The notes beneath the pieces are model-generated. The model saw nothing but the letters and a program-made list of their open reading frames with translations, was not told where the DNA came from and did not search any database. 59,108 bases of DNA from Welwitschia mirabilis. Taxonomy: Eukaryota. This document shows, piece after piece, positions 1 through 59,108 of the stretch. Positions within the stretch are counted from its first letter, which is position 1. Each line of letters opens with the position of its first letter. A program made the translations under genes and the position numbers. The stretch is taken from positions 6,398,147 to 6,457,254 of the forward strand of contig JBOZIK010000001.1 of assembly GCA_051453625.1 (NCBI GenBank), read 5' to 3'.

Positions 1-687
1 CAATAATTGTGTTTTCTAATTATTTTAAATCTTATAATGTGTTAATAGAGTCTAAATAGGATTTGATTCTAGGTTCCATTGTACATGATAGTTAATAACT
101 ATATACATCGAAAAAAATTATGGTTAATTAGGGTAATTAAAGTTAAGGTGTTACATCTGTAATCTAGCTTATTGGAACTTTACTTAGTGAGTTTAGGTTA
201 CAATGGCAAAAATCACCTAATGCATTTACATTGTGCATATTTATAGCACTATTGGTTTACAAGGAATAGCACATTATTACAACATCTGGACAATTGTAAT
301 ATTAGGTTGGAATTAGGAACAAATGTTGTAGCTTCATGTCCTTGAAATGATTGGATTTGTTATTTCCTAACAATCCTTCGTAAAGCAAGAGATGAGTGAC
401 ATTTGTCAAAACTCCAAAATTCTTACAATTACCTTACTCATATAAAGAAACTATACCATGTAGTTATAATGTAAGGTAATTTCATTTGATAAAGAAAGCC
501 AAAGTTAAATGGTAATATAATTCACCAAATTCTAATGTTTTGCATTACTTTTAAGTTCAATGCAAAAGGATTCACTTAAATTTTTGTGCTATCATTCCTC
601 CCATACCTTAACTTTGCCAGTCCCTTAGTAATCACCAAAATTTTAAGTTACAAGAAATACAAAACTTCCAAATTCATCCTGAGTAAT

Positions 688-1920
688 TCATGCAATCACT
701 TCTCCATTTTGATCTTTGGTAGCCAATCTGTGTTGTTGTAGTCTCTGTAATAAAGGCTTTTCGTTCTCGGAATCTTCGTCATCCTCAGGAAAGCCTTCAT
801 TTGTCAGCACTGTAGATGGTTTTGCTGAGAGACTCTGAGACAAAGCTCCATCATCATCTCCATTTTCTGCAATATCATTCCGAGGGATATGCTTGAGATC
901 GTCACTATTTACGTTCTGGGTTTTTGAAGACTTACATGAATATTTAGGTGACGTGGAACGTACCGCTGGGCCAAGCCTAGTTAAGAAGGGTGGAGTGGTG
1001 TAACCTCCATCTTTATTTTTTTGCATTTATTACTTTTACATTAACGGGGATGGAGTGATGTAACTCCCATCTTTATATTTAGCCGTTACTGTTATTTCCA
1101 TAATAAAGGGGGTGGAGTGGTGTAACCNNNNNNNNNNNNNNNNNNNNNNNNNNNNNNNNNNNNNNNNNNNNNNNNNNNNNNNNNNNNNNNNNNNNNNNNN
1201 NNNNNNNNNNNNNNNNNNNNNNNNNNNNNNNNNNNNNNNNNNNNNNNNNNNNNNNNNNNNNNNNNNNNNNNNNNNNNNNNNNNNNNNNNNNNNNNNNNNN
1301 NNNNNNNNNNNNNNNNNNNNNNNNNNNNNNNNNNNNNNNNNNNNNNNNNNNNNNNNNNNNNNNNNNNNNNNNNNNNNNNNNNNNNNNNNNNNNNNNNNNN
1401 NNNNNNNNNNNNNNNNNNNNNNNNNNNNNNNNNNNNNNNNNNNNNNNNNNNNNNNNNNNNNNNNNNNNNNNNNNNNNNNNNNNNNNNNNNNNNNNNNNNN
1501 NNNNNNNNNNNNNNNNNNNNNNNNNNNNNNNNNNNNNNNNNNNNNNNNNNNNNNNNNNNNNNNNNNNNNNNNNNNNNNNNNNNNNNNNNNNNNNNNNNNN
1601 NNNNNNNNNNNNNNNNNNNNNNNNNNNNNNNNNNNNNNNNNNNNNNNNNNNNNNNNNNNNNNNNNNNNNNNNNNNNNNNNNNNNNNNNNNNNNNNNNNNN
1701 NNNNNNNNNNNNNNNNNNNNNNNNNNNNNNNNNNNNAATTTTTGAAATCGAAGTTATTTGGATTTTCTCTCCCTTTTAAGGGTTTTCTCTTGAACGCTTT
1801 TCGCGCTGCGTCATTAGGCCTGCCGTTCTCAGCTGCTATCTCTAAAACATTCTGGGTGTTCAAAGCTCTGATTGAACCATTATTATTAAGCGAATCAGTC
1901 ACGTCAGAATTCTCTGGCAT
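688..1920 (-). pseudogene. Candidate gene/exon fragment encoding a low-complexity acidic/Ser-rich protein, interrupted by a tandem repeat and a 609-N gap
   Basis: ORFs 688-1026 and 1737-1920 lie in the only CpG-retaining stretch of the window (e.g. tcgcgctgcg at 1801). Both share a TQNV...AENG motif. Stops and a frameshift occur at about 1030-1110. Confidence 0.35.
985..1127. repeat. Degenerate ~60-62 bp tandem repeat with a hairpin core, running into an N gap
   Basis: Core GGRTGGAGTGRTGTAACYYCCATCTTTAT at about 988 and 1048, and truncated at about 1110. The N gap starts at 1128. Confidence 0.8.
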
Positions 1921-2429
1921 TCTTTTCAGTTGTCACAGATGTTCATATTCTTTGAGATAATGGTGTGTGTGTGTGTCTCATATGCCCTTTTCGTTATCTG
2001 ATTTGGTTCAACGGTTGAAACCCTCAGCTTTATTTTCTACTCTGAAAAAAGAAATTTTCATGCTCTATCACTGGTCTGTCTTTGATGTTCTGTAACTTTG
2101 GCGGATGTGTTGCTGTGGTTACAGCGTGAGCAGTGGCGATGGCGTGATGAGAAGCTCGAGACGTGAAAGAGTGATGAAATGGATGATGACTTGACAGAAA
2201 ATGGTCTTCTAAATGGGACGGGTATCTTTCTGGAGTCTCTAAGTAAAGGATGCATAGGTATTTTTAAAAGATGCATTTGAAAGGTTGAGAAGTAGAGGAG
2301 CTATGAAAGAGAAGATGCTTTTTGAATCCTCTTAGAGGGGGAACTTCTAATCCATACTCTAAACAACTCACTCAAAAGAAAAATGCAAATAAATGTCTTT
2401 TTTAGTAAGTTTATGTAAAGTAAGTTGGA

Positions 2430-2925
2430 TGCATTTTTTCTAGAAGGTTTGCATTTTTTCTAGAAGGTTCCTTGTACACTTATAGAAGTGTTAAGCAAAC
2501 ATAGATGGATCGTCTTTACTATCTCAGAAGAGGCCTTCTATGTTAATAGAAGGTGACTTCGAAACTTAAATAAAGGTCTTTTTATAATTGTAGAAGAGGC
2601 CTTTTGAGTTTATAGAAGGGCTCTTTCTACTATTTCAGAAAAGATCTTCTATACTTGTACGAGGGATCTTTGAAATTTATACAAGTGTCCTTTCATAGTT
2701 TCAAGTGAGGCCTTCTATACCTTGTAGAAGGGGTCTTTTAGATGTATAGAAGGTGTATTCTACCATTTTCAAAGAGGCTTTTTAAAGGCTTTATAAGGGG
2801 TTCTTTGTAATTCTAAAAAGGGGTCTCCTACCTATTTTAGAAAAGGTCTTCAACAATTCAAGTAGCAAATTTTTTGTAAGTCTTAGAGGGCCTCTTATAG
2901 TTTAATAAGAGGGTCTTCTAAAGGT
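2430..2925. repeat. Degenerate ~22-bp minisatellite with a near-palindromic AGAAG(A)GGCCTTCT core
   Basis: Recurring tagaag/aggcc/ttcta variants, e.g. cagaagaggccttcta 2526, tagaagaggcctttt 2591, gaggccttcta 2707, tagaaggggtctt 2725. Confidence 0.65.
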
Positions 2926-4149
2926 AAAGACACTTATATTAAGGATTTTGTTTAAGTCTTTTAATCATTTTATAAGTATCTTTTACAATAACAAATTGTT
3001 AGATACTTCAAAAATATAACCTTCAATGAAGATTTATAGCAAAATTGTTAACCATATTACTTTCTTTAATATTGCTTGTCATATATCTTATTTATGGTTT
3101 GAACATGCAGTGCATCAAATGTAGAAGAAAATCAAATGCACTCTGATTTAATTTGCAAATAAGATTTAATATGTCATATCATAACATGGCATAATATTAC
3201 TAATGGAGTACAGTAGAGCTAGAGTAAATAAGGCTATGCTTGATTTACTCTAAGTTGTAATTAATGTAACATTTTTCAATAAAATGTTATATGTGGTAAC
3301 ATTTATTTATGCATAAGGTTATAATTTTAAAGAGTGAATCAAGTAATACTTAATTCAGTCTGCTTAGTTATATACTTAACAATATTTAGCATGTTATTAG
3401 AATCTTCAGATTAATTGATTTTATTGATTTCTTTCATGCTATTAATATTATTTGAATTCAATTTTTAGTTAAATGAAACAAGTGTCATATTGTAGTATCC
3501 AATTAGAAAGCAACTTCCGTTATTCTACATATACCTCTTCATCTCACACTAAAAAGTAAACGAGTCTTATTATTTTTGCATAGATTTATTTCATGCCTTC
3601 CTTTATATAGATCTTCCCTCAATCATTCTCTTCTCCACTTATGATCAATCTTAGTAAATTAACCCCTAGAATTGCATTGTTCTTAAAGAAACTTTATCAC
3701 ACTTCATCATGGACTTCTTCCAAGATCTTAGTTGGTTCTTTAATTATTAAAATTAAAAGAGGCTTGTCAACTTTTCAAATAGCCACTCACAAGAGGTATT
3801 GATTCTATCAACTACTTTGCAAACTATGAATATTTTTCTAGCACCTAATAAGAGATTTAAAAGAAGGTGCAACAATATAAAGAACAAGTTTAAAAGGCCC
3901 TTTTACTAGATTTTAGTTCTAGTTTATACCTTAATTTCTTATGTTTGTCCCCTCTTTTCCTTTTTCTTTTATTTCCTTCCCTACTTTTCTACTTGAGTCA
4001 TTAACTTTATGAGGTTTATCTAATAAACACTTTGAGTTTTAATAAGATCCTTATTTCTTTATATTTCAATTATGAAATCTTTTTGTCTAGTGTTCACGTG
4101 TTTTCTTTCATTTCTTTTTATTAAAAGTAAATTATTACTTCTAATAATC

Positions 4150-6050
4150 TAATATATTCAACTAAATACTATTATAATAAAATAAAAATGAATTTATTAT
4201 TAAAATAGCCTTCATCGATAATACCTTAGTACAAGAAATTTATTATCCTTATCTTATACCTATACCAATGGATAGAGTTTAATAGGTTACTATTAAGGTA
4301 GTGCTATTTAATTTGGAAAGGTTAAAGAATTAATTAATAAGATACTCAATGACATGAATAATATTCAACTTTGTAGTTCAATGAGATAATTACTTACCAA
4401 AGGAAAAAGTTAAAGGAAATTCAAATAGTAAATTGGAAAGCATAGGAAAGAGAAACCTGCAATGGAGTTTTTCATTTATGTTAATACCATTGAAGTGAGT
4501 AAAGAAGTTGTACATTCCATAGAACACTTTTAGGAAGTAAACTGCCCTTGTGGAAATAAATCACAATTTTTGAAATGTATTATTTAGTAAAAGCTTTAAA
4601 GCCTTTTATTGGAAAATCTATTTATAAGTAACATATATTGTAAAAGTATCTAAGGTAGTGCCTTGATTATTGATTTATTAATGGCGAGGAAGGCCTTCTT
4701 TACTTTCTCATCCAATTGGTCAATTGATCCTTCTTTAACATGTTGTTAATTGGCCTAACTAGTTTAGAAAATGTTGCAATAAATAGATGAACAAAGTTGA
4801 TCTTCCCAAAGAAGGATTTAATTGCTTCTTTGTCAAGGGATATGGGATCTTAAGGATTGCATTAAGTATTTTAGTATTAATTGAAATCCCATCTTTCATG
4901 ATAATGTATTTGAGTAATTTTCTGATAGCACTTCAAATACCAACTTCTTAACATTCAAAGATACTTCATAATGTCAACATATTTTGAAGACACATCATAA
5001 GTCCTAAATGTAAGTGCCTCTATCTTGTAAAAATATAGTGATGTCATACAAGTAAATAATAATGCATTGTCCTATCAAACCCTTAAATGTTTTATCCATG
5101 ACTCCTTAAAAGGTTGATCCCACATTGATAAGGCCAAAAGGCATTTTTGCGAATTAAAAAGTTTCCCACTTAGTTGTGAATGTAGTCATGTGTCAATCGG
5201 ATTTTTACAAGTAACTAGTTGTATCCCAAATAACCATCTGAAAATGAGTACCTTTGTGATCCATTAATCACTTGCAACAACTCTTCCATATCCGGTAGGG
5301 GATAATTACCTTTAATGCATACAGAATTTAGATTTCTAAAATCTACACATAACCAAATTTTACCTAATTTCTTTCTTACAAGTACTAAGTTTGCTATCCA
5401 GCTCAAATGTCTCACTAGGTAAATGATTTTTTATTCAAGAAGCTTGTTGATTTCCAATTTCATAATAGGCTTAATTTTTGGGTACACTTTTCTTAGTTTT
5501 TGATAGCATGGTTTAATGTTTTATAAAATAGGGATCATGTGTATCATAATAAAAGTGTTATACACCTTGAGATCCTTATATGACCATGCTAAAACATCAT
5601 TAAACTCATGTAATAAATGAATAAGTTCCTTCTTCTCATCAGCGTGTAGCTGAATATTAATCTTGATAGGAAGGTCTTTATGATTATTATGAACATTGAT
5701 AACCTTAGTCTCAATCAGATTCTGTAAATCATTTTGCTCTAATCTTAGTTTAATTTCCAAGTCTTCCTATCAAATTCTCCTTTAAGAAGTTTATGTTCAA
5801 GTTGATTGAGAAGAATATTAAGAGGTTTATCTTTGTCATATCCTCATGATCTCGTACTTGAACTTTAATGATGCTATCTTGAAATTTTTCTTGTATGGTC
5901 ATGAATTTGGAAAACTATTTGTTATCATTAAAAATTTGCAAATGTATGACATTATCTAGGATTAAATAATGGGATAACTTCTCAATCGTTACTTGAGTAT
6001 CATATTTTATATTTATGAAGGGTATATCCAAAACAAATGCATCTTGTAAA
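4150..6050 (-). mobile_element. Decayed Tat-like Ty3/gypsy pol fragment (pre-RT linker, RT, start of RNase H)
   Basis: ORF 5215-5415 reads WIANLVLVRKKLGKIWLCVDFRNLN...YPLP. PFGLINVGSTF lies near 5110-5140. ORF 5521-5760 reads LLHEFNDVLAWSYKDL. Confidence 0.8.
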
Positions 6051-6059
6051 AGGGAAACC

Positions 6060-8723
6060 CAGATTTTTGTACTTAGGTGAAAAATAGTTCTAAATAATTA
6101 CACTAGTTTGTTGGGTTAAGAAGGCTTTACTCTTAACATTCATTTGTCTTTTCACAGTGCACATTTCTTTAAGGAATTTTGCATAGGAGGCCACCTTTTT
6201 AATCACTTTTAAGAAAGGCATGTTGATCTTAGCTTCTTTAAAAATTTCTAAGGCTTCTAATTGTTATTTCTTGATGCTCTTCTTTCTAAGATGTTGGGGA
6301 AAAGATAAAGGCTCTTTGTATGTGGGTAAAGATTCTTCTAAGTTTATTATATTTTCTTTATGTAAATCTTGATGGAAAGGTAAAGCTTTTTAAAAAGGTG
6401 TTGTGTATTTTTATTTTACTTTTCCTCATCTTTAGATTTACTCTAAGTTAAATCTTGATTAATTTCTATGCCACTTATAAGGTGAATAGTTTTGGTTTAT
6501 CTTAAGTGATTTGATCCTTCTTTGAGAAACTTAACTCCCTTAGGATTTGGTTGAGTATTTATTGGGAGTTTTCATGGGTCTCTATGGTCTAAGGTAAGGA
6601 GAATCTGTGTTTGGGTTCATTGGATAAATTGAAGAATTTGAGAAATAGATTAGGTGTTTTTCTCTAGATTAGCTAATGATGAGGGACGTTGCTTGAGGAT
6701 TGATTCATGGCTATGATTAATTTGGACTTGATTTTCCATGAATTTATTTACAGATTCCTAAAAAAGATTGAATGAAGATGGTTTTTGGTAGTTGGATTAC
6801 AATGAATGGGATAAGGATGAAGGAAATGGATTTATTGATTAACTAATTTAATCATCTTATTTCGAAGAAAAATTAGGGTGATTCCTTTACCTAAGCTTGT
6901 ATGTGTTAGAGCAAGGATCATTTTTCGAGTTTTGCCACTAGTTCCCTACTACATTACCTTGTTTGTTAATAATGTTCTAGAATAAGAAAGTGGAGGAATA
7001 GTTGGCTATTTCCAGAGTTTCAATGTGATAAATTAAGAATTCTGGTGTAGCAATCATGGATGAAGATGAAGGGGAGGTGGTTGAAGATTCAAATTTTCAT
7101 GCTTGTTTGTTTATCTTGTTATTGACTTTGAAGTTTTTAAGAATTTTAAAAACACTTGTCGATCTAACAGGATGGTGCAATCTAGATGGTTCAATGGTTT
7201 TTTTCCAATTTTTCAAACTTTTGGCTACACTCTTAAGGTATTTCTAAACTTCATATAAAGGCATGTTAAAGAAGTTTCTCCTACTCATCATCTCAACTAA
7301 TTGACTATTGTTGATAGATAACCCATCATAGAAAAAACTTATCTCCCTCCCTAGCTTGAATCCATGTTGAAAACATTTATGAATTAAGTCTTTAAATCTC
7401 TCTAGGGCTTAGGAGAATGTTTTGTGTTCCTTTTATTTATAGTTCATAATTTTTTACCTTAAGGCATTTATTTTGTTACTAGAAAATGATTTCGAGATGG
7501 AGGATTTACTAAGGTTAGTCCAAGATCTTATGGGAAAGGGTTTGAGAATGTACAACCAAGATCTTGATTTTTCTTTTAAAGAAAAATGAAATAAGATAAG
7601 CCTAAGAGCATTGTCAGTGTTTTGATATTAAGGGATGGTTGATAGAACATATTTAAATTATTTGAGGTTGAGGAATGAGCCTTCAAATTCTAATCCATGG
7701 AAATGGAGTAGACGTTATATGTTGAAGGCTTAAATTCTAGCATTTAATGTATGGGTAGTAGCAAGATGCATGAGCAGTTCCTAGGGATTATGATTAGAGA
7801 TAATTACAAAGGATTTGTCTAAGTTGATTTGGGTTAGAAACAATAGTGATAGTGACTTGTTGTTTGGCTACCTCTTAGATAAGGTAGTAGGCCATTAAAT
7901 AGATGATTAAGTTCTAAGTAGATGTGGCTTTTCTAATTATGATATTTAGATCATGCTGCTATCATTGTGGGGACTAGGGATATTACTGATTATTATTTTA
8001 GTTATTTTAAGAGGATGAGGCTTATTTTTTTTGGGAATATTTAGGGGGTTAGTTTTGATTTCGGGATTTGATCTCTCACATTGTATCATGACTAGTGAAG
8101 AGATCTATATTATTTCAAATTGGGTGTAATGCATATAAAAATAAGTTTAGGCTAGTTTTAGGTAAGTTCGGGTCAGTTTTTATAAAGCCTATACATTATA
8201 AAGGTTTTAGGGTCTAGATAAAGAGTTGGGGTGAAAGCACAAAATGCTCTAGATGCAAAGGATCATGGCATTGGGGAATGAAGGTAACAACACAAGTCAG
8301 AGTATGAAATTCACATTCAAATTTTACACAGAGGTTTACAAGACACATGCAGAATGATTATAGTAATAAGATCATAGAGAAATAAATCTAGAGCAAAAAA
8401 TGTAAATGAAATCAGATGAAATTATGTAAAAACTTTTAAGAATTTTAATGTTTTACTCACAACAAAATTACAAAAACACAGAAAAAACTGAATTAGAAAA
8501 TATAACTTGTATGCAACATAACATAAAGTTAATTAAAATTTTTTAAGTTTTTACTTCTAATATAACTTGCAAAAAACTATTAGATCTGCAAAATAAAACA
8601 CATTAGAATAAAATAAAAATAAACTTTAAAAATCAATAGTACTAGTCTGAGTTTCATTAGAATAACTAATACCAACTACTAGAAGAAAAACTAGCACATA
8701 AAATTTAAAAAAATAAGGATCAA
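6060..8723 (-). mobile_element. Outer Athila-like element: 5' leader and decayed gag
   Basis: KEAKINMPFLKVIKKVASYAKFLKEMCTVKR at 6150-6245. Retrotrans_gag-like LILFHFSLKEKSRSWLY at about 7550-7600. Homologous to the inner element's gag at 14900-16750. Confidence 0.8.
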
Positions 8724-9972
8724 TGATTAACTTTGTAGTACAATGAACTGGATTTAAAACTAAGTTAGAAACTTAGTTATCATTCTTCCTTAGGGATAAC
8801 ATTGGGTACTGACTAGAATTACACTAAATTTAACCGTAATGCAAGTACAAAAAGAAATAAAAGAGAAGAAGAGATGAAATTTAGAATCGAGTCTGAACTT
8901 CATCTAAGAGAGTAGGAAAGAAAACTAGCTCTAAGCTATTGTCGATTTATCCTTTGTAATCCTTCACTTTAAAGTTATCCATCCACCTTCCTGCAAAATA
9001 ATAAAAATCATCAAGTGTTTTTTGTCTAATTCATAGGGCATAATTTCATCCACCATATGATAGATAGTGAATTTAACTAATACTTTAATCTTAAATAACA
9101 ATAGAAAATAAGGGCTTCTAAAGCACTTAAGATCTATGAAATTAAAATACTAAGCAATAAAGAAGAATTCATGTACTAAATTAAACTTGATAGTTAAAAT
9201 AGTTATCTAAGCATCCTAATTACAATTTTACTCATGAATCAAGATCAAAGAAAAATAACTTTTATATTACAGAAAGAACAACTTTACAACAAAGAAAGAA
9301 GGAAGCAGGAAGAACTCTTCAGTAATCGTCAAATACTATCTTACTCCCCCAAAGGGTTGCCCAGAAAGCCATCATAATTTGATGCTTCAAAGTCTTCAAT
9401 TTCTCCAAGGCAAAGATGAATATAATGAAGGGTTCGAAGCCCTTTTATAAGGAGATATGGGGGTAAGGGATGGGTACAACTCTTGGCTTATAGCATTAGG
9501 TAGAATCTTTATCATTTAGCATTAGGTAGATAGAATTCTATCTTATAGCATTTCACAGAGGCTGTTAGGTACTGTTTGGTGGAGCCTTCATCATGTAGCA
9601 TTTGGTGGAGTCTTCATAATAATGAGTTTAACATGTGGCCTTTGGAACTAGATTCCTCTTCCAACCAGTGCTATCACCACATGTCTCCAATTCCACCTTT
9701 ACCATGTATCTTTGATTGCTTTTTCTAAATGTCACCACCTCATGTCTCCATTTGCCATAATTGTTTTATGTGGAATTGAGTCCTTCTTTCATCATATGTT
9801 CCAAAACATGGCTAAGAATCTATAATTAATATGGAGAAAAACATAACATTAATTCTTATTTTAAAAATAATAGAAGAAAGATCTAATGATTAGAATAATT
9901 AAATTAATATCTTTATTCATAATAAGTTAGCCTAAAACACTTGATATAAGTGTCAATGTTTACACATTAACA
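8724..9972 (-). repeat. 3' LTR of the inner Athila-like element
   Basis: Aligns along its length with 17403-18662. Minus-strand ends are TGTTAA...TCA. Confidence 0.9.
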
Positions 9973-9984
9973 TCCCCTCTAACC
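9973..9984 (-). other. Polypurine tract
   Basis: GGTTAGAGGGGA on the minus strand, immediately before the 3' LTR. Confidence 0.75.
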
Positions 9985-11030
9985 AGTCTTTTGCTAGTGC
10001 CTTAGTAGAAAAAGTCAATAATAATATGATTAAACATGGAAAAGTTATCTATGTCAAAGTGCGTTAAGTGTGTGAATGATATAACTTGAATTTTATGACC
10101 AATTTTATATGATTAAGGCATCAAAGTAAAAAATTTTAGTGAAAATTGAGATGCCATGCCCCCAACCAAAACTTGACTTTATCCTCAAAGTTTATGGTAA
10201 AAATTTTAAGTTATTTAAAAAAATAAGTGTGGGTGAATCGTAATGATTTTTTTATTGAAAATAATGTAATATAAGTTAAGGAAAGAGGCTCATGATTTAC
10301 AAATAAACCTGTGCTAAATAAAAAAACTCTTTGTAAAAACAGTTGATGCCTTAGGAGTTATTCTTCATGAAAATGATATGAAGTGGAATGTAGTGAAATT
10401 ATGCATGTAAATAAGATGGAAAATGTGTAAATGGAGTAAAACCAGAAATGGATGAATAAATAAGAAAACTATCTTAAGTTATTAATCCTTATTACATTTC
10501 TATATTTTTAGTGAACTACGACATCAACAAAGTTAATTTTAAACTAAGTAACATATAGGAATCTATGGAATAGATGCAAATCCTAGGCATGAAAGTTAAG
10601 AAACATGGTTCACATAAGGCCTCTGATTACCACCTTTTCATTCCTTTGTTTTTCATTTCTACCTTCGCATATGTTGTTAGTATTATACCTTTAAACCACA
10701 TTGAGCATTCAATGTTAACAACATTTTCTACCAACATAGTTAATCATGTTGTTTTGTGTAAAATTTAGTGCTACATTGCCAGTGAGGGTTTATAACCCTG
10801 ATGTAGATGAACATGTTACAATTAGATCATTAGAGATGCATTATCAGTAGGTGTTTATAGCCCCAATGTAGTTAACTAAATCCAAATAAGTAATTAGTAT
10901 TATGTGCTTTTGGGGAAGAGATATATTATTTTTCTTTTTTTTGAAGATATAGTGGGTAGGTAATTTTGTGTTACACAAATGCACAATGGCACTTGAGATT
11001 TTGTAATATTTTCCATATTATGTTCCCTAC

Positions 11031-11098
11031 CACTACTGGGGTTTGAACTTTAGACTTCTAGATCCATGTGTCTATGACCTTACCACTTTGGTAAGCTA
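11031..11098 (-). other. tRNA-derived/SINE-like relic
   Basis: Minus strand TAGCTTACCAAAGTGGTAAGG...AAGTTCAAACCCC has A-box-like and B-box-like (GTTCAAACC) motifs at tRNA-like spacing. Confidence 0.4.
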
Positions 11099-14000
11099 TT
11101 ATTGATGATATATAATTTTCTTTTCTTCATTTTTCCATAGTTATTTTTTATGCACTTTAGGAGGTCATTGGTCCATTAGCCTAGTAAAGATAAATCTTGT
11201 CCCTATTAAAGGCTTTTTATTTAAAGAGTACATGTAAAGATAAATCCCACCTTTTTGACCTGGTTTTACCAAAATCGAAGACCCTAAGAGAATGTATTTA
11301 TAACTAACCTACTTGAAATAAGCGTTCTTTCCCTTAAAGACCCATAAGTAAAATGGATCTTATCCATTACTTAGGTGATAACATGATCTCAAATTATTGG
11401 TTTTTGTTTTAAGATCTTTTAACCTGGATCAATAAGTCTCAAAAACTCATGGCTTGATGGTTTAGGTGAATGGTTTGTGGATGTGACAGAGTAATTTGAC
11501 AATGGACTTAATGAATGATAAGGTTTAAAAGGGTGGTGGAATAAGTGATAATGTTTTAGGCAGTGTGTATTAACTTTAAGGAGTTGATTGTTCTTGGGAT
11601 TTTCAATGAGAATAACTCCATGTGAAAAAAAATTTTTCATTAAAAAGGATCCTTTTCACTTAGTTACTAGTTTTCCTAAAAAAATATGTAAGCATCAACT
11701 ATATAGCAAAAATAATTTTTCCTCCTAAAAACTTTTTCTAAGAATATGTTAATCATGAAACTTTTTCATCCTATCCTTGTTTATTCTTATGTTTTCATAG
11801 GCATCATTTCTAATTTTGTCTAGTTCATTGAGTTGTATTACCCTATTTTTCTTTGCAACCTCTAAGTCTAAGTTTATATTCTTGACCACCCAATAAGCAG
11901 TATGTTCAATTTCCATAGGTAAATGACATGATTTATGATAAACTAATCAAAAAGGTTACATCCCTAAGGGTGGTTTATAGGCAATGCTGTATGTCCATAA
12001 GATATCATTAAGTTTGAAGAACTAGTTTTTTCATGTTGAGTTTACTACTTTTTGAAGGATTTCCTTAAGTTCCCTATTCATAACATCAACTTGGCCACTT
12101 GTTTGAGGGTGATAAGGTGTTGTGACTTTATGTGTAACCTTGTATTTAGTAAGAAGGTTGTTGAATATTTTATTAAAAAAGTGCATCCCTCCATCGCTAA
12201 TTAAAATACGTGAATAACTAAAATGAGTTAAGACATTTTCTTTAAAGAATCTAACTATTGTTTCAGTATTGTTTGCTTGACAAGCACAAGTTTGATCCAT
12301 TTAGTTATGTAGTTAACACAAATAAGGATGTATTGATGCTTGTTAAATAATGGATAAAGGCCTTGGAAATCGATTCCTCATACATCAAAGGCTTCAACAA
12401 CAAGACTAAGGTTTAAAGCCATCATTTATTTACATAAAAGACTCCCTAAGCTTAGACAGTTATTACAAGATCTACATTAAAGATAAGAGTCTCTAAAACT
12501 AATGGCTAATAAAAACTATATTAGGGGATTTTTGTTGTAATCTTATTAGCTAAGTAATGACTCCCACAAGCCTCAGAATGATAATGTTTAACTATGTCAT
12601 GAACGTTAGTTTAGGGGATACATTTATGAATGACTTGGTCCAAACAATATTTAAAAAGATATGGGCTATCCTAGAAGAAATATTTGATTTGGTTCAAAAA
12701 CCTCTTTTTATCATTAAAGGTCTAGTGGAAAGGAACATTTTAGAGACTAAGTAATTGGTGATATATACAAACCAAGGTGTTTATTTGACTAAAAAGAAAT
12801 GTTCATCTAGAAAAGTGTCATCAATAAGATGTATGTAGATTCTTTGAAGATATTCATAAAACATGATCTATAATAACGTTGTTCAAGCCTTTCTTATCCT
12901 TAATCTATAAATCAAATTTTAAAGGAGGGGGATCCATATGATGTGATTTTGAATCCTTTTTGGCAAAAATGTATTTAAAGGCTGAGTGATTAGTGTAAAT
13001 GACTACCTTAGATCCTAAAAGTGATTACCTAAATTTTTTAAGAGTAAAGATAATAGCCAAAATCTCCTTCCTTGTAACAGTGTAATTGATTTAAGTGTTA
13101 TTTAAATTTTTATTAGTGTATTAAATCACAGTTGATTTTTTTGTTGACTCTTTATCCTAAAATGGCTCCTACTACAAAGTTACTTGCATTACACATAAGT
13201 TCAAAGGGTAACTTCCAATTAGGTGATTGGATATAGTTATAGAAGTTAGTTTTTCTTTAAGTTATTTAGATGTGTTTTGATACTCTGGAGTTAATTGGAA
13301 GGAATCATCCTTGCTTAAAAGGTCTAGTAATGGCTTAGAGATTTTACTAAAAGCCTTAAATGAATTACCTATAATATTTTATATTCCCTAAGAAAGATCT
13401 AATGTATTTTTGTTTTTGAGGAATTGGTAGGTATGTGATCAATGAGATCTTAGTAAGATCTACCTCAATTTATTCCTTAGAGATGATATGTCCTAAAACT
13501 ATACCTTGATTTACCATAAAATGGAATTTTTCCCAGTTGAATGTAAGGCGTTTTTCAATGCATATTTCGGGGATACTTCTAAGTTGCTCAAACAATGGTT
13601 AAGATTCAATAAATGAAGAAGTCATCCATGAATATTTTGCCACCTAAATCTAATAAGCTAAAGAAGATTCTAAACATGGAATGTTGGAAAGTAACAAGTG
13701 CATTGCATAGGTCAAAGAACGTTCATTTGTAAGCAAACATTTCATACAGGTAAGTGAAGGTGGTTTTATCTTGATCTTCAGGAGTAATTTCAATCTGATC
13801 ATAACCTGAGTACCCATCCAAAAAATGGTAAAAAGGGTATCGTGCGAGTTTTTCTAAAATTTGATTAAAAAAAGAAATAGGGTAACAATATTTTCTAGAC
13901 ATAGAATTTAATTTTTTGTAATCAATGTACATCCTCCATATTATAGCAAGTTTGGTGGGAATCATCTCATTAAGCTAACTAGTGATAAGGGTAATTCCTA

Positions 14001-17000
14001 ATTTCTTCACTACAGTATGAGTTGGACTTATCCACTTGTTGTTTAAAATAGGGTAGATGATTCCATTGTTGAGAAGTTTAATTACCTCATTTTTAATAAC
14101 TTCCCTCATAGTTGGATTTCTTCCATGTTGTGCTTCAATAGATGGTTTAGAATTTTCCTCTAGATAGATATGATATATGCAAATACTAGGGTCTATACCT
14201 CTAATGTCAGAGAGGATTCATCCTATTGGCTGTTTGTTGTTCTTTAAGAGCTTAAGCAATTTATCTTTTTTGGATGAGGTCAAGGAATAATTTATGACTA
14301 TCAAGAATTTGGAGTTATCCCCTAAGAAAGAATATTTTAGATCATAAGCAAATGTTTAAGTTCTAATCCAACTTAATTTTAGACTATAGGGCACATTTCT
14401 TATGAGTATTCTGTTTTCTAATTTTGGAGAGAGTGAGAAGTGGATTCCTAATTCTCAATAAGGATTTCAATCCTCTCTATGAATTCTACTCCTTTGTCAT
14501 TTGACAATAACTTCATAGCATTAAAGATATTTAGCTCTATGGTCATGTTGTTGAATGAGATTTTCATTAATCCATTCCTATAATTAATCAAGGCATTGGA
14601 GGTTGCTAAGAATGGTCTTTCTAATATCAAAGTTACTATTTGGTTTGATGATTTCTCCATGTATAAGATCATAAAATCTACTAGAAAGTAGCAACTACCC
14701 ATTCTAACTATGACATCCTCAATTATTTCTAGGGTATTGTAATGGAGTTATCTGCTAACTAAAATTAGAGTTTTGTGTTTTTAGTCCTTCCAAGTCTAAT
14801 GCTTTGTAAGTTTTATAAAGAAATAAGTTTACACTAGCTTTTAAATTCAACAATGCTTAGTTGAGAGTTTTGTTGCCTATGGTAATGGTAACTATTGGAC
14901 ATCAACGGTCTTTGTACTTCTATGAGAATTAGTTTTGTAGAATCACACTTGTTTACTTGGCTAAAAATATTTAGATTTAATGTTCATTCACCTTTTTATA
15001 GTGCATAAGTCCTTGAGGCATTTAGCATAGGAAGGGACCTATTTGATGGCTTCTAGAAGGGCAATGTTTATTTTAACTTCTTTGAAAATTTGTAGGACCT
15101 CTAATTGCCTTTTTATCATATTTTGCTTTTTAAGATATTGGGAAAAAGTTAATGGTTCTTTGTAAATGGGTAATAGATCTTCACTCTTATTCTTTTCTTT
15201 ATTTTTTATGGGATTCTCTTTATCCTTATTTTGTATGGATTGATTTCTAGCTCTTTCCCACTTCCAAAAAGTATAGTATTGTACTCTTCTATATGTTTTA
15301 CCCCTTTTGTAAATCTAAGTTCTTTTGAGTTTGGTTGGGAACTCATGAGGAATTTCTCTATTTCTCTTTGATTTATTAATAAAATAATGTCATTGGTGGT
15401 TTATTAGAGTTGGTTTAGGATCTATTCAAGCCTTTATTTGTTCTTATCTTTGATTTGTTTGTCCTTGTCTTTTCATGAACTTTTTGAAAATATCATCTAA
15501 CAAGTTAGACAAAGTAATTTGATGGTTTAAAGATGAAGGATAAGAATTATAAATGAGAAAAACAAATTTTTAGGCAAGAAATTTTGTTATGAGATATTTT
15601 CTTGCTTCCAAGAGAAATTTGGATGATTTTTCCAACCAAGATTATAAGTGTTTGAGTAAGGATTATTTTTAGAAATTTGTCATTATCCTATTTTTAGAAT
15701 TTTTCCATTATCTTACCATGCTTACTTGTTCGTTAACTGTGCTTTGGAATAAGGGGATAGATGGCCATTTAACAGTTTCATGAGTGTTAAAATGGAAAAT
15801 TAAACACTTAGGTTTAGTGATCATAGGTAGGGTTGAAGGTAAGGCAGTTAATGATTATAACATTTTTGCTAGTCTAACAATACTAGTTGACCTAACTAGA
15901 TGATGTAATCTTGAAAGNNNNNNNNNNCTTATAATTTTTACTACTTGGCTATTATTTATGAATAACCAATCATAAAAGACACTTATCTTTATACTTGCTT
16001 TGAAACCATGTTGGATGCATTTTAATAATACATCTTATATCTTTCTAAGGTCTGGGAGAAGGTTTTGTAATCCTTTTGTTAGTTCATAATTTCTTTCCTA
16101 AGGGCATTTGTCTCATAGCTAAGAAAGAACTTAAAGATAAAGTATTTAATTGAGTCTATTAAATTTGTAATGAAGAAGGATTTTAGGATGTACAACTAGG
16201 ATTTTAGCTTCTCTTTTAAGGAAAAAGGGAATAAAGTAAGTCTAAGTGCATCATGAGTATTAGGATAATGAGGGATATTTGATAAGACACACTCAAATTC
16301 CTTAAGGTGTAAGTAAGGATCTTTAGATTTAAGGCCATGAAAGTAGGGCAAGAGTTGAATAGTGGAAGGTTTAAACTCTAGCCTTTGGTTAACAAATAGT
16401 AGTACTATGCAAGAAGGTGTTCCTAAGCTTTGCGATTCGAGGTAATTGTGAAGGGTTTGCCTAGGTTAATTGGTGGTAGCTATGAGGGTAGCTTGCCATT
16501 TAGTCCCTTCTTAAGTAAAATAATAAGCTTGTAAGCTATTAAGCATTTCTTAATTTAATAAGATTCCATTGAAGGAATCAAGTGGGTCATTTGATTTATT
16601 TTATGATAAGGTAGTTTGATTATTTTGGTTATTTTATGCAGTTGAGGTTTGTTCTTGAGAGGCCTTACAAGCTTAGTTTTGGATTTTAATTTCTCTCATT
16701 CTTTTATGATTAGTAAAGGAGTCCATGTTATCTCAGGTTAATCTTCCTATTCTATCATGGTTATAGGTCATGTAAAAGATAGGTTTAGATGGTTGCAAGA
16801 AGATTAAAAATAATGAAAAGGAAATATTATCAATAATTTCATGTCAAAAAGGGTTCCAAGTTTAGACAGATAGATTCATCAATCGTAGACATAATGTTTA
16901 CAGCATCGAGATTATAATGAAATAAAATAGAGAAACGAATAAAATCAAATAAAATAATGAGAAAATTTTAAAGGTTTTAATCATTTACAAATGTAGCAAA

Positions 17001-17379
17001 TGTTAAAATCACAAAATTGTTAAGAAAAATTTTAATGTTTTTATTTACATAGCAAAATGTAGAAAATGCAGTAGAAAAGAAAAACACGAAATAGAATTAT
17101 AAAATTTGTTAAAATTTTTAAGATTTTTAAAGTTTTCTTAACTCTAAAGAAACCTACAACAAACATTAGACTTGCAGACAACAAGTTAAAAAATTAAAAA
17201 CAAACTTTAAAAAGCTAGACTAATTTGGGATAACACTAAAAAGGACTAGGAAACACAAAGCAGAAAGGAAAAGAACCAGTTTGGGTGTCACTAGAAGAAG
17301 GACTTGTATCCTCCACTAGAAAAGTAAAAGCTTGCAAAAAGAAAAACTAGTGCTCCTCTGAGCTACTATTGTGCCGTTA

Positions 17380-17399
17380 TCCTTAGAAATAGTACCAAA
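17380..17399 (-). other. Decayed Athila-type primer binding site of the inner element
   Basis: TTTGGTACTATTTCTAAGGA matches TTTGGCGCCGTTGCCGGGGA mostly through C>T/G>A changes and lies next to the LTR end. Confidence 0.7.
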
Positions 17400-17402
17400 A
17401 TC

Positions 17403-18662
17403 TGAATAACTTGTAGTATAATAAACTAGATTTAAAACTAGGTTAAAAACTTAGTTATCATTCTTCCTTAGGGATAACATTAGGTATTGGCTAGAATTGC
17501 ACTAACTTTTATCCTAATGCAAGTATAAAAAGGAAATAAAATAAAAGAAGAGATGAAATTTAGAATCAAGTTTGAACTTTGTCTGAAAGAGTAGAAAAGA
17601 AAACTTGTTCCAAGATATTGCTGATTTTCCTTTGTAATCCCTCACTCTAAAGTTATTCAACTGCCTTCTTGCAAAACAATCAAAACCATCAAGTGTTTTT
17701 TGTCCAATTCATGGGGCATACTCTTATTGACCATATGATAAATAATGAATTCAAATAATACTTAAATATTAAATAACAATAGAAAGTAAGGTCTTCTAAA
17801 GCACTCAAGATCTATGAAATTAAAAAACTAACTAATAAATAAGAATTCACATAACTAAATTAAACTTGATAGTTAAAGAAGATAGCTAAGCATTCTAATT
17901 ATGATTTTACTCATGAATCAAGATTAAAGAAAAACAACTTTTGTATTATAGAAAGAATAACTTTACACCAAAGGAAGAAGGAAGAAGAAGGAACTCTTTA
18001 GGAAATCTTTAAAGACTAGCTTACTCCCTAAAATGATCACTTAGAAAGCCATCACAAGTCGATGCTCCAAAGTCTCCAATTTCTCTAAGGCAAATATGGA
18101 TACAATGAAGGGTTTAAGGCCCTTTTATAGAGAGATATGGGGGTGAGGAATGGTTACAACTCTTGTCTTATAGCATTAGGTAGAATCTCTATCATTTAGC
18201 ATTAGGTACATAAGATTCTATCTCGTATCATTTGATGAAGGCCATTAGGTAGCACTTGGTAAAGTCTTGATCATGTAGCATTTGATGGATTCTTCGTTAT
18301 GATGAGCCCAACATGTACACTTCAGAACTAGATTCCTCTACTAACCAGTGCTATCACCACATATGTCCAATGCAACCTCTACATGCCTCTATCATGTGTC
18401 TTCAAATACTTTTGCTATATGTCACCACCTCATATCTCCATTTGCCACTATTGTTTTATGTTGATTTAAGTCCTTTTTTCACCATCTGATCTAAAACCTA
18501 GCTAAGAATCTATAATTAATATAAAGAAAAACATAATATTAAATTTTATTTTAAAAATAATATAATACATATTTAATGATTAAAATAATTAAATTAACAT
18601 CTTTGTTTACAATAAATTGACATCAAACACTTAATATAAATGTTAATTTTTACATGTTAATA
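17403..18662 (-). repeat. 5' LTR of the inner Athila-like element
   Basis: Aligns with 8724-9972. Confidence 0.9.
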
Positions 18663-18778
18663 ATCAGTTCAGATATCATTGAAAAGGAATAGTACCCACC
18701 ACTTTAAAAGTAAAAAATATGTTTAAATATTTTGAAAAAGATGAAATAGTACTTATTTGACATACAATCATGTTTTTA

Positions 18779-20157
18779 TCCTCAGTAATGATGCCAAAAT
18801 CTATTTATTATTTTACAATGTCTAGATTTAAAACTAAGTTTGCACTTAGATATCATTCTTTCCTCAGGGATAACTTGGGTTTTGGTTTAGAATTTTTACA
18901 CTATTTACACTTAATGTAAGTTATAAAATTTAATAAAATAAAAGAAGAGAAAGAGATAATTTTAGAGTTGTGTTTTGGGACTTCGATTTGAGAGATGAGG
19001 GAAGCAAACTAGTTCCAAAATATTATCGATTTATTCTCAATGAATCCTTCACTCTAATGTTGTCTAATGATTTTATATAATACACTTAAAGCCATTAAAT
19101 GTTTTAGCTTAGATCATGATGACATAATATCATTTACCACATGAGTAATGATAAACTCAATTGCCATTTTTCTTCAAATCCTTAAAAAATAATAGAAAGT
19201 AAGAACTCTAAGCACTTAAAATCTATAAAATTAAAAGACTTAGATCAAGCATTTAAAATAAATTGCTCAAATGAAATAAAGCTTAATGGTTAAGATGCTA
19301 CCTAATCATTTTAATTATAATGTGACTCATGAATTAAAATCAAAAGTAGAAACTTATGTATTAAAAAAAAGAGTGCTTTACAATAATGGAAGAAAGATCT
19401 CAAAAGCACTCCTAAACAATCCTCAAAGAGTAGCTCACTCCCCTAAAAGGTTATTTTGAATGTCATTGAAATTGATGCTCTAAGGTTCTATAATTCTTTA
19501 AAATCAAAGATAATACAATAAAGGGTTCAAGGTGCTTTTATAAGGAGAGATGGTGGTGAGGGGTGATTATAAGCTTTTGGCTTATAGTGTTAGATGGATG
19601 GTTACATAATCATAACATTAGGTAAGATGATTTATCTTCTTTTCCATTTGGTAGAGATTCTTATAATAATGTCAACACTTAGATCTTGGATGCTATAATT
19701 GCTACCAACCATTATCATAGTCATGTGTTTCCATTGTCATCTTACTTAGTAATGCCAGATGTTGTTCTATGAATACTCATCATCATTGCCATGTATAATC
19801 AATGGTATAAATTAATTTTTATGTGGAATTAGATTTATCCCATAACTGCAACTATTTTAGTCCTCTATGACAAGTTATAAATGTGAGTTTTAAGGTAGTT
19901 TAGGTAAAATAATGATGGCACTAGTGGACCTGGAGAGCAGCATTGGCGTTTTAACTCTAATGATCTTAATTGTAAGTGATGTTTTTCAATTTAGCATAAG
20001 TACCCTAAAAATGTCATGGAAGACTGATAAGTCCATAATTAATGTAAAAACCAATAGAAGATGTTAGTTTATGATAAAATTATTTATATTAATATCTTCC
20101 ATTAAGATTGTTTGGTCATTTTGACTTAATTGTAATGTCAATTTTTACATGTTAACA
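18779..20157 (-). repeat. 5' LTR and PBS of the outer Athila-like element
   Basis: More diverged homologue of the two inner LTRs, starting TGTTAA at 20157. PBS-like TTTGGCATCATTACTGAGGA at 18779-18798. Confidence 0.8.
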
Positions 20158-20199
20158 CTTATATACCCATAAAGATTTTCTTTGTTTATCTACCCAATC

Positions 20200-21990
20200 A
20201 ATTTTATTTTTACTTATAATTGTAATCAATATTTTATTTAGTTACTAATTTTTTACTTTAACTTGATTATTTGTTTAGGATAATAAGATATGGATAATTT
20301 ATGGTAAATTCCAAAAGAGTCTAAAAGTTTAGAAAAGAGAAGACTTTACAAGTGAAATGAGTACTCGTATTAAAGATAAAACTTTTAAGTTCACTAGACA
20401 TATGAATGACATTTTTGAAAAGAACCTTAGAGGTAGCATGAACATTATAGTTACAAATAGCTATAACTTTAGCCCATCTAGTAAAGCAATTAATACATAT
20501 ATTGATATATTCTTTTCTAAAATAATTAGAGTTAATTTAGCATATAAAATTGATTTCCTGTATACCAAAGTGTTCTATTTCTTAAATTTACTATTATGAC
20601 ATTTATATATTTTAATTGAGCTCCTTTCTTTACTATTTATCATAATTTATTATAAAATCATATGCATTATTGAATAAAATAGATCAATAATGTTCCTATT
20701 ATAAGATCTTAATTATAGTTCTTTTTCATCTATAATAATCCTCTCCTTTCTCTTCATGAGATTATTCTAGAATGTCATGTTAATATTTTTTCTTCTATAC
20801 ATGCCCTAATGATTTCATCTGTGTAAGGTCTAAACCGCTAATGTTTATGCTGAATATAATTCTTAATTTCTCTTAGTAATATCTTATTTTCATAATAATT
20901 TAGATATTTTTGCACTTATTTGTTAACCAAAAAATTTGTAATACTTACAAACCATGGCACTACTTGTTGGTTTAACATTTATTCATCAAGAAATTTTATT
21001 CTTATATCAATTACTTCTTTATTATTAAAAAAGTCTAGTCTTGATAAATAAATAGCTTTTTAATTTTACATACCCTTTTTTTAATGATTTAAGTAAAACT
21101 ACTTAATAGGATTCCCTATTTTAGTATTTTAGAATTGGCTTCTTTTTTATTCAATAGAATCTAATAGTAGTATGGTCTACATGAACGTTGACTTCATAGC
21201 CCAAAGAATAATATATAAACTTTTTAAAAGTGAAAATAATTGAAAGCATTTTCTGTAATTTTATTGAGATGAGTTTGAGATTTTACTGTTATATGCTATA
21301 GTATCAGGTTCATTTTCATTGTCCTTTTTACTCAACAATATCTCTTAATGCATGGTTATAATGTGAAAAGATTTTTTCCAATGAGGCCCTTTTAAGATTG
21401 GTGCTTTTCATAAGAACTATTTTAAAAGGCGTATTAATGTTCTTTAATCCATTTAAATTTTGCATCTTTCTATAGTAATTGAGTTAGTGGTTTAGAATTT
21501 TAATTAAAGTTAATTATGAATATTCTATGGTATTTAACATAACCTAAAAATATATATATAAGTTCTTTTAGTTTAGTTGGAGGTTCCATTTCTTTTATAA
21601 CCTCGATTTCATTTCTATTAGATTAAATTCTCTTATTAGAAATTTTATGTGATTTCAATAATATTACATTCAATTTTCTTATCAAAAATTTTATGTTTTA
21701 GTATTGTCTCATCCTTAATCATAAGATGACTTTTAAGCCCATTAAGCTTTAACTTCATACCATTTCATTATTTTAAGACTCTACCTAACCTAAGAAGAGA
21801 TTTGTCAAAATGATCATTCTATGTGAAAACTTCATTCATGAATATTTCTACTGATTCCCAATCATATCTTATTTACTAGTCTTTAAAATATCATAGTAGT
21901 CTTACATAAGCGAAATGGTAGAATTCAAAAGGAATGGATTCTCTAATGACATGTGAAGGTGGTTTTTTCTTGGTCTTTAGAAATAATAAG
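20200..21990 (-). mobile_element. Heavily decayed Ty3/gypsy pol fragment (RT-RH-INT)
   Basis: TTFTCH..ILPFRLCK at about 21900-21965. LKGPHWKK RH-linker motif at about 21370-21395. TRWAKV integrase-like motif at about 20465-20483. Confidence 0.6.
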
Positions 21991-22156
21991 TATTTAATTA
22001 TAATCATCATATCCATTTATAAAACTATAAAATTCAAGTTCAACTATAATTAAAGGTTGATTTACAAATGAAAGAGAGAAATGGTTTTTATAAGTGATAG
22101 CATTTAGCATTCTAAAATATACAAAAACTCTCTACCTATTCCCCCTTTCACTCCTC

Positions 22157-25150
22157 TTTTTTTTTAATTTTCAAAAATAAGATCATATATTAAGAACATA
22201 GAAAATATACAACATAGCATAAAAATCAACAAAAAAACCCAAGAAAAGAATCAAAGCTAATAAGCTTAGACCAAACTAAATAAAAATAGAGAAGAGAAAA
22301 AGAAAAAAATCAAGAGATTAACCATATTAAGAGACTAGAACCATATACCATAAGTCTATACAAGTTTATCCATGTGATAAAAATAATAGATGGATCTTTG
22401 CTTCTTATTAGTAAGGACATTCTTTATGCCATTCAGTTCATTTATCTTCTTTAAATCTCCTTGAAAGTTATTCTTATTTTTATCTAGATGCCATATTAGC
22501 ATCAATCTTCTATAAGCACTTATGATTTCTTACTAAAAGGCCCTTGTTAAAATTCCTAGAATCCTATAATAATCTTTTCGCTCTCTAGCAGTCATTATTT
22601 CATCAAATTCCTGCTTCATCCCTGAATTTAAGTGAACTTTCTTCTTTATTTATTCTTCTTCATAATTCTCAAGAAAGGATTTTAAAGAGTCTGAGATTAT
22701 AAGGCTTTTTTCTTTACTTTTTTGCATTTATTAGACCTAGATTCAGGTGCTTTCCTAAGGTATCCTTGAGTCTTACTACTTTTATATACTGAGCCATTGT
22801 TACTAATGAAGATAACTTCATATGAAGAATCCCTTCCACTTATTGAATTTCTTATGTAATCCTAAGACTTCACAGGATCTCTTTGCACTTATTTACTTAT
22901 GTTAATAGGTGAAAAATCCCCTTGTGGCTCTTCCTTAGAGGAGGGGTCTTTTGAGAGAGGCTTCTTCTTCATTTTTATCCACAAGAGTAGCCTTTCATTC
23001 TTTTTAACAAGAGAACTAAGCCCTTTCTCTGCATCAAAACTAGAACATACTTCTGACCTCCATTTTATCTATTAGGTAAAACTAAAACCATGTCTTCTTT
23101 CATTTGTATAAGTTTTGCACCCTACCTTTTTCTTCTCTTCATTGACCGTGGAGTACCATGAGGTTGAGGATGAGAAGGTAATTTGAATTTTTATAGAAAT
23201 CAAGTAAATGGTAAACCAAACCTTAATGCTTTCTCCCTAGCCTTTATTTTAACTTTTTTATAAGATAGAATAGGATATTAATTCTATGTCTTTTATAAAC
23301 AATGATAGGAAAGCAAAAAAATAGTCCCTTAAACTTTAAATGATTACACTCTTGGATTAGCTACCTATCCACGAATTCTATTGCTAGATGCCATGGCTCA
23401 TGCAACTCTGACTTTTGATGTGATCCTTCATCATTCTTAGGGTCCTCCTCCTAAAGAATCTATTTGCATCTAGATACTCCACTGTTAAAGGAAATAACAA
23501 GTCTCCTTCTTTAGCAAGCCCAAGGGCTCGAGTAATTAGACTCGACGATATCTTCTATCTTCTTCTTTCAATCCTTAGCTTATCATTCACTATTACTTTA
23601 CTTATGATAAAATTTGGATCCCCATGTAGGGAGACAAGGGGATCTTACCTGATATCAATAATGCATTGCTAAAGCTTAGGATTTTCCCTAAAATTTAAAT
23701 CACTTAAGGGCTTATGATGGAAATGTTTATTCATTCTTCTTACTATTAAAATATAATTATTTAACTTTTGATACTTAAAAAAATATTATGAACTTGGGAT
23801 GATTGACTTCAAAAATAAATTAGTTTTTAACTACCTATATGTACCATATAGGAATTTCCAGGAAGTACCTTGGAATATTAGTTACTTTATCTTAGGTTCA
23901 ATCTTTAGTAAAGGCTTGCAAGAGTCCCTAACTATGTGGCATTCCCTAAGGAGATGTTTAATGGACTTTACAAGCCCATAGTTCTTACAAGTAGGGGGTA
24001 AATTAAAACATTTCTTACTTATTTTATATATTATTAATACCCTCCCTATAACTATTATCCATTTTAATACCATAAATTTACCTATAATAGAGTACTTCTA
24101 GGTGTTTTAATAGAGTGTATTTATAGTAGAACCTTTAAACTTACTTACTTACTATTAATAATTTTAACATTCTTTTCCTTAATAAGCTAGGTCTTTAAGA
24201 TATTTATCAATCTCCGTATATCCTCTATTACTTTTTCTATAGTATTATTTCCTAAGCAAGGGAGAGACTCCATTCCTCTGTAGTACTGAATCTTATGACT
24301 AACATTTCTCTTAAGCTAGAATTTTATTGGTGAGATTTTAGTAATCTTATTTGCTTTGTTTTTCTATAGGATATTGAAGTGCCAAAAGGGCACTTGATTT
24401 TATTCCACTTTCCATCTAGTGAGATGCTTTAGCTTTACTCTCCCTCTATAGAGAGCCTTTTAAAAAATAGAGATCCATTTCTTCACATCCCAATCTTTGT
24501 ACTTTATTTTTAGTAATTTTATTTAGGAGGGTTCTCCACTTGCCTCAATCTTTTTATTAAGTTCACTTCGTCTAATAATGTACTATTCTTTATGACTTAA
24601 ATACCTTAACTTCCTACTTCTATTAGCTAAGATATCTCATTTTAAGCCACTATGTGGATTTATTTCCTCCTCTTCTATCTTCCTAAATGAAGTTTTTAGT
24701 AATTTTGTTTAGGATTGTTTGGAATTTTCTTGAAATAATTCTTATTGAGGTGCTATATTTGGTAATCACTAACATAACTAAATTAACTAGGATAATTCTT
24801 CCTTTACTAGATACAAAAGATAATATTCTAACTATGACTTGTTTTTCTTATTTTCTGACTAAGAGTTTATTCTATTCCATTGAAAAATAGGTATTCCTAG
24901 GTACAAATTCTTAATATTTCCTCTTTGAAAGATTAACATTTGTTTTATCACTCTTTGTAAACACTAGCCTAAGTGTTCATAAAGTAGGCTCTACTTTTTT
25001 GCCAACTAATTGCTAGTCCTGATTCTTTTACAAAGATGTTTTACCCATTTTTGATGACTCTAATTTACTACAAATTTACTTCCACAAAGATTACTAAGTC
25101 ATCTGTGTAACGGTTATACATTATTTCCAAGCTATGAAGTATTATTTTGT
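22157..25150 (-). mobile_element. 5'-truncated L1-type LINE, copy E (divergent family): RT end, zf-RVT, accessory domain, C-terminal J-domain
   Basis: Poly(T) at 22157. YTDDLVIFV at about 25084-25110 and LYLGIP at about 24890-24906. zf-RVT-like PPTCKNYGLVKSIKHLLREC in ORF 23882-24073. J-domain at about 22385-22580. Confidence 0.85.
22385..22580 (-). pseudogene. J-domain (DnaJ) coding remnant in LINE copy E
   Basis: Manual translation: KDYYRILGILTRAF**EIISAYRRLMLIWHLDKNKNNFQGDLKKINELNGIKNVLTNKKQRSIY. Confidence 0.85.
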
Positions 25151-25358
25151 GACTTTTCATCTTGGTTATATATGCTAAGATTTGTATGCATACCATGATC
25201 GTATGCTTAGAGATACATGAAAATCCAAATGAAACCTTAATGGTGTGCTTACATTTAAAAGCAAGCTCTTTAGTATAGTAAAAATGAAGAAATATTTTAG
25301 AGAAATAAAATTTTAATTTATAAAATATTACTCATGATTTCTTGCTTTTCTGTTTCCC

Positions 25359-25376
25359 AACAAGTGCTATTAGAGC
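25359..25376 (+). other. LTR 3' end and decayed tRNA-iMet PBS
   Basis: AACA AGTGCTATTAGAGC resembles CA-AG-TGGTATCAGAGC. Confidence 0.55.
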
Positions 25377-25474
25377 TTTGGAGGAGATTTTTTAAAGCTC
25401 TTTTTAGAGTTTTTTTTAAGTATTCTTTTTATGGCTTCTTGGGCTTCTCTTTTGATCCTCTCTTTCTCTATCTA

Positions 25475-27100
25475 TTTTTTTCTTGAAAAAATTAACCATT
25501 ATATTAAATGAAAATTATTACAGAGGGGGCAAAAAGACCCTATACTAGGAGGTATAAGAAACCTAATCAACAAAAACTAGCCTATAGAATTCATATGAGC
25601 CTACTGGATATAAAGAAAATTTGGGGATAAAAACATTCCAAAATACTAAATCTAGTATAAAACAAGTATGACAACACTATGTAAGACTAGAAGGGATAAA
25701 GGATTCATATCCCCTACAATTGAAAAAGAGGTGGCCATGTTGGTGCTAAACCAAAAATCATTCCAAATCATTTGTTAAAACCTCGAAATCCTAATTCACT
25801 TCTTTGAATTCCTCTACTCTTATATATTTTCTATTAGGATGTAGTATGAGAGCCTTCTTTCAGTAACTTAACTTAATAGCATTCAATTAAGATCCATGTG
25901 AAATTCCTAGGATTAAGAAAATGAATCTTTTCAATCCATGAATTGTAGCTAGCAAGAATTCTCTTCTTGCATGGTCCATATTAGTGTCCTCATGGGGCTC
26001 TTGATTTTTGTCTTTAGAGAAGGAATCCAAATGGGATTGGGAATTTGACTTCTTATTATGATTAGAGCTATCTTCTACCTTCTGAGGTGAGGCCTCTTCG
26101 TCTTGCTCTGGATGCATATGCTCTTGTTCCTAGGCTTTGAACGATGGTTCTTCTTGAACTGCATCTTCCTATGCTGGGGATGAAATCATTTCCTCTACCT
26201 AAACTTCTTAGGGTATAGTTGCCCCTTTTCAAGACTAGGAGCTTTTTGGCTCGGTCTCCCTCTTAAGTTGATAAACCACATCATTCTTAGATCTTTTCTT
26301 CTTTTTCCCTTCTAAAAGACATCTTATCTGAAGTCCTTCACCAAGGAGGAGGGGAATTGAAGGCCTCCTTCAACCTTAGGTTCCTTGTAGCTCTTCAAAA
26401 TGCCGTGATAAGGCTTGAGTGCCTTAAAGAATATTTTCATTATAATGATTAAATAAAGAAGTGTGATAAGGTCTAAGGCCTTGAGAAAGGCAAAATGTAA
26501 CCCTTACAGCTTTCAACAATAACCAGTCTGAATGAAGTATTAGTTAATCATCTCGGCACTTAAACCCCATTAAGGTGGTAGCACCTTACATCTGGTATGA
26601 CCACTTGACAGCTTTAGGACACCTCTTAGAAGAAATAGAAGGCTTTTCACTATTCTTTGCTCTTAAGAGAGATTCTTTCCCTTATCGCGGGAATGTCCAA
26701 TAGGTAGAAAAGGGATTCTTCTATAATTGTGATTGAAATTCTTCTGAACATGGTTCTTTGTCCTCTTCATCTTCTATAAATCAAGGTAATATTAGCCTTA
26801 GGTTCTTCTTTCAGCTTATGTAAGAGTGCTCCCTAGACTAGGGCCTACATGTTATTCTAAAGGGTAGAAAACCCTTTAAATAGGCTCAAGTCTGATGGCC
26901 TAATTGTTGGCATAACCCTCATAGCTATCTTTATTTGTAAATGGTACCATTTGATCTTTCTGATGATGTTTATAGAAAATTCAAAGGGGATGTTATTAAA
27001 TATCACTTCATCATGGCTATGCCAGATCTACCATAATGTTAGGCATATCCCATCTTTTAAGCATGTCTCAAATATGTATCCCCTTTCTTTATATTATCTT
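25475..27100 (-). mobile_element. 5'-truncated J-domain LINE, copy A
   Basis: Poly(T) at 25475. LW*IWHSH post-zf-RVT motif at about 27010-27035. Accessory domain at about 26400-26930. J-domain LILGISHGS*LNAIKLSY*KKALILHPNRK..EFKEVN*DFEVLTND at about 25710-25940. Confidence 0.85.
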
Positions 27101-27109
27101 TTATCTTAT

Positions 27110-30100
27110 TTTCTATTTTTTAAGGATTTTTTTAAAAATATAAAAATATTTTTGAAAGGCCATTATTTTGAAAAGACCAACGAATTCTACAACCTTAGAC
27201 AAGATTTCATGATAATAGCATAATATGAGCAAAAATTTATGAAATATTTGAGATATATTCCTAAATTTGTGGTAATGATAAGGTAAATATTTGTGACTAG
27301 TATACATTAAAGAATTCAAAATAAAGTCAAATTATTTCAATTAAAGACTATTGTAAAGGCCTTAGAGAAGGTCAAACTTAGTAAGAAATCATGAACTATG
27401 AACAAAAATCTTAGAGAGAAAAGGAGAATGTCTCAAGATAATAGAAGAATGCAATCATGGAAGAAACCATTTAATCAAAATACAAGTATGATCATAGGAA
27501 AAGGTAAAGTAAATATGACTATAGTAAATACTAGAACAACACATCAATTATAAGAAAGAATGCAGATTCAACCAATTAGAGGAATTTGCAGGATCACTAA
27601 GAAACAATCAGTTTAAGGATCTTAAGGACGTGGGATGTTTTTTATGTCAAGGAGCTTATTATGTAAGGGGCTGTCCTAAAAGAAAGAAATAGAAAGAAAC
27701 TAGAACAAATGTTAAAAAGCTATATGCCTTAATCTCCAAGGAAAGCAGTCAACTAGAAGTAATTTTGAAAACTATAGGTACTTTATTAAATCTTCTTGTA
27801 AAAATTTATAGATTTAGGTGCATCCGATTCTTTTATTTCATACTTAATAACTAGCAAGATGTTTTCATAAATTAAGAAGATCAATCAGTTGCCAGTAGGA
27901 CTTCTAAATGGTAGTCAAATCAAAATAATAGAGAAACATCTATATGTACATTACATATTAATGGTTATAAATTCAAAGTAAAATTATTAATATTGAAATT
28001 AGTCTACTTTGATATTATTAGAGAAATGAATTTATTACAAAATAAATCTCAAATAGATTACTATCATAGTGAGGTTACAACATTAAATTTAAAAGAGAAA
28101 AGAGTGTATTTACTAGTTGTAGCAAGACTACTATCAGAAAAACTAATTAAGGGTAAGCAAATGAAAAAAGAATTTAAACATAAACAAGAATTTGAAATTA
28201 TTAAATTTTGTCTCTCTCTTCAAAGTAAGCTAAATATGTCAGATATCTAGTAATGCAGGAATTTTTATACATCGTTCCAGATGAGTTACTAGAATGTCCT
28301 CTAAAAAGAGAAGAAGATTTCAAAATAACTCTTAAATAAGGAGGAAAAAACCAATCATGAGGGCATTGTACATAATGCCTACTGTGGAGTTAGGAGAAGT
28401 AAAACTTAGTTAGCGGAACTTTTAGATAAAGAATTAATTAGACCAAGTATTTTACTAGGGGGTGCGCTAGTATTATTTGTTAAAAAGAAGGATGAAGGAT
28501 TGAAGCTATATGGGCATTATAAAATGCTAAAAAGAGTAACAATTAAAAATATTTATTCATTACTCAGAATAGATGATTTATTTGATCAACGAAATTTTTC
28601 TAAGTTTTTCTCAAAGATTGATCTCAAATCAGGTGATCATTAACTTATAATAAAAGAAGAAGATATTTTAAAAATAGCATTTCACACCAGGTATGGCCAT
28701 TATGAATTTCAAGTAGTGCCATCTGAACTCACCAATGCACCAGCTTCATTTGTAATAATTATAAATAATAATTTTTGAACATATTTAAATGAAATGTTGG
28801 TGGCATTTATTAATGATATTTTGGTGTATTCATTAACTAAGAAGGATCATGAAGAGAATTTATGAATAGTGTTAAATACATTAAGAATAAATCAATGTTA
28901 TACCAACCTTGAAAAGTGTGAATTTTGGTTAACTAACATTAAATTTATAGGGCATCTAATTTTAGAAGAAGGAATCAATGTGGATAGTAATAAAGTATAA
29001 TTAGTGGTATATTGAACCAACCCAGAATCAGTAACTATGGTAAGAAGCTTTCTTGGATTGACTAGATATTATAAAATATTTATTCCAAACTTTTTAGAAA
29101 TTGTAGTTCCTCTTACATCCTCATTGAATAAAAATTATTCCTTTAATTAGATAATATGTTTGATGAAGCACTTTAAGATTTAAAAGAGGAACTTGTATCT
29201 GCATCTATTATGAAAAATGTTAGAACCTAGGAAAATGTATATAGTTTATACTGATGCTTTTGGGGAAGGATTAAGAGTAGTATTAATTTAGGACAGAAGA
29301 GTTATTGCTTATACATCATGATAACTAAATAATCATGAAAGGAATTGTTTAGTGCATGATTTAGAACTCACTATTGTAATTCATGCACTCAAAATTTGGA
29401 GGCATTATATATATTGAGAAAAATTTAAAATTTAAATAGATAATAAAAGTCTCAAACACATTTACATTCAATCCAACTTGAATCTTAGGCAAAGGAGATG
29501 GGTGAAATTCTTGAAATATTATGACTTGACAATAAACTACCATGAAGGAAGGGCAAATAGAGTGGCTGATGTATTAAGTAGAAGAAGGCATTGTGTTAAT
29601 TGTTTAAGTGCATAAAAATATTTTTATAAAATTATTTTTGATTTATAATAAAACTTTCATTGATGCAAAAAGGTAAAAGAAGGAATTGAAGGATTTCTAG
29701 TTTTTATTAATGAATTTGTTAGTTTTCAAGATAAAATTATAATATCTAATGAAGAGCATGTGAAGCAAGTTATCTTTAAAGAATTTCATAGTACATGATA
29801 TGCTATTTACCCAAGAGTTAATAAGATGTATAAAAACATCGAAAAACATTTTTAATAACCAAGAATAAAGTTTAAAGTTGTTAAATTTGTGGCAAAAATA
29901 TATGACCTATCAACTAGTTAAAGCTGAACATCAATATTCAGCCAAAGTTTGTATCTCCATGACATTCCAAAATGGAAATGGGAAGTAGTTGATATAGATT
30001 TTACTATAGATCTATCTAAGACAAAAGAAGGTTATGATTCTATTTTTGTAGTAGTTAATCTCTTAACCAAAAGTGCATATTTTCATCTAGTGAAAACAAT

Positions 30101-33014
30101 AGATTTAATTGAAAGTATTACAAAAGTATATATAAAGAGTATAGTCAAATTGCATGAAGGACCTAGAAGAATTATTTTAGATAAAGACAGTAAGTTCAAC
30201 TCTAGATTTTAGACATCATTTTAGAAAGAATTAGAAAATAAGTTAAACTTAAGTATAGCCTTTCATCTTCAGATAGATGGTTAAAAGAAAGAACAAATCA
30301 ACTTTTGGAAGAGTTATCAAGATCAATAATATTGGCTTTTGTAGAATCTCGGATGGATCATTTAGCATTAATGTAATTGACTTAGAATATTAGCTATCAA
30401 GAATGAATAAAAGCACATTGTATAAAGCATTATATGGAAGGAAATGTAAAACACTAATAACATGATTTGATGTAGTAGATAAGAATTTAGTAAAGGTACC
30501 ATCTACTCAATATTTAGAAGAGAAAGTGAGAATGATTAGAAAAAGATTAAAGGTGGTAATGGATAGTCAAACTAAGTATGAAAATCACCAAAGAAAACAT
30601 ATAAATTTCATGAAGGAGATCATGTTTATCTTAAATGCTCATCTTTTAAAGGAGTTTTTAATTTTGGTAGAAAGGAAAAATTAGCATCAATATTTATAGG
30701 GCCTTATCAAATTATCAAAAGGATTAGATCAGTAGCTTATGAGTTAGTCTCATCACCACATCTATTTTTTTTTTTGAAAAAAGTATGTATATTAAACTAG
30801 GAAATGTACATCAAGGGGCGAAACCACCTAAGAATAATAGAATTAAACTATTCATAACAAAGAAGTAATCAACTAGCTAGAAAATGGAAACTAAAATAAC
30901 AAGACAAAATGACAAAAAACCGCCCCTCGATGACAAAGTAATAAGAAACTTGCTATTAGGTTGTAAACACTAGTAGAAATGGATAAAATAAAACATAGAG
31001 CTATGGATAGATAAGGTGAAAATGATTCTTAAAACTAGAAATTATAGAGACTCAGAATTAAATTGGAAGATCTTTGAAGGAAGAGGATTATAGTCCTCCA
31101 CAGAAAGGAAACATATTAGCATGGTTGTGTTTAAGGAGAAATCTATCCAGATCATTTGAGAGGACTTCAAATGCTTGATTTATCTTCTTAAATTCTTTAG
31201 CACATGCCGAATTTTTATCTGGATGGAGATGGAGAGCTTTCTTCCTATAGGTAAATTTTATGGAATGGGGTAGAGCTCGGTGAGAGAGACCCAGGGTAAC
31301 AAATGAGCACCTTTTCAACCCCTGAATCATTGCTAGTAGTACCTTNNNNNNNNNNNNNNNNNNNNNNNNNNNNNNNNNNNNNNNNNNNNNNNNNNNNNNN
31401 NNNNNNNNNNNNNNNNNNNNNNNNNNNNNNNNNNNNNNNNNNNNNNNNNNNNNNNNNNNNNNNNNNNNNNNNNNNNNNNNNNNNNNNNNNNNNNNNNNNN
31501 NNNNNNNNNNNNNNNNNNNNNNNNNNNNNNNNNNNNNNNNNNNNNNNNNNNNNNNNNNNNNNNNNNNNNNNNNNNNNNNNNNNNNNNNNNNNNNNNNNNN
31601 NNNNNNNNNNNNNNNNNNNNNNNNNNNNNNNNNNNNNNNNNNNNNNNNNNNNNNNNNNNNNNNNNNNNNNNNNNNNNNNNNNNNNNNNNNNNNNNNNNNN
31701 NNNNNNNNNNNNNNNNNNNNNNNNNNNNNNNNNNNNNNNNNNNNNNNNNNNNNNNNNNNNNNNNNNNNNNNNNNNNNNNNNNNNNNNNNNNNNNNNNNNN
31801 NNNNNNNNNNNNNNNNNNNNNNNNNNNNNNNNNNNNNNNNNNNNNNNNNNNNNNNNNNNNNNNNNNNNNNNNNNNNNNNNNNNNNNNNNNNNNNNNNNNN
31901 NNNNNNNNNNNNNNNNNNNNNNNNNNNNNNNNNNNNNNNNNNNNNNNNNNNNNNNNNNNNNNNNNNNNNNNNNNNNNNNNNNNNNNNNNNNNNNNNNNNN
32001 NNNNNNNNNNNNNNNNNNNNNNNNNNNNNNNNNNNNNNNNNNNNNNNNNNNNNNNNNNNNNNNNNNNNNNNNNNNNNNNNNNNNNNNNNNNNNNNNNNNN
32101 NNNNNNNNNNNNNNNNNNNNNNNNNNNNNNNNNNNNNNNNNNNNNNNNNNNNNNNNNNNNNNNNNNNNNNNNNNNNNNNNNNNNNNNNNNNNNNNNNNNN
32201 NNNNNNNNNNNNNNNNNNNNNNNNNNNNNNNNNNNNNNNNNNNNNNNNNNNNNNNNNNNNNNNNNNNNNNNNNNNNNNNNNNTAACAAATGAGCACCTTT
32301 TCAACCCCTGAATCATTGCTAGTAGTACCTTCCATCTGGATGCATTCATGTCAAGATCTTCTTGAGGTTGGAGATGAATTTCCATCAAAGATGAATTAAA
32401 ATTGAAGCTCTATGAAGAGCTAGGGCTCAAAGCTAGAGAAGGAGAGGGTTGGTTATGCCCACCATGTTCCTAAGGGTTAAGAGAAGGGTAAGATAGAGAC
32501 TGTTCTTAGGTTGGGCTAGGAGGATGTTTCTTAGAAGTATTCTGTTAAGCTGGGGATGAAGACGGTCCCTCTGAGTGACCTGGGAGTGAAGGAGCCCCCC
32601 TCTTGCTAGGGCTGGATTGAGTTGCTTCTTCTTCAGGAATAGGATTCCTATCAGAAGAGGAATGTCTTGTAGATGTTCTCTTAGGGGGGTCTGGTAAGGC
32701 TCACCACCACATCTATTAATTCTTCACAATGTTTTTCACAAATCCTTATTAAGGAAATGTTTATCTAATGAGACAATGATAATTCCTAATTAAGAAGTAC
32801 ATATTCTTTCAAGTTGTTCAACTAAAGCTTAACCAATTAACATTTTAGATCAAAAGCAAATGATACTATGAGAAAAACTATATAACTTTATAAGATTTAA
32901 TGGTTAAATGAATATATAAAAGAAGCAAATTGGGAATAAAAACAAATATTAAGTAATGGAAACCAAATATTTTGATAGGTTTCTAGGAGGATACTTCTTA
33001 AGGAGGTGAGAAAT
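27110..33014 (+). mobile_element. Decayed chromoviral Ty3/gypsy internal region (gag-AP-RT-RH-INT-chromodomain), interrupted by LINE copy B
   Basis: EFYNLRQ gag motif, knuckle remnant at about 27635 and DLGASDSFIS at about 27810. [19 protein letters not shown] motifs, and ORF 29949-30212 IPKWKWEVVDIDF. AYELV|...LHNVFHKSLLRK is split by the LINE. W..EANWE chromo-like motif at about 32900-32935 and PPT-like AAGGAGGTGAG at about 33000. Confidence 0.85.
30767..32699 (-). mobile_element. 5'-truncated J-domain LINE, copy B, with an 18-bp TSD
   Basis: TSD CTCATCACCACATCTATT (30749-30766) / CTCACCACCACATCTATT (32700-32717), and poly(T). J-domain with intact HPD in ORF 31088 onward (YRKKALHLHPDKN...[14 protein letters not shown]). 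Confidence 0.92.
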
Positions 33015-34930
33015 ATCATGTCCCAATTTTTCAAGGTTATAAAACTTAGCCTAAGAATTACTTAAATATTTTTATAAATAAAATTTAACAATATAGTCTA
33101 AATTAATGTCTTGTAGGATAAAATATTTATTATAAATGGCTGAATATGTAGAGGTAATGAAAATTTTATTTTGATATTATTCTTTGGATATTATTACTGA
33201 ATATATCATCTTGATCAGTTACATAAAAAAATTACAATTAAATCATTTTTCTCTTATCATGGAAAAAATTGTGGCATTCTCTTGAAATTTGGCATTTCAT
33301 TCTTAGCTTATGGAAGTTATCAGTAATGATTATTTTGGAATTTAAAAATATTATATGTTCTGACTAACTTGTCTTCTTTTTGCTTATGCTAAATAATGCC
33401 ATAAGACTTAAATCTTGTTAACTTATGCAAACATCTTTTTCATGATTATTATTTCACAAAATAAGTAGTCATTATTATGATGAAATATTATATGCATTAA
33501 ATGATAAGAAAAAGTAATTATCATGGGTTATGAAATCTTACCATCTTCTTTTTAAGATAGTATCTTTTCATATCCTTGTGTCTCTTCATATCCCTAATCC
33601 TCTTGCTATATATAAGACTTCTTTCTTCTTTTATTTGTATATTTTTAAAAACTCCCTTATTATCAGATCTTAGTGACTTTATAACTTGGTGCTTCAAAAA
33701 GAATTAGAGTCTTAGAATCCTTAAAAGTCTTGAAGTCTTTAAAAGTTAATAAGTCCTACATATAATTTTGGGGATGGTCTTATTTAATTCTTGCATCCTT
33801 GTATGATCCTATTTTATTCTTGAATCTTACATAGACCTAGTTAATTCATGCATCTTTGTATGGGTCTTACTTGTATATTTATTTTTTTATCATTATTGCA
33901 TTTATTTAAGATTTAATTAAGTGCATGTTTTATCACTTTCTTAATAAATTATAAGATTTTAAGTAGTATTCTTAGTTATGAGTATTGATTTCTATTTCCT
34001 TAATAAATATTTTAGAAGTTGAGTGTGATTGAAATCTAATGTTTACTCTTGATGAGAATTTATGTTTTGGTAATGTATCTAATCTTACATATTCTTATGA
34101 TATCTTAGATTACAAATCTTATGGAAATGAGAATTCGACAAATCACTGAATGAGGCAGTAAAATGTGAGAATCCACATATCACCAAATGAGGCAGTGGGA
34201 CTGATAGAATCATAGATTTTTGAACAAAGCAGTGGACTCTATAGATTGTCAAATGAGGATATGAGAAATCCATAGATCATTAAATAAGGAAGTGGACTCA
34301 TAGATCATCGAATGAGGTAACAGAGGAAAAAAAATATATGAAAAATTTATAAAAGAACTAGTTATTCTTATATCATTTCTATAAGTTCATCGCTTAGAAA
34401 TCTTGATTTTGCCTTAGCTATCTTGAGACTTAGAATCCTTCAACTTTTATCTTGCCTTGCTTGGGTCATACTGGGATCTATGAAATTTTCACTGTTCTCA
34501 CTCCATATTATTATGTGAACAAGTGAAAAAACTAGATCTTCTTCAAAGATAAATTAATTACTAAGGAGGGCATGATGAGTGGAGATTATTCCTTCTAGTT
34601 TATGTTGTGAAATTATATTGAAGTGATAAACCTATATTCTTATCAAGGATCTTGAATATCTCAATGTTGTAATTATTTTGTAATCTTAAAAGTACTTTGA
34701 AACTTGAATTATGTATGTTGTGAAATATATCTTCTTGAAATTGCAATAGAAATATGGAACTTTATTCTTATATTCTTATAGACTTTCATATTCGAATCTT
34801 GAATATAACATGTTTTACTTATTACATAAATAGATGGAATACAAAAAAAATTATGTATATTCTAATTCATTTATTTTTATAGAATTGTAAAATGTTTAAA
34901 ATATTTTATATCTAATTATTATGGGACTGT
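33015..34930 (+). repeat. Probable 3' LTR of the chromoviral element (3' boundary uncertain), with internal ~30-40 bp repeats at 34140-34325
   Basis: Follows the PPT and has a reverse-complement homologue at 54640-55902. GATCA..AATGAGGCAGTGG repeats. Confidence 0.6.
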
Positions 34931-35639
34931 GTTAGGTTAAGTAGGCAAACATTTTATACTAGATGCTAACTCATCATATTATTGTAGTATGTTACTTAAT
35001 ATAAGATAAGGAACATTTGATTGTAGGAAACTATCATGGAGTACGAGACCATATAAGAATAATATGAAAAGCCATTATTAGAAAGTTTAGTTATTGCCCA
35101 CCATCACATGATGTTATATAAAGAAGTAGGGCCTTAATTCAAAGAAGTAAGAATGATTAAAACAAAGAAAACAAATATATTAGAAAAAGACATTTTTATT
35201 AAAGAATAACCACCATGGATAAATGAGCCCTATCATAATTATTTAAACTATTTTAAATAATAGCCCACTCCTTCTTAAACTATAAATTCTTAAGGGTGGT
35301 TGTTAAGGAAAATGGTGGTAACCTGAAATGATAATAAGAAAGGGGCGTGTTGATCAATAATTGAAGCATTTGAAAGAAGATGTAATTATTATGGACACTT
35401 CTATTATAAGTTATGGCCTTGAATTAATATCAATTTAATGATTTACTCTCTCTTTTTTGTTGCCTTTTTCTAAATTTCATTTTAATGCATGGCCCACACC
35501 ATTTCTTTAATCATCTATCATTACTCTTCTATTACAAGTTATGGATCCCACTTAGTATCTTTTGAAGTACTCATATTGCTATAGATTATATTCTTAAATA
35601 TTTGTGATGCCCCTTTTTAATCAATAAATCTTCTAAACC

Positions 35640-36867
35640 TTTTTTTTTAAAAGAAGTATATATATTAAACTAGAAAATGTACATCAGGGGGCAAAATCGC
35701 CCAAGAATAATAGTAGAACTAAACTGTTTATAATAATGAAGTAATCTACTAGTTGGTAAAGGGGAACTAAAACAGCAAGCCAAAAAGGGGCAAAACTGCC
35801 CCTCAATGACGAAGTAACAAGAAACTTCCTAGAGGGTTACAAATACTAGTAGAAACAGACAAAATAAAAATGCTAACAGACGAGGGCGAAAATGCCTCTT
35901 GAGACTAGAAATTACAGAGAACTCAGAGTTAGATGGGAGAATCCATAAAGGGAGAGGATTACAATCCTCTATAGAAAGAAAACATATTATCATGATTGTG
36001 TTCAAAGAGAAATCTATGAAAATTATCTGAGAGGACTTTAAATGCTTGATTTATTTTCTTAAATTCTTCAGCACCTACTAGATTTTTGTCTGGATGGAGG
36101 CAAAGAGCTTTCTTCTTATAAGTCAATTTTGTAGCCTAGGGTAGAGCTCGATGAGAGAGCCCTAGGGTAATAAATGGACATCTTTTCAACCTTTGAATTA
36201 TTACCAGCATCACCTCCCATCTGACTACATTCATGTTAAGAACTTCTTGAGGTTGGGGATGTATTTCCATCAAAGATGAGTCAGAAGTAGATCTCTGTGA
36301 AGAGCTAGGGCCTGAAGCTGAAGAAGGAGAGGGTTAGGCAAAACCAATTTGTTCCTAAGTGTTAAGATAAGGGTGAGTTGGAGATGGTTCTTTGACTGGG
36401 ATAAGAGGATGCTCCTCGGGAGTCTTCTATTGGATTAGCGATGAAGATGGTCCCTCTGACTGACTTAAGGACAAAGGAACCCCCTCTTTCTAGGGCTAGA
36501 TTAAGTTATCATTTCCTCAAAAATAAGGTTCCAATCATAAGAGGAACTTCTTCTAGATGTTCTCCTAGGGGGATTTGGTAAGGACAATGATAAGGAGGAG
36601 GGGGAGGATCTCTTTAGCCCAATATTCTTGTGCTGCTTTCTATAGGACCAGGATTAGTCCTAAGTACTTTGAGGAGTCCGTACATTTGAGAACTTGAATG
36701 AAAAAGTAAGGTAGATTCACCTGGCATCCTATGTTAAGAGATTTAAGAAATGTGAAATAGATACCTAAAATCTTAGAACAATTTCTTGATTGAATGAAAT
36801 ATTAGTTCATAAGCTCTATCCCAAGTCCTCATGGAGGTGGTAACGCCTTCATGCTAATGTGTTCATT
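35640..36867 (-). mobile_element. J-domain LINE, copy C (3' end; 5' part lost in gap)
   Basis: Poly(T) at 35640 and a 3' UTR homologous to copy [53 protein letters not shown] at about 35960-36180. Confidence 0.9.
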
Positions 36868-36983
36868 NNNNNNNNNNNNNNNNNNNNNNNNNNNNNNNNN
36901 NNNNNNNNNNNNNNNNNNNNNNNNNNNNNNNNNNNNNNNNNNNNNNNNNNNNNNNNNNNNNNNNNNNCTATGAAGGGAGAGGA

Positions 36984-39900
36984 TTACATTCCTCTACAGA
37001 AAAAAATCATATTACCATGGTTGTGTTTGAGGAGAAATCTACCCAGATTGCCAGAGAGAACTTCAAATGCTTGATTTATCTCCTTAAATTCTTCAGCACC
37101 TTCTGGATTTTTATCTAAATGGAGGCGAAGAGTTTTCTTCCTATAAGTTGATTTTATAGCTTGTGGTGGAGCTCTATGACAGAGTCCTAGAGTGATAAAT
37201 GGGCATCTTTTCAACCGTGCATTATTTCCAGTAGCACCTCCCCTTTGGCTGCATTCAGCTTCAGAGCTTCTTAAGATTAGGGATGAATTTGCACTGAAGA
37301 TAACTCAGAAGTGGAGCTCTGTGGAGAGCTAGGGCTGAAGCTAGAGAAGGAGAGAGTTGGACATGCCCACCTTGCTCCTGAGGATTAGGAGAAGGATGAA
37401 CTAGAGACAATTCTTATGCGGGGCTAGAAGGATGCTCCTGAAGAGTCTTCTATTGGATCAGGGATGAAGATGGTTCTTCTAAGTAACCTGGGGATGAAAG
37501 CACCCTCCTCTTGCTAGGGCTAAATTGTGCTACCATTTTCTCAGGAATAAGGTTCCTATTAGAAGAGGAACTTCTTATAGATGTTCTCCTAGGGGGATCT
37601 AGTAAGGAAGATGATAAGGAAAAGGGTGAGGGGCCTCTCTAGCCCTAGCTTCTTATGCGGCTCTCCATAGGATCAGGATTAATCCTAAGTACCTTGAAGA
37701 GTCCTTACACTTAAGAACTTGAATGAAAAAGAAAGGCAGGTTCACCTGGCATTCTAAGTCAAGAGCTTTAAAAAATGAAAAATGGATATATGAAAGCTTA
37801 GAACAATTTCCTGATTGGATGAAGTAATGATCTACAAGCTCTGCTCCAAGTCCTCATGGGGGCGGTAATGCCTTCCTACTGATGTGTCCACTGGGCAGTT
37901 TTGAAACTCCACTAGGAAAGAAATGGGGAGCTTCTCATTGGCATCTACTTCTAAATAGAATCCGCTCATCTTTCGTTGGGATTTTCAGCAGTCTGGAGAA
38001 AGATTCTTCCAAAATTTCTAGTGGAATTCTTTAAAAATTAGTGCATCCTCCTTTTCATCACCTGTAAAGGGGTCCCCACCCCACTACTTATATTTTTTCC
38101 TAAAGAGCCAGGCATCTCTCGAAGAGGCCTAAGTCAGTAGGCTTAAAAGTTGGAGTGGCTTCCATGGTGATTTTGATTTAAAAATAAGTGAGGATAATCT
38201 TTCTTGCTGTATATATAGGAAAGGATAAGGGAGCATTATTACAAATTAGATTGTTTCTGATCTGCCAGATCTGCCAGAAAGTCAGGTGAATTCCATTTAA
38301 TAAATACATATCAGGGGTGCTATAGGTTTGGTAGTACTTCATCATTATGATAATTAATTCCTTACTCTAAACACCTTGATGGAAAAGATGCTGTGCTATT
38401 TCTGGATTAGACTAGTAGATGGGATAGTTAGGATCAACTTGAATCCCCTTTTAGATAATTGATCTCTTGTTAAAATTCGCTGATGTTCCTTTAGCCAATA
38501 GAAAACTTTAATTTTTTTTAGTATATGTTCCCTCTAATACTTCTTATAACCATACTATTTGCTATACTTCTTCATAAGAATCTGCTTGGATGTTTTAGTC
38601 TGAGAAATGTTTAATTTAGTAAGTTATTAGCAAGATTTGCATAGATTCTTCCTTAGATATGATAACCTGTGATCAATTGTTTAGCTTCTATACTTCTGAT
38701 TAATTAAATCACACTAGGGTTTCCCTCATTCTTATAATCTCTTTAGGATCCTATGAGCTCCAGTGAGAATATAATCTTTAGGTTTTTGAGTCCTCCAACC
38801 TTCTTATTCCTTTGGATGGGTAATAATCTTTCATTTACAAAGATGTATTTTGTGGTGGTCTTTTTCTCCTAACTAAATAAAGTCTTTTAAGATCCTTCAA
38901 TTTTTTGTATAATATTTTTTTGGGGAGGGGACGGAGGGGGGGGGGGTGATAATAAAAGCTATATACTGGAAAGATGAGATTAAGCAGGAATTTGTGAGAC
39001 TGATTTTAGCTTTTGAGGAGAGAAAGTTGTTATGCCAAAAACTACACCTCCTTTGGATGGATTCTAAGATTTAATTCCAGGTACTTGTCTTGTGCCAATT
39101 TTGAAGAGAGATGCCCAAGTAGATATCCTGTAGGTCTCTTAAGTTTGTATTCAGAATTCAGGCAATTTTACCCCCTTTGATACATTATTTGACCAAGGTG
39201 TATATTCTTGATTTATTCCAATTAATATGAAGCCTTGTTATCTTTGCAAATGTGATCATGACATTTTTTATAGCTTTTGCTTGCTGATAAGTCACCTTGA
39301 TTATAATGATGGTATCATCTGCATAGTGATTGTTGAGATATGTTTGACTTCCATTTCTGATTTTTGTAACTCCATTGTTTCTTAAGAAACCTGTAGAGAA
39401 TTCATCACAAATAGAAAAAGGTATGGGGATAGGGGGTCCCCTTGTCTCAAACCTCTTCCCACTGAGAAAAAGTTTGATATATAGTTATTAACCTCTACAC
39501 TAAATTCAGCAGAAGCCTGCATGTCTAGCCATAGATTAATAATATCTTGAGAGAAGTCAGATTTTCTAAACATGCACCCTAAAGCTTGCTAACTAATAGA
39601 GTCATAAGCTTTAGCAATATCTAGTTTAGCATTGAGAAATGGAAATTTATATTTTTTGATAGAATAAATAATCTTATGAGTCAAAAGGATTTGGTTTTGG
39701 ATATATCTTGAGTGAATGAAGCTAGCTTACTTATCTAAAATTACATTAGGAAGCAAGAGAATGATTCAATCAACCATAATTTTTGCAAAGATTCTGTAAA
39801 TGACGTTGCAGACCCCTAAGAGTATAAAGTCCTTTGGTTTACTAGCATCCTTTTTTTGTGGTATGAGAACCACTCTAGTTCTGTTCATCTCTTTAGAAAT

Positions 39901-41256
39901 CCATCTATTATGGAAGATTTCTTACATTACATCATGGATGTTATCTTCTATGATAGAGAAGTATGATTTGAAGAGTTTGACTAGCCACTCATCAAGGCCA
40001 GGGGCTCGGTTATTTTTCATCGATCTGACTACGGTTAAGATTTCTTTTTTATTGAGGGGTTTAATCAACATGTTATTATCCTCCTTTAAAACTTTCTTGT
40101 TTTCTAGAATTAGGTTGGAGGTGATATCGTCCCACTCCCAGATTCTCTGAAGATGGGCCTACAGTTCCTTATCTATTTTCTCTTTACTTTCTATGTCTTG
40201 ACCTCCTATAGTAAGTTTTCTGATTTTGTTATCAGATCTGTGCTGGTTAGCTTACTGAAAGAAGAATCTAGTATATTTATCATCCTCTTTAAGCCACTTG
40301 ATCCTTGAGTGTTCTCTCTAATAATGTTTTTCATCATCATGTATTTCTTGGAGATCCATTAGGAACTGATATTCTTTATTTTGAAGACTGTCCTGATTAC
40401 CTTCCTCCTCCTGCCTGACTTGAATACATTTGAGTTCCTCCTTAAGTTTAGCCTTTGAGTTACACCTCTCTTATCTTTCCTTTTCCAATCTCTTATGTGA
40501 GCCTTTAAGGTATTGAGGCCTCTATACAAGAAAGTTATAGGTTGGATACTATCATAATGTACCCAAATCTTTTCCAATAGTACTCTAGATTTTGTCCAAT
40601 TGATTTAATACCATTCTATATGAAACAGAGTTTTTGAGGATGAAAACATCCCTAGTTTAAGTATAATGGAATGGTGATCCGAGGTAATCTTGTTCAGACC
40701 ACGGGCTTCGAGTGAAAGTTTAGCTAGATCCTTCCCAGCCATTACTCTGTCAATCTAACACATTATCAGCTCAGTACCTGCTCTTTTATTTGGTCATATG
40801 TATTTGCATCCAGTAATAGGGACATCTATGTGGGAGTATCTTATCAAAAAATCTTTTAGGATTGAAGCCCCCCCAGAGTTCTAGTTGTCACAACCTGATT
40901 TTTCCCAGCAATGGAGGCATTAGTTAAAGTCATACAATATTAGCCATTTAGATTTATCTACTACAGTTCTCTGTGCTTCTTCCAATATCACAACTTTAGA
41001 TAGATTGTGCTTCAGGTTGTAGATATGTGTAACATTCAATCTTCATTCTTACAAATCAAATCTGCCTCTTTTTTGGTACGACCCCAATAGTAAAAGATGT
41101 CCATTGTTTCCCCAAATTCATTTTTCCCATATCATTTTTTAAGTTTGTTTCCTGTAAGCAAAGTAAATTAATATTATTTTGATTAATCATATTTTGTAGG
41201 GTATTTTTCTTATAGGAGGACCCTAAGTCCCTACAATTCCATGAGATACAATTCAT
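36984..41256 (-). pseudogene. Decayed LINE ORF2 with C-terminal extension: APE endonuclease-RT-zf-RVT-accessory domain-S/P linker-J-domain
   Basis: EN: MNCISWNCRDLG..LCLQET and TSDH at about 40675. RT: GRGLRQGDPLSPYLF, HYADDT at about 39310-39330, YLGI at about 39115. zf-RVT: KIKVFYWLKEHQRILTRD and FWQIWQIRN at about 38250-38280. J-domain ORF at 36984-37214. Confidence 0.85.
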
Positions 41257-41927
41257 TGGGAGTATTTTTGCCCTTTTCTGGGCACTTGTCCTTTTCTTAA
41301 TGTGTCTTTAATAGTTGCTTGAAAACTATTTGTGACATTCTCTATTGTTTCTCATTCTCGTAAGGTTCTATTGCTAGGGCTTCTTTTCATTTGGGTTTCC
41401 ATTTCATTGGATTCTTCATTGTGTAGGAATTGTAAGGGGTTATTATTGTCCATGAGAGGTTGAAATGGATTCTCTTGTTCCAGAACTTTCTTTTTCTTGT
41501 TTTCCTTGGGAAAAATAGTGGTAATTTTTTCTATTTGTTTCTTTCATTACTTATTTTAGCATATGTTCTGATTATGACTNNNNNNNNNNNNNNNNNNNNN
41601 NNNNNNNNNNNNNNNNNNNNNNNNNNNNNNNNNNNNNNNNNNNNNNNNNNNNNNNNNNNNNNNNNNNNNNNNNNNNNNNTTCCAGAACTTTCTTTTTCTT
41701 GTTTTCCTTTGGAAAAATAGTGTTAATTTTTTCTATTTGTTTCTTTCATTACTTATTTTAGCATATGTTCTGATTATGACTATTCTTCCCACAAAAAGTA
41801 TAGGTTTTATTTTGCTTTTCTTCAATATTAATTAGTCTTTTCTGGCATTCTTTGCATAGATGATCCAATCTTCCACAATGTGAGCATTTCTTCTGGAAAG
41901 GAGCGCATCTTCCAGAGGGGTGTATTA
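41253..41927 (-). pseudogene. LINE ORF1 C-terminal part with a CCHC zinc knuckle
   Basis: CSHCGRLDHLCKEC (CX2CX4HX4C) at about 41845-41886. The ORF1 stop TGA overlaps the ORF2 ATG (ATGA, 41253-41256). Confidence 0.85.
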
Positions 41928-43699
41928 NNNNNNNNNNNNNNNNNNNNNNNNNNNNNNNNNNNNNNNNNNNNNNNNNNNNNNNNNNNNNNNNNNNNNNNNN
42001 NNNNNNNNNNNNNNNNNNNNNNNNNNNNNNNNNNNNNNNNNNNNNNNNNNNNNNNNNNNNNNNNNNNNNNNNNNNNNNNNNNNNNNNNNNNNNNNNNNNN
42101 NNNNNNNNNNNNNNNNNNNNNNNNNNNNNNNNNNNNNNNNNNNNNNNNNNNNNNNNNNNNNNNNNNNNNNNNNNNNNNNNNNNNNNNNNNNNNNNNNNNN
42201 NNNNNNNNNNNNNNNNNNNNNNNNNNNNNNNNNNNNNNNNNNNNNNNNNNNNNNNNNNNNNNNNNNNNNNNNNNNNNNNNNNNNNNNNNNNNNNNNNNNN
42301 NNNNNNNNNNNNNNNNNNNNNNNNNNNNNNNNNNNNNNNNNNNNNNNNNNNNNNNNNNNNNNNNNNNNNNNNNNNNNNNNNNNNNNNNNNNNNNNNNNNN
42401 NNNNNNNNNNNNNNNNNNNNNNNNNNNNNNNNNNNNNNNNNNNNNNNNNNNNNNNNNNNNNNNNNNNNNNNNNNNNNNNNNNNNNNNNNNNNNNNNNNNN
42501 NNNNNNNNNNNNNNNNNNNNNNNNNNNNNNNNNNNNNNNNNNNNNNNNNNNNNNNNNNNNNNNNNNNNNNNNNNNNNNNNNNNNNNNNNNNNNNNNNNNN
42601 NNNNNNNNNNNNNNNNNNNNNNNNNNNNNNNNNNNNNNNNNNNNNNNNNNNNNNNNNNNNNNNNNNNNNNNNNNNNNNNNNNNNNNNNNNNNNNNNNNNN
42701 NNNNNNNNNNNNNNNNNNNNNNNNNNNNNNNNNNNNNNNNNNNNNNNNNNNNNNNNNNNNNNNNNNNNNNNNNNNNNNNNNNNNNNNNNNNNNNNNNNNN
42801 NNNNNNNNNNNNNNNNNNNNNNNNNNNNNNNNNNNNATTAAAATAAATGAATTTCTTTAGGTAAAATTTCGTGATCTCATTATTGTTTTCTTTTATAAAA
42901 CTACATAAATAAATTAAGTAATTATTTAATATCTTAATTAAATTTGAGTCTCTTACAAATTATATCTTAGTACCAATTTGAAGCTTTTAAGTGGATCTAC
43001 ATTTTGGTATTAAAGCATCATTGTTTGAAGTTTTTCAGTTATTAAAGTAGCCTTAACAACAATTAAGTCACTTTGAGTCATGTTGTTATATGAAATTTGA
43101 TACCTCTTAAAATTTAGTAAATTAATGTATTTTTAATTATATAAATGCCATACTTATTATTACATTATTATTAGACATGTCTTATTCCTTAATTTTCAAA
43201 AATATTATTTAAAGAGAATAATTCATGGTGTTTTATTAATGGGTTATTTAGTTACCAAAACTTTGTTGGAACTAATTAAACTAAAGGGACTAGCATCATT
43301 GTGAATTCTACTTGCATCATTTATTTTTTAAAGATTAACTAGTTTAGAAAGAAAGTTAAGGCTAAATAGAGGGTAAGTTAATGAATTAACCTTATAGCCC
43401 AAAGATAAATTAGTCCATTAAGACTAAGGACTACATGTGTATGTTTGCATCACTGCTCAATTATTAATGATGAGGATGTCTAAATGAAATTCAAAATCCT
43501 AAGAGAGGCTATATATGTAATGTCCACATTAAGGTGAATGATTTATTTTATTCTTCTTTCATTCCTGAAGAAAAATTTTCTTTATTCCCACCTACAACTT
43601 ATTTATTTTAACAATTTTATGATGAAGAAGGAAAAAAGTTTAAATAAAAATTAGTAATGAAGTAAAAAGATATTTCTAAGAAGATCTTTAAAAAATGAA

Positions 43700-45900
43700 T
43701 ATCAATAATGATTTATAAAAAGGAAAACCTAACTTAAATAAAAAAGACTACAATCATTTAGAGAAAGAAGTAAGCTATAAAATGATTTATTAAGCAGTTT
43801 GCAAACAGGTAAAAGCTTTTATTCTTGGAGAAAAAGTATACATTTTTAGAATCACATTTATTGAATTTAAAATGGTTACAAAAAATATTTCTTACTATTT
43901 ATGTGTACAGTTGAAGAGGAGATTTTCTAAAAGTAACTTTATCATAGTAAAACTCTATCTTGGAGGATTGAAATATAGTAGTTCCTATCATACTTGGTGT
44001 TGCTTCTAAAAACATATTTTACTAGTTATGGAAAGTAATTAACTATAAAAAAGAAATTTTTTTAACTCAAACTTTTGCCATTTTTTCCCCATTTTTTCCC
44101 ATAACTTTTTACTTAAATGTTTGTTTCCATTTTTCCCTATTTTTTCCATACTTTCTATACAAGATTTTATTGCTATTTTTTAATCTTTTTTTTCCATGCT
44201 TCTTTACTCAAAACTCTATCATTAGTTTCCTCTTTTTTCAGTTTGCATTTAACTATTATTTATTTACTTACATAAAGTTCTTATATAATTCATGATTTTA
44301 ATTTCTCTTCTAGAAGTTTACTTTTAATTTTACTTAATTTATTATATAATATTTAGTTTATTTTATTATGCTTTGCAAAAGAGGATTTTAGTATTGTTTT
44401 ACTATGATTTATAAAAGAAAGAATAAGAAATCTTTTGATAAATGAATAGAAAAAACTCTTTGTGAATATAGTATTATAAATCCATTGTTTACTTAAAAAT
44501 ATTTAGTAGAATAGGTTTAAAAAGAATTTAAGTTGTAGAAAATGACAAGAAAAACATCATGTGATAGTTTTAAAGTGAAAGAAATAATTGGAGAACATGT
44601 ATATAATAGAGCTAAAGCTTTAAAAACAATGTGTTCCTTTGTCTTTAAATCTTGATAAAGCTTTAACAAATGGATATTACAATATGAGCATAAAAATATC
44701 TGAGTCATAGCTAAGATGACATAGGAAAAAGCTAAGGATTTTGTTAATACGCTTATAACTTTAAACAAAAGACCTATTCTTTTCAAATGTTTGGTTACAA
44801 TTCTTCAAAGATAGACATAATTTTAAGAACTTCAAATCCCATAAAAACAATTCCTATACAAATGTAGAATTAATTGGAATGGACCTTTTAGAAATTAGAA
44901 AAAAATATAGTAGGTAGTCTTTAAATAATATTTTAAATATGTATGAGATAGGTATTTTTTATTTAATGGCCTTATGTCATACCATTTCTTAAAGAAAATC
45001 TAAAGGAAATAAAAAGGATAAGGTTTGTATCACTCTAGAACATATAACTAATATTGATAACTCTAAAAAGATGGCTCAATATTTTGCTAGTCATACAAAA
45101 TCAATAAGATTTTTTACCAAGAAAACTAGAGAAAAGCTTGACTTTCATTATCTCTATGAAAAAAAAGCCAAAAATGACAAGTTTATTATTTCAATAATGG
45201 ATTCTTAATTTAAATCTAAAAATGCATTTAGAAAATCATTACATCTTTTTGTTAATTAATAATGCCCTTTATATTTTTAGGATGGAAAAGGGTGAAGTAA
45301 CACTTATAAACATTTAAGTTTTATTTCTTCCTCTTAGTACGATAACAAAAATTTAACCCATGGATGTAATAATAATTTATTCATATAAAAGACACTATAG
45401 AAAGTTGAAAGTTAAGATGCATTAGATTGATATAGAGTGTGGGAAGCAAATATCTACAAGGTAAATCAAGTAGAGGTAATAAGATGGTTTAGAATAGCAT
45501 GGCATGAACTCTTACCATTAACCATTTAGCATTGTTGGAAGCATATTAAAATTTGATAATCCTCTAGTAATAAGCTTCTACTAGAACATAATGCTCCACT
45601 TGAAAAGGATTCATTGAAATCCTTAAATTAAGAAGAAAAAGATTAAGAATAAATTTTTTATATAAGTGAAATTATTAAATGTGAGGGATAAAATGCCCAT
45701 AAAAAAGTTTATAAATCTATAAATAGAGGAAGATATTCATTAGGAGTTTTTAGATGAAGATTTTATCACTTTAGTAGTACTAAATGCAAAAATTCTAGAG
45801 CATAATTATAAAGAGGTTGAAAATTTTTATTTAATTTTTCAATAAAATATAATCTTCCTATTTTAAGGGATGTATTTAAATTCATTGATGAAGTTATATA
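43700..45900 (+). mobile_element. Decayed pogo/Tigger-type (CENP-B-like HTH + DDE_1) transposase
   Basis: LDKAL..KWILQYEHK..EKAKDF..FSNVWLQFFKDRHNF at about 44650-44830. NMYEIGIF (NMDETGLF-like) at about 44937, KKDKVCIT at about 45012 and FLPLSTITKI*PMD at about 45325-45365. Confidence 0.75.
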
Positions 45901-46199
45901 TGAAAAAGAAGAGACTATCAGGTACCTCAAAAAAGCTTAAATAAAACTTTGTGAATAAGTTAGAAAAGAAGAAGTCATAAACAAAACACAAAAATTAAGA
46001 TAAAATAATGTCCATAAGTTTCAAATATTTATAAGATGATAATTTGTATTTTTTTTAATTCTATTATTTTCATATGAGATACAAAATATCTTAAAAAGTT
46101 TAGTGTAAAACTTCCCTTTATTATTTTCCCACATACCAACACCTCCCAACCACTCCATCTTTTTTTTCTTGTATTTTGTAGTGATTATTAATTTATATA

Positions 46200-47700
46200 G
46201 GTATTGATTTAAACACATTGAACATATGTAGTAGATACCTTTTTAACTACATAACACAATATATTATTTATGATAATATATCTTATGAGAGAATTAATTA
46301 TATGTTTTCTAACTCATAATGACTAACAAATTGATTGAAAAGAGTAATCTTGGAATAAGATTATTATAATCTTCTTATTAACTTCTATGTCTGTCTTTAA
46401 GACCACAAAAACAATTATTTTACTAATGACACTTTGGAAACACACTTTTTAGATTAAATGTAAATTAAAACTTTCATACTATTTGAAAGATTTCTACTAA
46501 ATGATCTAAATATTGTGATGCACATTTTGATTTCATCATGATAGCATTCACATAATTCTTTATTTATTTATACATATACTAATGAAAAATATATGTTATG
46601 ACTCTTTAATTTATGGCTCTAGAATTTTTCAATCCAAAAGACTTCATTACATAATAAAATAATCCCCACAATGTGATAAAGATGGCCTTAATCTAATATT
46701 TAGGATGAATAATAATTTATTTGTACGTTACATATTCATTCATAAGTGAAAATAGATCATAGCCAAATGTATTGTCAATGAGTATGTTGATGTCTAGCAG
46801 TGGAAATTGTCTTTTGATGTAATTTTATTCAAATCTCTAAAATGATTGCATATCCTAGTCATCTGATTTTTCTTCATCATGACTATCATGTTTAACAATC
46901 AATGTGAGTAGTATACTAGTTTAATGAAACCATTTATAAGTAGTCATTAAATTTCTTTCTTTAAAATAAGATTTTACTTGATTTAACAAGCATGTTATGG
47001 AATGACTATTTTTTAGTTTATTCATGGTATATCCTTATAATACCATATGAAAAATATCTTCATTCTTAACCAAGAAATTCTTAATTTGAGTTTTAATATC
47101 ATAACTAATGTCATAACCAATTTTTAGTACTATAATCTATACTAAATTTCTTAATGTCTACAGTTTTTTCTTTTATAAACAAGAACATGCTTGAAATGTT
47201 TTTTATTTTTCTTTTTCCTAAGAAGTTGTGAAAAATATTTTTGGAATCTCTAAATTTCTAAGTTCATAGGCCATATGAATCCTTTTCCATTTTATATAAA
47301 CCTTAGACTCATCATTAATTAATCCATTTACTTATTGTAAAGAAAAAAACAATCAAACACATAAATTAAAACTCTTAGCATTCACAATGAACATGTTAAA
47401 TGATATACATGAAATTAATTAATCAAGTTTAATTCTATGATCATAATATTATATATTTAGCATAATTAATCCACTATATTTATGGTGTAACCTTTTGTGA
47501 ACTTAAGGAAAAGATATTTTAATAGGAATTACATTTTTATAGGAATTAGAAGAGGTTATGGCATAATGATATCACCATTAGAGTAAATAAAAATAAAGTA
47601 ATAGTACCATGATGTACTTGAAGAATTGGAATCTACTAAACATATTTTCAAATGAGCTTAATACAATTCATAGGAATATTGTTAAATATTCTCTTGAAAT
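46200..47700 (-). mobile_element. Decayed Tat-like Ty3/gypsy RT fragment
   Basis: MMKKNQMTRICNHFRDLNKITSKDNF..DINILIDNTFGYDLFSLM..IFITLWGLFYYVMKSFGLKN at about 46620-46900. Confidence 0.7.
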
Positions 47701-49749
47701 TCATTAAACTATAAGTCCTTTTACTCTTTTAATGTTTTAATTATATTTAACTTATTTATTATTTTATTTTAAAATGCAAAGGTTTTGTAGATATCTGTAC
47801 TTTCATGTGCTTTTCTATTTTTTCCTCCTTCCTTTTTTTTTTTTGATTTTGGTGTTTTCCTCTTTCCTTATATGTTTTACTGATGTAAGGATTTTGGATA
47901 AGGGACTTCTTAGTTTAAGACACATGTTCTCACTTTTTTCTATTTGAAGATCTAGATTTTCTTCCTTATCAAAAATGATTTATATATTATCTATAGAGTC
48001 TATAGTTTCAAGTATTTTCCCACCTTCTTTTTAGAGGATTCTTTTTTCTTCTACATTCTTTTGTTATCCTTCAATAATAGCATATTTATTTAAGGCTTTC
48101 TCATATCCCAGTATTATTGAAGCTATAAAAATTGATAAAGGTATTTATTTTTTTAAATGTACTTACTTATTTATTTGAAATTTTTAAATATTATTTTGAT
48201 TTAAAACTTAAAAAAATTTATATATATTTATATTATGATGTTGTATTTCTTGCAGTTTAAATTCATGAGACTTAGAGCTAAAGTAATGGTAAAGTATCAT
48301 GGAATTTGAACAAGATCACAATGAAGAGTACACTTTAGAGGAGGGTGACCTTAAGGTTGTAAGAGAAAAGAGTCAACTAAGGTTAGATTTTCCCATGTCC
48401 TTTAATTAAAAAACAGAAGTCCTCTAGTAACAGTGCTAGAGAAATTTGCCAAGCAAAACATCACAAAGTAAAGATGCAAGAATAAGTTTTAGATGAAAAT
48501 ATAAATCTATTAGGCATTTCAAGCGAAACAAGGAGGGATAAAAATATTGAAATCATAATAAATAGTTTATATTCATCTATTGAATCTATAAAAGACATTA
48601 AATTTAATATTGATAAGGGTGATAAAAGCTATTTGGCATGAAAAAGTTATAACTTTAAGAAAAGTTTATAACTTTAAATGGGTAATCCAAATGACAATTT
48701 TTTTTTCTTAAAGAAAGATGTAATATCCTCTAAGGGCTTGAAATACTTTAGGCTTTTTAATCTTCTTTAGTATTTAAATATCTCTATTAATTATTTCCAA
48801 TGATATCAGTTATTTCCAATGATATCATAAAGTGTTTTAACATTTCTTGTGATCATTTTTCATTTAAATTTTAGGGTTGTCATGTCCACAGTAGCATGGG
48901 AAAATTACTTAATTTATTTTTCGAAGTAACACAAACTAACCCCTTTTAAAATCCCTCATTACATAATAAAAATATTTAATGAAAAAGTTAAGAATTTCTA
49001 GGGGAAAGATCCTTGAACTTATCAATGTCATACCCTTTTAGATATGGTCACTTCTAGGGTCATAAGAAATGACAAAAAGGATTATATTTCTTTTTAAACA
49101 AAAGTGATGGCTAGAAATATAATGCTTAATTTTAAGTTATTTATATTTTATAAATATTTCTAGTGTTAGATTCATAGTTGTATGATTAGTTTAAAAATGT
49201 TATAAGGATTTTTCCTATCATGTGGAATTATTTTTTATTATTGATGCTAGTTTCTATCCATAAAAAGATGATCGGAGGTGAGATTACTATTAGCAGTAGT
49301 GAACAACCTATTTAAACTAAGTTAAATACTATCTATCCAATATGGATGAGCATGGAAAAGACGGAAGTTAGCAAAGGCCTTCCCTTTAGATTTATTTTGT
49401 ATAAGATTTAGATACTAATTTAGACTTAACATTCAACTAAGGAGTTTCAATATTGGTTAATGAGGAAGTGGAGTTCAACAAGGACAAAATAAAAATTTTG
49501 AAAGGAGAAAAGTCCATTATTGTAGTGTTGTATAAGTAGCTTAGAATAGTAATTCATTGAGGTATATAAGAGAGGGCATAAATCCTTTAGATGAATTTTT
49601 CCATGACTTCCAAGCATTTTGAAGTAGTTGGCACAAATAAATATGTTAAATATTTTTCATTTACTTTTTATTTTTAGCATCAAATATCTAGTTTTCTAAA
49701 TATGCATAATAAGTTCATTGTTTTTTTCTTTTTTAATCTTTTAGTAAAG

Positions 49750-50010
49750 GATACAAAAGGATGAAACCATATAAAGGTCGTGATCTTTAGATTTCATTAG
49801 TGATGGCATTAAAAAAATGTTAAACATAAATTAATTAAAACTTTTATTATTTTATTTTATTCATCTTAGTGTTGAGTGAAGGGTATAGATGGATGAGACC
49901 ATATGAAGGGCATGATCTTTAGATTTCATTAGATATGACATTAAAAAAAATGTTAAACATAAATTAATTAAAACTTTTATTATCTTCTTTTATTCATCTT
50001 AGTATTTAGT
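49750..50010. repeat. ~130-bp direct tandem duplication
   Basis: GGATGARACCATATRAAGG..TGATCTTTAGATTTCATTAG...TTATTCATCTTAGT occurs twice. Confidence 0.85.
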
Positions 50011-53000
50011 GTTAACTTAGTTTATTTTTCTTTCATTTAGTTTTTAATTAGGAGTGAGTCATTAATTTCATTTTATGGAGGTGTAAGACTTTCATTCACC
50101 ATAATTTTAGAAGAATTTGTATAAAATTTTAGTTGTCAAAACATTATCTATGTAATTTATTTTTTACTAGTTATTATCAAGAGATCACTAGGGTATTTAA
50201 GGTCCTAATTTATGTCACAACTAAATATCATGAAAAAACGTAGTTTAAAGAGCATTAAAATAGAACAAGTGAAGGTCGATTTAATACATTGTGAAAATTA
50301 AATTATAGATTTAAAGAAAAATGTCTTAATTCTTAATAAAGACATAATAAAATCTCAATATTTGTTTGAAATCCTTGATGAAGAAAATAAGATTACATTT
50401 GAAAAGAGAAGAAAAAATGGTAGAAATTATAAGTTAGCTAGCATTGGACTAGTTGTTTTTATGGTATTCGTTTAATAATTAGAATGATATGANNNNNNNN
50501 NNNNNNNNNNNNNNNNNNNNNNNNNNNNNNNNNNNNNNNNNNNNNNNNNNNNNNNNNNNNNNNNNNNNNNNNNNNNNNNNNNNNNNNNNNNNNNNNNNNN
50601 NNNNNNNNNNNNNNNNNNNNNNNNNNNNNNNNNNNNNNNNNNNNNNNNNNNNNNNNNNNNNNNNNNNNNNNNNNNNNNNNNNNNNNNNNNNNNNNNNNNN
50701 NNNNNNNNNNNNNNNNNNNNNNNNNNNNNNNNNNNNNNNNNNNNNNNNNNNNNNNNNNNNNNNNNNNNNNNNNNNNNNNNNNNNNNNNNNNNNNNNNNNN
50801 NNNNNNNNNNNNNNNNNNNNNNNNNNNNNNNNNNNNNNNNNNNNNNNNNNNNNNNNNNNNNNNNNNNNNNNNNNNNNNNNNNNNNNNNNNNNNNNNNNNN
50901 NNNNNNNNNNNNNNNNNNNNNNNNNNNNNNNNNNNNNNNNNNNNNNNNNNNNNNNNNNNNNNNNNNNNNNNNNNNNNNNNNNNNNNNNNNNNNNNNNNNN
51001 NNNNNNNNNNNNNNNNNNNNNNNNNNNNNNNNNNNNNNNNNNNNNNNNNNNNNNNNNNNNNNNNNNNNNNNNNNNNNNNNNNNNNNNNNNNNNNNNNNNN
51101 NNNNNNNNNTTGAAATTCAAATTAGATAATGATTCTCAGTTGAATGAAAGCAAAAGATTCAAAAATTGGAAGAAATAAAACAACCTCCTCTATGATAAGG
51201 TTGAGGCATATGTTTATCCCATAGGAAACCATGATTTTAAACATAATTAAAAATTGATAATAGATTCAGAGGTAATATTTGCTTTAATGATCTTTCTAAT
51301 CATATTTTTTGATAAGGTTTCTTTTAATCTTTTGATATTTTATTTCCCATCTCTTTCTCTTTTTTTTTTTTTTTTGAATATATTTAACTCTTCTCTTTAT
51401 TATTAGTAAATAAAAAAATACATATTTTTATTTTTATTAATTAAACNNNNNNNNNNNNNNNNNNNNNNNNNNNNNNNNNNNNNNNNNNNNNNNNNNNNNN
51501 NNNNNNNNNNNNNNNNNNNNNNNNNNNNNNNNNNNNNNNNNNNNNNTTTCTTTTTTTTTTTTTTTCTGAATAGATTTAACTCTTCTCTTTATTTTTAGTA
51601 AATAAAACAATACATCTTTTTATTTTTAGTAATTAAACCTATTGTCTTATTTACTATTATATTATTTTAGGTGTTTTTCTATTAATGCTCAACTAATTTT
51701 TTACTTGTGTTTTATTCATTTACAGTATTCAAATTCTAAAGAAAAGTATTTTATTACTTTGTCACTACAAAGAAAAGTTAAGTGATTGAGAAAGAAAGTA
51801 GGAATATGATTGACTCTTAACTTGAACTAGATCTCTAATGCCTACTCAATATTCTTTCTTGTTTTTGCCTTTTTAATTTTCTGTAAAAAAGAATTTTAAG
51901 TAAATAGCATATACTTTTTAATGAGTAATGTAATGAATTTTTGAAGTATTAATATACTTTATTATGCTATGTACATACTTTTTATTTTTCAACATAGTTT
52001 ATATTATATATGTAATACAAAAGCTTTATGGTATATAGATTTCCTTTTCTCTTTGATTTTTTTAATTTATTAAATCTAATTAGGATAATATTCCATAAAG
52101 CATATACTATTTGAATAATTATCTTTTAAGTTACTCATATTTTAGTATGATCATTTTATTAAAGTCTAATCAAATAAGTGGTATAAGTAATTTGCTGATA
52201 TTAAATCATGATTAGTTCTAATGTCTAAATATTTCTCTTTAATTATCTATTTAGTTCTTGGATTTTTCTTTTTAACATTAAAGGTCCTCTTCATAAGGGA
52301 ATTTCCTTGATATGATGAGTACACAGTAATTCAATTTTTGATGTACTACATAAGTAACAACCTTATTTTTCACTATTTACTTCTTTTAAACAACATGTTG
52401 AATAAGGGTAAAAGAAAAATTACATAAAAATTCACACATTTAAATATTTTTATTTTTCACATTTAACCAAATAATTCTTATGGAATTCATTTATTTATCA
52501 TTAAAGCTTCAAATTTCAATAATCTTGGAATTATCAACTTGATTTTCTAGTCCTATGCTTCTTGAACATTTTATTGTAACAACATTGAAGTTTATGCATA
52601 TGTTAATAAAGATTTATTTGATGATAAATTAATTATGTTTGATCTTAATAAAGTGTGGATTCTCTATTAAGACTTGAAAAGGATATTAATGGTTTTTGAA
52701 TTAAAAAATGATGTGTTTCACCATTATGTTTTTACTATAGAGACTATATTTCATTCTAGTTATATCTCTTAGAATATTTTATAAAAATCTTGTTTATATT
52801 TATTTTGATTATTTTGATACTAAATATAATTGAAATTTTTCTAGTGATTAAAGAAGTTTGAAATTTTAGAAAAAATTATTTTCTATTTATGGATATTTCT
52901 ATTATATTTTAGTTGCATTAAATGCATTAATTTTGTAAGGCTTATCTATAAAAATATAATTAATTATCATAATTATTTTTGAATTTTTATTTTATTAGGT

Positions 53001-53979
53001 TAAATTTCTCTATAGAGAATTTTTAAATATTCATAACATCTCATTTAGAAATAAAATATTGCTGTTAAAATTACATTTTCATTTTTTTATTTGAGAAACC
53101 TTGTACAATATGCCTTAGATTAATGCACCTTTTAGTTATGATCTTTTATCCTATGATATTAATAGAATTATTCTCTAAACCAACTTGGATTAAGATTTTT
53201 TAGATTAAATTACATATGGTGGAAGTCCTATTTTCCCTTTAACTAGTAATAATTTTTGTATTTCAACTAAGGAAGTCTAAAGCTTTATAAATATCCTTCT
53301 TGGTTACTCTAATTTTATAAAGTACAGATTAGCATTAAAAGTTTTTAATTTAGCTTATAGTAGTAGTTTCATCACTGTATTTTTTTCCTACTATTAAAAT
53401 AGTCTTTATATTTTCTTGAGGTTTTCATTTTTTTTCCTTTTTTGCATTCTAATATGTCATTCATTTTTTCTTTTTTTGTAATTTTTTAAAGAACCTTATT
53501 CCTTGCCTACTACCTTTATTTGTTTTACAAGATTGATGGTTGTCAAATTTATATATTTTTATATTTTTAGAGATAGAATTTAGAAAATAAACTAAACATA
53601 CCTCTATCAAATATGACATATTCAAGTTCATCTTTTTCCTTTCTACATAGTGTGCTATAGTTTCATTGCATTTCCATTTCATATTAGTTAGCCCTCAAGT
53701 GATATACTATGCAAGATATGTATTGCATATTATTTTAGAAATTCTTTAAAATCTATTTTTTAGATTCCTTATTAAATGAATGGAAAATTTATAGTTTTAC
53801 TCTATGATGTATTAACATAAAAAGGGATAGAAAAGTAGCATGTAGTATCTTAGTTAATCTTGTAGAAGGTGAATGTATGATTAAAATTTCTAATGTAAAA
53901 TTTGAGGTCTTCTACTCTAAAAAACATTTCAAATTTAAAGTTTTCTAAAAGCATAAGCTTCCTAGAAGGGATAAATAAG

Positions 53980-54539
53980 TGTATTAGGTATTATTGTGCT
54001 ATCAACTTGCATATATTTGATATGGTATTTTGAGTACTTTTGTAGAATATTAGATAAGTTCATGCTGGATTTCCATAATAATGGAGACCTAAGATGAAAG
54101 ATGCAAAAACATGCAATCTCCATGACATTTTACAGTATCTAGAGTAATTCACAATTCTTCCTATTTTGAAGCATAACTCCTATAAAGATTAAAGTTGATG
54201 CATTACATGAACACTTGTAAAATGCCTATTATCCACCTCATTGTCCGAACAACTGTATAAATAACAAAATAATTAAAGCTAATAAGGATGTTAACTATAA
54301 TCAATTTGATAGATGACATGGATTATTTATGAGGTGGCATTGTGTCCGAGTAACTAATACGACCACATCTATTATAATGCTCCACTAAACATTCACCTAA
54401 CTTTTGCCATTTATCTACATGTTACTCACATAGCTGCTAGGGTTATGCCCCTAACTATTTGTCTGTTTTATTATTTGTGTGTCTATTTATCAAAAAGTAT
54501 CGATTCTGCCTTTAACTCCTACTGGTCTTCTATAGTACC
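53980..54539 (-). mobile_element. Gypsy gag 5' fragment, paralogous to 56640-57190
   Basis: Direct nucleotide homology between the two blocks (e.g. gatttccat..gatgaaagat..caatctccatgacatttta). Confidence 0.6.
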
Positions 54540-54639
54540 NNNNNNNNNNNNNNNNNNNNNNNNNNNNNNNNNNNNNNNNNNNNNNNNNNNNNNNNNNNNN
54601 NNNNNNNNNNNNNNNNNNNNNNNNNNNNNNNNNNNNNNN

Positions 54640-55902
54640 GGTCTAGGCAAGGCAAGATTAAGATTTAAAGAATCTAAATCTTAAGATTTAATAAGGAAAG
54701 AATCAAGAATTTTCAAGAAATGATGATCATTTTAGAAATTTCAAATAACAATTTTACATATTAGAAATAACCCATTTTTTAAGATAAATTTTAATCATGT
54801 ATATATTTTCAATTTCCACTATTACCTCATACAGTGATCTATGGGGACCATTACCTCATTCGACGATATATGAATTTCTTATAATATTTCATATATTCTC
54901 TTACCCCACTACCTCATTTGGTGATTTGTGGAATCTCACATTTCACTAGATCATTCAACAATCTATGGAATATTCATTTTCATAAGATCATAAAAATCCA
55001 AGATATTGAAAGAAGCATGAATAAGGTATAATAACAAAACATAAATCCTTCATAATAATAACATAGATTTAATATTATAAAGATTTATCAAGAAGAAGAT
55101 AGTAGAATCTAAGATTTATAACAAAGAATGTAATTATTCAACTACTAATAACATGAACATCTGTTAATTTTACGATGTTTTTAAGAAAATGAGCAAAAAC
55201 TAAAATGGGGAAAAAAACGATGTACATAAAAAAGGACCAATCAAGGATGCAAGAATGAAATAAAACCATATCCATATTTTGTTATAGTATATAAAGGCTC
55301 AAGGATCTTTTAAAATTCTAAAGCTCCAAGGTTCTTTAAGCTCCAACTTAAAATCGCCAAAATTCAATACTAAGGGATTTCTTGAAGATATGTAAAATAT
55401 GAGAATAAGGGAGTTCTATTAATGACATGAGGTAGTGAGGGTATGAGAAGACTAAAAAAATACAAAGAGACACCATCATGGGATGGAGGTGGTAAAGGTG
55501 GTGGGAATTTCATAATGCCTCATCATTACTTTACCACTAGGCGCATAATAATTCATCATGATAAACATAAATGCTTTTCATTCTACCACATACAATTATT
55601 AAAATGAAGAAGTTAAATAAATCATCACATAATAATATTTTTTCCCCATCTAAAATCAAGAAAAGGTATAACAATCACACAAGAAAAATAATATTAGTAA
55701 AACTACTAAAGATCATTCTTATTGAGGATTATAACAAAATAATATTATGGTTTGTACAAAATGCAGAACTTAAAAGAATAAAATATAATATCCTCTTAAT
55801 AAACATAATATCTTGATTAGATTAAAGATTTTATGATAATAAAAATATTTTAATTAAATGTTTAAGCTAAATCTTTAAATCTTCAGAAGTCTAAACATCA
55901 CA
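54640..55902 (-). repeat. LTR fragment of the same family as 33015-34930
   Basis: Its reverse complement aligns with about 33015-34470 and starts TGTGATG. Confidence 0.65.
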
Positions 55903-55909
55903 ATTAGCT

Positions 55910-57300
55910 CATGTGTAATAGGAACCTTACCCTTCTTATATTCATTGAGTGATGTAAGAATATATATGATGGTTTGGCTTAGTTTTTGCATATCTTATTC
56001 TATCTTTTGTAATGTGAAATAGGTTTGTTAGTTGAATTATTATTGTAAGGTATTAATATGATTTTAAGCTTTCATGAACTTATGAAGTATATCATATAAA
56101 GAGTTAAAAGTTGAAGAAGGATTTGAACTCCTAGGTTGGCTAGTGGATATTTGATTAGGATTATCTTATTTCCATAAGATGTTTGAGTGGTTTTGTTATC
56201 TAAGTATTAGAATAGGGATTGTTTACTATTTTATCATTATTATACTATATTATTAAATTTCATGCTTACTCCACCTTGAAACATGAGTACAGATGGAGAA
56301 TTAGAATTTTCATGTGTATTCATACAATAAATGTTAAAATGAAGAGGTGGAATAACGGATTTAGTATTTGTACTAAGAGTATTAATCTTCTTAGAAAGTT
56401 CTTTGAAGTTTGAGTTGATTTTAGTATTATCAAAGATTTTAAAGACACTAGTACATTTAACATATTATTATAATCATGTTGTCTCATTAGGATTATTTCA
56501 ATTCTTTAAACTTTCATCTATTGTCTCAAAAAAATCCAAACATTTATTATTTTCTATGTATAAAAAGGTAACTCTAAGTTATTTATGGTTTAATAATCCT
56601 TCATAAAATATATGATTCTTTTATATTCAAAACCATGTTGTAGGCATTGTTATGTTACCAACTTACATATATTTAATAGGGTATTTTGAGTAGTTTTATA
56701 GAATATTAGAAAAGTTTACACTAGATTTCCATGAAAATGAAGAGCCGAGATGAAAGATATAAAAATATACAATCTCCATGACATTTTATAAAATTTAGAG
56801 TAATTCAAAATACTTCTTATTTTTTAGACAAACTTCTTGTAAAACTTAAGGCTAATGCATTGGATGAACACTTGTAAAAGTCTATCATCCACCTCATCAT
56901 TTGGATGATAGTATTAAAGACAGAATAGTTGAAACTAACAAAGATGGTAACTATGATCAATTTAGCAGATGACATGAATTGCTAATGAGGTGGAATCATC
57001 CCCTCTATTATCTAGATGACTAGTAGGATAACATCTATTATAATGTCATATTAAACATTCATGTAAGTTTTAACATTTGTTTATGTAACTCTCATGTAAA
57101 CTATTAGGGTTATGCCCATGATGTCTATCTGTCATGTGATTTGTGTGTTTGTTATTAATAAGTATTGATTCTGCCCTTGACTCCACCTTATCATCACTTA
57201 TACAAAAAATTTTTGTGATAGGAGATTGAAATATCGAAGTTCCATCCTTAGTAGTTACAGAGAGATATATTCCTTGGTGTTGGGCTATGCTTCCTCTATT
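55910..57300 (-). mobile_element. Decayed Athila-like gag fragment
   Basis: Similar to the gag segment at 7050-7400 (compare the antisense ORFs 56403-56606 and 7056-7247). Confidence 0.6.
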
Positions 57301-57499
57301 GAGGTGTGGTAACTTTGTAACATGGATTGATCCAACTTCTAATACAAAGAGTCATTTTCATTTCCTATTCTTGTTGTTACTTATCCTTTATAGTTTATGT
57401 TGCTTTTTATTTAGTGGCAGTTTCTTAACTGTTATAGGTTATGAAGGTAACCTTTATCAAGGTTGAGCATTATTAGTTTAGGTGCATTGTTATTTTTCT

Positions 57500-59108
57500 T
57501 TCTTAGACTAACTTTGCATAAGTGTATTTGCATTGTGATTTTCTGCATTATAATTTATTTTTGTTATTAGAATATGTAAGTGTTTCTTATTAAAATCAAT
57601 TCTCTTTCTTCTAGCCTAGGCCTTTGATGAATTATAACATTTAAGTCCTTTCCTATTTATATTAGTGTGTTGTGTTGTGCAAAATATCTATTTCTTTGTA
57701 AATGACAAGATTTTATTAAGCATAATCATTTACACAAATACATACTGCAACATCTAAGCGTTGTTGCTAAGGAAGGCTGCTTGAAGTTTGAGAGTTGTTG
57801 TTACTATTGTAAGTATTTGAATCTTGATTAAGATGTTTGCCTATAGTAGTGCTGTATTTTTAGTTATACTAGTGTAAGTTTTTCTTTTTGCAGTTTTTAT
57901 TTTTGCGTTCCAAAATCAATACTTTGTTATCCACTTTATGGTCTAGATGACATGCGACGATGACAACCTCTGTGCCTTGAGTTTTTTAGTTTTTCACTTT
58001 CTTAAAATTTTTTAGGATTTTCCTATCATTCCTCTGTCATCTAGACAACTTAGAAGAATGACAATATGTTTTCTATGTTTTTTGTATTTGTTATTTCACA
58101 TTTCTCTTTCTTGCATTTTTCATTTTTTATATTTTTTGTGGTTTTTGTTATCCAAACTATCATGTAGATGACCATAGGTATGATGCACTATGCATCAAAA
58201 GTGAGCATGCTGGGACATGGTAAAATCTAGTAAGAAAGAAAAATATTAGAAAGAGCAGCTGTTCATAGAGGAAAATATCTAAGAAGGTTTGATGAACTTC
58301 GAAATTAACTCAGTATGGATACCAAAGGTACATAAGTTTCAAAACTTTTAGAAATTTCTACATTTATTTCTTCAGAATATAATTTTACACAATAAAATTT
58401 TTTAAAATATTATTTCAATGACAGTTTTTAATTTTTTAATATGTCTAGTTCATCGCAAAAGTAAAAGTAAGATGCTTAACCTAATCTTCCTCTTATTATT
58501 AGAATTCCTACTACTACACCTATAAAACCTAATGCCAATGTCACCCTTGGAGTATTAATTGCTAATAAAAAATGTAAAATCTAAACCCATTTTGAGTTAC
58601 CTCTTGGGGATGATGTTTAACTAATGAATATAAATGATTGTCCCATTTTTAGTAGTGAACATGATGAAGACCCTTTACAACACATTGCTGACGTTGAACA
58701 TTTAATACTCACTTCAGGAAATGTTAAGAAAATAATAAGTAATAAAACTTACATGGTGATTTTTCTCATCACTTTGAAAGGTAAAGCTAAAATTTAATTA
58801 AGAATGATGCCTTATAAATGTTTAAAATCATAGAGTCAAGTTCAAGAAGCCTTTATTAAGAGATTCTTGTGTGAAACTACCACTAGAATATGTAAGAAAG
58901 AAATAACCGACTTCTAACAATAGTCTAATGAAGATTATGCCTCTACTTATAAGAGATTTTTTGTTACTTTACATTCGAACCCTGTAGATACTTTTTCTTA
59001 AGAAGAACTAATAGACTACTTTTATAGTGGGATCAATAGTAAAAATAAGCAATTAGTTGATTTTGTGGAGGAAATTTGTTAAACCTTAATTTAAAAAGTG
59101 CTTAAAAA
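57500..59108 (+). mobile_element. Athila-like element 5' part (LTR end, PBS, decayed gag), running off the window
   Basis: AACA followed by PBS-like TCTAAGCGTTGTTGCTAAGGA at about 57753. CPIFSSEHDEDPLQHI..FLITLKGKAK..QVQEAFIKRF gag motifs at 58640-58870. Confidence 0.7.

Follow-up and report, generated by a model that had tools for sequence, protein, structure and literature searches.

LINEs are known to have added modules such as RNase H, helicase and esterase domains to their coding regions. A locus of Welwitschia mirabilis (GCA_051453625.1, contig JBOZIK010000001.1, positions 6,398,147 to 6,457,254; this 59,108-nt stretch is referred to as the window) raises the question of whether a chaperone cofactor can be such a module, since five decayed LINE tails (copies A to E) each contain a DnaJ-type J-domain. 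Does the J-domain belong to the element, and was it gained once or twice? The initial annotation, made from the letters alone, had proposed for copy E a second, highly divergent LINE family with a more canonical J-domain, and had read the tail as either old and selected or captured twice. We integrated domain profiles, pairwise and profile alignments, substitution analysis and genome-wide contig depth. Copy E is probably a dead member of a J-bearing L1-like lineage in which the J-domain was gained once and kept by selection; its predicted role is to recruit Hsp70.

Structure of copy E and its relatives

Copy E is a 5'-truncated, dead L1-like LINE on the minus strand, extending from 22157 to ~25220. 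A LINE copy does occupy the range first annotated (22157..25150), but its upstream limit lies near 25220 rather than at 25150: RT homology begins at 25214, and contig depth leaps to 814 from 25225, the loose ends at 25230-25272 being those of another repeat. The sequence upstream of the copy, from ~25220 on, is a different, very abundant repeat. The order of parts is RT with YTDD, YLGIP, a weak zf-RVT, an accessory domain, a charged linker and the DnaJ domain, followed by a stop, a 3' UTR of ~190 nt and an A9 run (Table 1); every motif quoted in the initial annotation was recovered on the minus strand in the order given there.

Table 1. Coordinates in the window of the parts of copy E and of the main features of copies A to D
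Feature	Position	Strand	Basis or remark
Copy E terminal A9 run, poly(A) remnant	22157..22165	(-)	direct reading
Copy E 3' UTR	22166..22355	(-)	last ~45 nt resemble 3' ends of copies B and C
Copy E first stop (TAG) past the J-domain, candidate original ORF end	22356..22358	(-)	standard-code translation
Copy E J-domain (DnaJ, PF00226)	22386..22574	(-)	Pfam
Copy E K/E-rich linker	22575..23138	(-)	three-frame standard translation
Copy E accessory domain	23139..23567	(-)	hhalign homology to pre-linker domain of copies A, C and D
Copy E zf-RVT-like zinc-binding region, weak	23927..24103	(-)	Pfam PF13966
Copy E YLGIP motif of RT	24889..24903	(-)	translation; NLYLGIP in frame 24766-25098
Copy E RT palm region with YTDD	24984..25157	(-)	Pfam RVT_1, tblastn, copy D match
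Copy E approximate 5' truncation point, within RT	25158..25220	(-)	RT homology and contig depth
Copy A J-domain (HPN)	25767..25913	(-)	Pfam DnaJ 28.1 bits, cut-off 27.8
Copy B J-domain (HPD intact)	31142..31297	(-)	Pfam 46.5 bits
Copy C J-domain (HPD intact)	36013..36168	(-)	Pfam 36.3 bits
Copy D near full-length L1-like LINE	36969..41256	(-)	tblastn with P0001, Pfam

The RT of copy E retains a palm of the YxDD/FxDD type that is homologous to LINE RTs (NRYTDDLVIF, minus-strand frame 24948-25331). Its Pfam RVT_1 match (22.2 bits, E 1.3e-4, model positions 145-192) is partial and stays under the cut-off of 29.6 because the copy is truncated, which also accounts for the missing APE. A pine LINE protein (P0001, residues 629-709) matched the region by tblastn (E 1.9e-5). 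At the protein level, copy E shares 41.8% identity over 55 aa with the RT of copy D and 44.7% over 38 aa with its J-domain, and these collinear matches have a joint E of 1e-10; a further collinear tblastx match to copy D surrounds YLGIP (24862-24918). The zf-RVT match of copy E (17.4 bits, E 0.007) is under its 27.5 cut-off, and copy D has a similarly weak match at the equivalent place (18.3 bits).

The accessory domain, including the stretch KSELHEPWHLAIEFVDR.LIQECNH... in frame 23139-23567, aligned with the corresponding A/C/D alignment in hhalign (probability 91%, E 1.1e-6, 79 columns). Its position is where plant Ta11-type L1 elements carry RNase H. None of the four pieces matched a Pfam family at E ≤ 10, a PDB profile search gave no match at E ≤ 10, hhalign against E. 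coli RNase HI returned a probability of 0.07%, and an AlphaFold2 model from the four-row alignment (mean pLDDT 44.4) was too low for use. Read against the RNase H consensus, its motifs are suggestive, with no support from any tool.

The J-domain of copy E (KDYYRILGI...WHLDKNKNN...KQRSIY) matches PF00226 over model positions 1-62 of 63 (46.8 bits, E 3.3e-12) and contains two adjacent in-frame stops. The description of this domain as more canonical holds in that the entire model is matched, but its score equals that of copy B (46.5 bits). The HPD tripeptide between helices II and III of J-domains is needed for Hsp70 stimulation; copy E lacks it, reading HLD (CAT CTA GAT, 22482-22490). All five tails exceed the Pfam cut-off of 27.8 bits (E 46.8, B 46.5, D 37, C 36.3, A 28.1). 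HPD is intact in copies B (CAT CCA GAT) and C (CAT CCA GAC) and altered in D (HLD, TTA), A (HPN, AAT) and E (CTA). Relative to the CCA GAT of copy B, the deviations in A, D and E are C>T or G>A, of deamination type, which fits decay of a once-intact motif.

Copy D gives the fullest view of the element, with APE, RT, zf-RVT, accessory domain, S/P-rich linker and J-domain (37053-37193, HLD); its 3' end is lost in an N gap (36868-36967). P0001 matched it by tblastn over residues 1-55, 158-668 and 670-858 (E 3e-45, APE and RT), the APE corresponding to residues 1-55 and 158-268 of P0001, a protein that carries PF03372/PF14529. In Pfam, copy D scored 47.5 bits for RVT_1 and 37 bits for DnaJ. Copy C runs from an A9 run (35640-35648) to at least 36867, where it adjoins the N gap, and is 79.7% identical to copy D over 816 nt. 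Copy B (~30765-32700) is interrupted by an N gap, ends in an A11 run (30765-30775) and matches C and D by blastn at 76-80%; its J-domain is open for 85 codons in the standard code. Copy A ends in an A7 run (25475-25481) and its accessory and post-zf-RVT parts extend to 27060, with 26824-27060 matching copy D by tblastn (E 5.7e-16).

The 5' truncation points differ, lying in RT in copy E, after zf-RVT in A and in the linker in B, with D full length. A stop occurs at one common position, ~20 codons past the J-domain, in B, C and D. Copies B and C are homologous for ~310 nt beyond the J-domain, up to the A11 and A9 runs, and then diverge; A7-A11 runs close four copies (A, B, C and E), the run of copy E lying at the same place as the others, and the flanks diverge beyond them. 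We compared the last 55 nt by local alignment with a null of 15,740 windows from the window itself: the fraction of the null reaching the observed score was 0.0008 for E against C, 0.009 against B and 0.065 against A, and blastn of copy E against the 3' end of copy C gave E 0.006. Blastn of copy E against A, B and D found nothing below E 0.01, in line with the little nucleotide similarity first reported. In the 3' flank of copy E, a tblastn search with the Ty3/gypsy frame 27519-28778 found no match, and Pfam detected just weak RT_RNaseH matches (~18 bits). Linkers are K/E-rich in E, S/P-rich in B to D and acidic in A. An unbroken frame from accessory domain to J-domain is present in no copy, one or two frameshifts being required in each; in C, D and E the two domains are in the same frame and the linker in a different one, and in copy E the most open linker frame is not the one common to both domains. 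Copy E is diverged, as first proposed, but instead of a second family it is better regarded as a subfamily that diverged within the J-bearing L1-like lineage of A to D.

Decay, selection and origin of the J-domain

In the standard code, the window holds no frame of at least 120 aa outside N gaps, save one of exactly 120 aa. As the initial annotation had stated, the ORF track missed copy E: the copy is full of in-frame stops left by C>T/G>A decay, and the asterisks in the first translation are real stop codons. The frames of the copies are visible solely with TAA/TAG read-through because of this decay. C>T plus G>A make up 95 of 197 singleton differences and T>C plus A>G 57, and CpG observed/expected is 0.17. 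Judged by sequence, the five copies are pseudogenes, their stops the product of C>T/G>A changes of deamination type, and the genome is plant-like, poor in GC and depleted of CpG. RIP-type decay was rejected, (CpA+TpG)/(ApC+GpT) being 1.27.

The stops could also be read as glutamine codons of a ciliate-type code (table 6), making copy E a largely intact gene, and table 6 does open a 642-codon frame (22616-24544) and many of 250-400 codons. We regard this reading as extremely improbable: 6 of 20 in-frame stops of copy D, TAG and TAA among them, align to conserved Trp of the pine protein and none to Gln, TGA is merely rare here (1.4% of trinucleotides) and is also present in frame inside conserved domains, and the transposable elements are of plant type, with a conifer LINE as the best database match. 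The 642-codon frame, taken as one ORF, is partly spurious, the conserved accessory domain lying in another frame. With the stops taken as decay, several observations bear on whether the J-domain is part of the LINE. It follows a homologous accessory domain, stands at the same position in each tail and lies upstream of a 3' UTR end common to E, B and C, which places it inside the element, among copies that vary in 5' truncation and 3' flank. A very unlikely alternative is that a host J-protein gene or pseudogene lies beside LINE fragments by chance. All five copies cluster on one strand within 16 kb, which limits their independence as insertions, and no TSD was recognised at the 5' and 3' limits of copy E. 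Five tails nevertheless show the same order on the strand of the RT, at a similar distance from an A-run and with differing flanks after it, and copy A, with no blastn match to B-D, is too different for a recent duplication. The initial annotation had named a J segment with its own TSD as a sign of separate insertion; no direct repeats were found bracketing the J segment of copy E. Being inside the element would still allow the J-domain to be a passive passenger, if transduction or template switching had once placed a piece of host DnaJ at a LINE 3' end and it had then persisted without function. LINEs can transduce flanking sequence, and the lack of an unbroken frame into the J-domain suits this reading, which we nonetheless find unlikely given the pattern of substitutions. 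With the linker as control, comparison of copies B, C and D gave a dN/dS of 0.26-0.35 for the J-domain (synonymous against nonsynonymous, Fisher p 0.0005-0.012) and of 0.60-0.89 for the linker next to it (p 0.11-0.87), and the nonsynonymous rate differed between the two (p 0.04-0.001), which argues for selection on the J-domain. These estimates come from 68-69 codons in three pairs that are not independent, under a mutation spectrum that is biased. The J-domain also remains recognisable by Pfam across subfamilies whose linkers are unalignable, retains HPD in B and C, and deviates in A, D and E by transitions only.

Depth across the genome likewise weighs against a passenger. In public whole-genome contigs matched at ≥ 80% likeness, run X1 peaked over RT (82-165), the accessory domain (42-46) and the J-domain (54), with linker valleys of 7-10 and a depth of ~3.2 for the locus's own contig; run X2 gave a like pattern. 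The genome holds many diverged copies of the J segment, a depth signal that is silent on whether RT and J share one molecule. Two RNA runs gave 25 and 6 reads at ≥ 80% likeness, nearly all < 90% alike, a result that is neutral as to expression. Together, the copies support the J-domain as an integral, old and selected part of the LINE lineage, and the description of the module as no one-off passenger was well founded.

The same collinearity bears on the number of captures. Acquisition once, before E and A-D split, is most likely, since the order of parts is the same between homologous flanking regions. If the E and A-D lineages had each gained a host J-domain at the end of the coding region, the two J groups could be as distant as they are: E shares ~37-41% identity over 41 aa with B, C and D (18.5-28.5 bits; A is lower), each J-domain scores higher against generic DnaJ proteins (53-55 bits; for E, 54.7 bits against 28.5 for the J-domain of D), free maximum-likelihood trees, one of 155 rows and one of a 45-row subset, set E apart from an A-D clade (98-99 SH-aLRT), and the linkers are of unrelated composition. 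Short, decayed 60-aa domains are, however, expected to lie nearer the family consensus than each other, and in the tree of 45 rows (15 top matches to E, 15 to B and 12 drawn at random), constraining the five LINE J-domains to one clade gave a higher likelihood (+10.8 lnL) and was not rejected (p-AU 0.69). The tree is by itself no proof of single capture because the J-domain of E scores higher against generic DnaJ than against A-D. In both lineages the J-domain is flanked by homologous parts, the accessory domain on the upstream side and the terminal ~45 nt of the 3' end on the downstream side, and the poly(A) lies at a similar distance (270-309 nt, counted from a point at or slightly beyond the end of J). 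This makes two independent captures, the second option of the initial annotation, improbable.

In GC-poor, deamination-decayed plant genomes, old domain architectures of transposable elements are hidden from ORF-based tracks. They are recoverable by stop read-through, which works here because decay is mostly by substitution and not by indels.

Known systems and predicted role

Word-based protein searches with the tail of copy C and the J-domain of copy E, in which longer proteins were sought, gave no match, and the same search with the RT of copy D returned one conifer LINE protein, without DnaJ. A J profile searched against 1.84 billion representatives matched 56,219 proteins at E ≤ 0.001; the best 150 of these look like ordinary J proteins, and RT was found in none of the 20 long or multi-domain matches checked. 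In the ESM Atlas, the J-domain of copy B found DnaJ clusters only. Among the matches examined in these databases, no protein combined RT with a J-domain. The best database matches to the J-domains were ordinary J proteins at 36-54% identity, and no nearest host donor was identified among the profile matches and tree rows. A full-text literature search found no paper on a LINE-encoded J-domain, and DnaJ does not occur in the main text of PMC12062965.

Among cellular DnaJ/Hsp40 proteins, the likeness lies in the Pfam model, matched end to end in copy E, and in the HPD of B and C. The LINE J-domain differs in having no DnaJ_C and no zinc-finger client-binding part, and in being fused to, or placed after, a LINE polyprotein. 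Polyomavirus T antigens carry a viral J-domain that recruits Hsc70, and so offer the example of a selfish replicator encoding its own J-domain to harness host Hsp70; they belong to a DNA virus, carry the domain N-terminally and are otherwise unrelated, so that the similarity is one of mechanism only. Closer in descent are the Ta11-type L1 elements of plants, in which an aRNH lies at the C-terminal end of ORF2 with a CCHC motif upstream (PMC5348765, in part). The copies resemble these in their APE and RT, homologous to a conifer LINE protein, in a zinc region followed by one more domain, and in poly(A) ends and 5'-truncated copies. They differ in that the coding region continues through a linker into a J-domain, absent from the available part of PMC5348765, and in that RNase H identity of the domain after zf-RVT was not supported by Pfam, PDB or hhalign. 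Modular gain of extra domains has precedents in R1 LINEs, which gained a viral-type helicase domain likewise at the C-terminus of ORF2 (PMC4686597, in part), and in DNMT-carrying retrotransposons (PMC5890265, in part). As described in those parts, the R1 and DNMT modules differ from the one here, a co-chaperone J-domain rather than a nucleic-acid enzyme or a DNA methyltransferase.

We propose that the coding region of the lineage did not end with the zinc-binding region and the accessory domain but continued along a fast-evolving linker and closed with a C-terminal J-domain; a stop, a 3' UTR of ~200-300 nt and poly(A) would have followed. E and A-D would be diverged subfamilies of this one lineage, the J-domain having been acquired before their split and held under purifying selection in active ancestors, as the B, C and D comparison indicates. 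By analogy with J-domain biochemistry, we infer that it recruited Hsp70: the HPD loop would dock Hsp70 and trigger ATP hydrolysis, and a co-chaperone would in this way travel with the LINE protein or RNP itself, serving its folding, RNP assembly or remodelling, or escape from aggregation. A wider hypothesis, that a seed-plant L1-type clade gained a C-terminal J-domain once, hard-wiring Hsp70 recruitment, and kept it under selection while diversifying into E and A-D, seems to us possible, at slightly under an even chance. In a bolder version, translation of the J-domain may have depended on a frameshift or on an overlapping downstream ORF, because in C, D and E it has the same frame as the accessory domain and the linker has another.

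If this wider hypothesis is true, the clade would be the first known case of a co-chaperone encoded by a non-LTR retrotransposon, and would show, as an experiment of nature, that LINE RNP assembly or integration is limited by the supply of chaperones. An element with its own Hsp70 recruiter would make it directly testable whether chaperone access is limiting for retrotransposition. Chaperones are reported to be recovered together with mammalian L1 RNPs on purification (PMC3753637, in part).

J-domain-bearing LINE tails

In all five copies in the window (A–E), a bona fide J-domain sequence (DnaJ, Pfam PF00226) lies at the end of the LINE coding region. The observation made for copy E in the initial annotation is confirmed, as every motif quoted there (YTDD, YLGIP, zf-RVT, accessory stretch, linker, DnaJ, and poly(A)) was found on the minus strand; its interpretation is partly supported. 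Searching the window with tblastn and Pfam identified four further J-bearing tails, every one on the minus strand. Copies B, C, and D share 76–80% nucleotide identity, and copy A, despite lacking a blastn match to them, is 44–49% identical in protein. Copy E had been described as having little nucleotide similarity to the other copies, and none was found; at the protein level, it matched copy D collinearly at RT (41.8% over 55 aa) and J (44.7% over 38 aa). The 5′ ends are unlike: E is cut in RT, A after zf-RVT, and B in the linker at ~32700, and C adjoins an N gap.

Coordinates of J-bearing LINE tails and a neighboring Ty3/gypsy element in the window
Feature	Position	Strand	Details
Copy E YTDD	RT region	−	partial RVT_1 match, 22.2 bits
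Copy E YLGIP	24889–24903	−	translation
Copy E zf-RVT, weak	23927–24103	−	17.4 bits
Copy E accessory stretch	frame 23139–23567	−	
Copy E linker		−	K/E-rich
Copy E DnaJ	22386–22574	−	46.8 bits, E 3.3e-12, model positions 1–62/63
Copy E A9 run	22157–22165	−	
Copy A J	25767–25913	−	28.1 bits; motif HPN
Copy B J	31142–31297	−	46.5 bits; motif HPD
Copy C J	36013–36168	−	36.3 bits; motif HPD
Copy D J	37053–37193	−	37 bits; motif HLD
Copy D, near full-length L1-like element (APE, RT, zf-RVT)	36969–41256	−	
Ty3/gypsy pol	27519–30300	+	927 codons in one frame, stops ignored

RT homology in copy E starts at ~25214 and another, very abundant repeat begins upstream from 25225, so that copy E spans ~3.06 kb and is cut inside RT. 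A piece of this far commoner repeat occupies 25225–25506, between the A-run of copy A (25475–25481) and the 5′ end of copy E (summed contig depth 814 and 232 in X1, a public whole-genome DNA run in which the contig of the locus itself has ~3.2); contig breaks are numerous at 25230–25272, and poly-T runs on past 25469 in other copies. The 3′ flank of copy E (19500–22156, −) contains weak, below-cut-off matches to LTR-retrotransposon RT_RNaseH (~18 bits) and is a genomic repeat in its own right (depth 88 at 21982–22122 in X1). Copy E probably lies inside an older LTR element. Together, the five tails occupy ~19 kb of one strand (22157–41256, −): a 100-N gap is all that separates copy D from copy C downstream of it, and copy E starts ~255 nt downstream of the poly(A) of copy A. 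This same-strand cluster could be due to chance (1 in 16 for strand alone), to a tendency to insert close to existing copies, or to the assembly.

Integration and acquisition of the J-domain

The J-domain of copy E is flanked by two parts shared with the A–D group and is therefore part of the element, in agreement with the initial annotation. Upstream of the linker, its accessory domain (the stretch following zf-RVT) is homologous to those of A, C, and D (hhalign probability 91%, E 1.1e-6, 79 columns). Downstream, the last 55 nt before the A-run match those of the other copies, with local scores reached by a fraction of 0.0008 (vs C), 0.009 (vs B), and 0.065 (vs A) of 15,740 null windows cut from the same stretch of DNA. 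Copies B and C remain homologous for ~310 nt past J, as far as their A11 and A9 runs, beyond which their flanks are unrelated. A stop codon ~20 codons after J occupies one position common to B, C, and D, and the first stop in copy E falls 9 codons past the end of the J-domain. A separate insertion of J is ruled out by its position between parts common to E and the A–D group, and no direct repeats bracketing the J segment of copy E were found. A recent 3′ transduction is likewise ruled out, because J lies upstream of the 3′ end common to E, B, and C.

The J module had been proposed to be either an old, selected part of a LINE lineage or the product of two captures. An old, integral, and selected part is what our results support, and two captures are the less likely history. 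Free trees placed the J-domain of E apart from the A–D clade (SH-aLRT 98–99), and it scored higher with a generic J protein (54.7 bits) than with the J-domain of D (28.5 bits). However, a tree holding all five LINE J-domains together was not rejected in a constrained-tree AU test of a 45-row J-domain set (p-AU 0.69), its lnL being 10.8 above that of the quick free tree; long-branch attraction between decayed sequences could have helped this one-clade tree. The J sequence alone fits either one capture or two. The architecture, with J between shared parts, is a stronger argument than the J trees and favors a single acquisition, making one capture more likely than two.

Sequence decay and reading frames

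The window has a G+C content of ~29%, a CpG observed/expected ratio of 0.17, and nine N gaps. Under the standard code, the sole ORF of at least 120 aa outside N gaps is one 120-aa frame, whereas taking TAA/TAG as Gln opens many frames of 250–640 codons. Such a ciliate-type code is ruled out: standard-code alignment of the window with the conifer (pine) LINE protein P0001, the sole relative of the copy D RT that database searching turned up (27% identity), placed in-frame stops opposite Trp in 6 of 20 cases (three TAG, two TAA, one TGA) and opposite Gln in 0 of 20, and TGA also occurred in frame within conserved domains. Among the 197 singleton differences in the alignable tails B, C, and D, C>T (60) and G>A (35) were accompanied by T>C (29), A>G (28), and transversions (45). 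The Ty3/gypsy pol, with protease RVP_2 (25.6 bits), RVT_1 (58.7 bits), RT_RNaseH (78.7 bits), and integrase-like sequence next in order, is a clean case of substitution decay without indels, its conserved motifs showing changes of P>L, P>S, C>Y, and G>E type. Since it stays in one frame throughout, decay in the window proceeds mostly through substitutions rather than indels. In-frame stops produced by decay under the standard code also account for the absence of copy E from the ORF track, which had been pointed out previously.

An unbroken frame from accessory domain to J was found in none of the five copies, so that J might form the C-terminal end of ORF2 or belong to a shifted or an overlapping reading frame. 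Accessory domain and J lie in a common frame in C, D, and E, where much of the linker is most open in another; copy A needs one shift, and in copy B the linker leads directly into J. N gaps at 36868–36967 and 31346–32282 hide the copy D 3′ end and the copy B linker-to-J junction, and copy B, the sole copy with the direct arrangement, is thus unreadable across the junction without a break. Where the accessory domain ends and the linker starts (37458–37758 and 32449–32700, −), two overlapping frames are open in B, C, and D (...PYQIPLGEHL... in one, ...DPPRRTS...SSPSKRG... in the other), and C and D differ over this stretch by an indel at a proline/C-run. With these two open frames and the indel, J may be encoded in an ORF that overlaps or is frameshifted.

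The accessory domain occupies the same place as the archaeal-like RNase H described for Ta11-type plant L1 elements (PMC5348765). Its motifs, as read by eye, point to RNase H; Pfam, a PDB profile search, hhalign against E. coli RNase HI, and an AlphaFold model were negative or unusable as support for this identity.

Selection, genomic copies, and possible role

The J-domain is conserved under purifying selection, at least in the B/C/D lineage, bearing out the earlier claim that it is selected. Across 68–69 codons, J dN/dS among B, C, and D was 0.26–0.35, with synonymous differences of 33–39% and nonsynonymous differences of 12–14% (Fisher p 0.0005, 0.012, 0.0006), for three pairs that are not independent and a biased mutation spectrum. 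The linker of the same copies, an internal control for mutation bias, gave 0.60–0.89 (p 0.32, 0.87, 0.11) and had a higher nonsynonymous rate than J (p 0.04, 0.001, 0.001). Relative to the CCA GAT of B, the Hsp70-docking motif HPD deviates through deamination-type changes in E (CTA), D (TTA), and A (AAT); C has CCA GAC.

In two public DNA runs, 1,696 and 2,475 contigs matched at ≥80% likeness, most of them below 90% (1,308/1,696 and 1,930/2,475). Their depth was heaped over RT, accessory domain, and J and thinner over the linker, as expected for a large number of old copies whose domains evolved more slowly than their linkers; the contigs are short, and RT–J linkage on one molecule lies beyond them. 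The locus was present almost letter for letter in both X1 and X2 (for instance, 3 differences in 1,127 bases in X2), runs labelled as two organisms, A and B; given this near-identity, the labels may denote the same or very close taxa.

All five copies are dead, and the HPD of E is broken. From established J-domain biochemistry, the HPD loop of active ancestors would have docked host Hsp70 and stimulated its ATPase. Hsp70 might then have been loaded onto the LINE protein or RNP, where it could have aided folding, RNP assembly or disassembly, or the avoidance of aggregation. Proteins reported to accompany human L1 RNPs include chaperones (PMC3753637). Outside the window, no RT+J protein was found in public protein sets, and full-text searches found no paper describing such a protein or a LINE-encoded J-domain. 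The result is based so far on pseudogenes in a single window and on contig depth.

In read-through translation, two further frames, at 7097–8296 (−) and 15928–16732 (−), resemble each other and look like retrotransposon gag (...LFHFSLKEKSRSWLYILKP... in the first, ...LTLFPFSLKEKLKSQLYILKS... in the second). A database protein from outside the window (P0082, 498 aa) carries two identical-looking J-domains, one on either side of a zinc-binding domain of retroelement integrases (Integrase_H2C2, 33 bits); it has no relation to the LINE tails and probably represents a chimeric gene model.

Follow-up and report, generated by a model that had tools for sequence, protein, structure and literature searches.

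The 59,108-nt stretch of the Welwitschia mirabilis genome analysed here (the window) carries five decayed copies of an old and very abundant lineage of plant L1-type LINEs, each ending in a DnaJ-type J-domain. The J-domains of copies A, C, D, B and E (at 37121, 36096, 31225, ~25850 and 22490, respectively) lie inside 15 kb (22.3-37.3 kb of the window), in keeping with a preliminary description of this DNA that counted five copies of the module in 20 kb. All five copies are dead. Their sequences suggest that the transposon itself encoded a protein domain for recruiting the Hsp70 chaperone of its host. The best explanation, to which we give a probability of about 0.6, is a LINE unit made up of ORF1 (CCHC), an EN-RT-zf-RVT ORF2, a domain that we call X, a Ser/Pro-rich linker, the J-domain, a stop, a short 3' UTR and poly(A), where X, linker and J-domain would have been in frame with ORF2 in active elements and the J-domain would have docked Hsp70.

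Structure of the element and its copies

The whole of copy A (36968-41927) is carried on the minus strand (Table 1). Pfam was run on stop-free fragments of this copy, and the single fragments matching zf-RVT, RVT_1 and Exo_endo_phos fall under the Pfam cut-offs (27.5 bits for PF13966). Read through four stops, the reverse transcriptase region gives 664 matches (E<=1e-5, best 2.6e-36), which are plant L1 ORF2 proteins with 31-35% identity among the matches listed. Plant L1 ORF2 proteins also cover 40485-40952 (tblastn), and both the EN and RT parts are matched. The 5' end and the rest of ORF1 are lost in an N gap (41928-42836). By its remnants (EN then RT, zf-RVT, poly(A), 5' truncation and TSD), the element is an L1-type plant LINE. 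It had previously been described as near full-length; the EN, RT and zf-RVT remnants were matched and the CCHC knuckle was seen by eye, but the copy is long dead and its frame is broken. The longest stop-free stretch in this heavily decayed copy is the 106-codon J fragment, so we infer, rather than see, a continuous ORF2.

Table 1. Features of the five LINE copies in the window (positions counted from its first nucleotide).
Feature	Position	Strand	Evidence and remarks
Copy A, ORF1 remnant, CCHC zinc knuckle	41761-41927	-	C-x2-C-x4-H-x4-C by eye; Pfam zf-CCHC_4 only E 0.088
Copy A, APE-type endonuclease remnant	40608-41307	-	Exo_endo_phos E 1.4e-3 on 41059-41307
Copy A, reverse transcriptase remnant	39188-40158	-	RVT_1 E about 1e-4 (39188-39588)
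Copy A, zf-RVT remnant	38399-38533	-	PF13966 E 3.4e-4
Copy A, domain X	37656-38303	-	~216 codons, one frame interrupted by stops only; matches no known family
Copy A, Ser/Pro-rich linker	37215-37655	-	S+P 32-40% vs 11% background; pN/pS 0.55, p 0.006
Copy A, J-domain and family-specific tail	36987-37214	-	PF00226 E 1.3e-10; HLD; stop 36984-36986
100-N scaffold gap	36868-36967	.	Removes 3' UTR of A and 5' part of C
Copy C: X end, linker, J, stop, ~300-nt UTR, A-run 35640-35648	35640-36867	-	79% nucleotide identity to A
Copy D, 5'-truncated insertion: linker, J, UTR, poly(A) 30765-30775	30749-32717	-	PF00226 8.6e-14
Copy B, divergent subfamily: X, linker, J, UTR, A-run 25475-25481	25475-27103	-	Collinear tblastx to A
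Copy E, very divergent LINE: RT, zf-RVT, J, UTR	22157-25331	-	PF00226 1.4e-7, PF13966 4.4e-4

Wherever the 3' end is assembled, which holds for four copies (C, D, B and E), a stop, a UTR of 190-300 nt and an A-run come after the J-domain, as had been noted earlier for the sister copies. The J-domain of C (35965-36189; PF00226 3.4e-9) has one internal stop, that of D (31094-31318) none, and that of B (25710-25934) five. Copy E comprises an RT remnant (24984-25148), zf-RVT (23885-24097; likewise under the PF13966 cut-off) and a J-domain (22359-22589) followed by a stop (22356-22358), a ~190-nt UTR and an A-run (22157-22165); its amino-acid identity to A is 38% in RT and 42% in J, the latter over 38 residues.

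Copy D is flanked by an 18-nt TSD (32700-32717 and 30749-30766, 17 of 18 positions identical) and begins within the linker, immediately after the TSD. The run of N inside it (31346-32282) is a false gap, with a 49-nt exact overlap across it; this gap and another at 41580-41679 are assembly artefacts with overlapping ends on both sides. A search for TSDs gave weak A-rich 12-mers only for B and E and none for C, the 5' end of which lies within a gap. In A as in E, the RT, zf-RVT and J segments follow one another collinearly on a single strand. This order, the stop, UTR and A-run downstream, and the TSD of D show that target-primed reverse transcription copied the J-domain as part of the element.

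The segment from X to the UTR (~0.9-1.4 kb) could instead be a separate, non-autonomous element that ends like a LINE and was mobilised in trans; it would then lie next to RT in A and E through nesting or mis-scaffolding. Copies C, D and B do consist of this module alone, A and C meet over a scaffold gap, and the draft contains false gaps. However, LINE copies are normally truncated at the 5' end, and D starts inside the linker right after its TSD. In A, zf-RVT and a W..W..RN stretch typical of L1 ORF2 pass into X without a gap, the same order occurs independently in E, and a non-coding passenger would be without the codon constraint described below. We consider a separate module very improbable.

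Identity and fold of the J-domain

The J segment was compared with PF00226, which had been set beforehand as a refuting test, and the score exceeds the gathering score (27.8 bits) in A (41.7 bits, match fragment 36987-37304), C (37.1), D (51.8) and E (31.9); these four copies were scanned, with B left out (five stops). The HPD motif is intact in two of the five copies (C and D) and is replaced by HLD in A and E and by HPN in B, all of the copies being decayed. At 37133 and 37050/37051, the majority letters in contigs of the family change the Thr and Gly of A to the Ala and Asp of canonical J-domains. In A-D, a family-specific tail (RFLLKHNH..F.CRG) stands in place of the usual end of helix IV.

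An AlphaFold model of the J fragment of D (pLDDT 78.7) has helices at 2-18, 26-40 and 46-73. All of the ~40 PDB chains listed by Foldseek (ranks 1-50) are J-domains (probability 0.98-1.00, E 0.007-0.26), with TM by target up to 0.75 among the matches listed. The model was built on a J-domain alignment, so the fold match is not independent of the Pfam match. Together with the codon constraint, these matches support a real J-domain that selection maintained within the retrotransposed unit of an L1-type plant LINE family, rather than a chance match or a fragment of a host gene.

Selection and decay

The frame tested for codon constraint was that chosen by tblastx, and the other two frames served as controls. 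For the J-domain, pN/pS is 0.34-0.44 in six of six pairwise comparisons. Values for B against A, C and D are 0.34-0.36 (Fisher p 3e-9 to 5e-11; 0.35 against A, a pair in which synonymous sites are saturated, pS about 0.8), and values among A, C and D are 0.38-0.44 (p 0.0008-0.015). In the collinear frame, pN/pS is 0.40, 0.48 and 0.26 in the three segments of domain X (X1, X2 and X3) and 0.55 in the linker. The two control frames per segment give 0.68-1.8 (1.14 and 1.44 for the linker), none significant, and a third-position excess is seen in the coding frame. Thus, between subfamilies the J segment shows the signature of purifying selection rather than neutral evolution. The J-domain predates the split of the subfamilies, and purifying selection retained it while the elements were active.

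Most in-frame stops align with CAA or CAG (also TGG) in sister copies, and stops opposite CAA/CAG fit C>T decay. No stop inside the J-domain is common to two copies. Copy A mostly has A or T where the family contigs have G or C (A>G at 212 and T>C at 204 places, versus C>T at 124 and G>A at 180). Copies A and B have stops in common within X and within the linker, which might point to non-coding sequence; this reading was dropped in view of the codon periodicity and the stops opposite CAA, CAG or TGG.

Domain X and the linker

Copies A and B are collinear from 38303 to 36990 of A (tblastx), with 40-57% amino-acid identity in domain X. No Pfam family matches X at E<=10, and a single-sequence AlphaFold model was unusable (pLDDT 34.2). 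The preliminary description held that ORF2 ends in a J-domain instead of RNase H. PF00226 is matched at the end of A, where the J-domain would have formed the C-terminus of ORF2, and we found no RNase H (RVT_3) signal in X. An hhalign comparison with 22 RNase H-bearing L1 C-termini aligned only 26 columns (W..W..RN, located before RNase H) at a probability of 37%. It is possible that X is a very degenerate RNase H relic.

The linker, probably flexible, is ~130-145 residues long. Copies A and B can hardly be aligned over it (0.39-0.49 nucleotide identity), whereas J and X are conserved.

The selected J-domain might have been made as a separate small protein of ~95-100 residues ("ORF3"), translated from an upstream ATG, either by reinitiation or on a processed or subgenomic RNA, with the linker non-coding or belonging to ORF2 only. 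An ATG ~20 codons upstream of J is kept in C, D and B (peptides NMN, DMN and NMD; CTG in A). At one linker position A, D and B all have a stop, which may be ancestral, and in A and C the reading frame shifts between X and the linker, at a homopolymer-rich junction. Against this, the linker has coding periodicity in the frame of J, copy D keeps one frame across 131 linker codons with four stops and no frameshift, and three of these four stops face CAA/CAG (Gln) codons in other copies. We regard a separate protein as unlikely, and prefer a J-domain joined in frame to ORF2.

Abundance, relatives and expression

Contig pieces of two organisms that match at >=80% likeness number 23,530 and 27,679. 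Depth over the 3' half of the J-domain (6081 and 3976 in the two organisms) is inside the range of the LINE body. The J-domain of E (42% identical to A) is no closer than generic J-domains (to ~52%), so two independent acquisitions are possible. Divergent lineages with the J-domain number at least two and probably three.

We identified no copy with an open ORF2-X-linker-J frame in the window or in protein databases. A profile of the J copies searched against 1.84 billion protein representatives gave 9164 matches at E<=0.001 (eight at <=1e-10); the best 150 of the 9164 are ordinary J-proteins, at most about 52% identical, with no recognisable family member among them. The J fragment of A had 72 candidates among longer proteins, none at E<=0.001, and PF00226 was absent from the 120 plant L1 ORF2 proteins listed of the 664 matches to RT. 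A search of metagenome contigs with the J-domain of D found 11 loci, all of them generic DnaJ genes (39-58% identical), and these were set aside.

RNA reads at least 80% alike number 287 and 112; they come from both strands and are mostly less than 90% alike, and do not indicate expression of an intact element. Read by hand, at least one group of the reads derives from a frameshifted copy.

These data also bear on whether a host DnaJ exon was caught once, by 3' transduction or template switching, and has been a neutral passenger since. Transduction of 3' flanks is established for LINEs, none of the five copies is alive, and three have lost HPD. Such a history is largely refuted and hardly credible given the low pN/pS of J in every pair with non-significant control frames, the conservation of J and X on either side of a barely alignable linker, and a nearest match of only ~52% identity among the best 150 of 9164. 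Likewise, a single one-off transduction without coding constraint does not fit a J-domain found in divergent subfamilies and tens of thousands of contig pieces.

Comparison with known systems

Retroelements and many viruses need host Hsp70/Hsp40, hepadnaviral reverse transcriptase and polyomavirus T antigen being the textbook cases. The large and small T antigens of polyomaviruses have their own HPD J-domain, which harnesses host Hsc70. The LINE resembles them as a selfish element that encodes a J-domain, here with a putative co-chaperone function. Theirs is the N-terminal J-domain of a DNA virus, however, and the sequence kinship extends only to the generic J fold. Among cellular proteins, the closest parallel is class III (DNAJC-type), in which a J-domain without G/F or zinc-finger regions is attached to an unrelated, client-specifying body (best matches 47-52% identical over ~55 residues, among the best 150 of 9164). 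Here the body is LINE ORF2, and in A-D the tail replaces the usual end of helix IV.

The ORF2 C-terminus is described as tolerant of foreign domains (PMC4686597). That account cites an archaeal-type RNase H added at this position in plant L1 (Smyshlyaev et al., 2013, as cited in PMC4686597). These elements, to which the RT described here is nearest (31-35% identity among the matches listed), share with it an EN-RT-zf-RVT ORF2 and a foreign domain after the zinc-finger region. In the present family the foreign domain is a J-domain, X has no RVT_3/RNase H signal, and X and a long low-complexity linker lie in between. According to the same account, insect R1/TRAS LINEs have a tobamovirus-like SF1 helicase at the ORF2 C-terminus, set off from the LINE core by a spacer of >300 residues resembling nothing known (PMC4686597). 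An extra C-terminal domain beyond a spacer is thus common to both, although the LINE clade, the host kingdom and the domain (helicase versus co-chaperone fold) differ.

Retrotransposons are also described as having captured, in rare cases, an ALKB m6A demethylase (orchid Ty3/gypsy; PMC9289625) and DNMTs (dinoflagellates and charophytes; PMC5890265). As described there, these too are host-type accessory domains fixed in a retrotransposon lineage and presumably manipulating host regulation, but the domains are different and the elements are LTR or other types. Full-text literature searches found no LINE or other TE with its own J-domain; the preliminary description likewise knew of no LINE of this architecture.

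Proposed function and implications

In active elements, X, the linker and the J-domain may have been part of one ORF2 translation product. With its basic helix II and HPD loop, the J-domain would then dock host Hsp70 and trigger its ATPase beside the ORF2 protein or RNP. The element would gain a private co-chaperone that helps to fold or remodel the large RT protein and the RNP, comparable to the use that polyomavirus T antigens make of theirs. The process served may be RT/RNP maturation or, as the preliminary description also suggested, protection against silencing. A more far-reaching version, which we put forward tentatively and at somewhat less than even odds, is that a whole, old and hugely successful plant L1 clade depends on a self-encoded J-domain, tethered by a flexible linker to RT, to commandeer Hsp70. 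This would be the first TE with its own co-chaperone; both organisms would contain intact, possibly active members, and X would be a wholly new LINE domain.

Because the family makes up much of the genome in two organisms, its J-domains may be miscalled as host DnaJ genes by annotation pipelines. If the proposal is correct, the J-domain joins RNase H and SF1 helicase, the few domains known to have been captured at the C-terminus of ORF2. A LINE reverse transcriptase with a working co-chaperone attached would mean that chaperone recruitment is limiting enough for retrotransposition to merit encoding, and HPD mutants would offer a natural, genetically separable handle on the folding, remodelling and silencing-shielding of LINE RNPs in plants.

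The J-domain-bearing LINEs and their surroundings

We identified in copy A (36968-41927), the near full-length member of five decayed J-domain-ended LINE copies (A-E), remnants of EN, RT and zf-RVT followed by a J-domain that scores above the PF00226 cut-off (Table). This order, and the presence of a J-domain, had been claimed from reading the sequence and are confirmed here by Pfam, run on stop-free fragments, and by protein matches. A read-through of the copy A RT, with the letter X placed at four stops, matched 664 plant L1 ORF2 proteins (best 2.6e-36, 31-35% identity). Thus, judged by its sequence, copy A is a divergent plant LINE of L1 type. Among the matches is P0214, a metaclust protein of 1049 residues in which EN (156-362) and RT (656-887) are followed by a C-terminal Hsp70 fragment (963-1049, profile positions 291-376 of 599). 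It is thematically curious and most likely a gene-model chimera, derived from an Hsp70 gene that contains a LINE insertion.

Table. Positions of the features identified in the window.
Feature	Position	Strand	Evidence
CCHC knuckle, copy A	41761-41927	minus	visible in translation; Pfam only E 0.088
Exo_endo_phos, copy A	41059-41307	minus	Pfam E 1.4e-3
RVT_1, copy A	39188-39588	minus	Pfam E about 1e-4
zf-RVT, copy A	38399-38533	minus	Pfam E 3.4e-4
Domain X, copy A	37656-38303	minus	
Linker, copy A	37215-37655	minus	
DnaJ PF00226, copy A	36987-37304	minus	Pfam E 1.3e-10, 41.7 bits, cut-off 27.8
J tail, copy A	36990-37060	minus	
H codon of HPD motif, copy A	37121	minus	motif reads HLD
H codon of HPD motif, copy C	36096	minus	PF00226 3.4e-9; HPD
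H codon of HPD motif, copy D	31225	minus	PF00226 8.6e-14; HPD
H codon of HPD motif, copy B	about 25850	minus	five stops, left out of Pfam scan; motif reads HPN
H codon of HPD motif, copy E	22490	minus	PF00226 1.4e-7; motif reads HLD
Array of five J-bearing copies	22157-37304	minus	
LTR retrotransposon remnant	27915-30209	plus	
RVP_2 protease	27915-28247	plus	Pfam E 3.2e-6
Integrase-like fragment	29928-30209	plus	by eye; no Pfam match
Open frame antisense to domain X, copy B	26861-27220	plus	no Pfam match
937-N false gap in copy D	31346-32282		flanks overlap by 49 identical bases
100-N false gap	41580-41679		flanks overlap about 100 bases, 98% identity

The AT-rich window has a GC fraction of about 0.14-0.39 per 2 kb. 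It is full of decayed repeats and of draft quality, with nine N runs, outside which it has no stop-free frame longer than about 120 codons. Copy A is long dead (dozens of stops and several frameshifts), and scaffold gaps remove its 5' end, 3' UTR and one internal stretch. Two gaps are false, as their overlapping flanks indicate that contig ends were duplicated in the scaffold. A Ty3/gypsy-like LTR retrotransposon remnant lies between copies B and D.

J-domain remnants occur at five sites, the number counted in the preliminary description, and all lie on one strand. Over the last 0.9 kb, copies C and D share 76-80% DNA identity with A. Copy B represents a divergent subfamily, collinear with A from just past zf-RVT through the end of J (40-57% amino-acid identity). 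Copy E, far less similar to A (identity 38% in RT, 42% in J), is a distant LINE that carries an RT remnant, zf-RVT (4.4e-4) and J of its own. Downstream of J in C, D, B and E come a stop, a UTR of 190-300 nt whose end carries a TTTAATAT-like motif, and then an A-run, in line with the 3' end proposed for sister copies. Copy D starts inside the linker, immediately after an 18-nt sequence that is repeated right after its poly(A) (17/18 identical), and is a textbook 5'-truncated insertion. All five copies point the same way and fit into 15 kb, some of them arranged head to tail; E begins about 150 nt past the poly(A) of B, and C adjoins A across a gap. This close array looks like repeated insertion beside earlier A-rich tails.

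Nature of domain X, the linker and J

No Pfam family matches domain X, which lies between zf-RVT and the linker, at E<=10. Its alignment to plant L1 C-termini that bear RNase H is confined to a W..W..RN stretch, in line with the reported lack of RNase H after zf-RVT. The model of domain X has no usable fold (pLDDT 34). The linker is 32-40% Ser+Pro, vs 11% in the background. The open frame of 120 codons on the strand opposite to domain X in copy B has only 36% identity with the same frame in copy A, and is probably due to chance.

The J fragment of copy D, modelled with an alignment of database J-domains, reached pLDDT 78.7, and the Foldseek PDB matches listed for it are J-domains only (E of at least 0.007, for a short domain). 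The closest database J-domains, among the matches listed, are only 47-52% identical to the family J and point to no donor gene. Past VLS(D/N), copies A-D have a conserved tail (RFLLKHNH..F.CRG) in place of the usual helix IV end; this tail was not found in the database J-domains among the matches listed. The J-domain of copy E ends canonically (VLTNKKQRSIYY).

Selection and decay

Because no copy in the window is open, we sought the footprint of selection in between-copy differences. Mismatches between A and B concentrate at third codon positions of one collinear frame (positions 1/2/3: 29/21/50 in domain X segment X1, 20/8/37 in X3 and 32/18/44 in J). Pairwise Nei-Gojobori counts for A vs B gave pN/pS of 0.40 in X1 (Fisher p 2e-9), 0.48 in X2 (3e-4), 0.26 in X3 (2e-12), 0.55 in the linker (0.006) and 0.35 in J (1e-10); with A-B synonymous sites saturated (pS about 0.8), these are significant contrasts rather than estimates. 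For J, the ratio was 0.36 for C vs B, 0.34 for D vs B and 0.38-0.44 among A, C and D (p 0.0008-0.015). The two alternative frames of each segment, a control for frame choice by tblastx, gave 0.68-1.8, significant in none. All of them are higher than the true dN/dS of active lineages, because each copy decayed neutrally after insertion. Neutral evolution of J between subfamilies, the counter-case raised in the preliminary description, is rejected by the comparisons with B (0.34-0.36). J is shown to lie within the retrotransposed unit, to be old, and to have been under purifying selection together with domain X.

Stops that coincide in the alignment of A and B, at first sight a sign against coding, were discounted on the codon periodicity and on codon alignments with sister copies. 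Of the four in-frame linker stops of copy D, three have CAA/CAG as their counterpart in sister copies; copy B has TGG in place of a TGA in domain X; and no stop inside J is common to two copies. Copy A has A/T where most family contigs have G/C (A>G at 212 and T>C at 204 places), vs 124 (C>T) and 180 (G>A) for the opposite differences. C>T decay of methylated repeats alters Gln, Trp and Arg codons, and the stop positions and A/T surplus are, as read from these alignments, the effect expected of it. At one linker column, where C has AAA, copies A, B and D all have a stop, which may be a single ancestral one. Copies B, C and D also share a conserved ATG some 20 codons upstream of J, which would fit the alternative that J was made as a separate small protein (an ORF3) rather than as the C-terminus of ORF2.

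Abundance and expression of the family

Logan contig pieces at least 80% like copy A number 23,530 and 27,679 in two organisms (contig sets X1 and X7, unrelated to the segments of domain X), most of them <90% alike. Across the 3' half of J, summed depth reaches 6081 and 3976, within the LINE body range of about 500-14,000; it drops to about 560-1140 over the linker, as would be the case for a spacer with little conservation. At 37133 and 37050/37051, the majority letters turn the Thr and Gly of copy A into Ala and Asp, the canonical J-domain residues (KKAL.LH.DKN and VLSD). Loose-end consensus sequences, translated by hand, read SSYRKKALKL / SSYRKKALRL ahead of the His codon beside 37121 (two organisms) and NDLGRFLLDH beside 37053; thus, the J frame appears open there in other subfamilies.

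RNA reads matching copy A (287 and 112) are mostly <90% alike and from both strands, and one group has a frameshift; they reflect at most leaky transcription of dead copies. Neither an intact ORF2-J frame nor expression of an intact element was seen in the copies or RNA reads. The proposal of a LINE carrying its own co-chaperone is thus supported in part: the J-domain is LINE-borne and was under selection, its fusion to ORF2 in active elements is putative, and so is its function. Every copy seen is dead.

Possible role of the J-domain

Domains added at the ORF2 C-terminus are already known (PMC4686597): plant L1 elements have gained an archaeal-type RNase H, and R1/TRAS LINEs of insects an SF1 helicase that follows a spacer of >300 residues. 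Domain capture is also known from other retrotransposons, with ALKB or DNMT as the acquired domain. Full-text literature searches (subscription journals and Repbase/Dfam excluded) returned no description of a J-domain in a LINE or in any other transposable element.

In all known cases, J-domains dock Hsp70 via helix II and HPD and trigger ATP hydrolysis, by which Hsp70 is loaded onto clients close by. By analogy, the family J would do the same. If J was tethered to ORF2p by a long flexible linker, the nearest clients would be ORF2p itself and its RNP. A role in chromatin or against silencing is also conceivable, but less specific. Given the presumed tethering and the general action of J-domains, we favour recruitment of Hsp70 in cis, where it may fold or remodel the RT/RNP.
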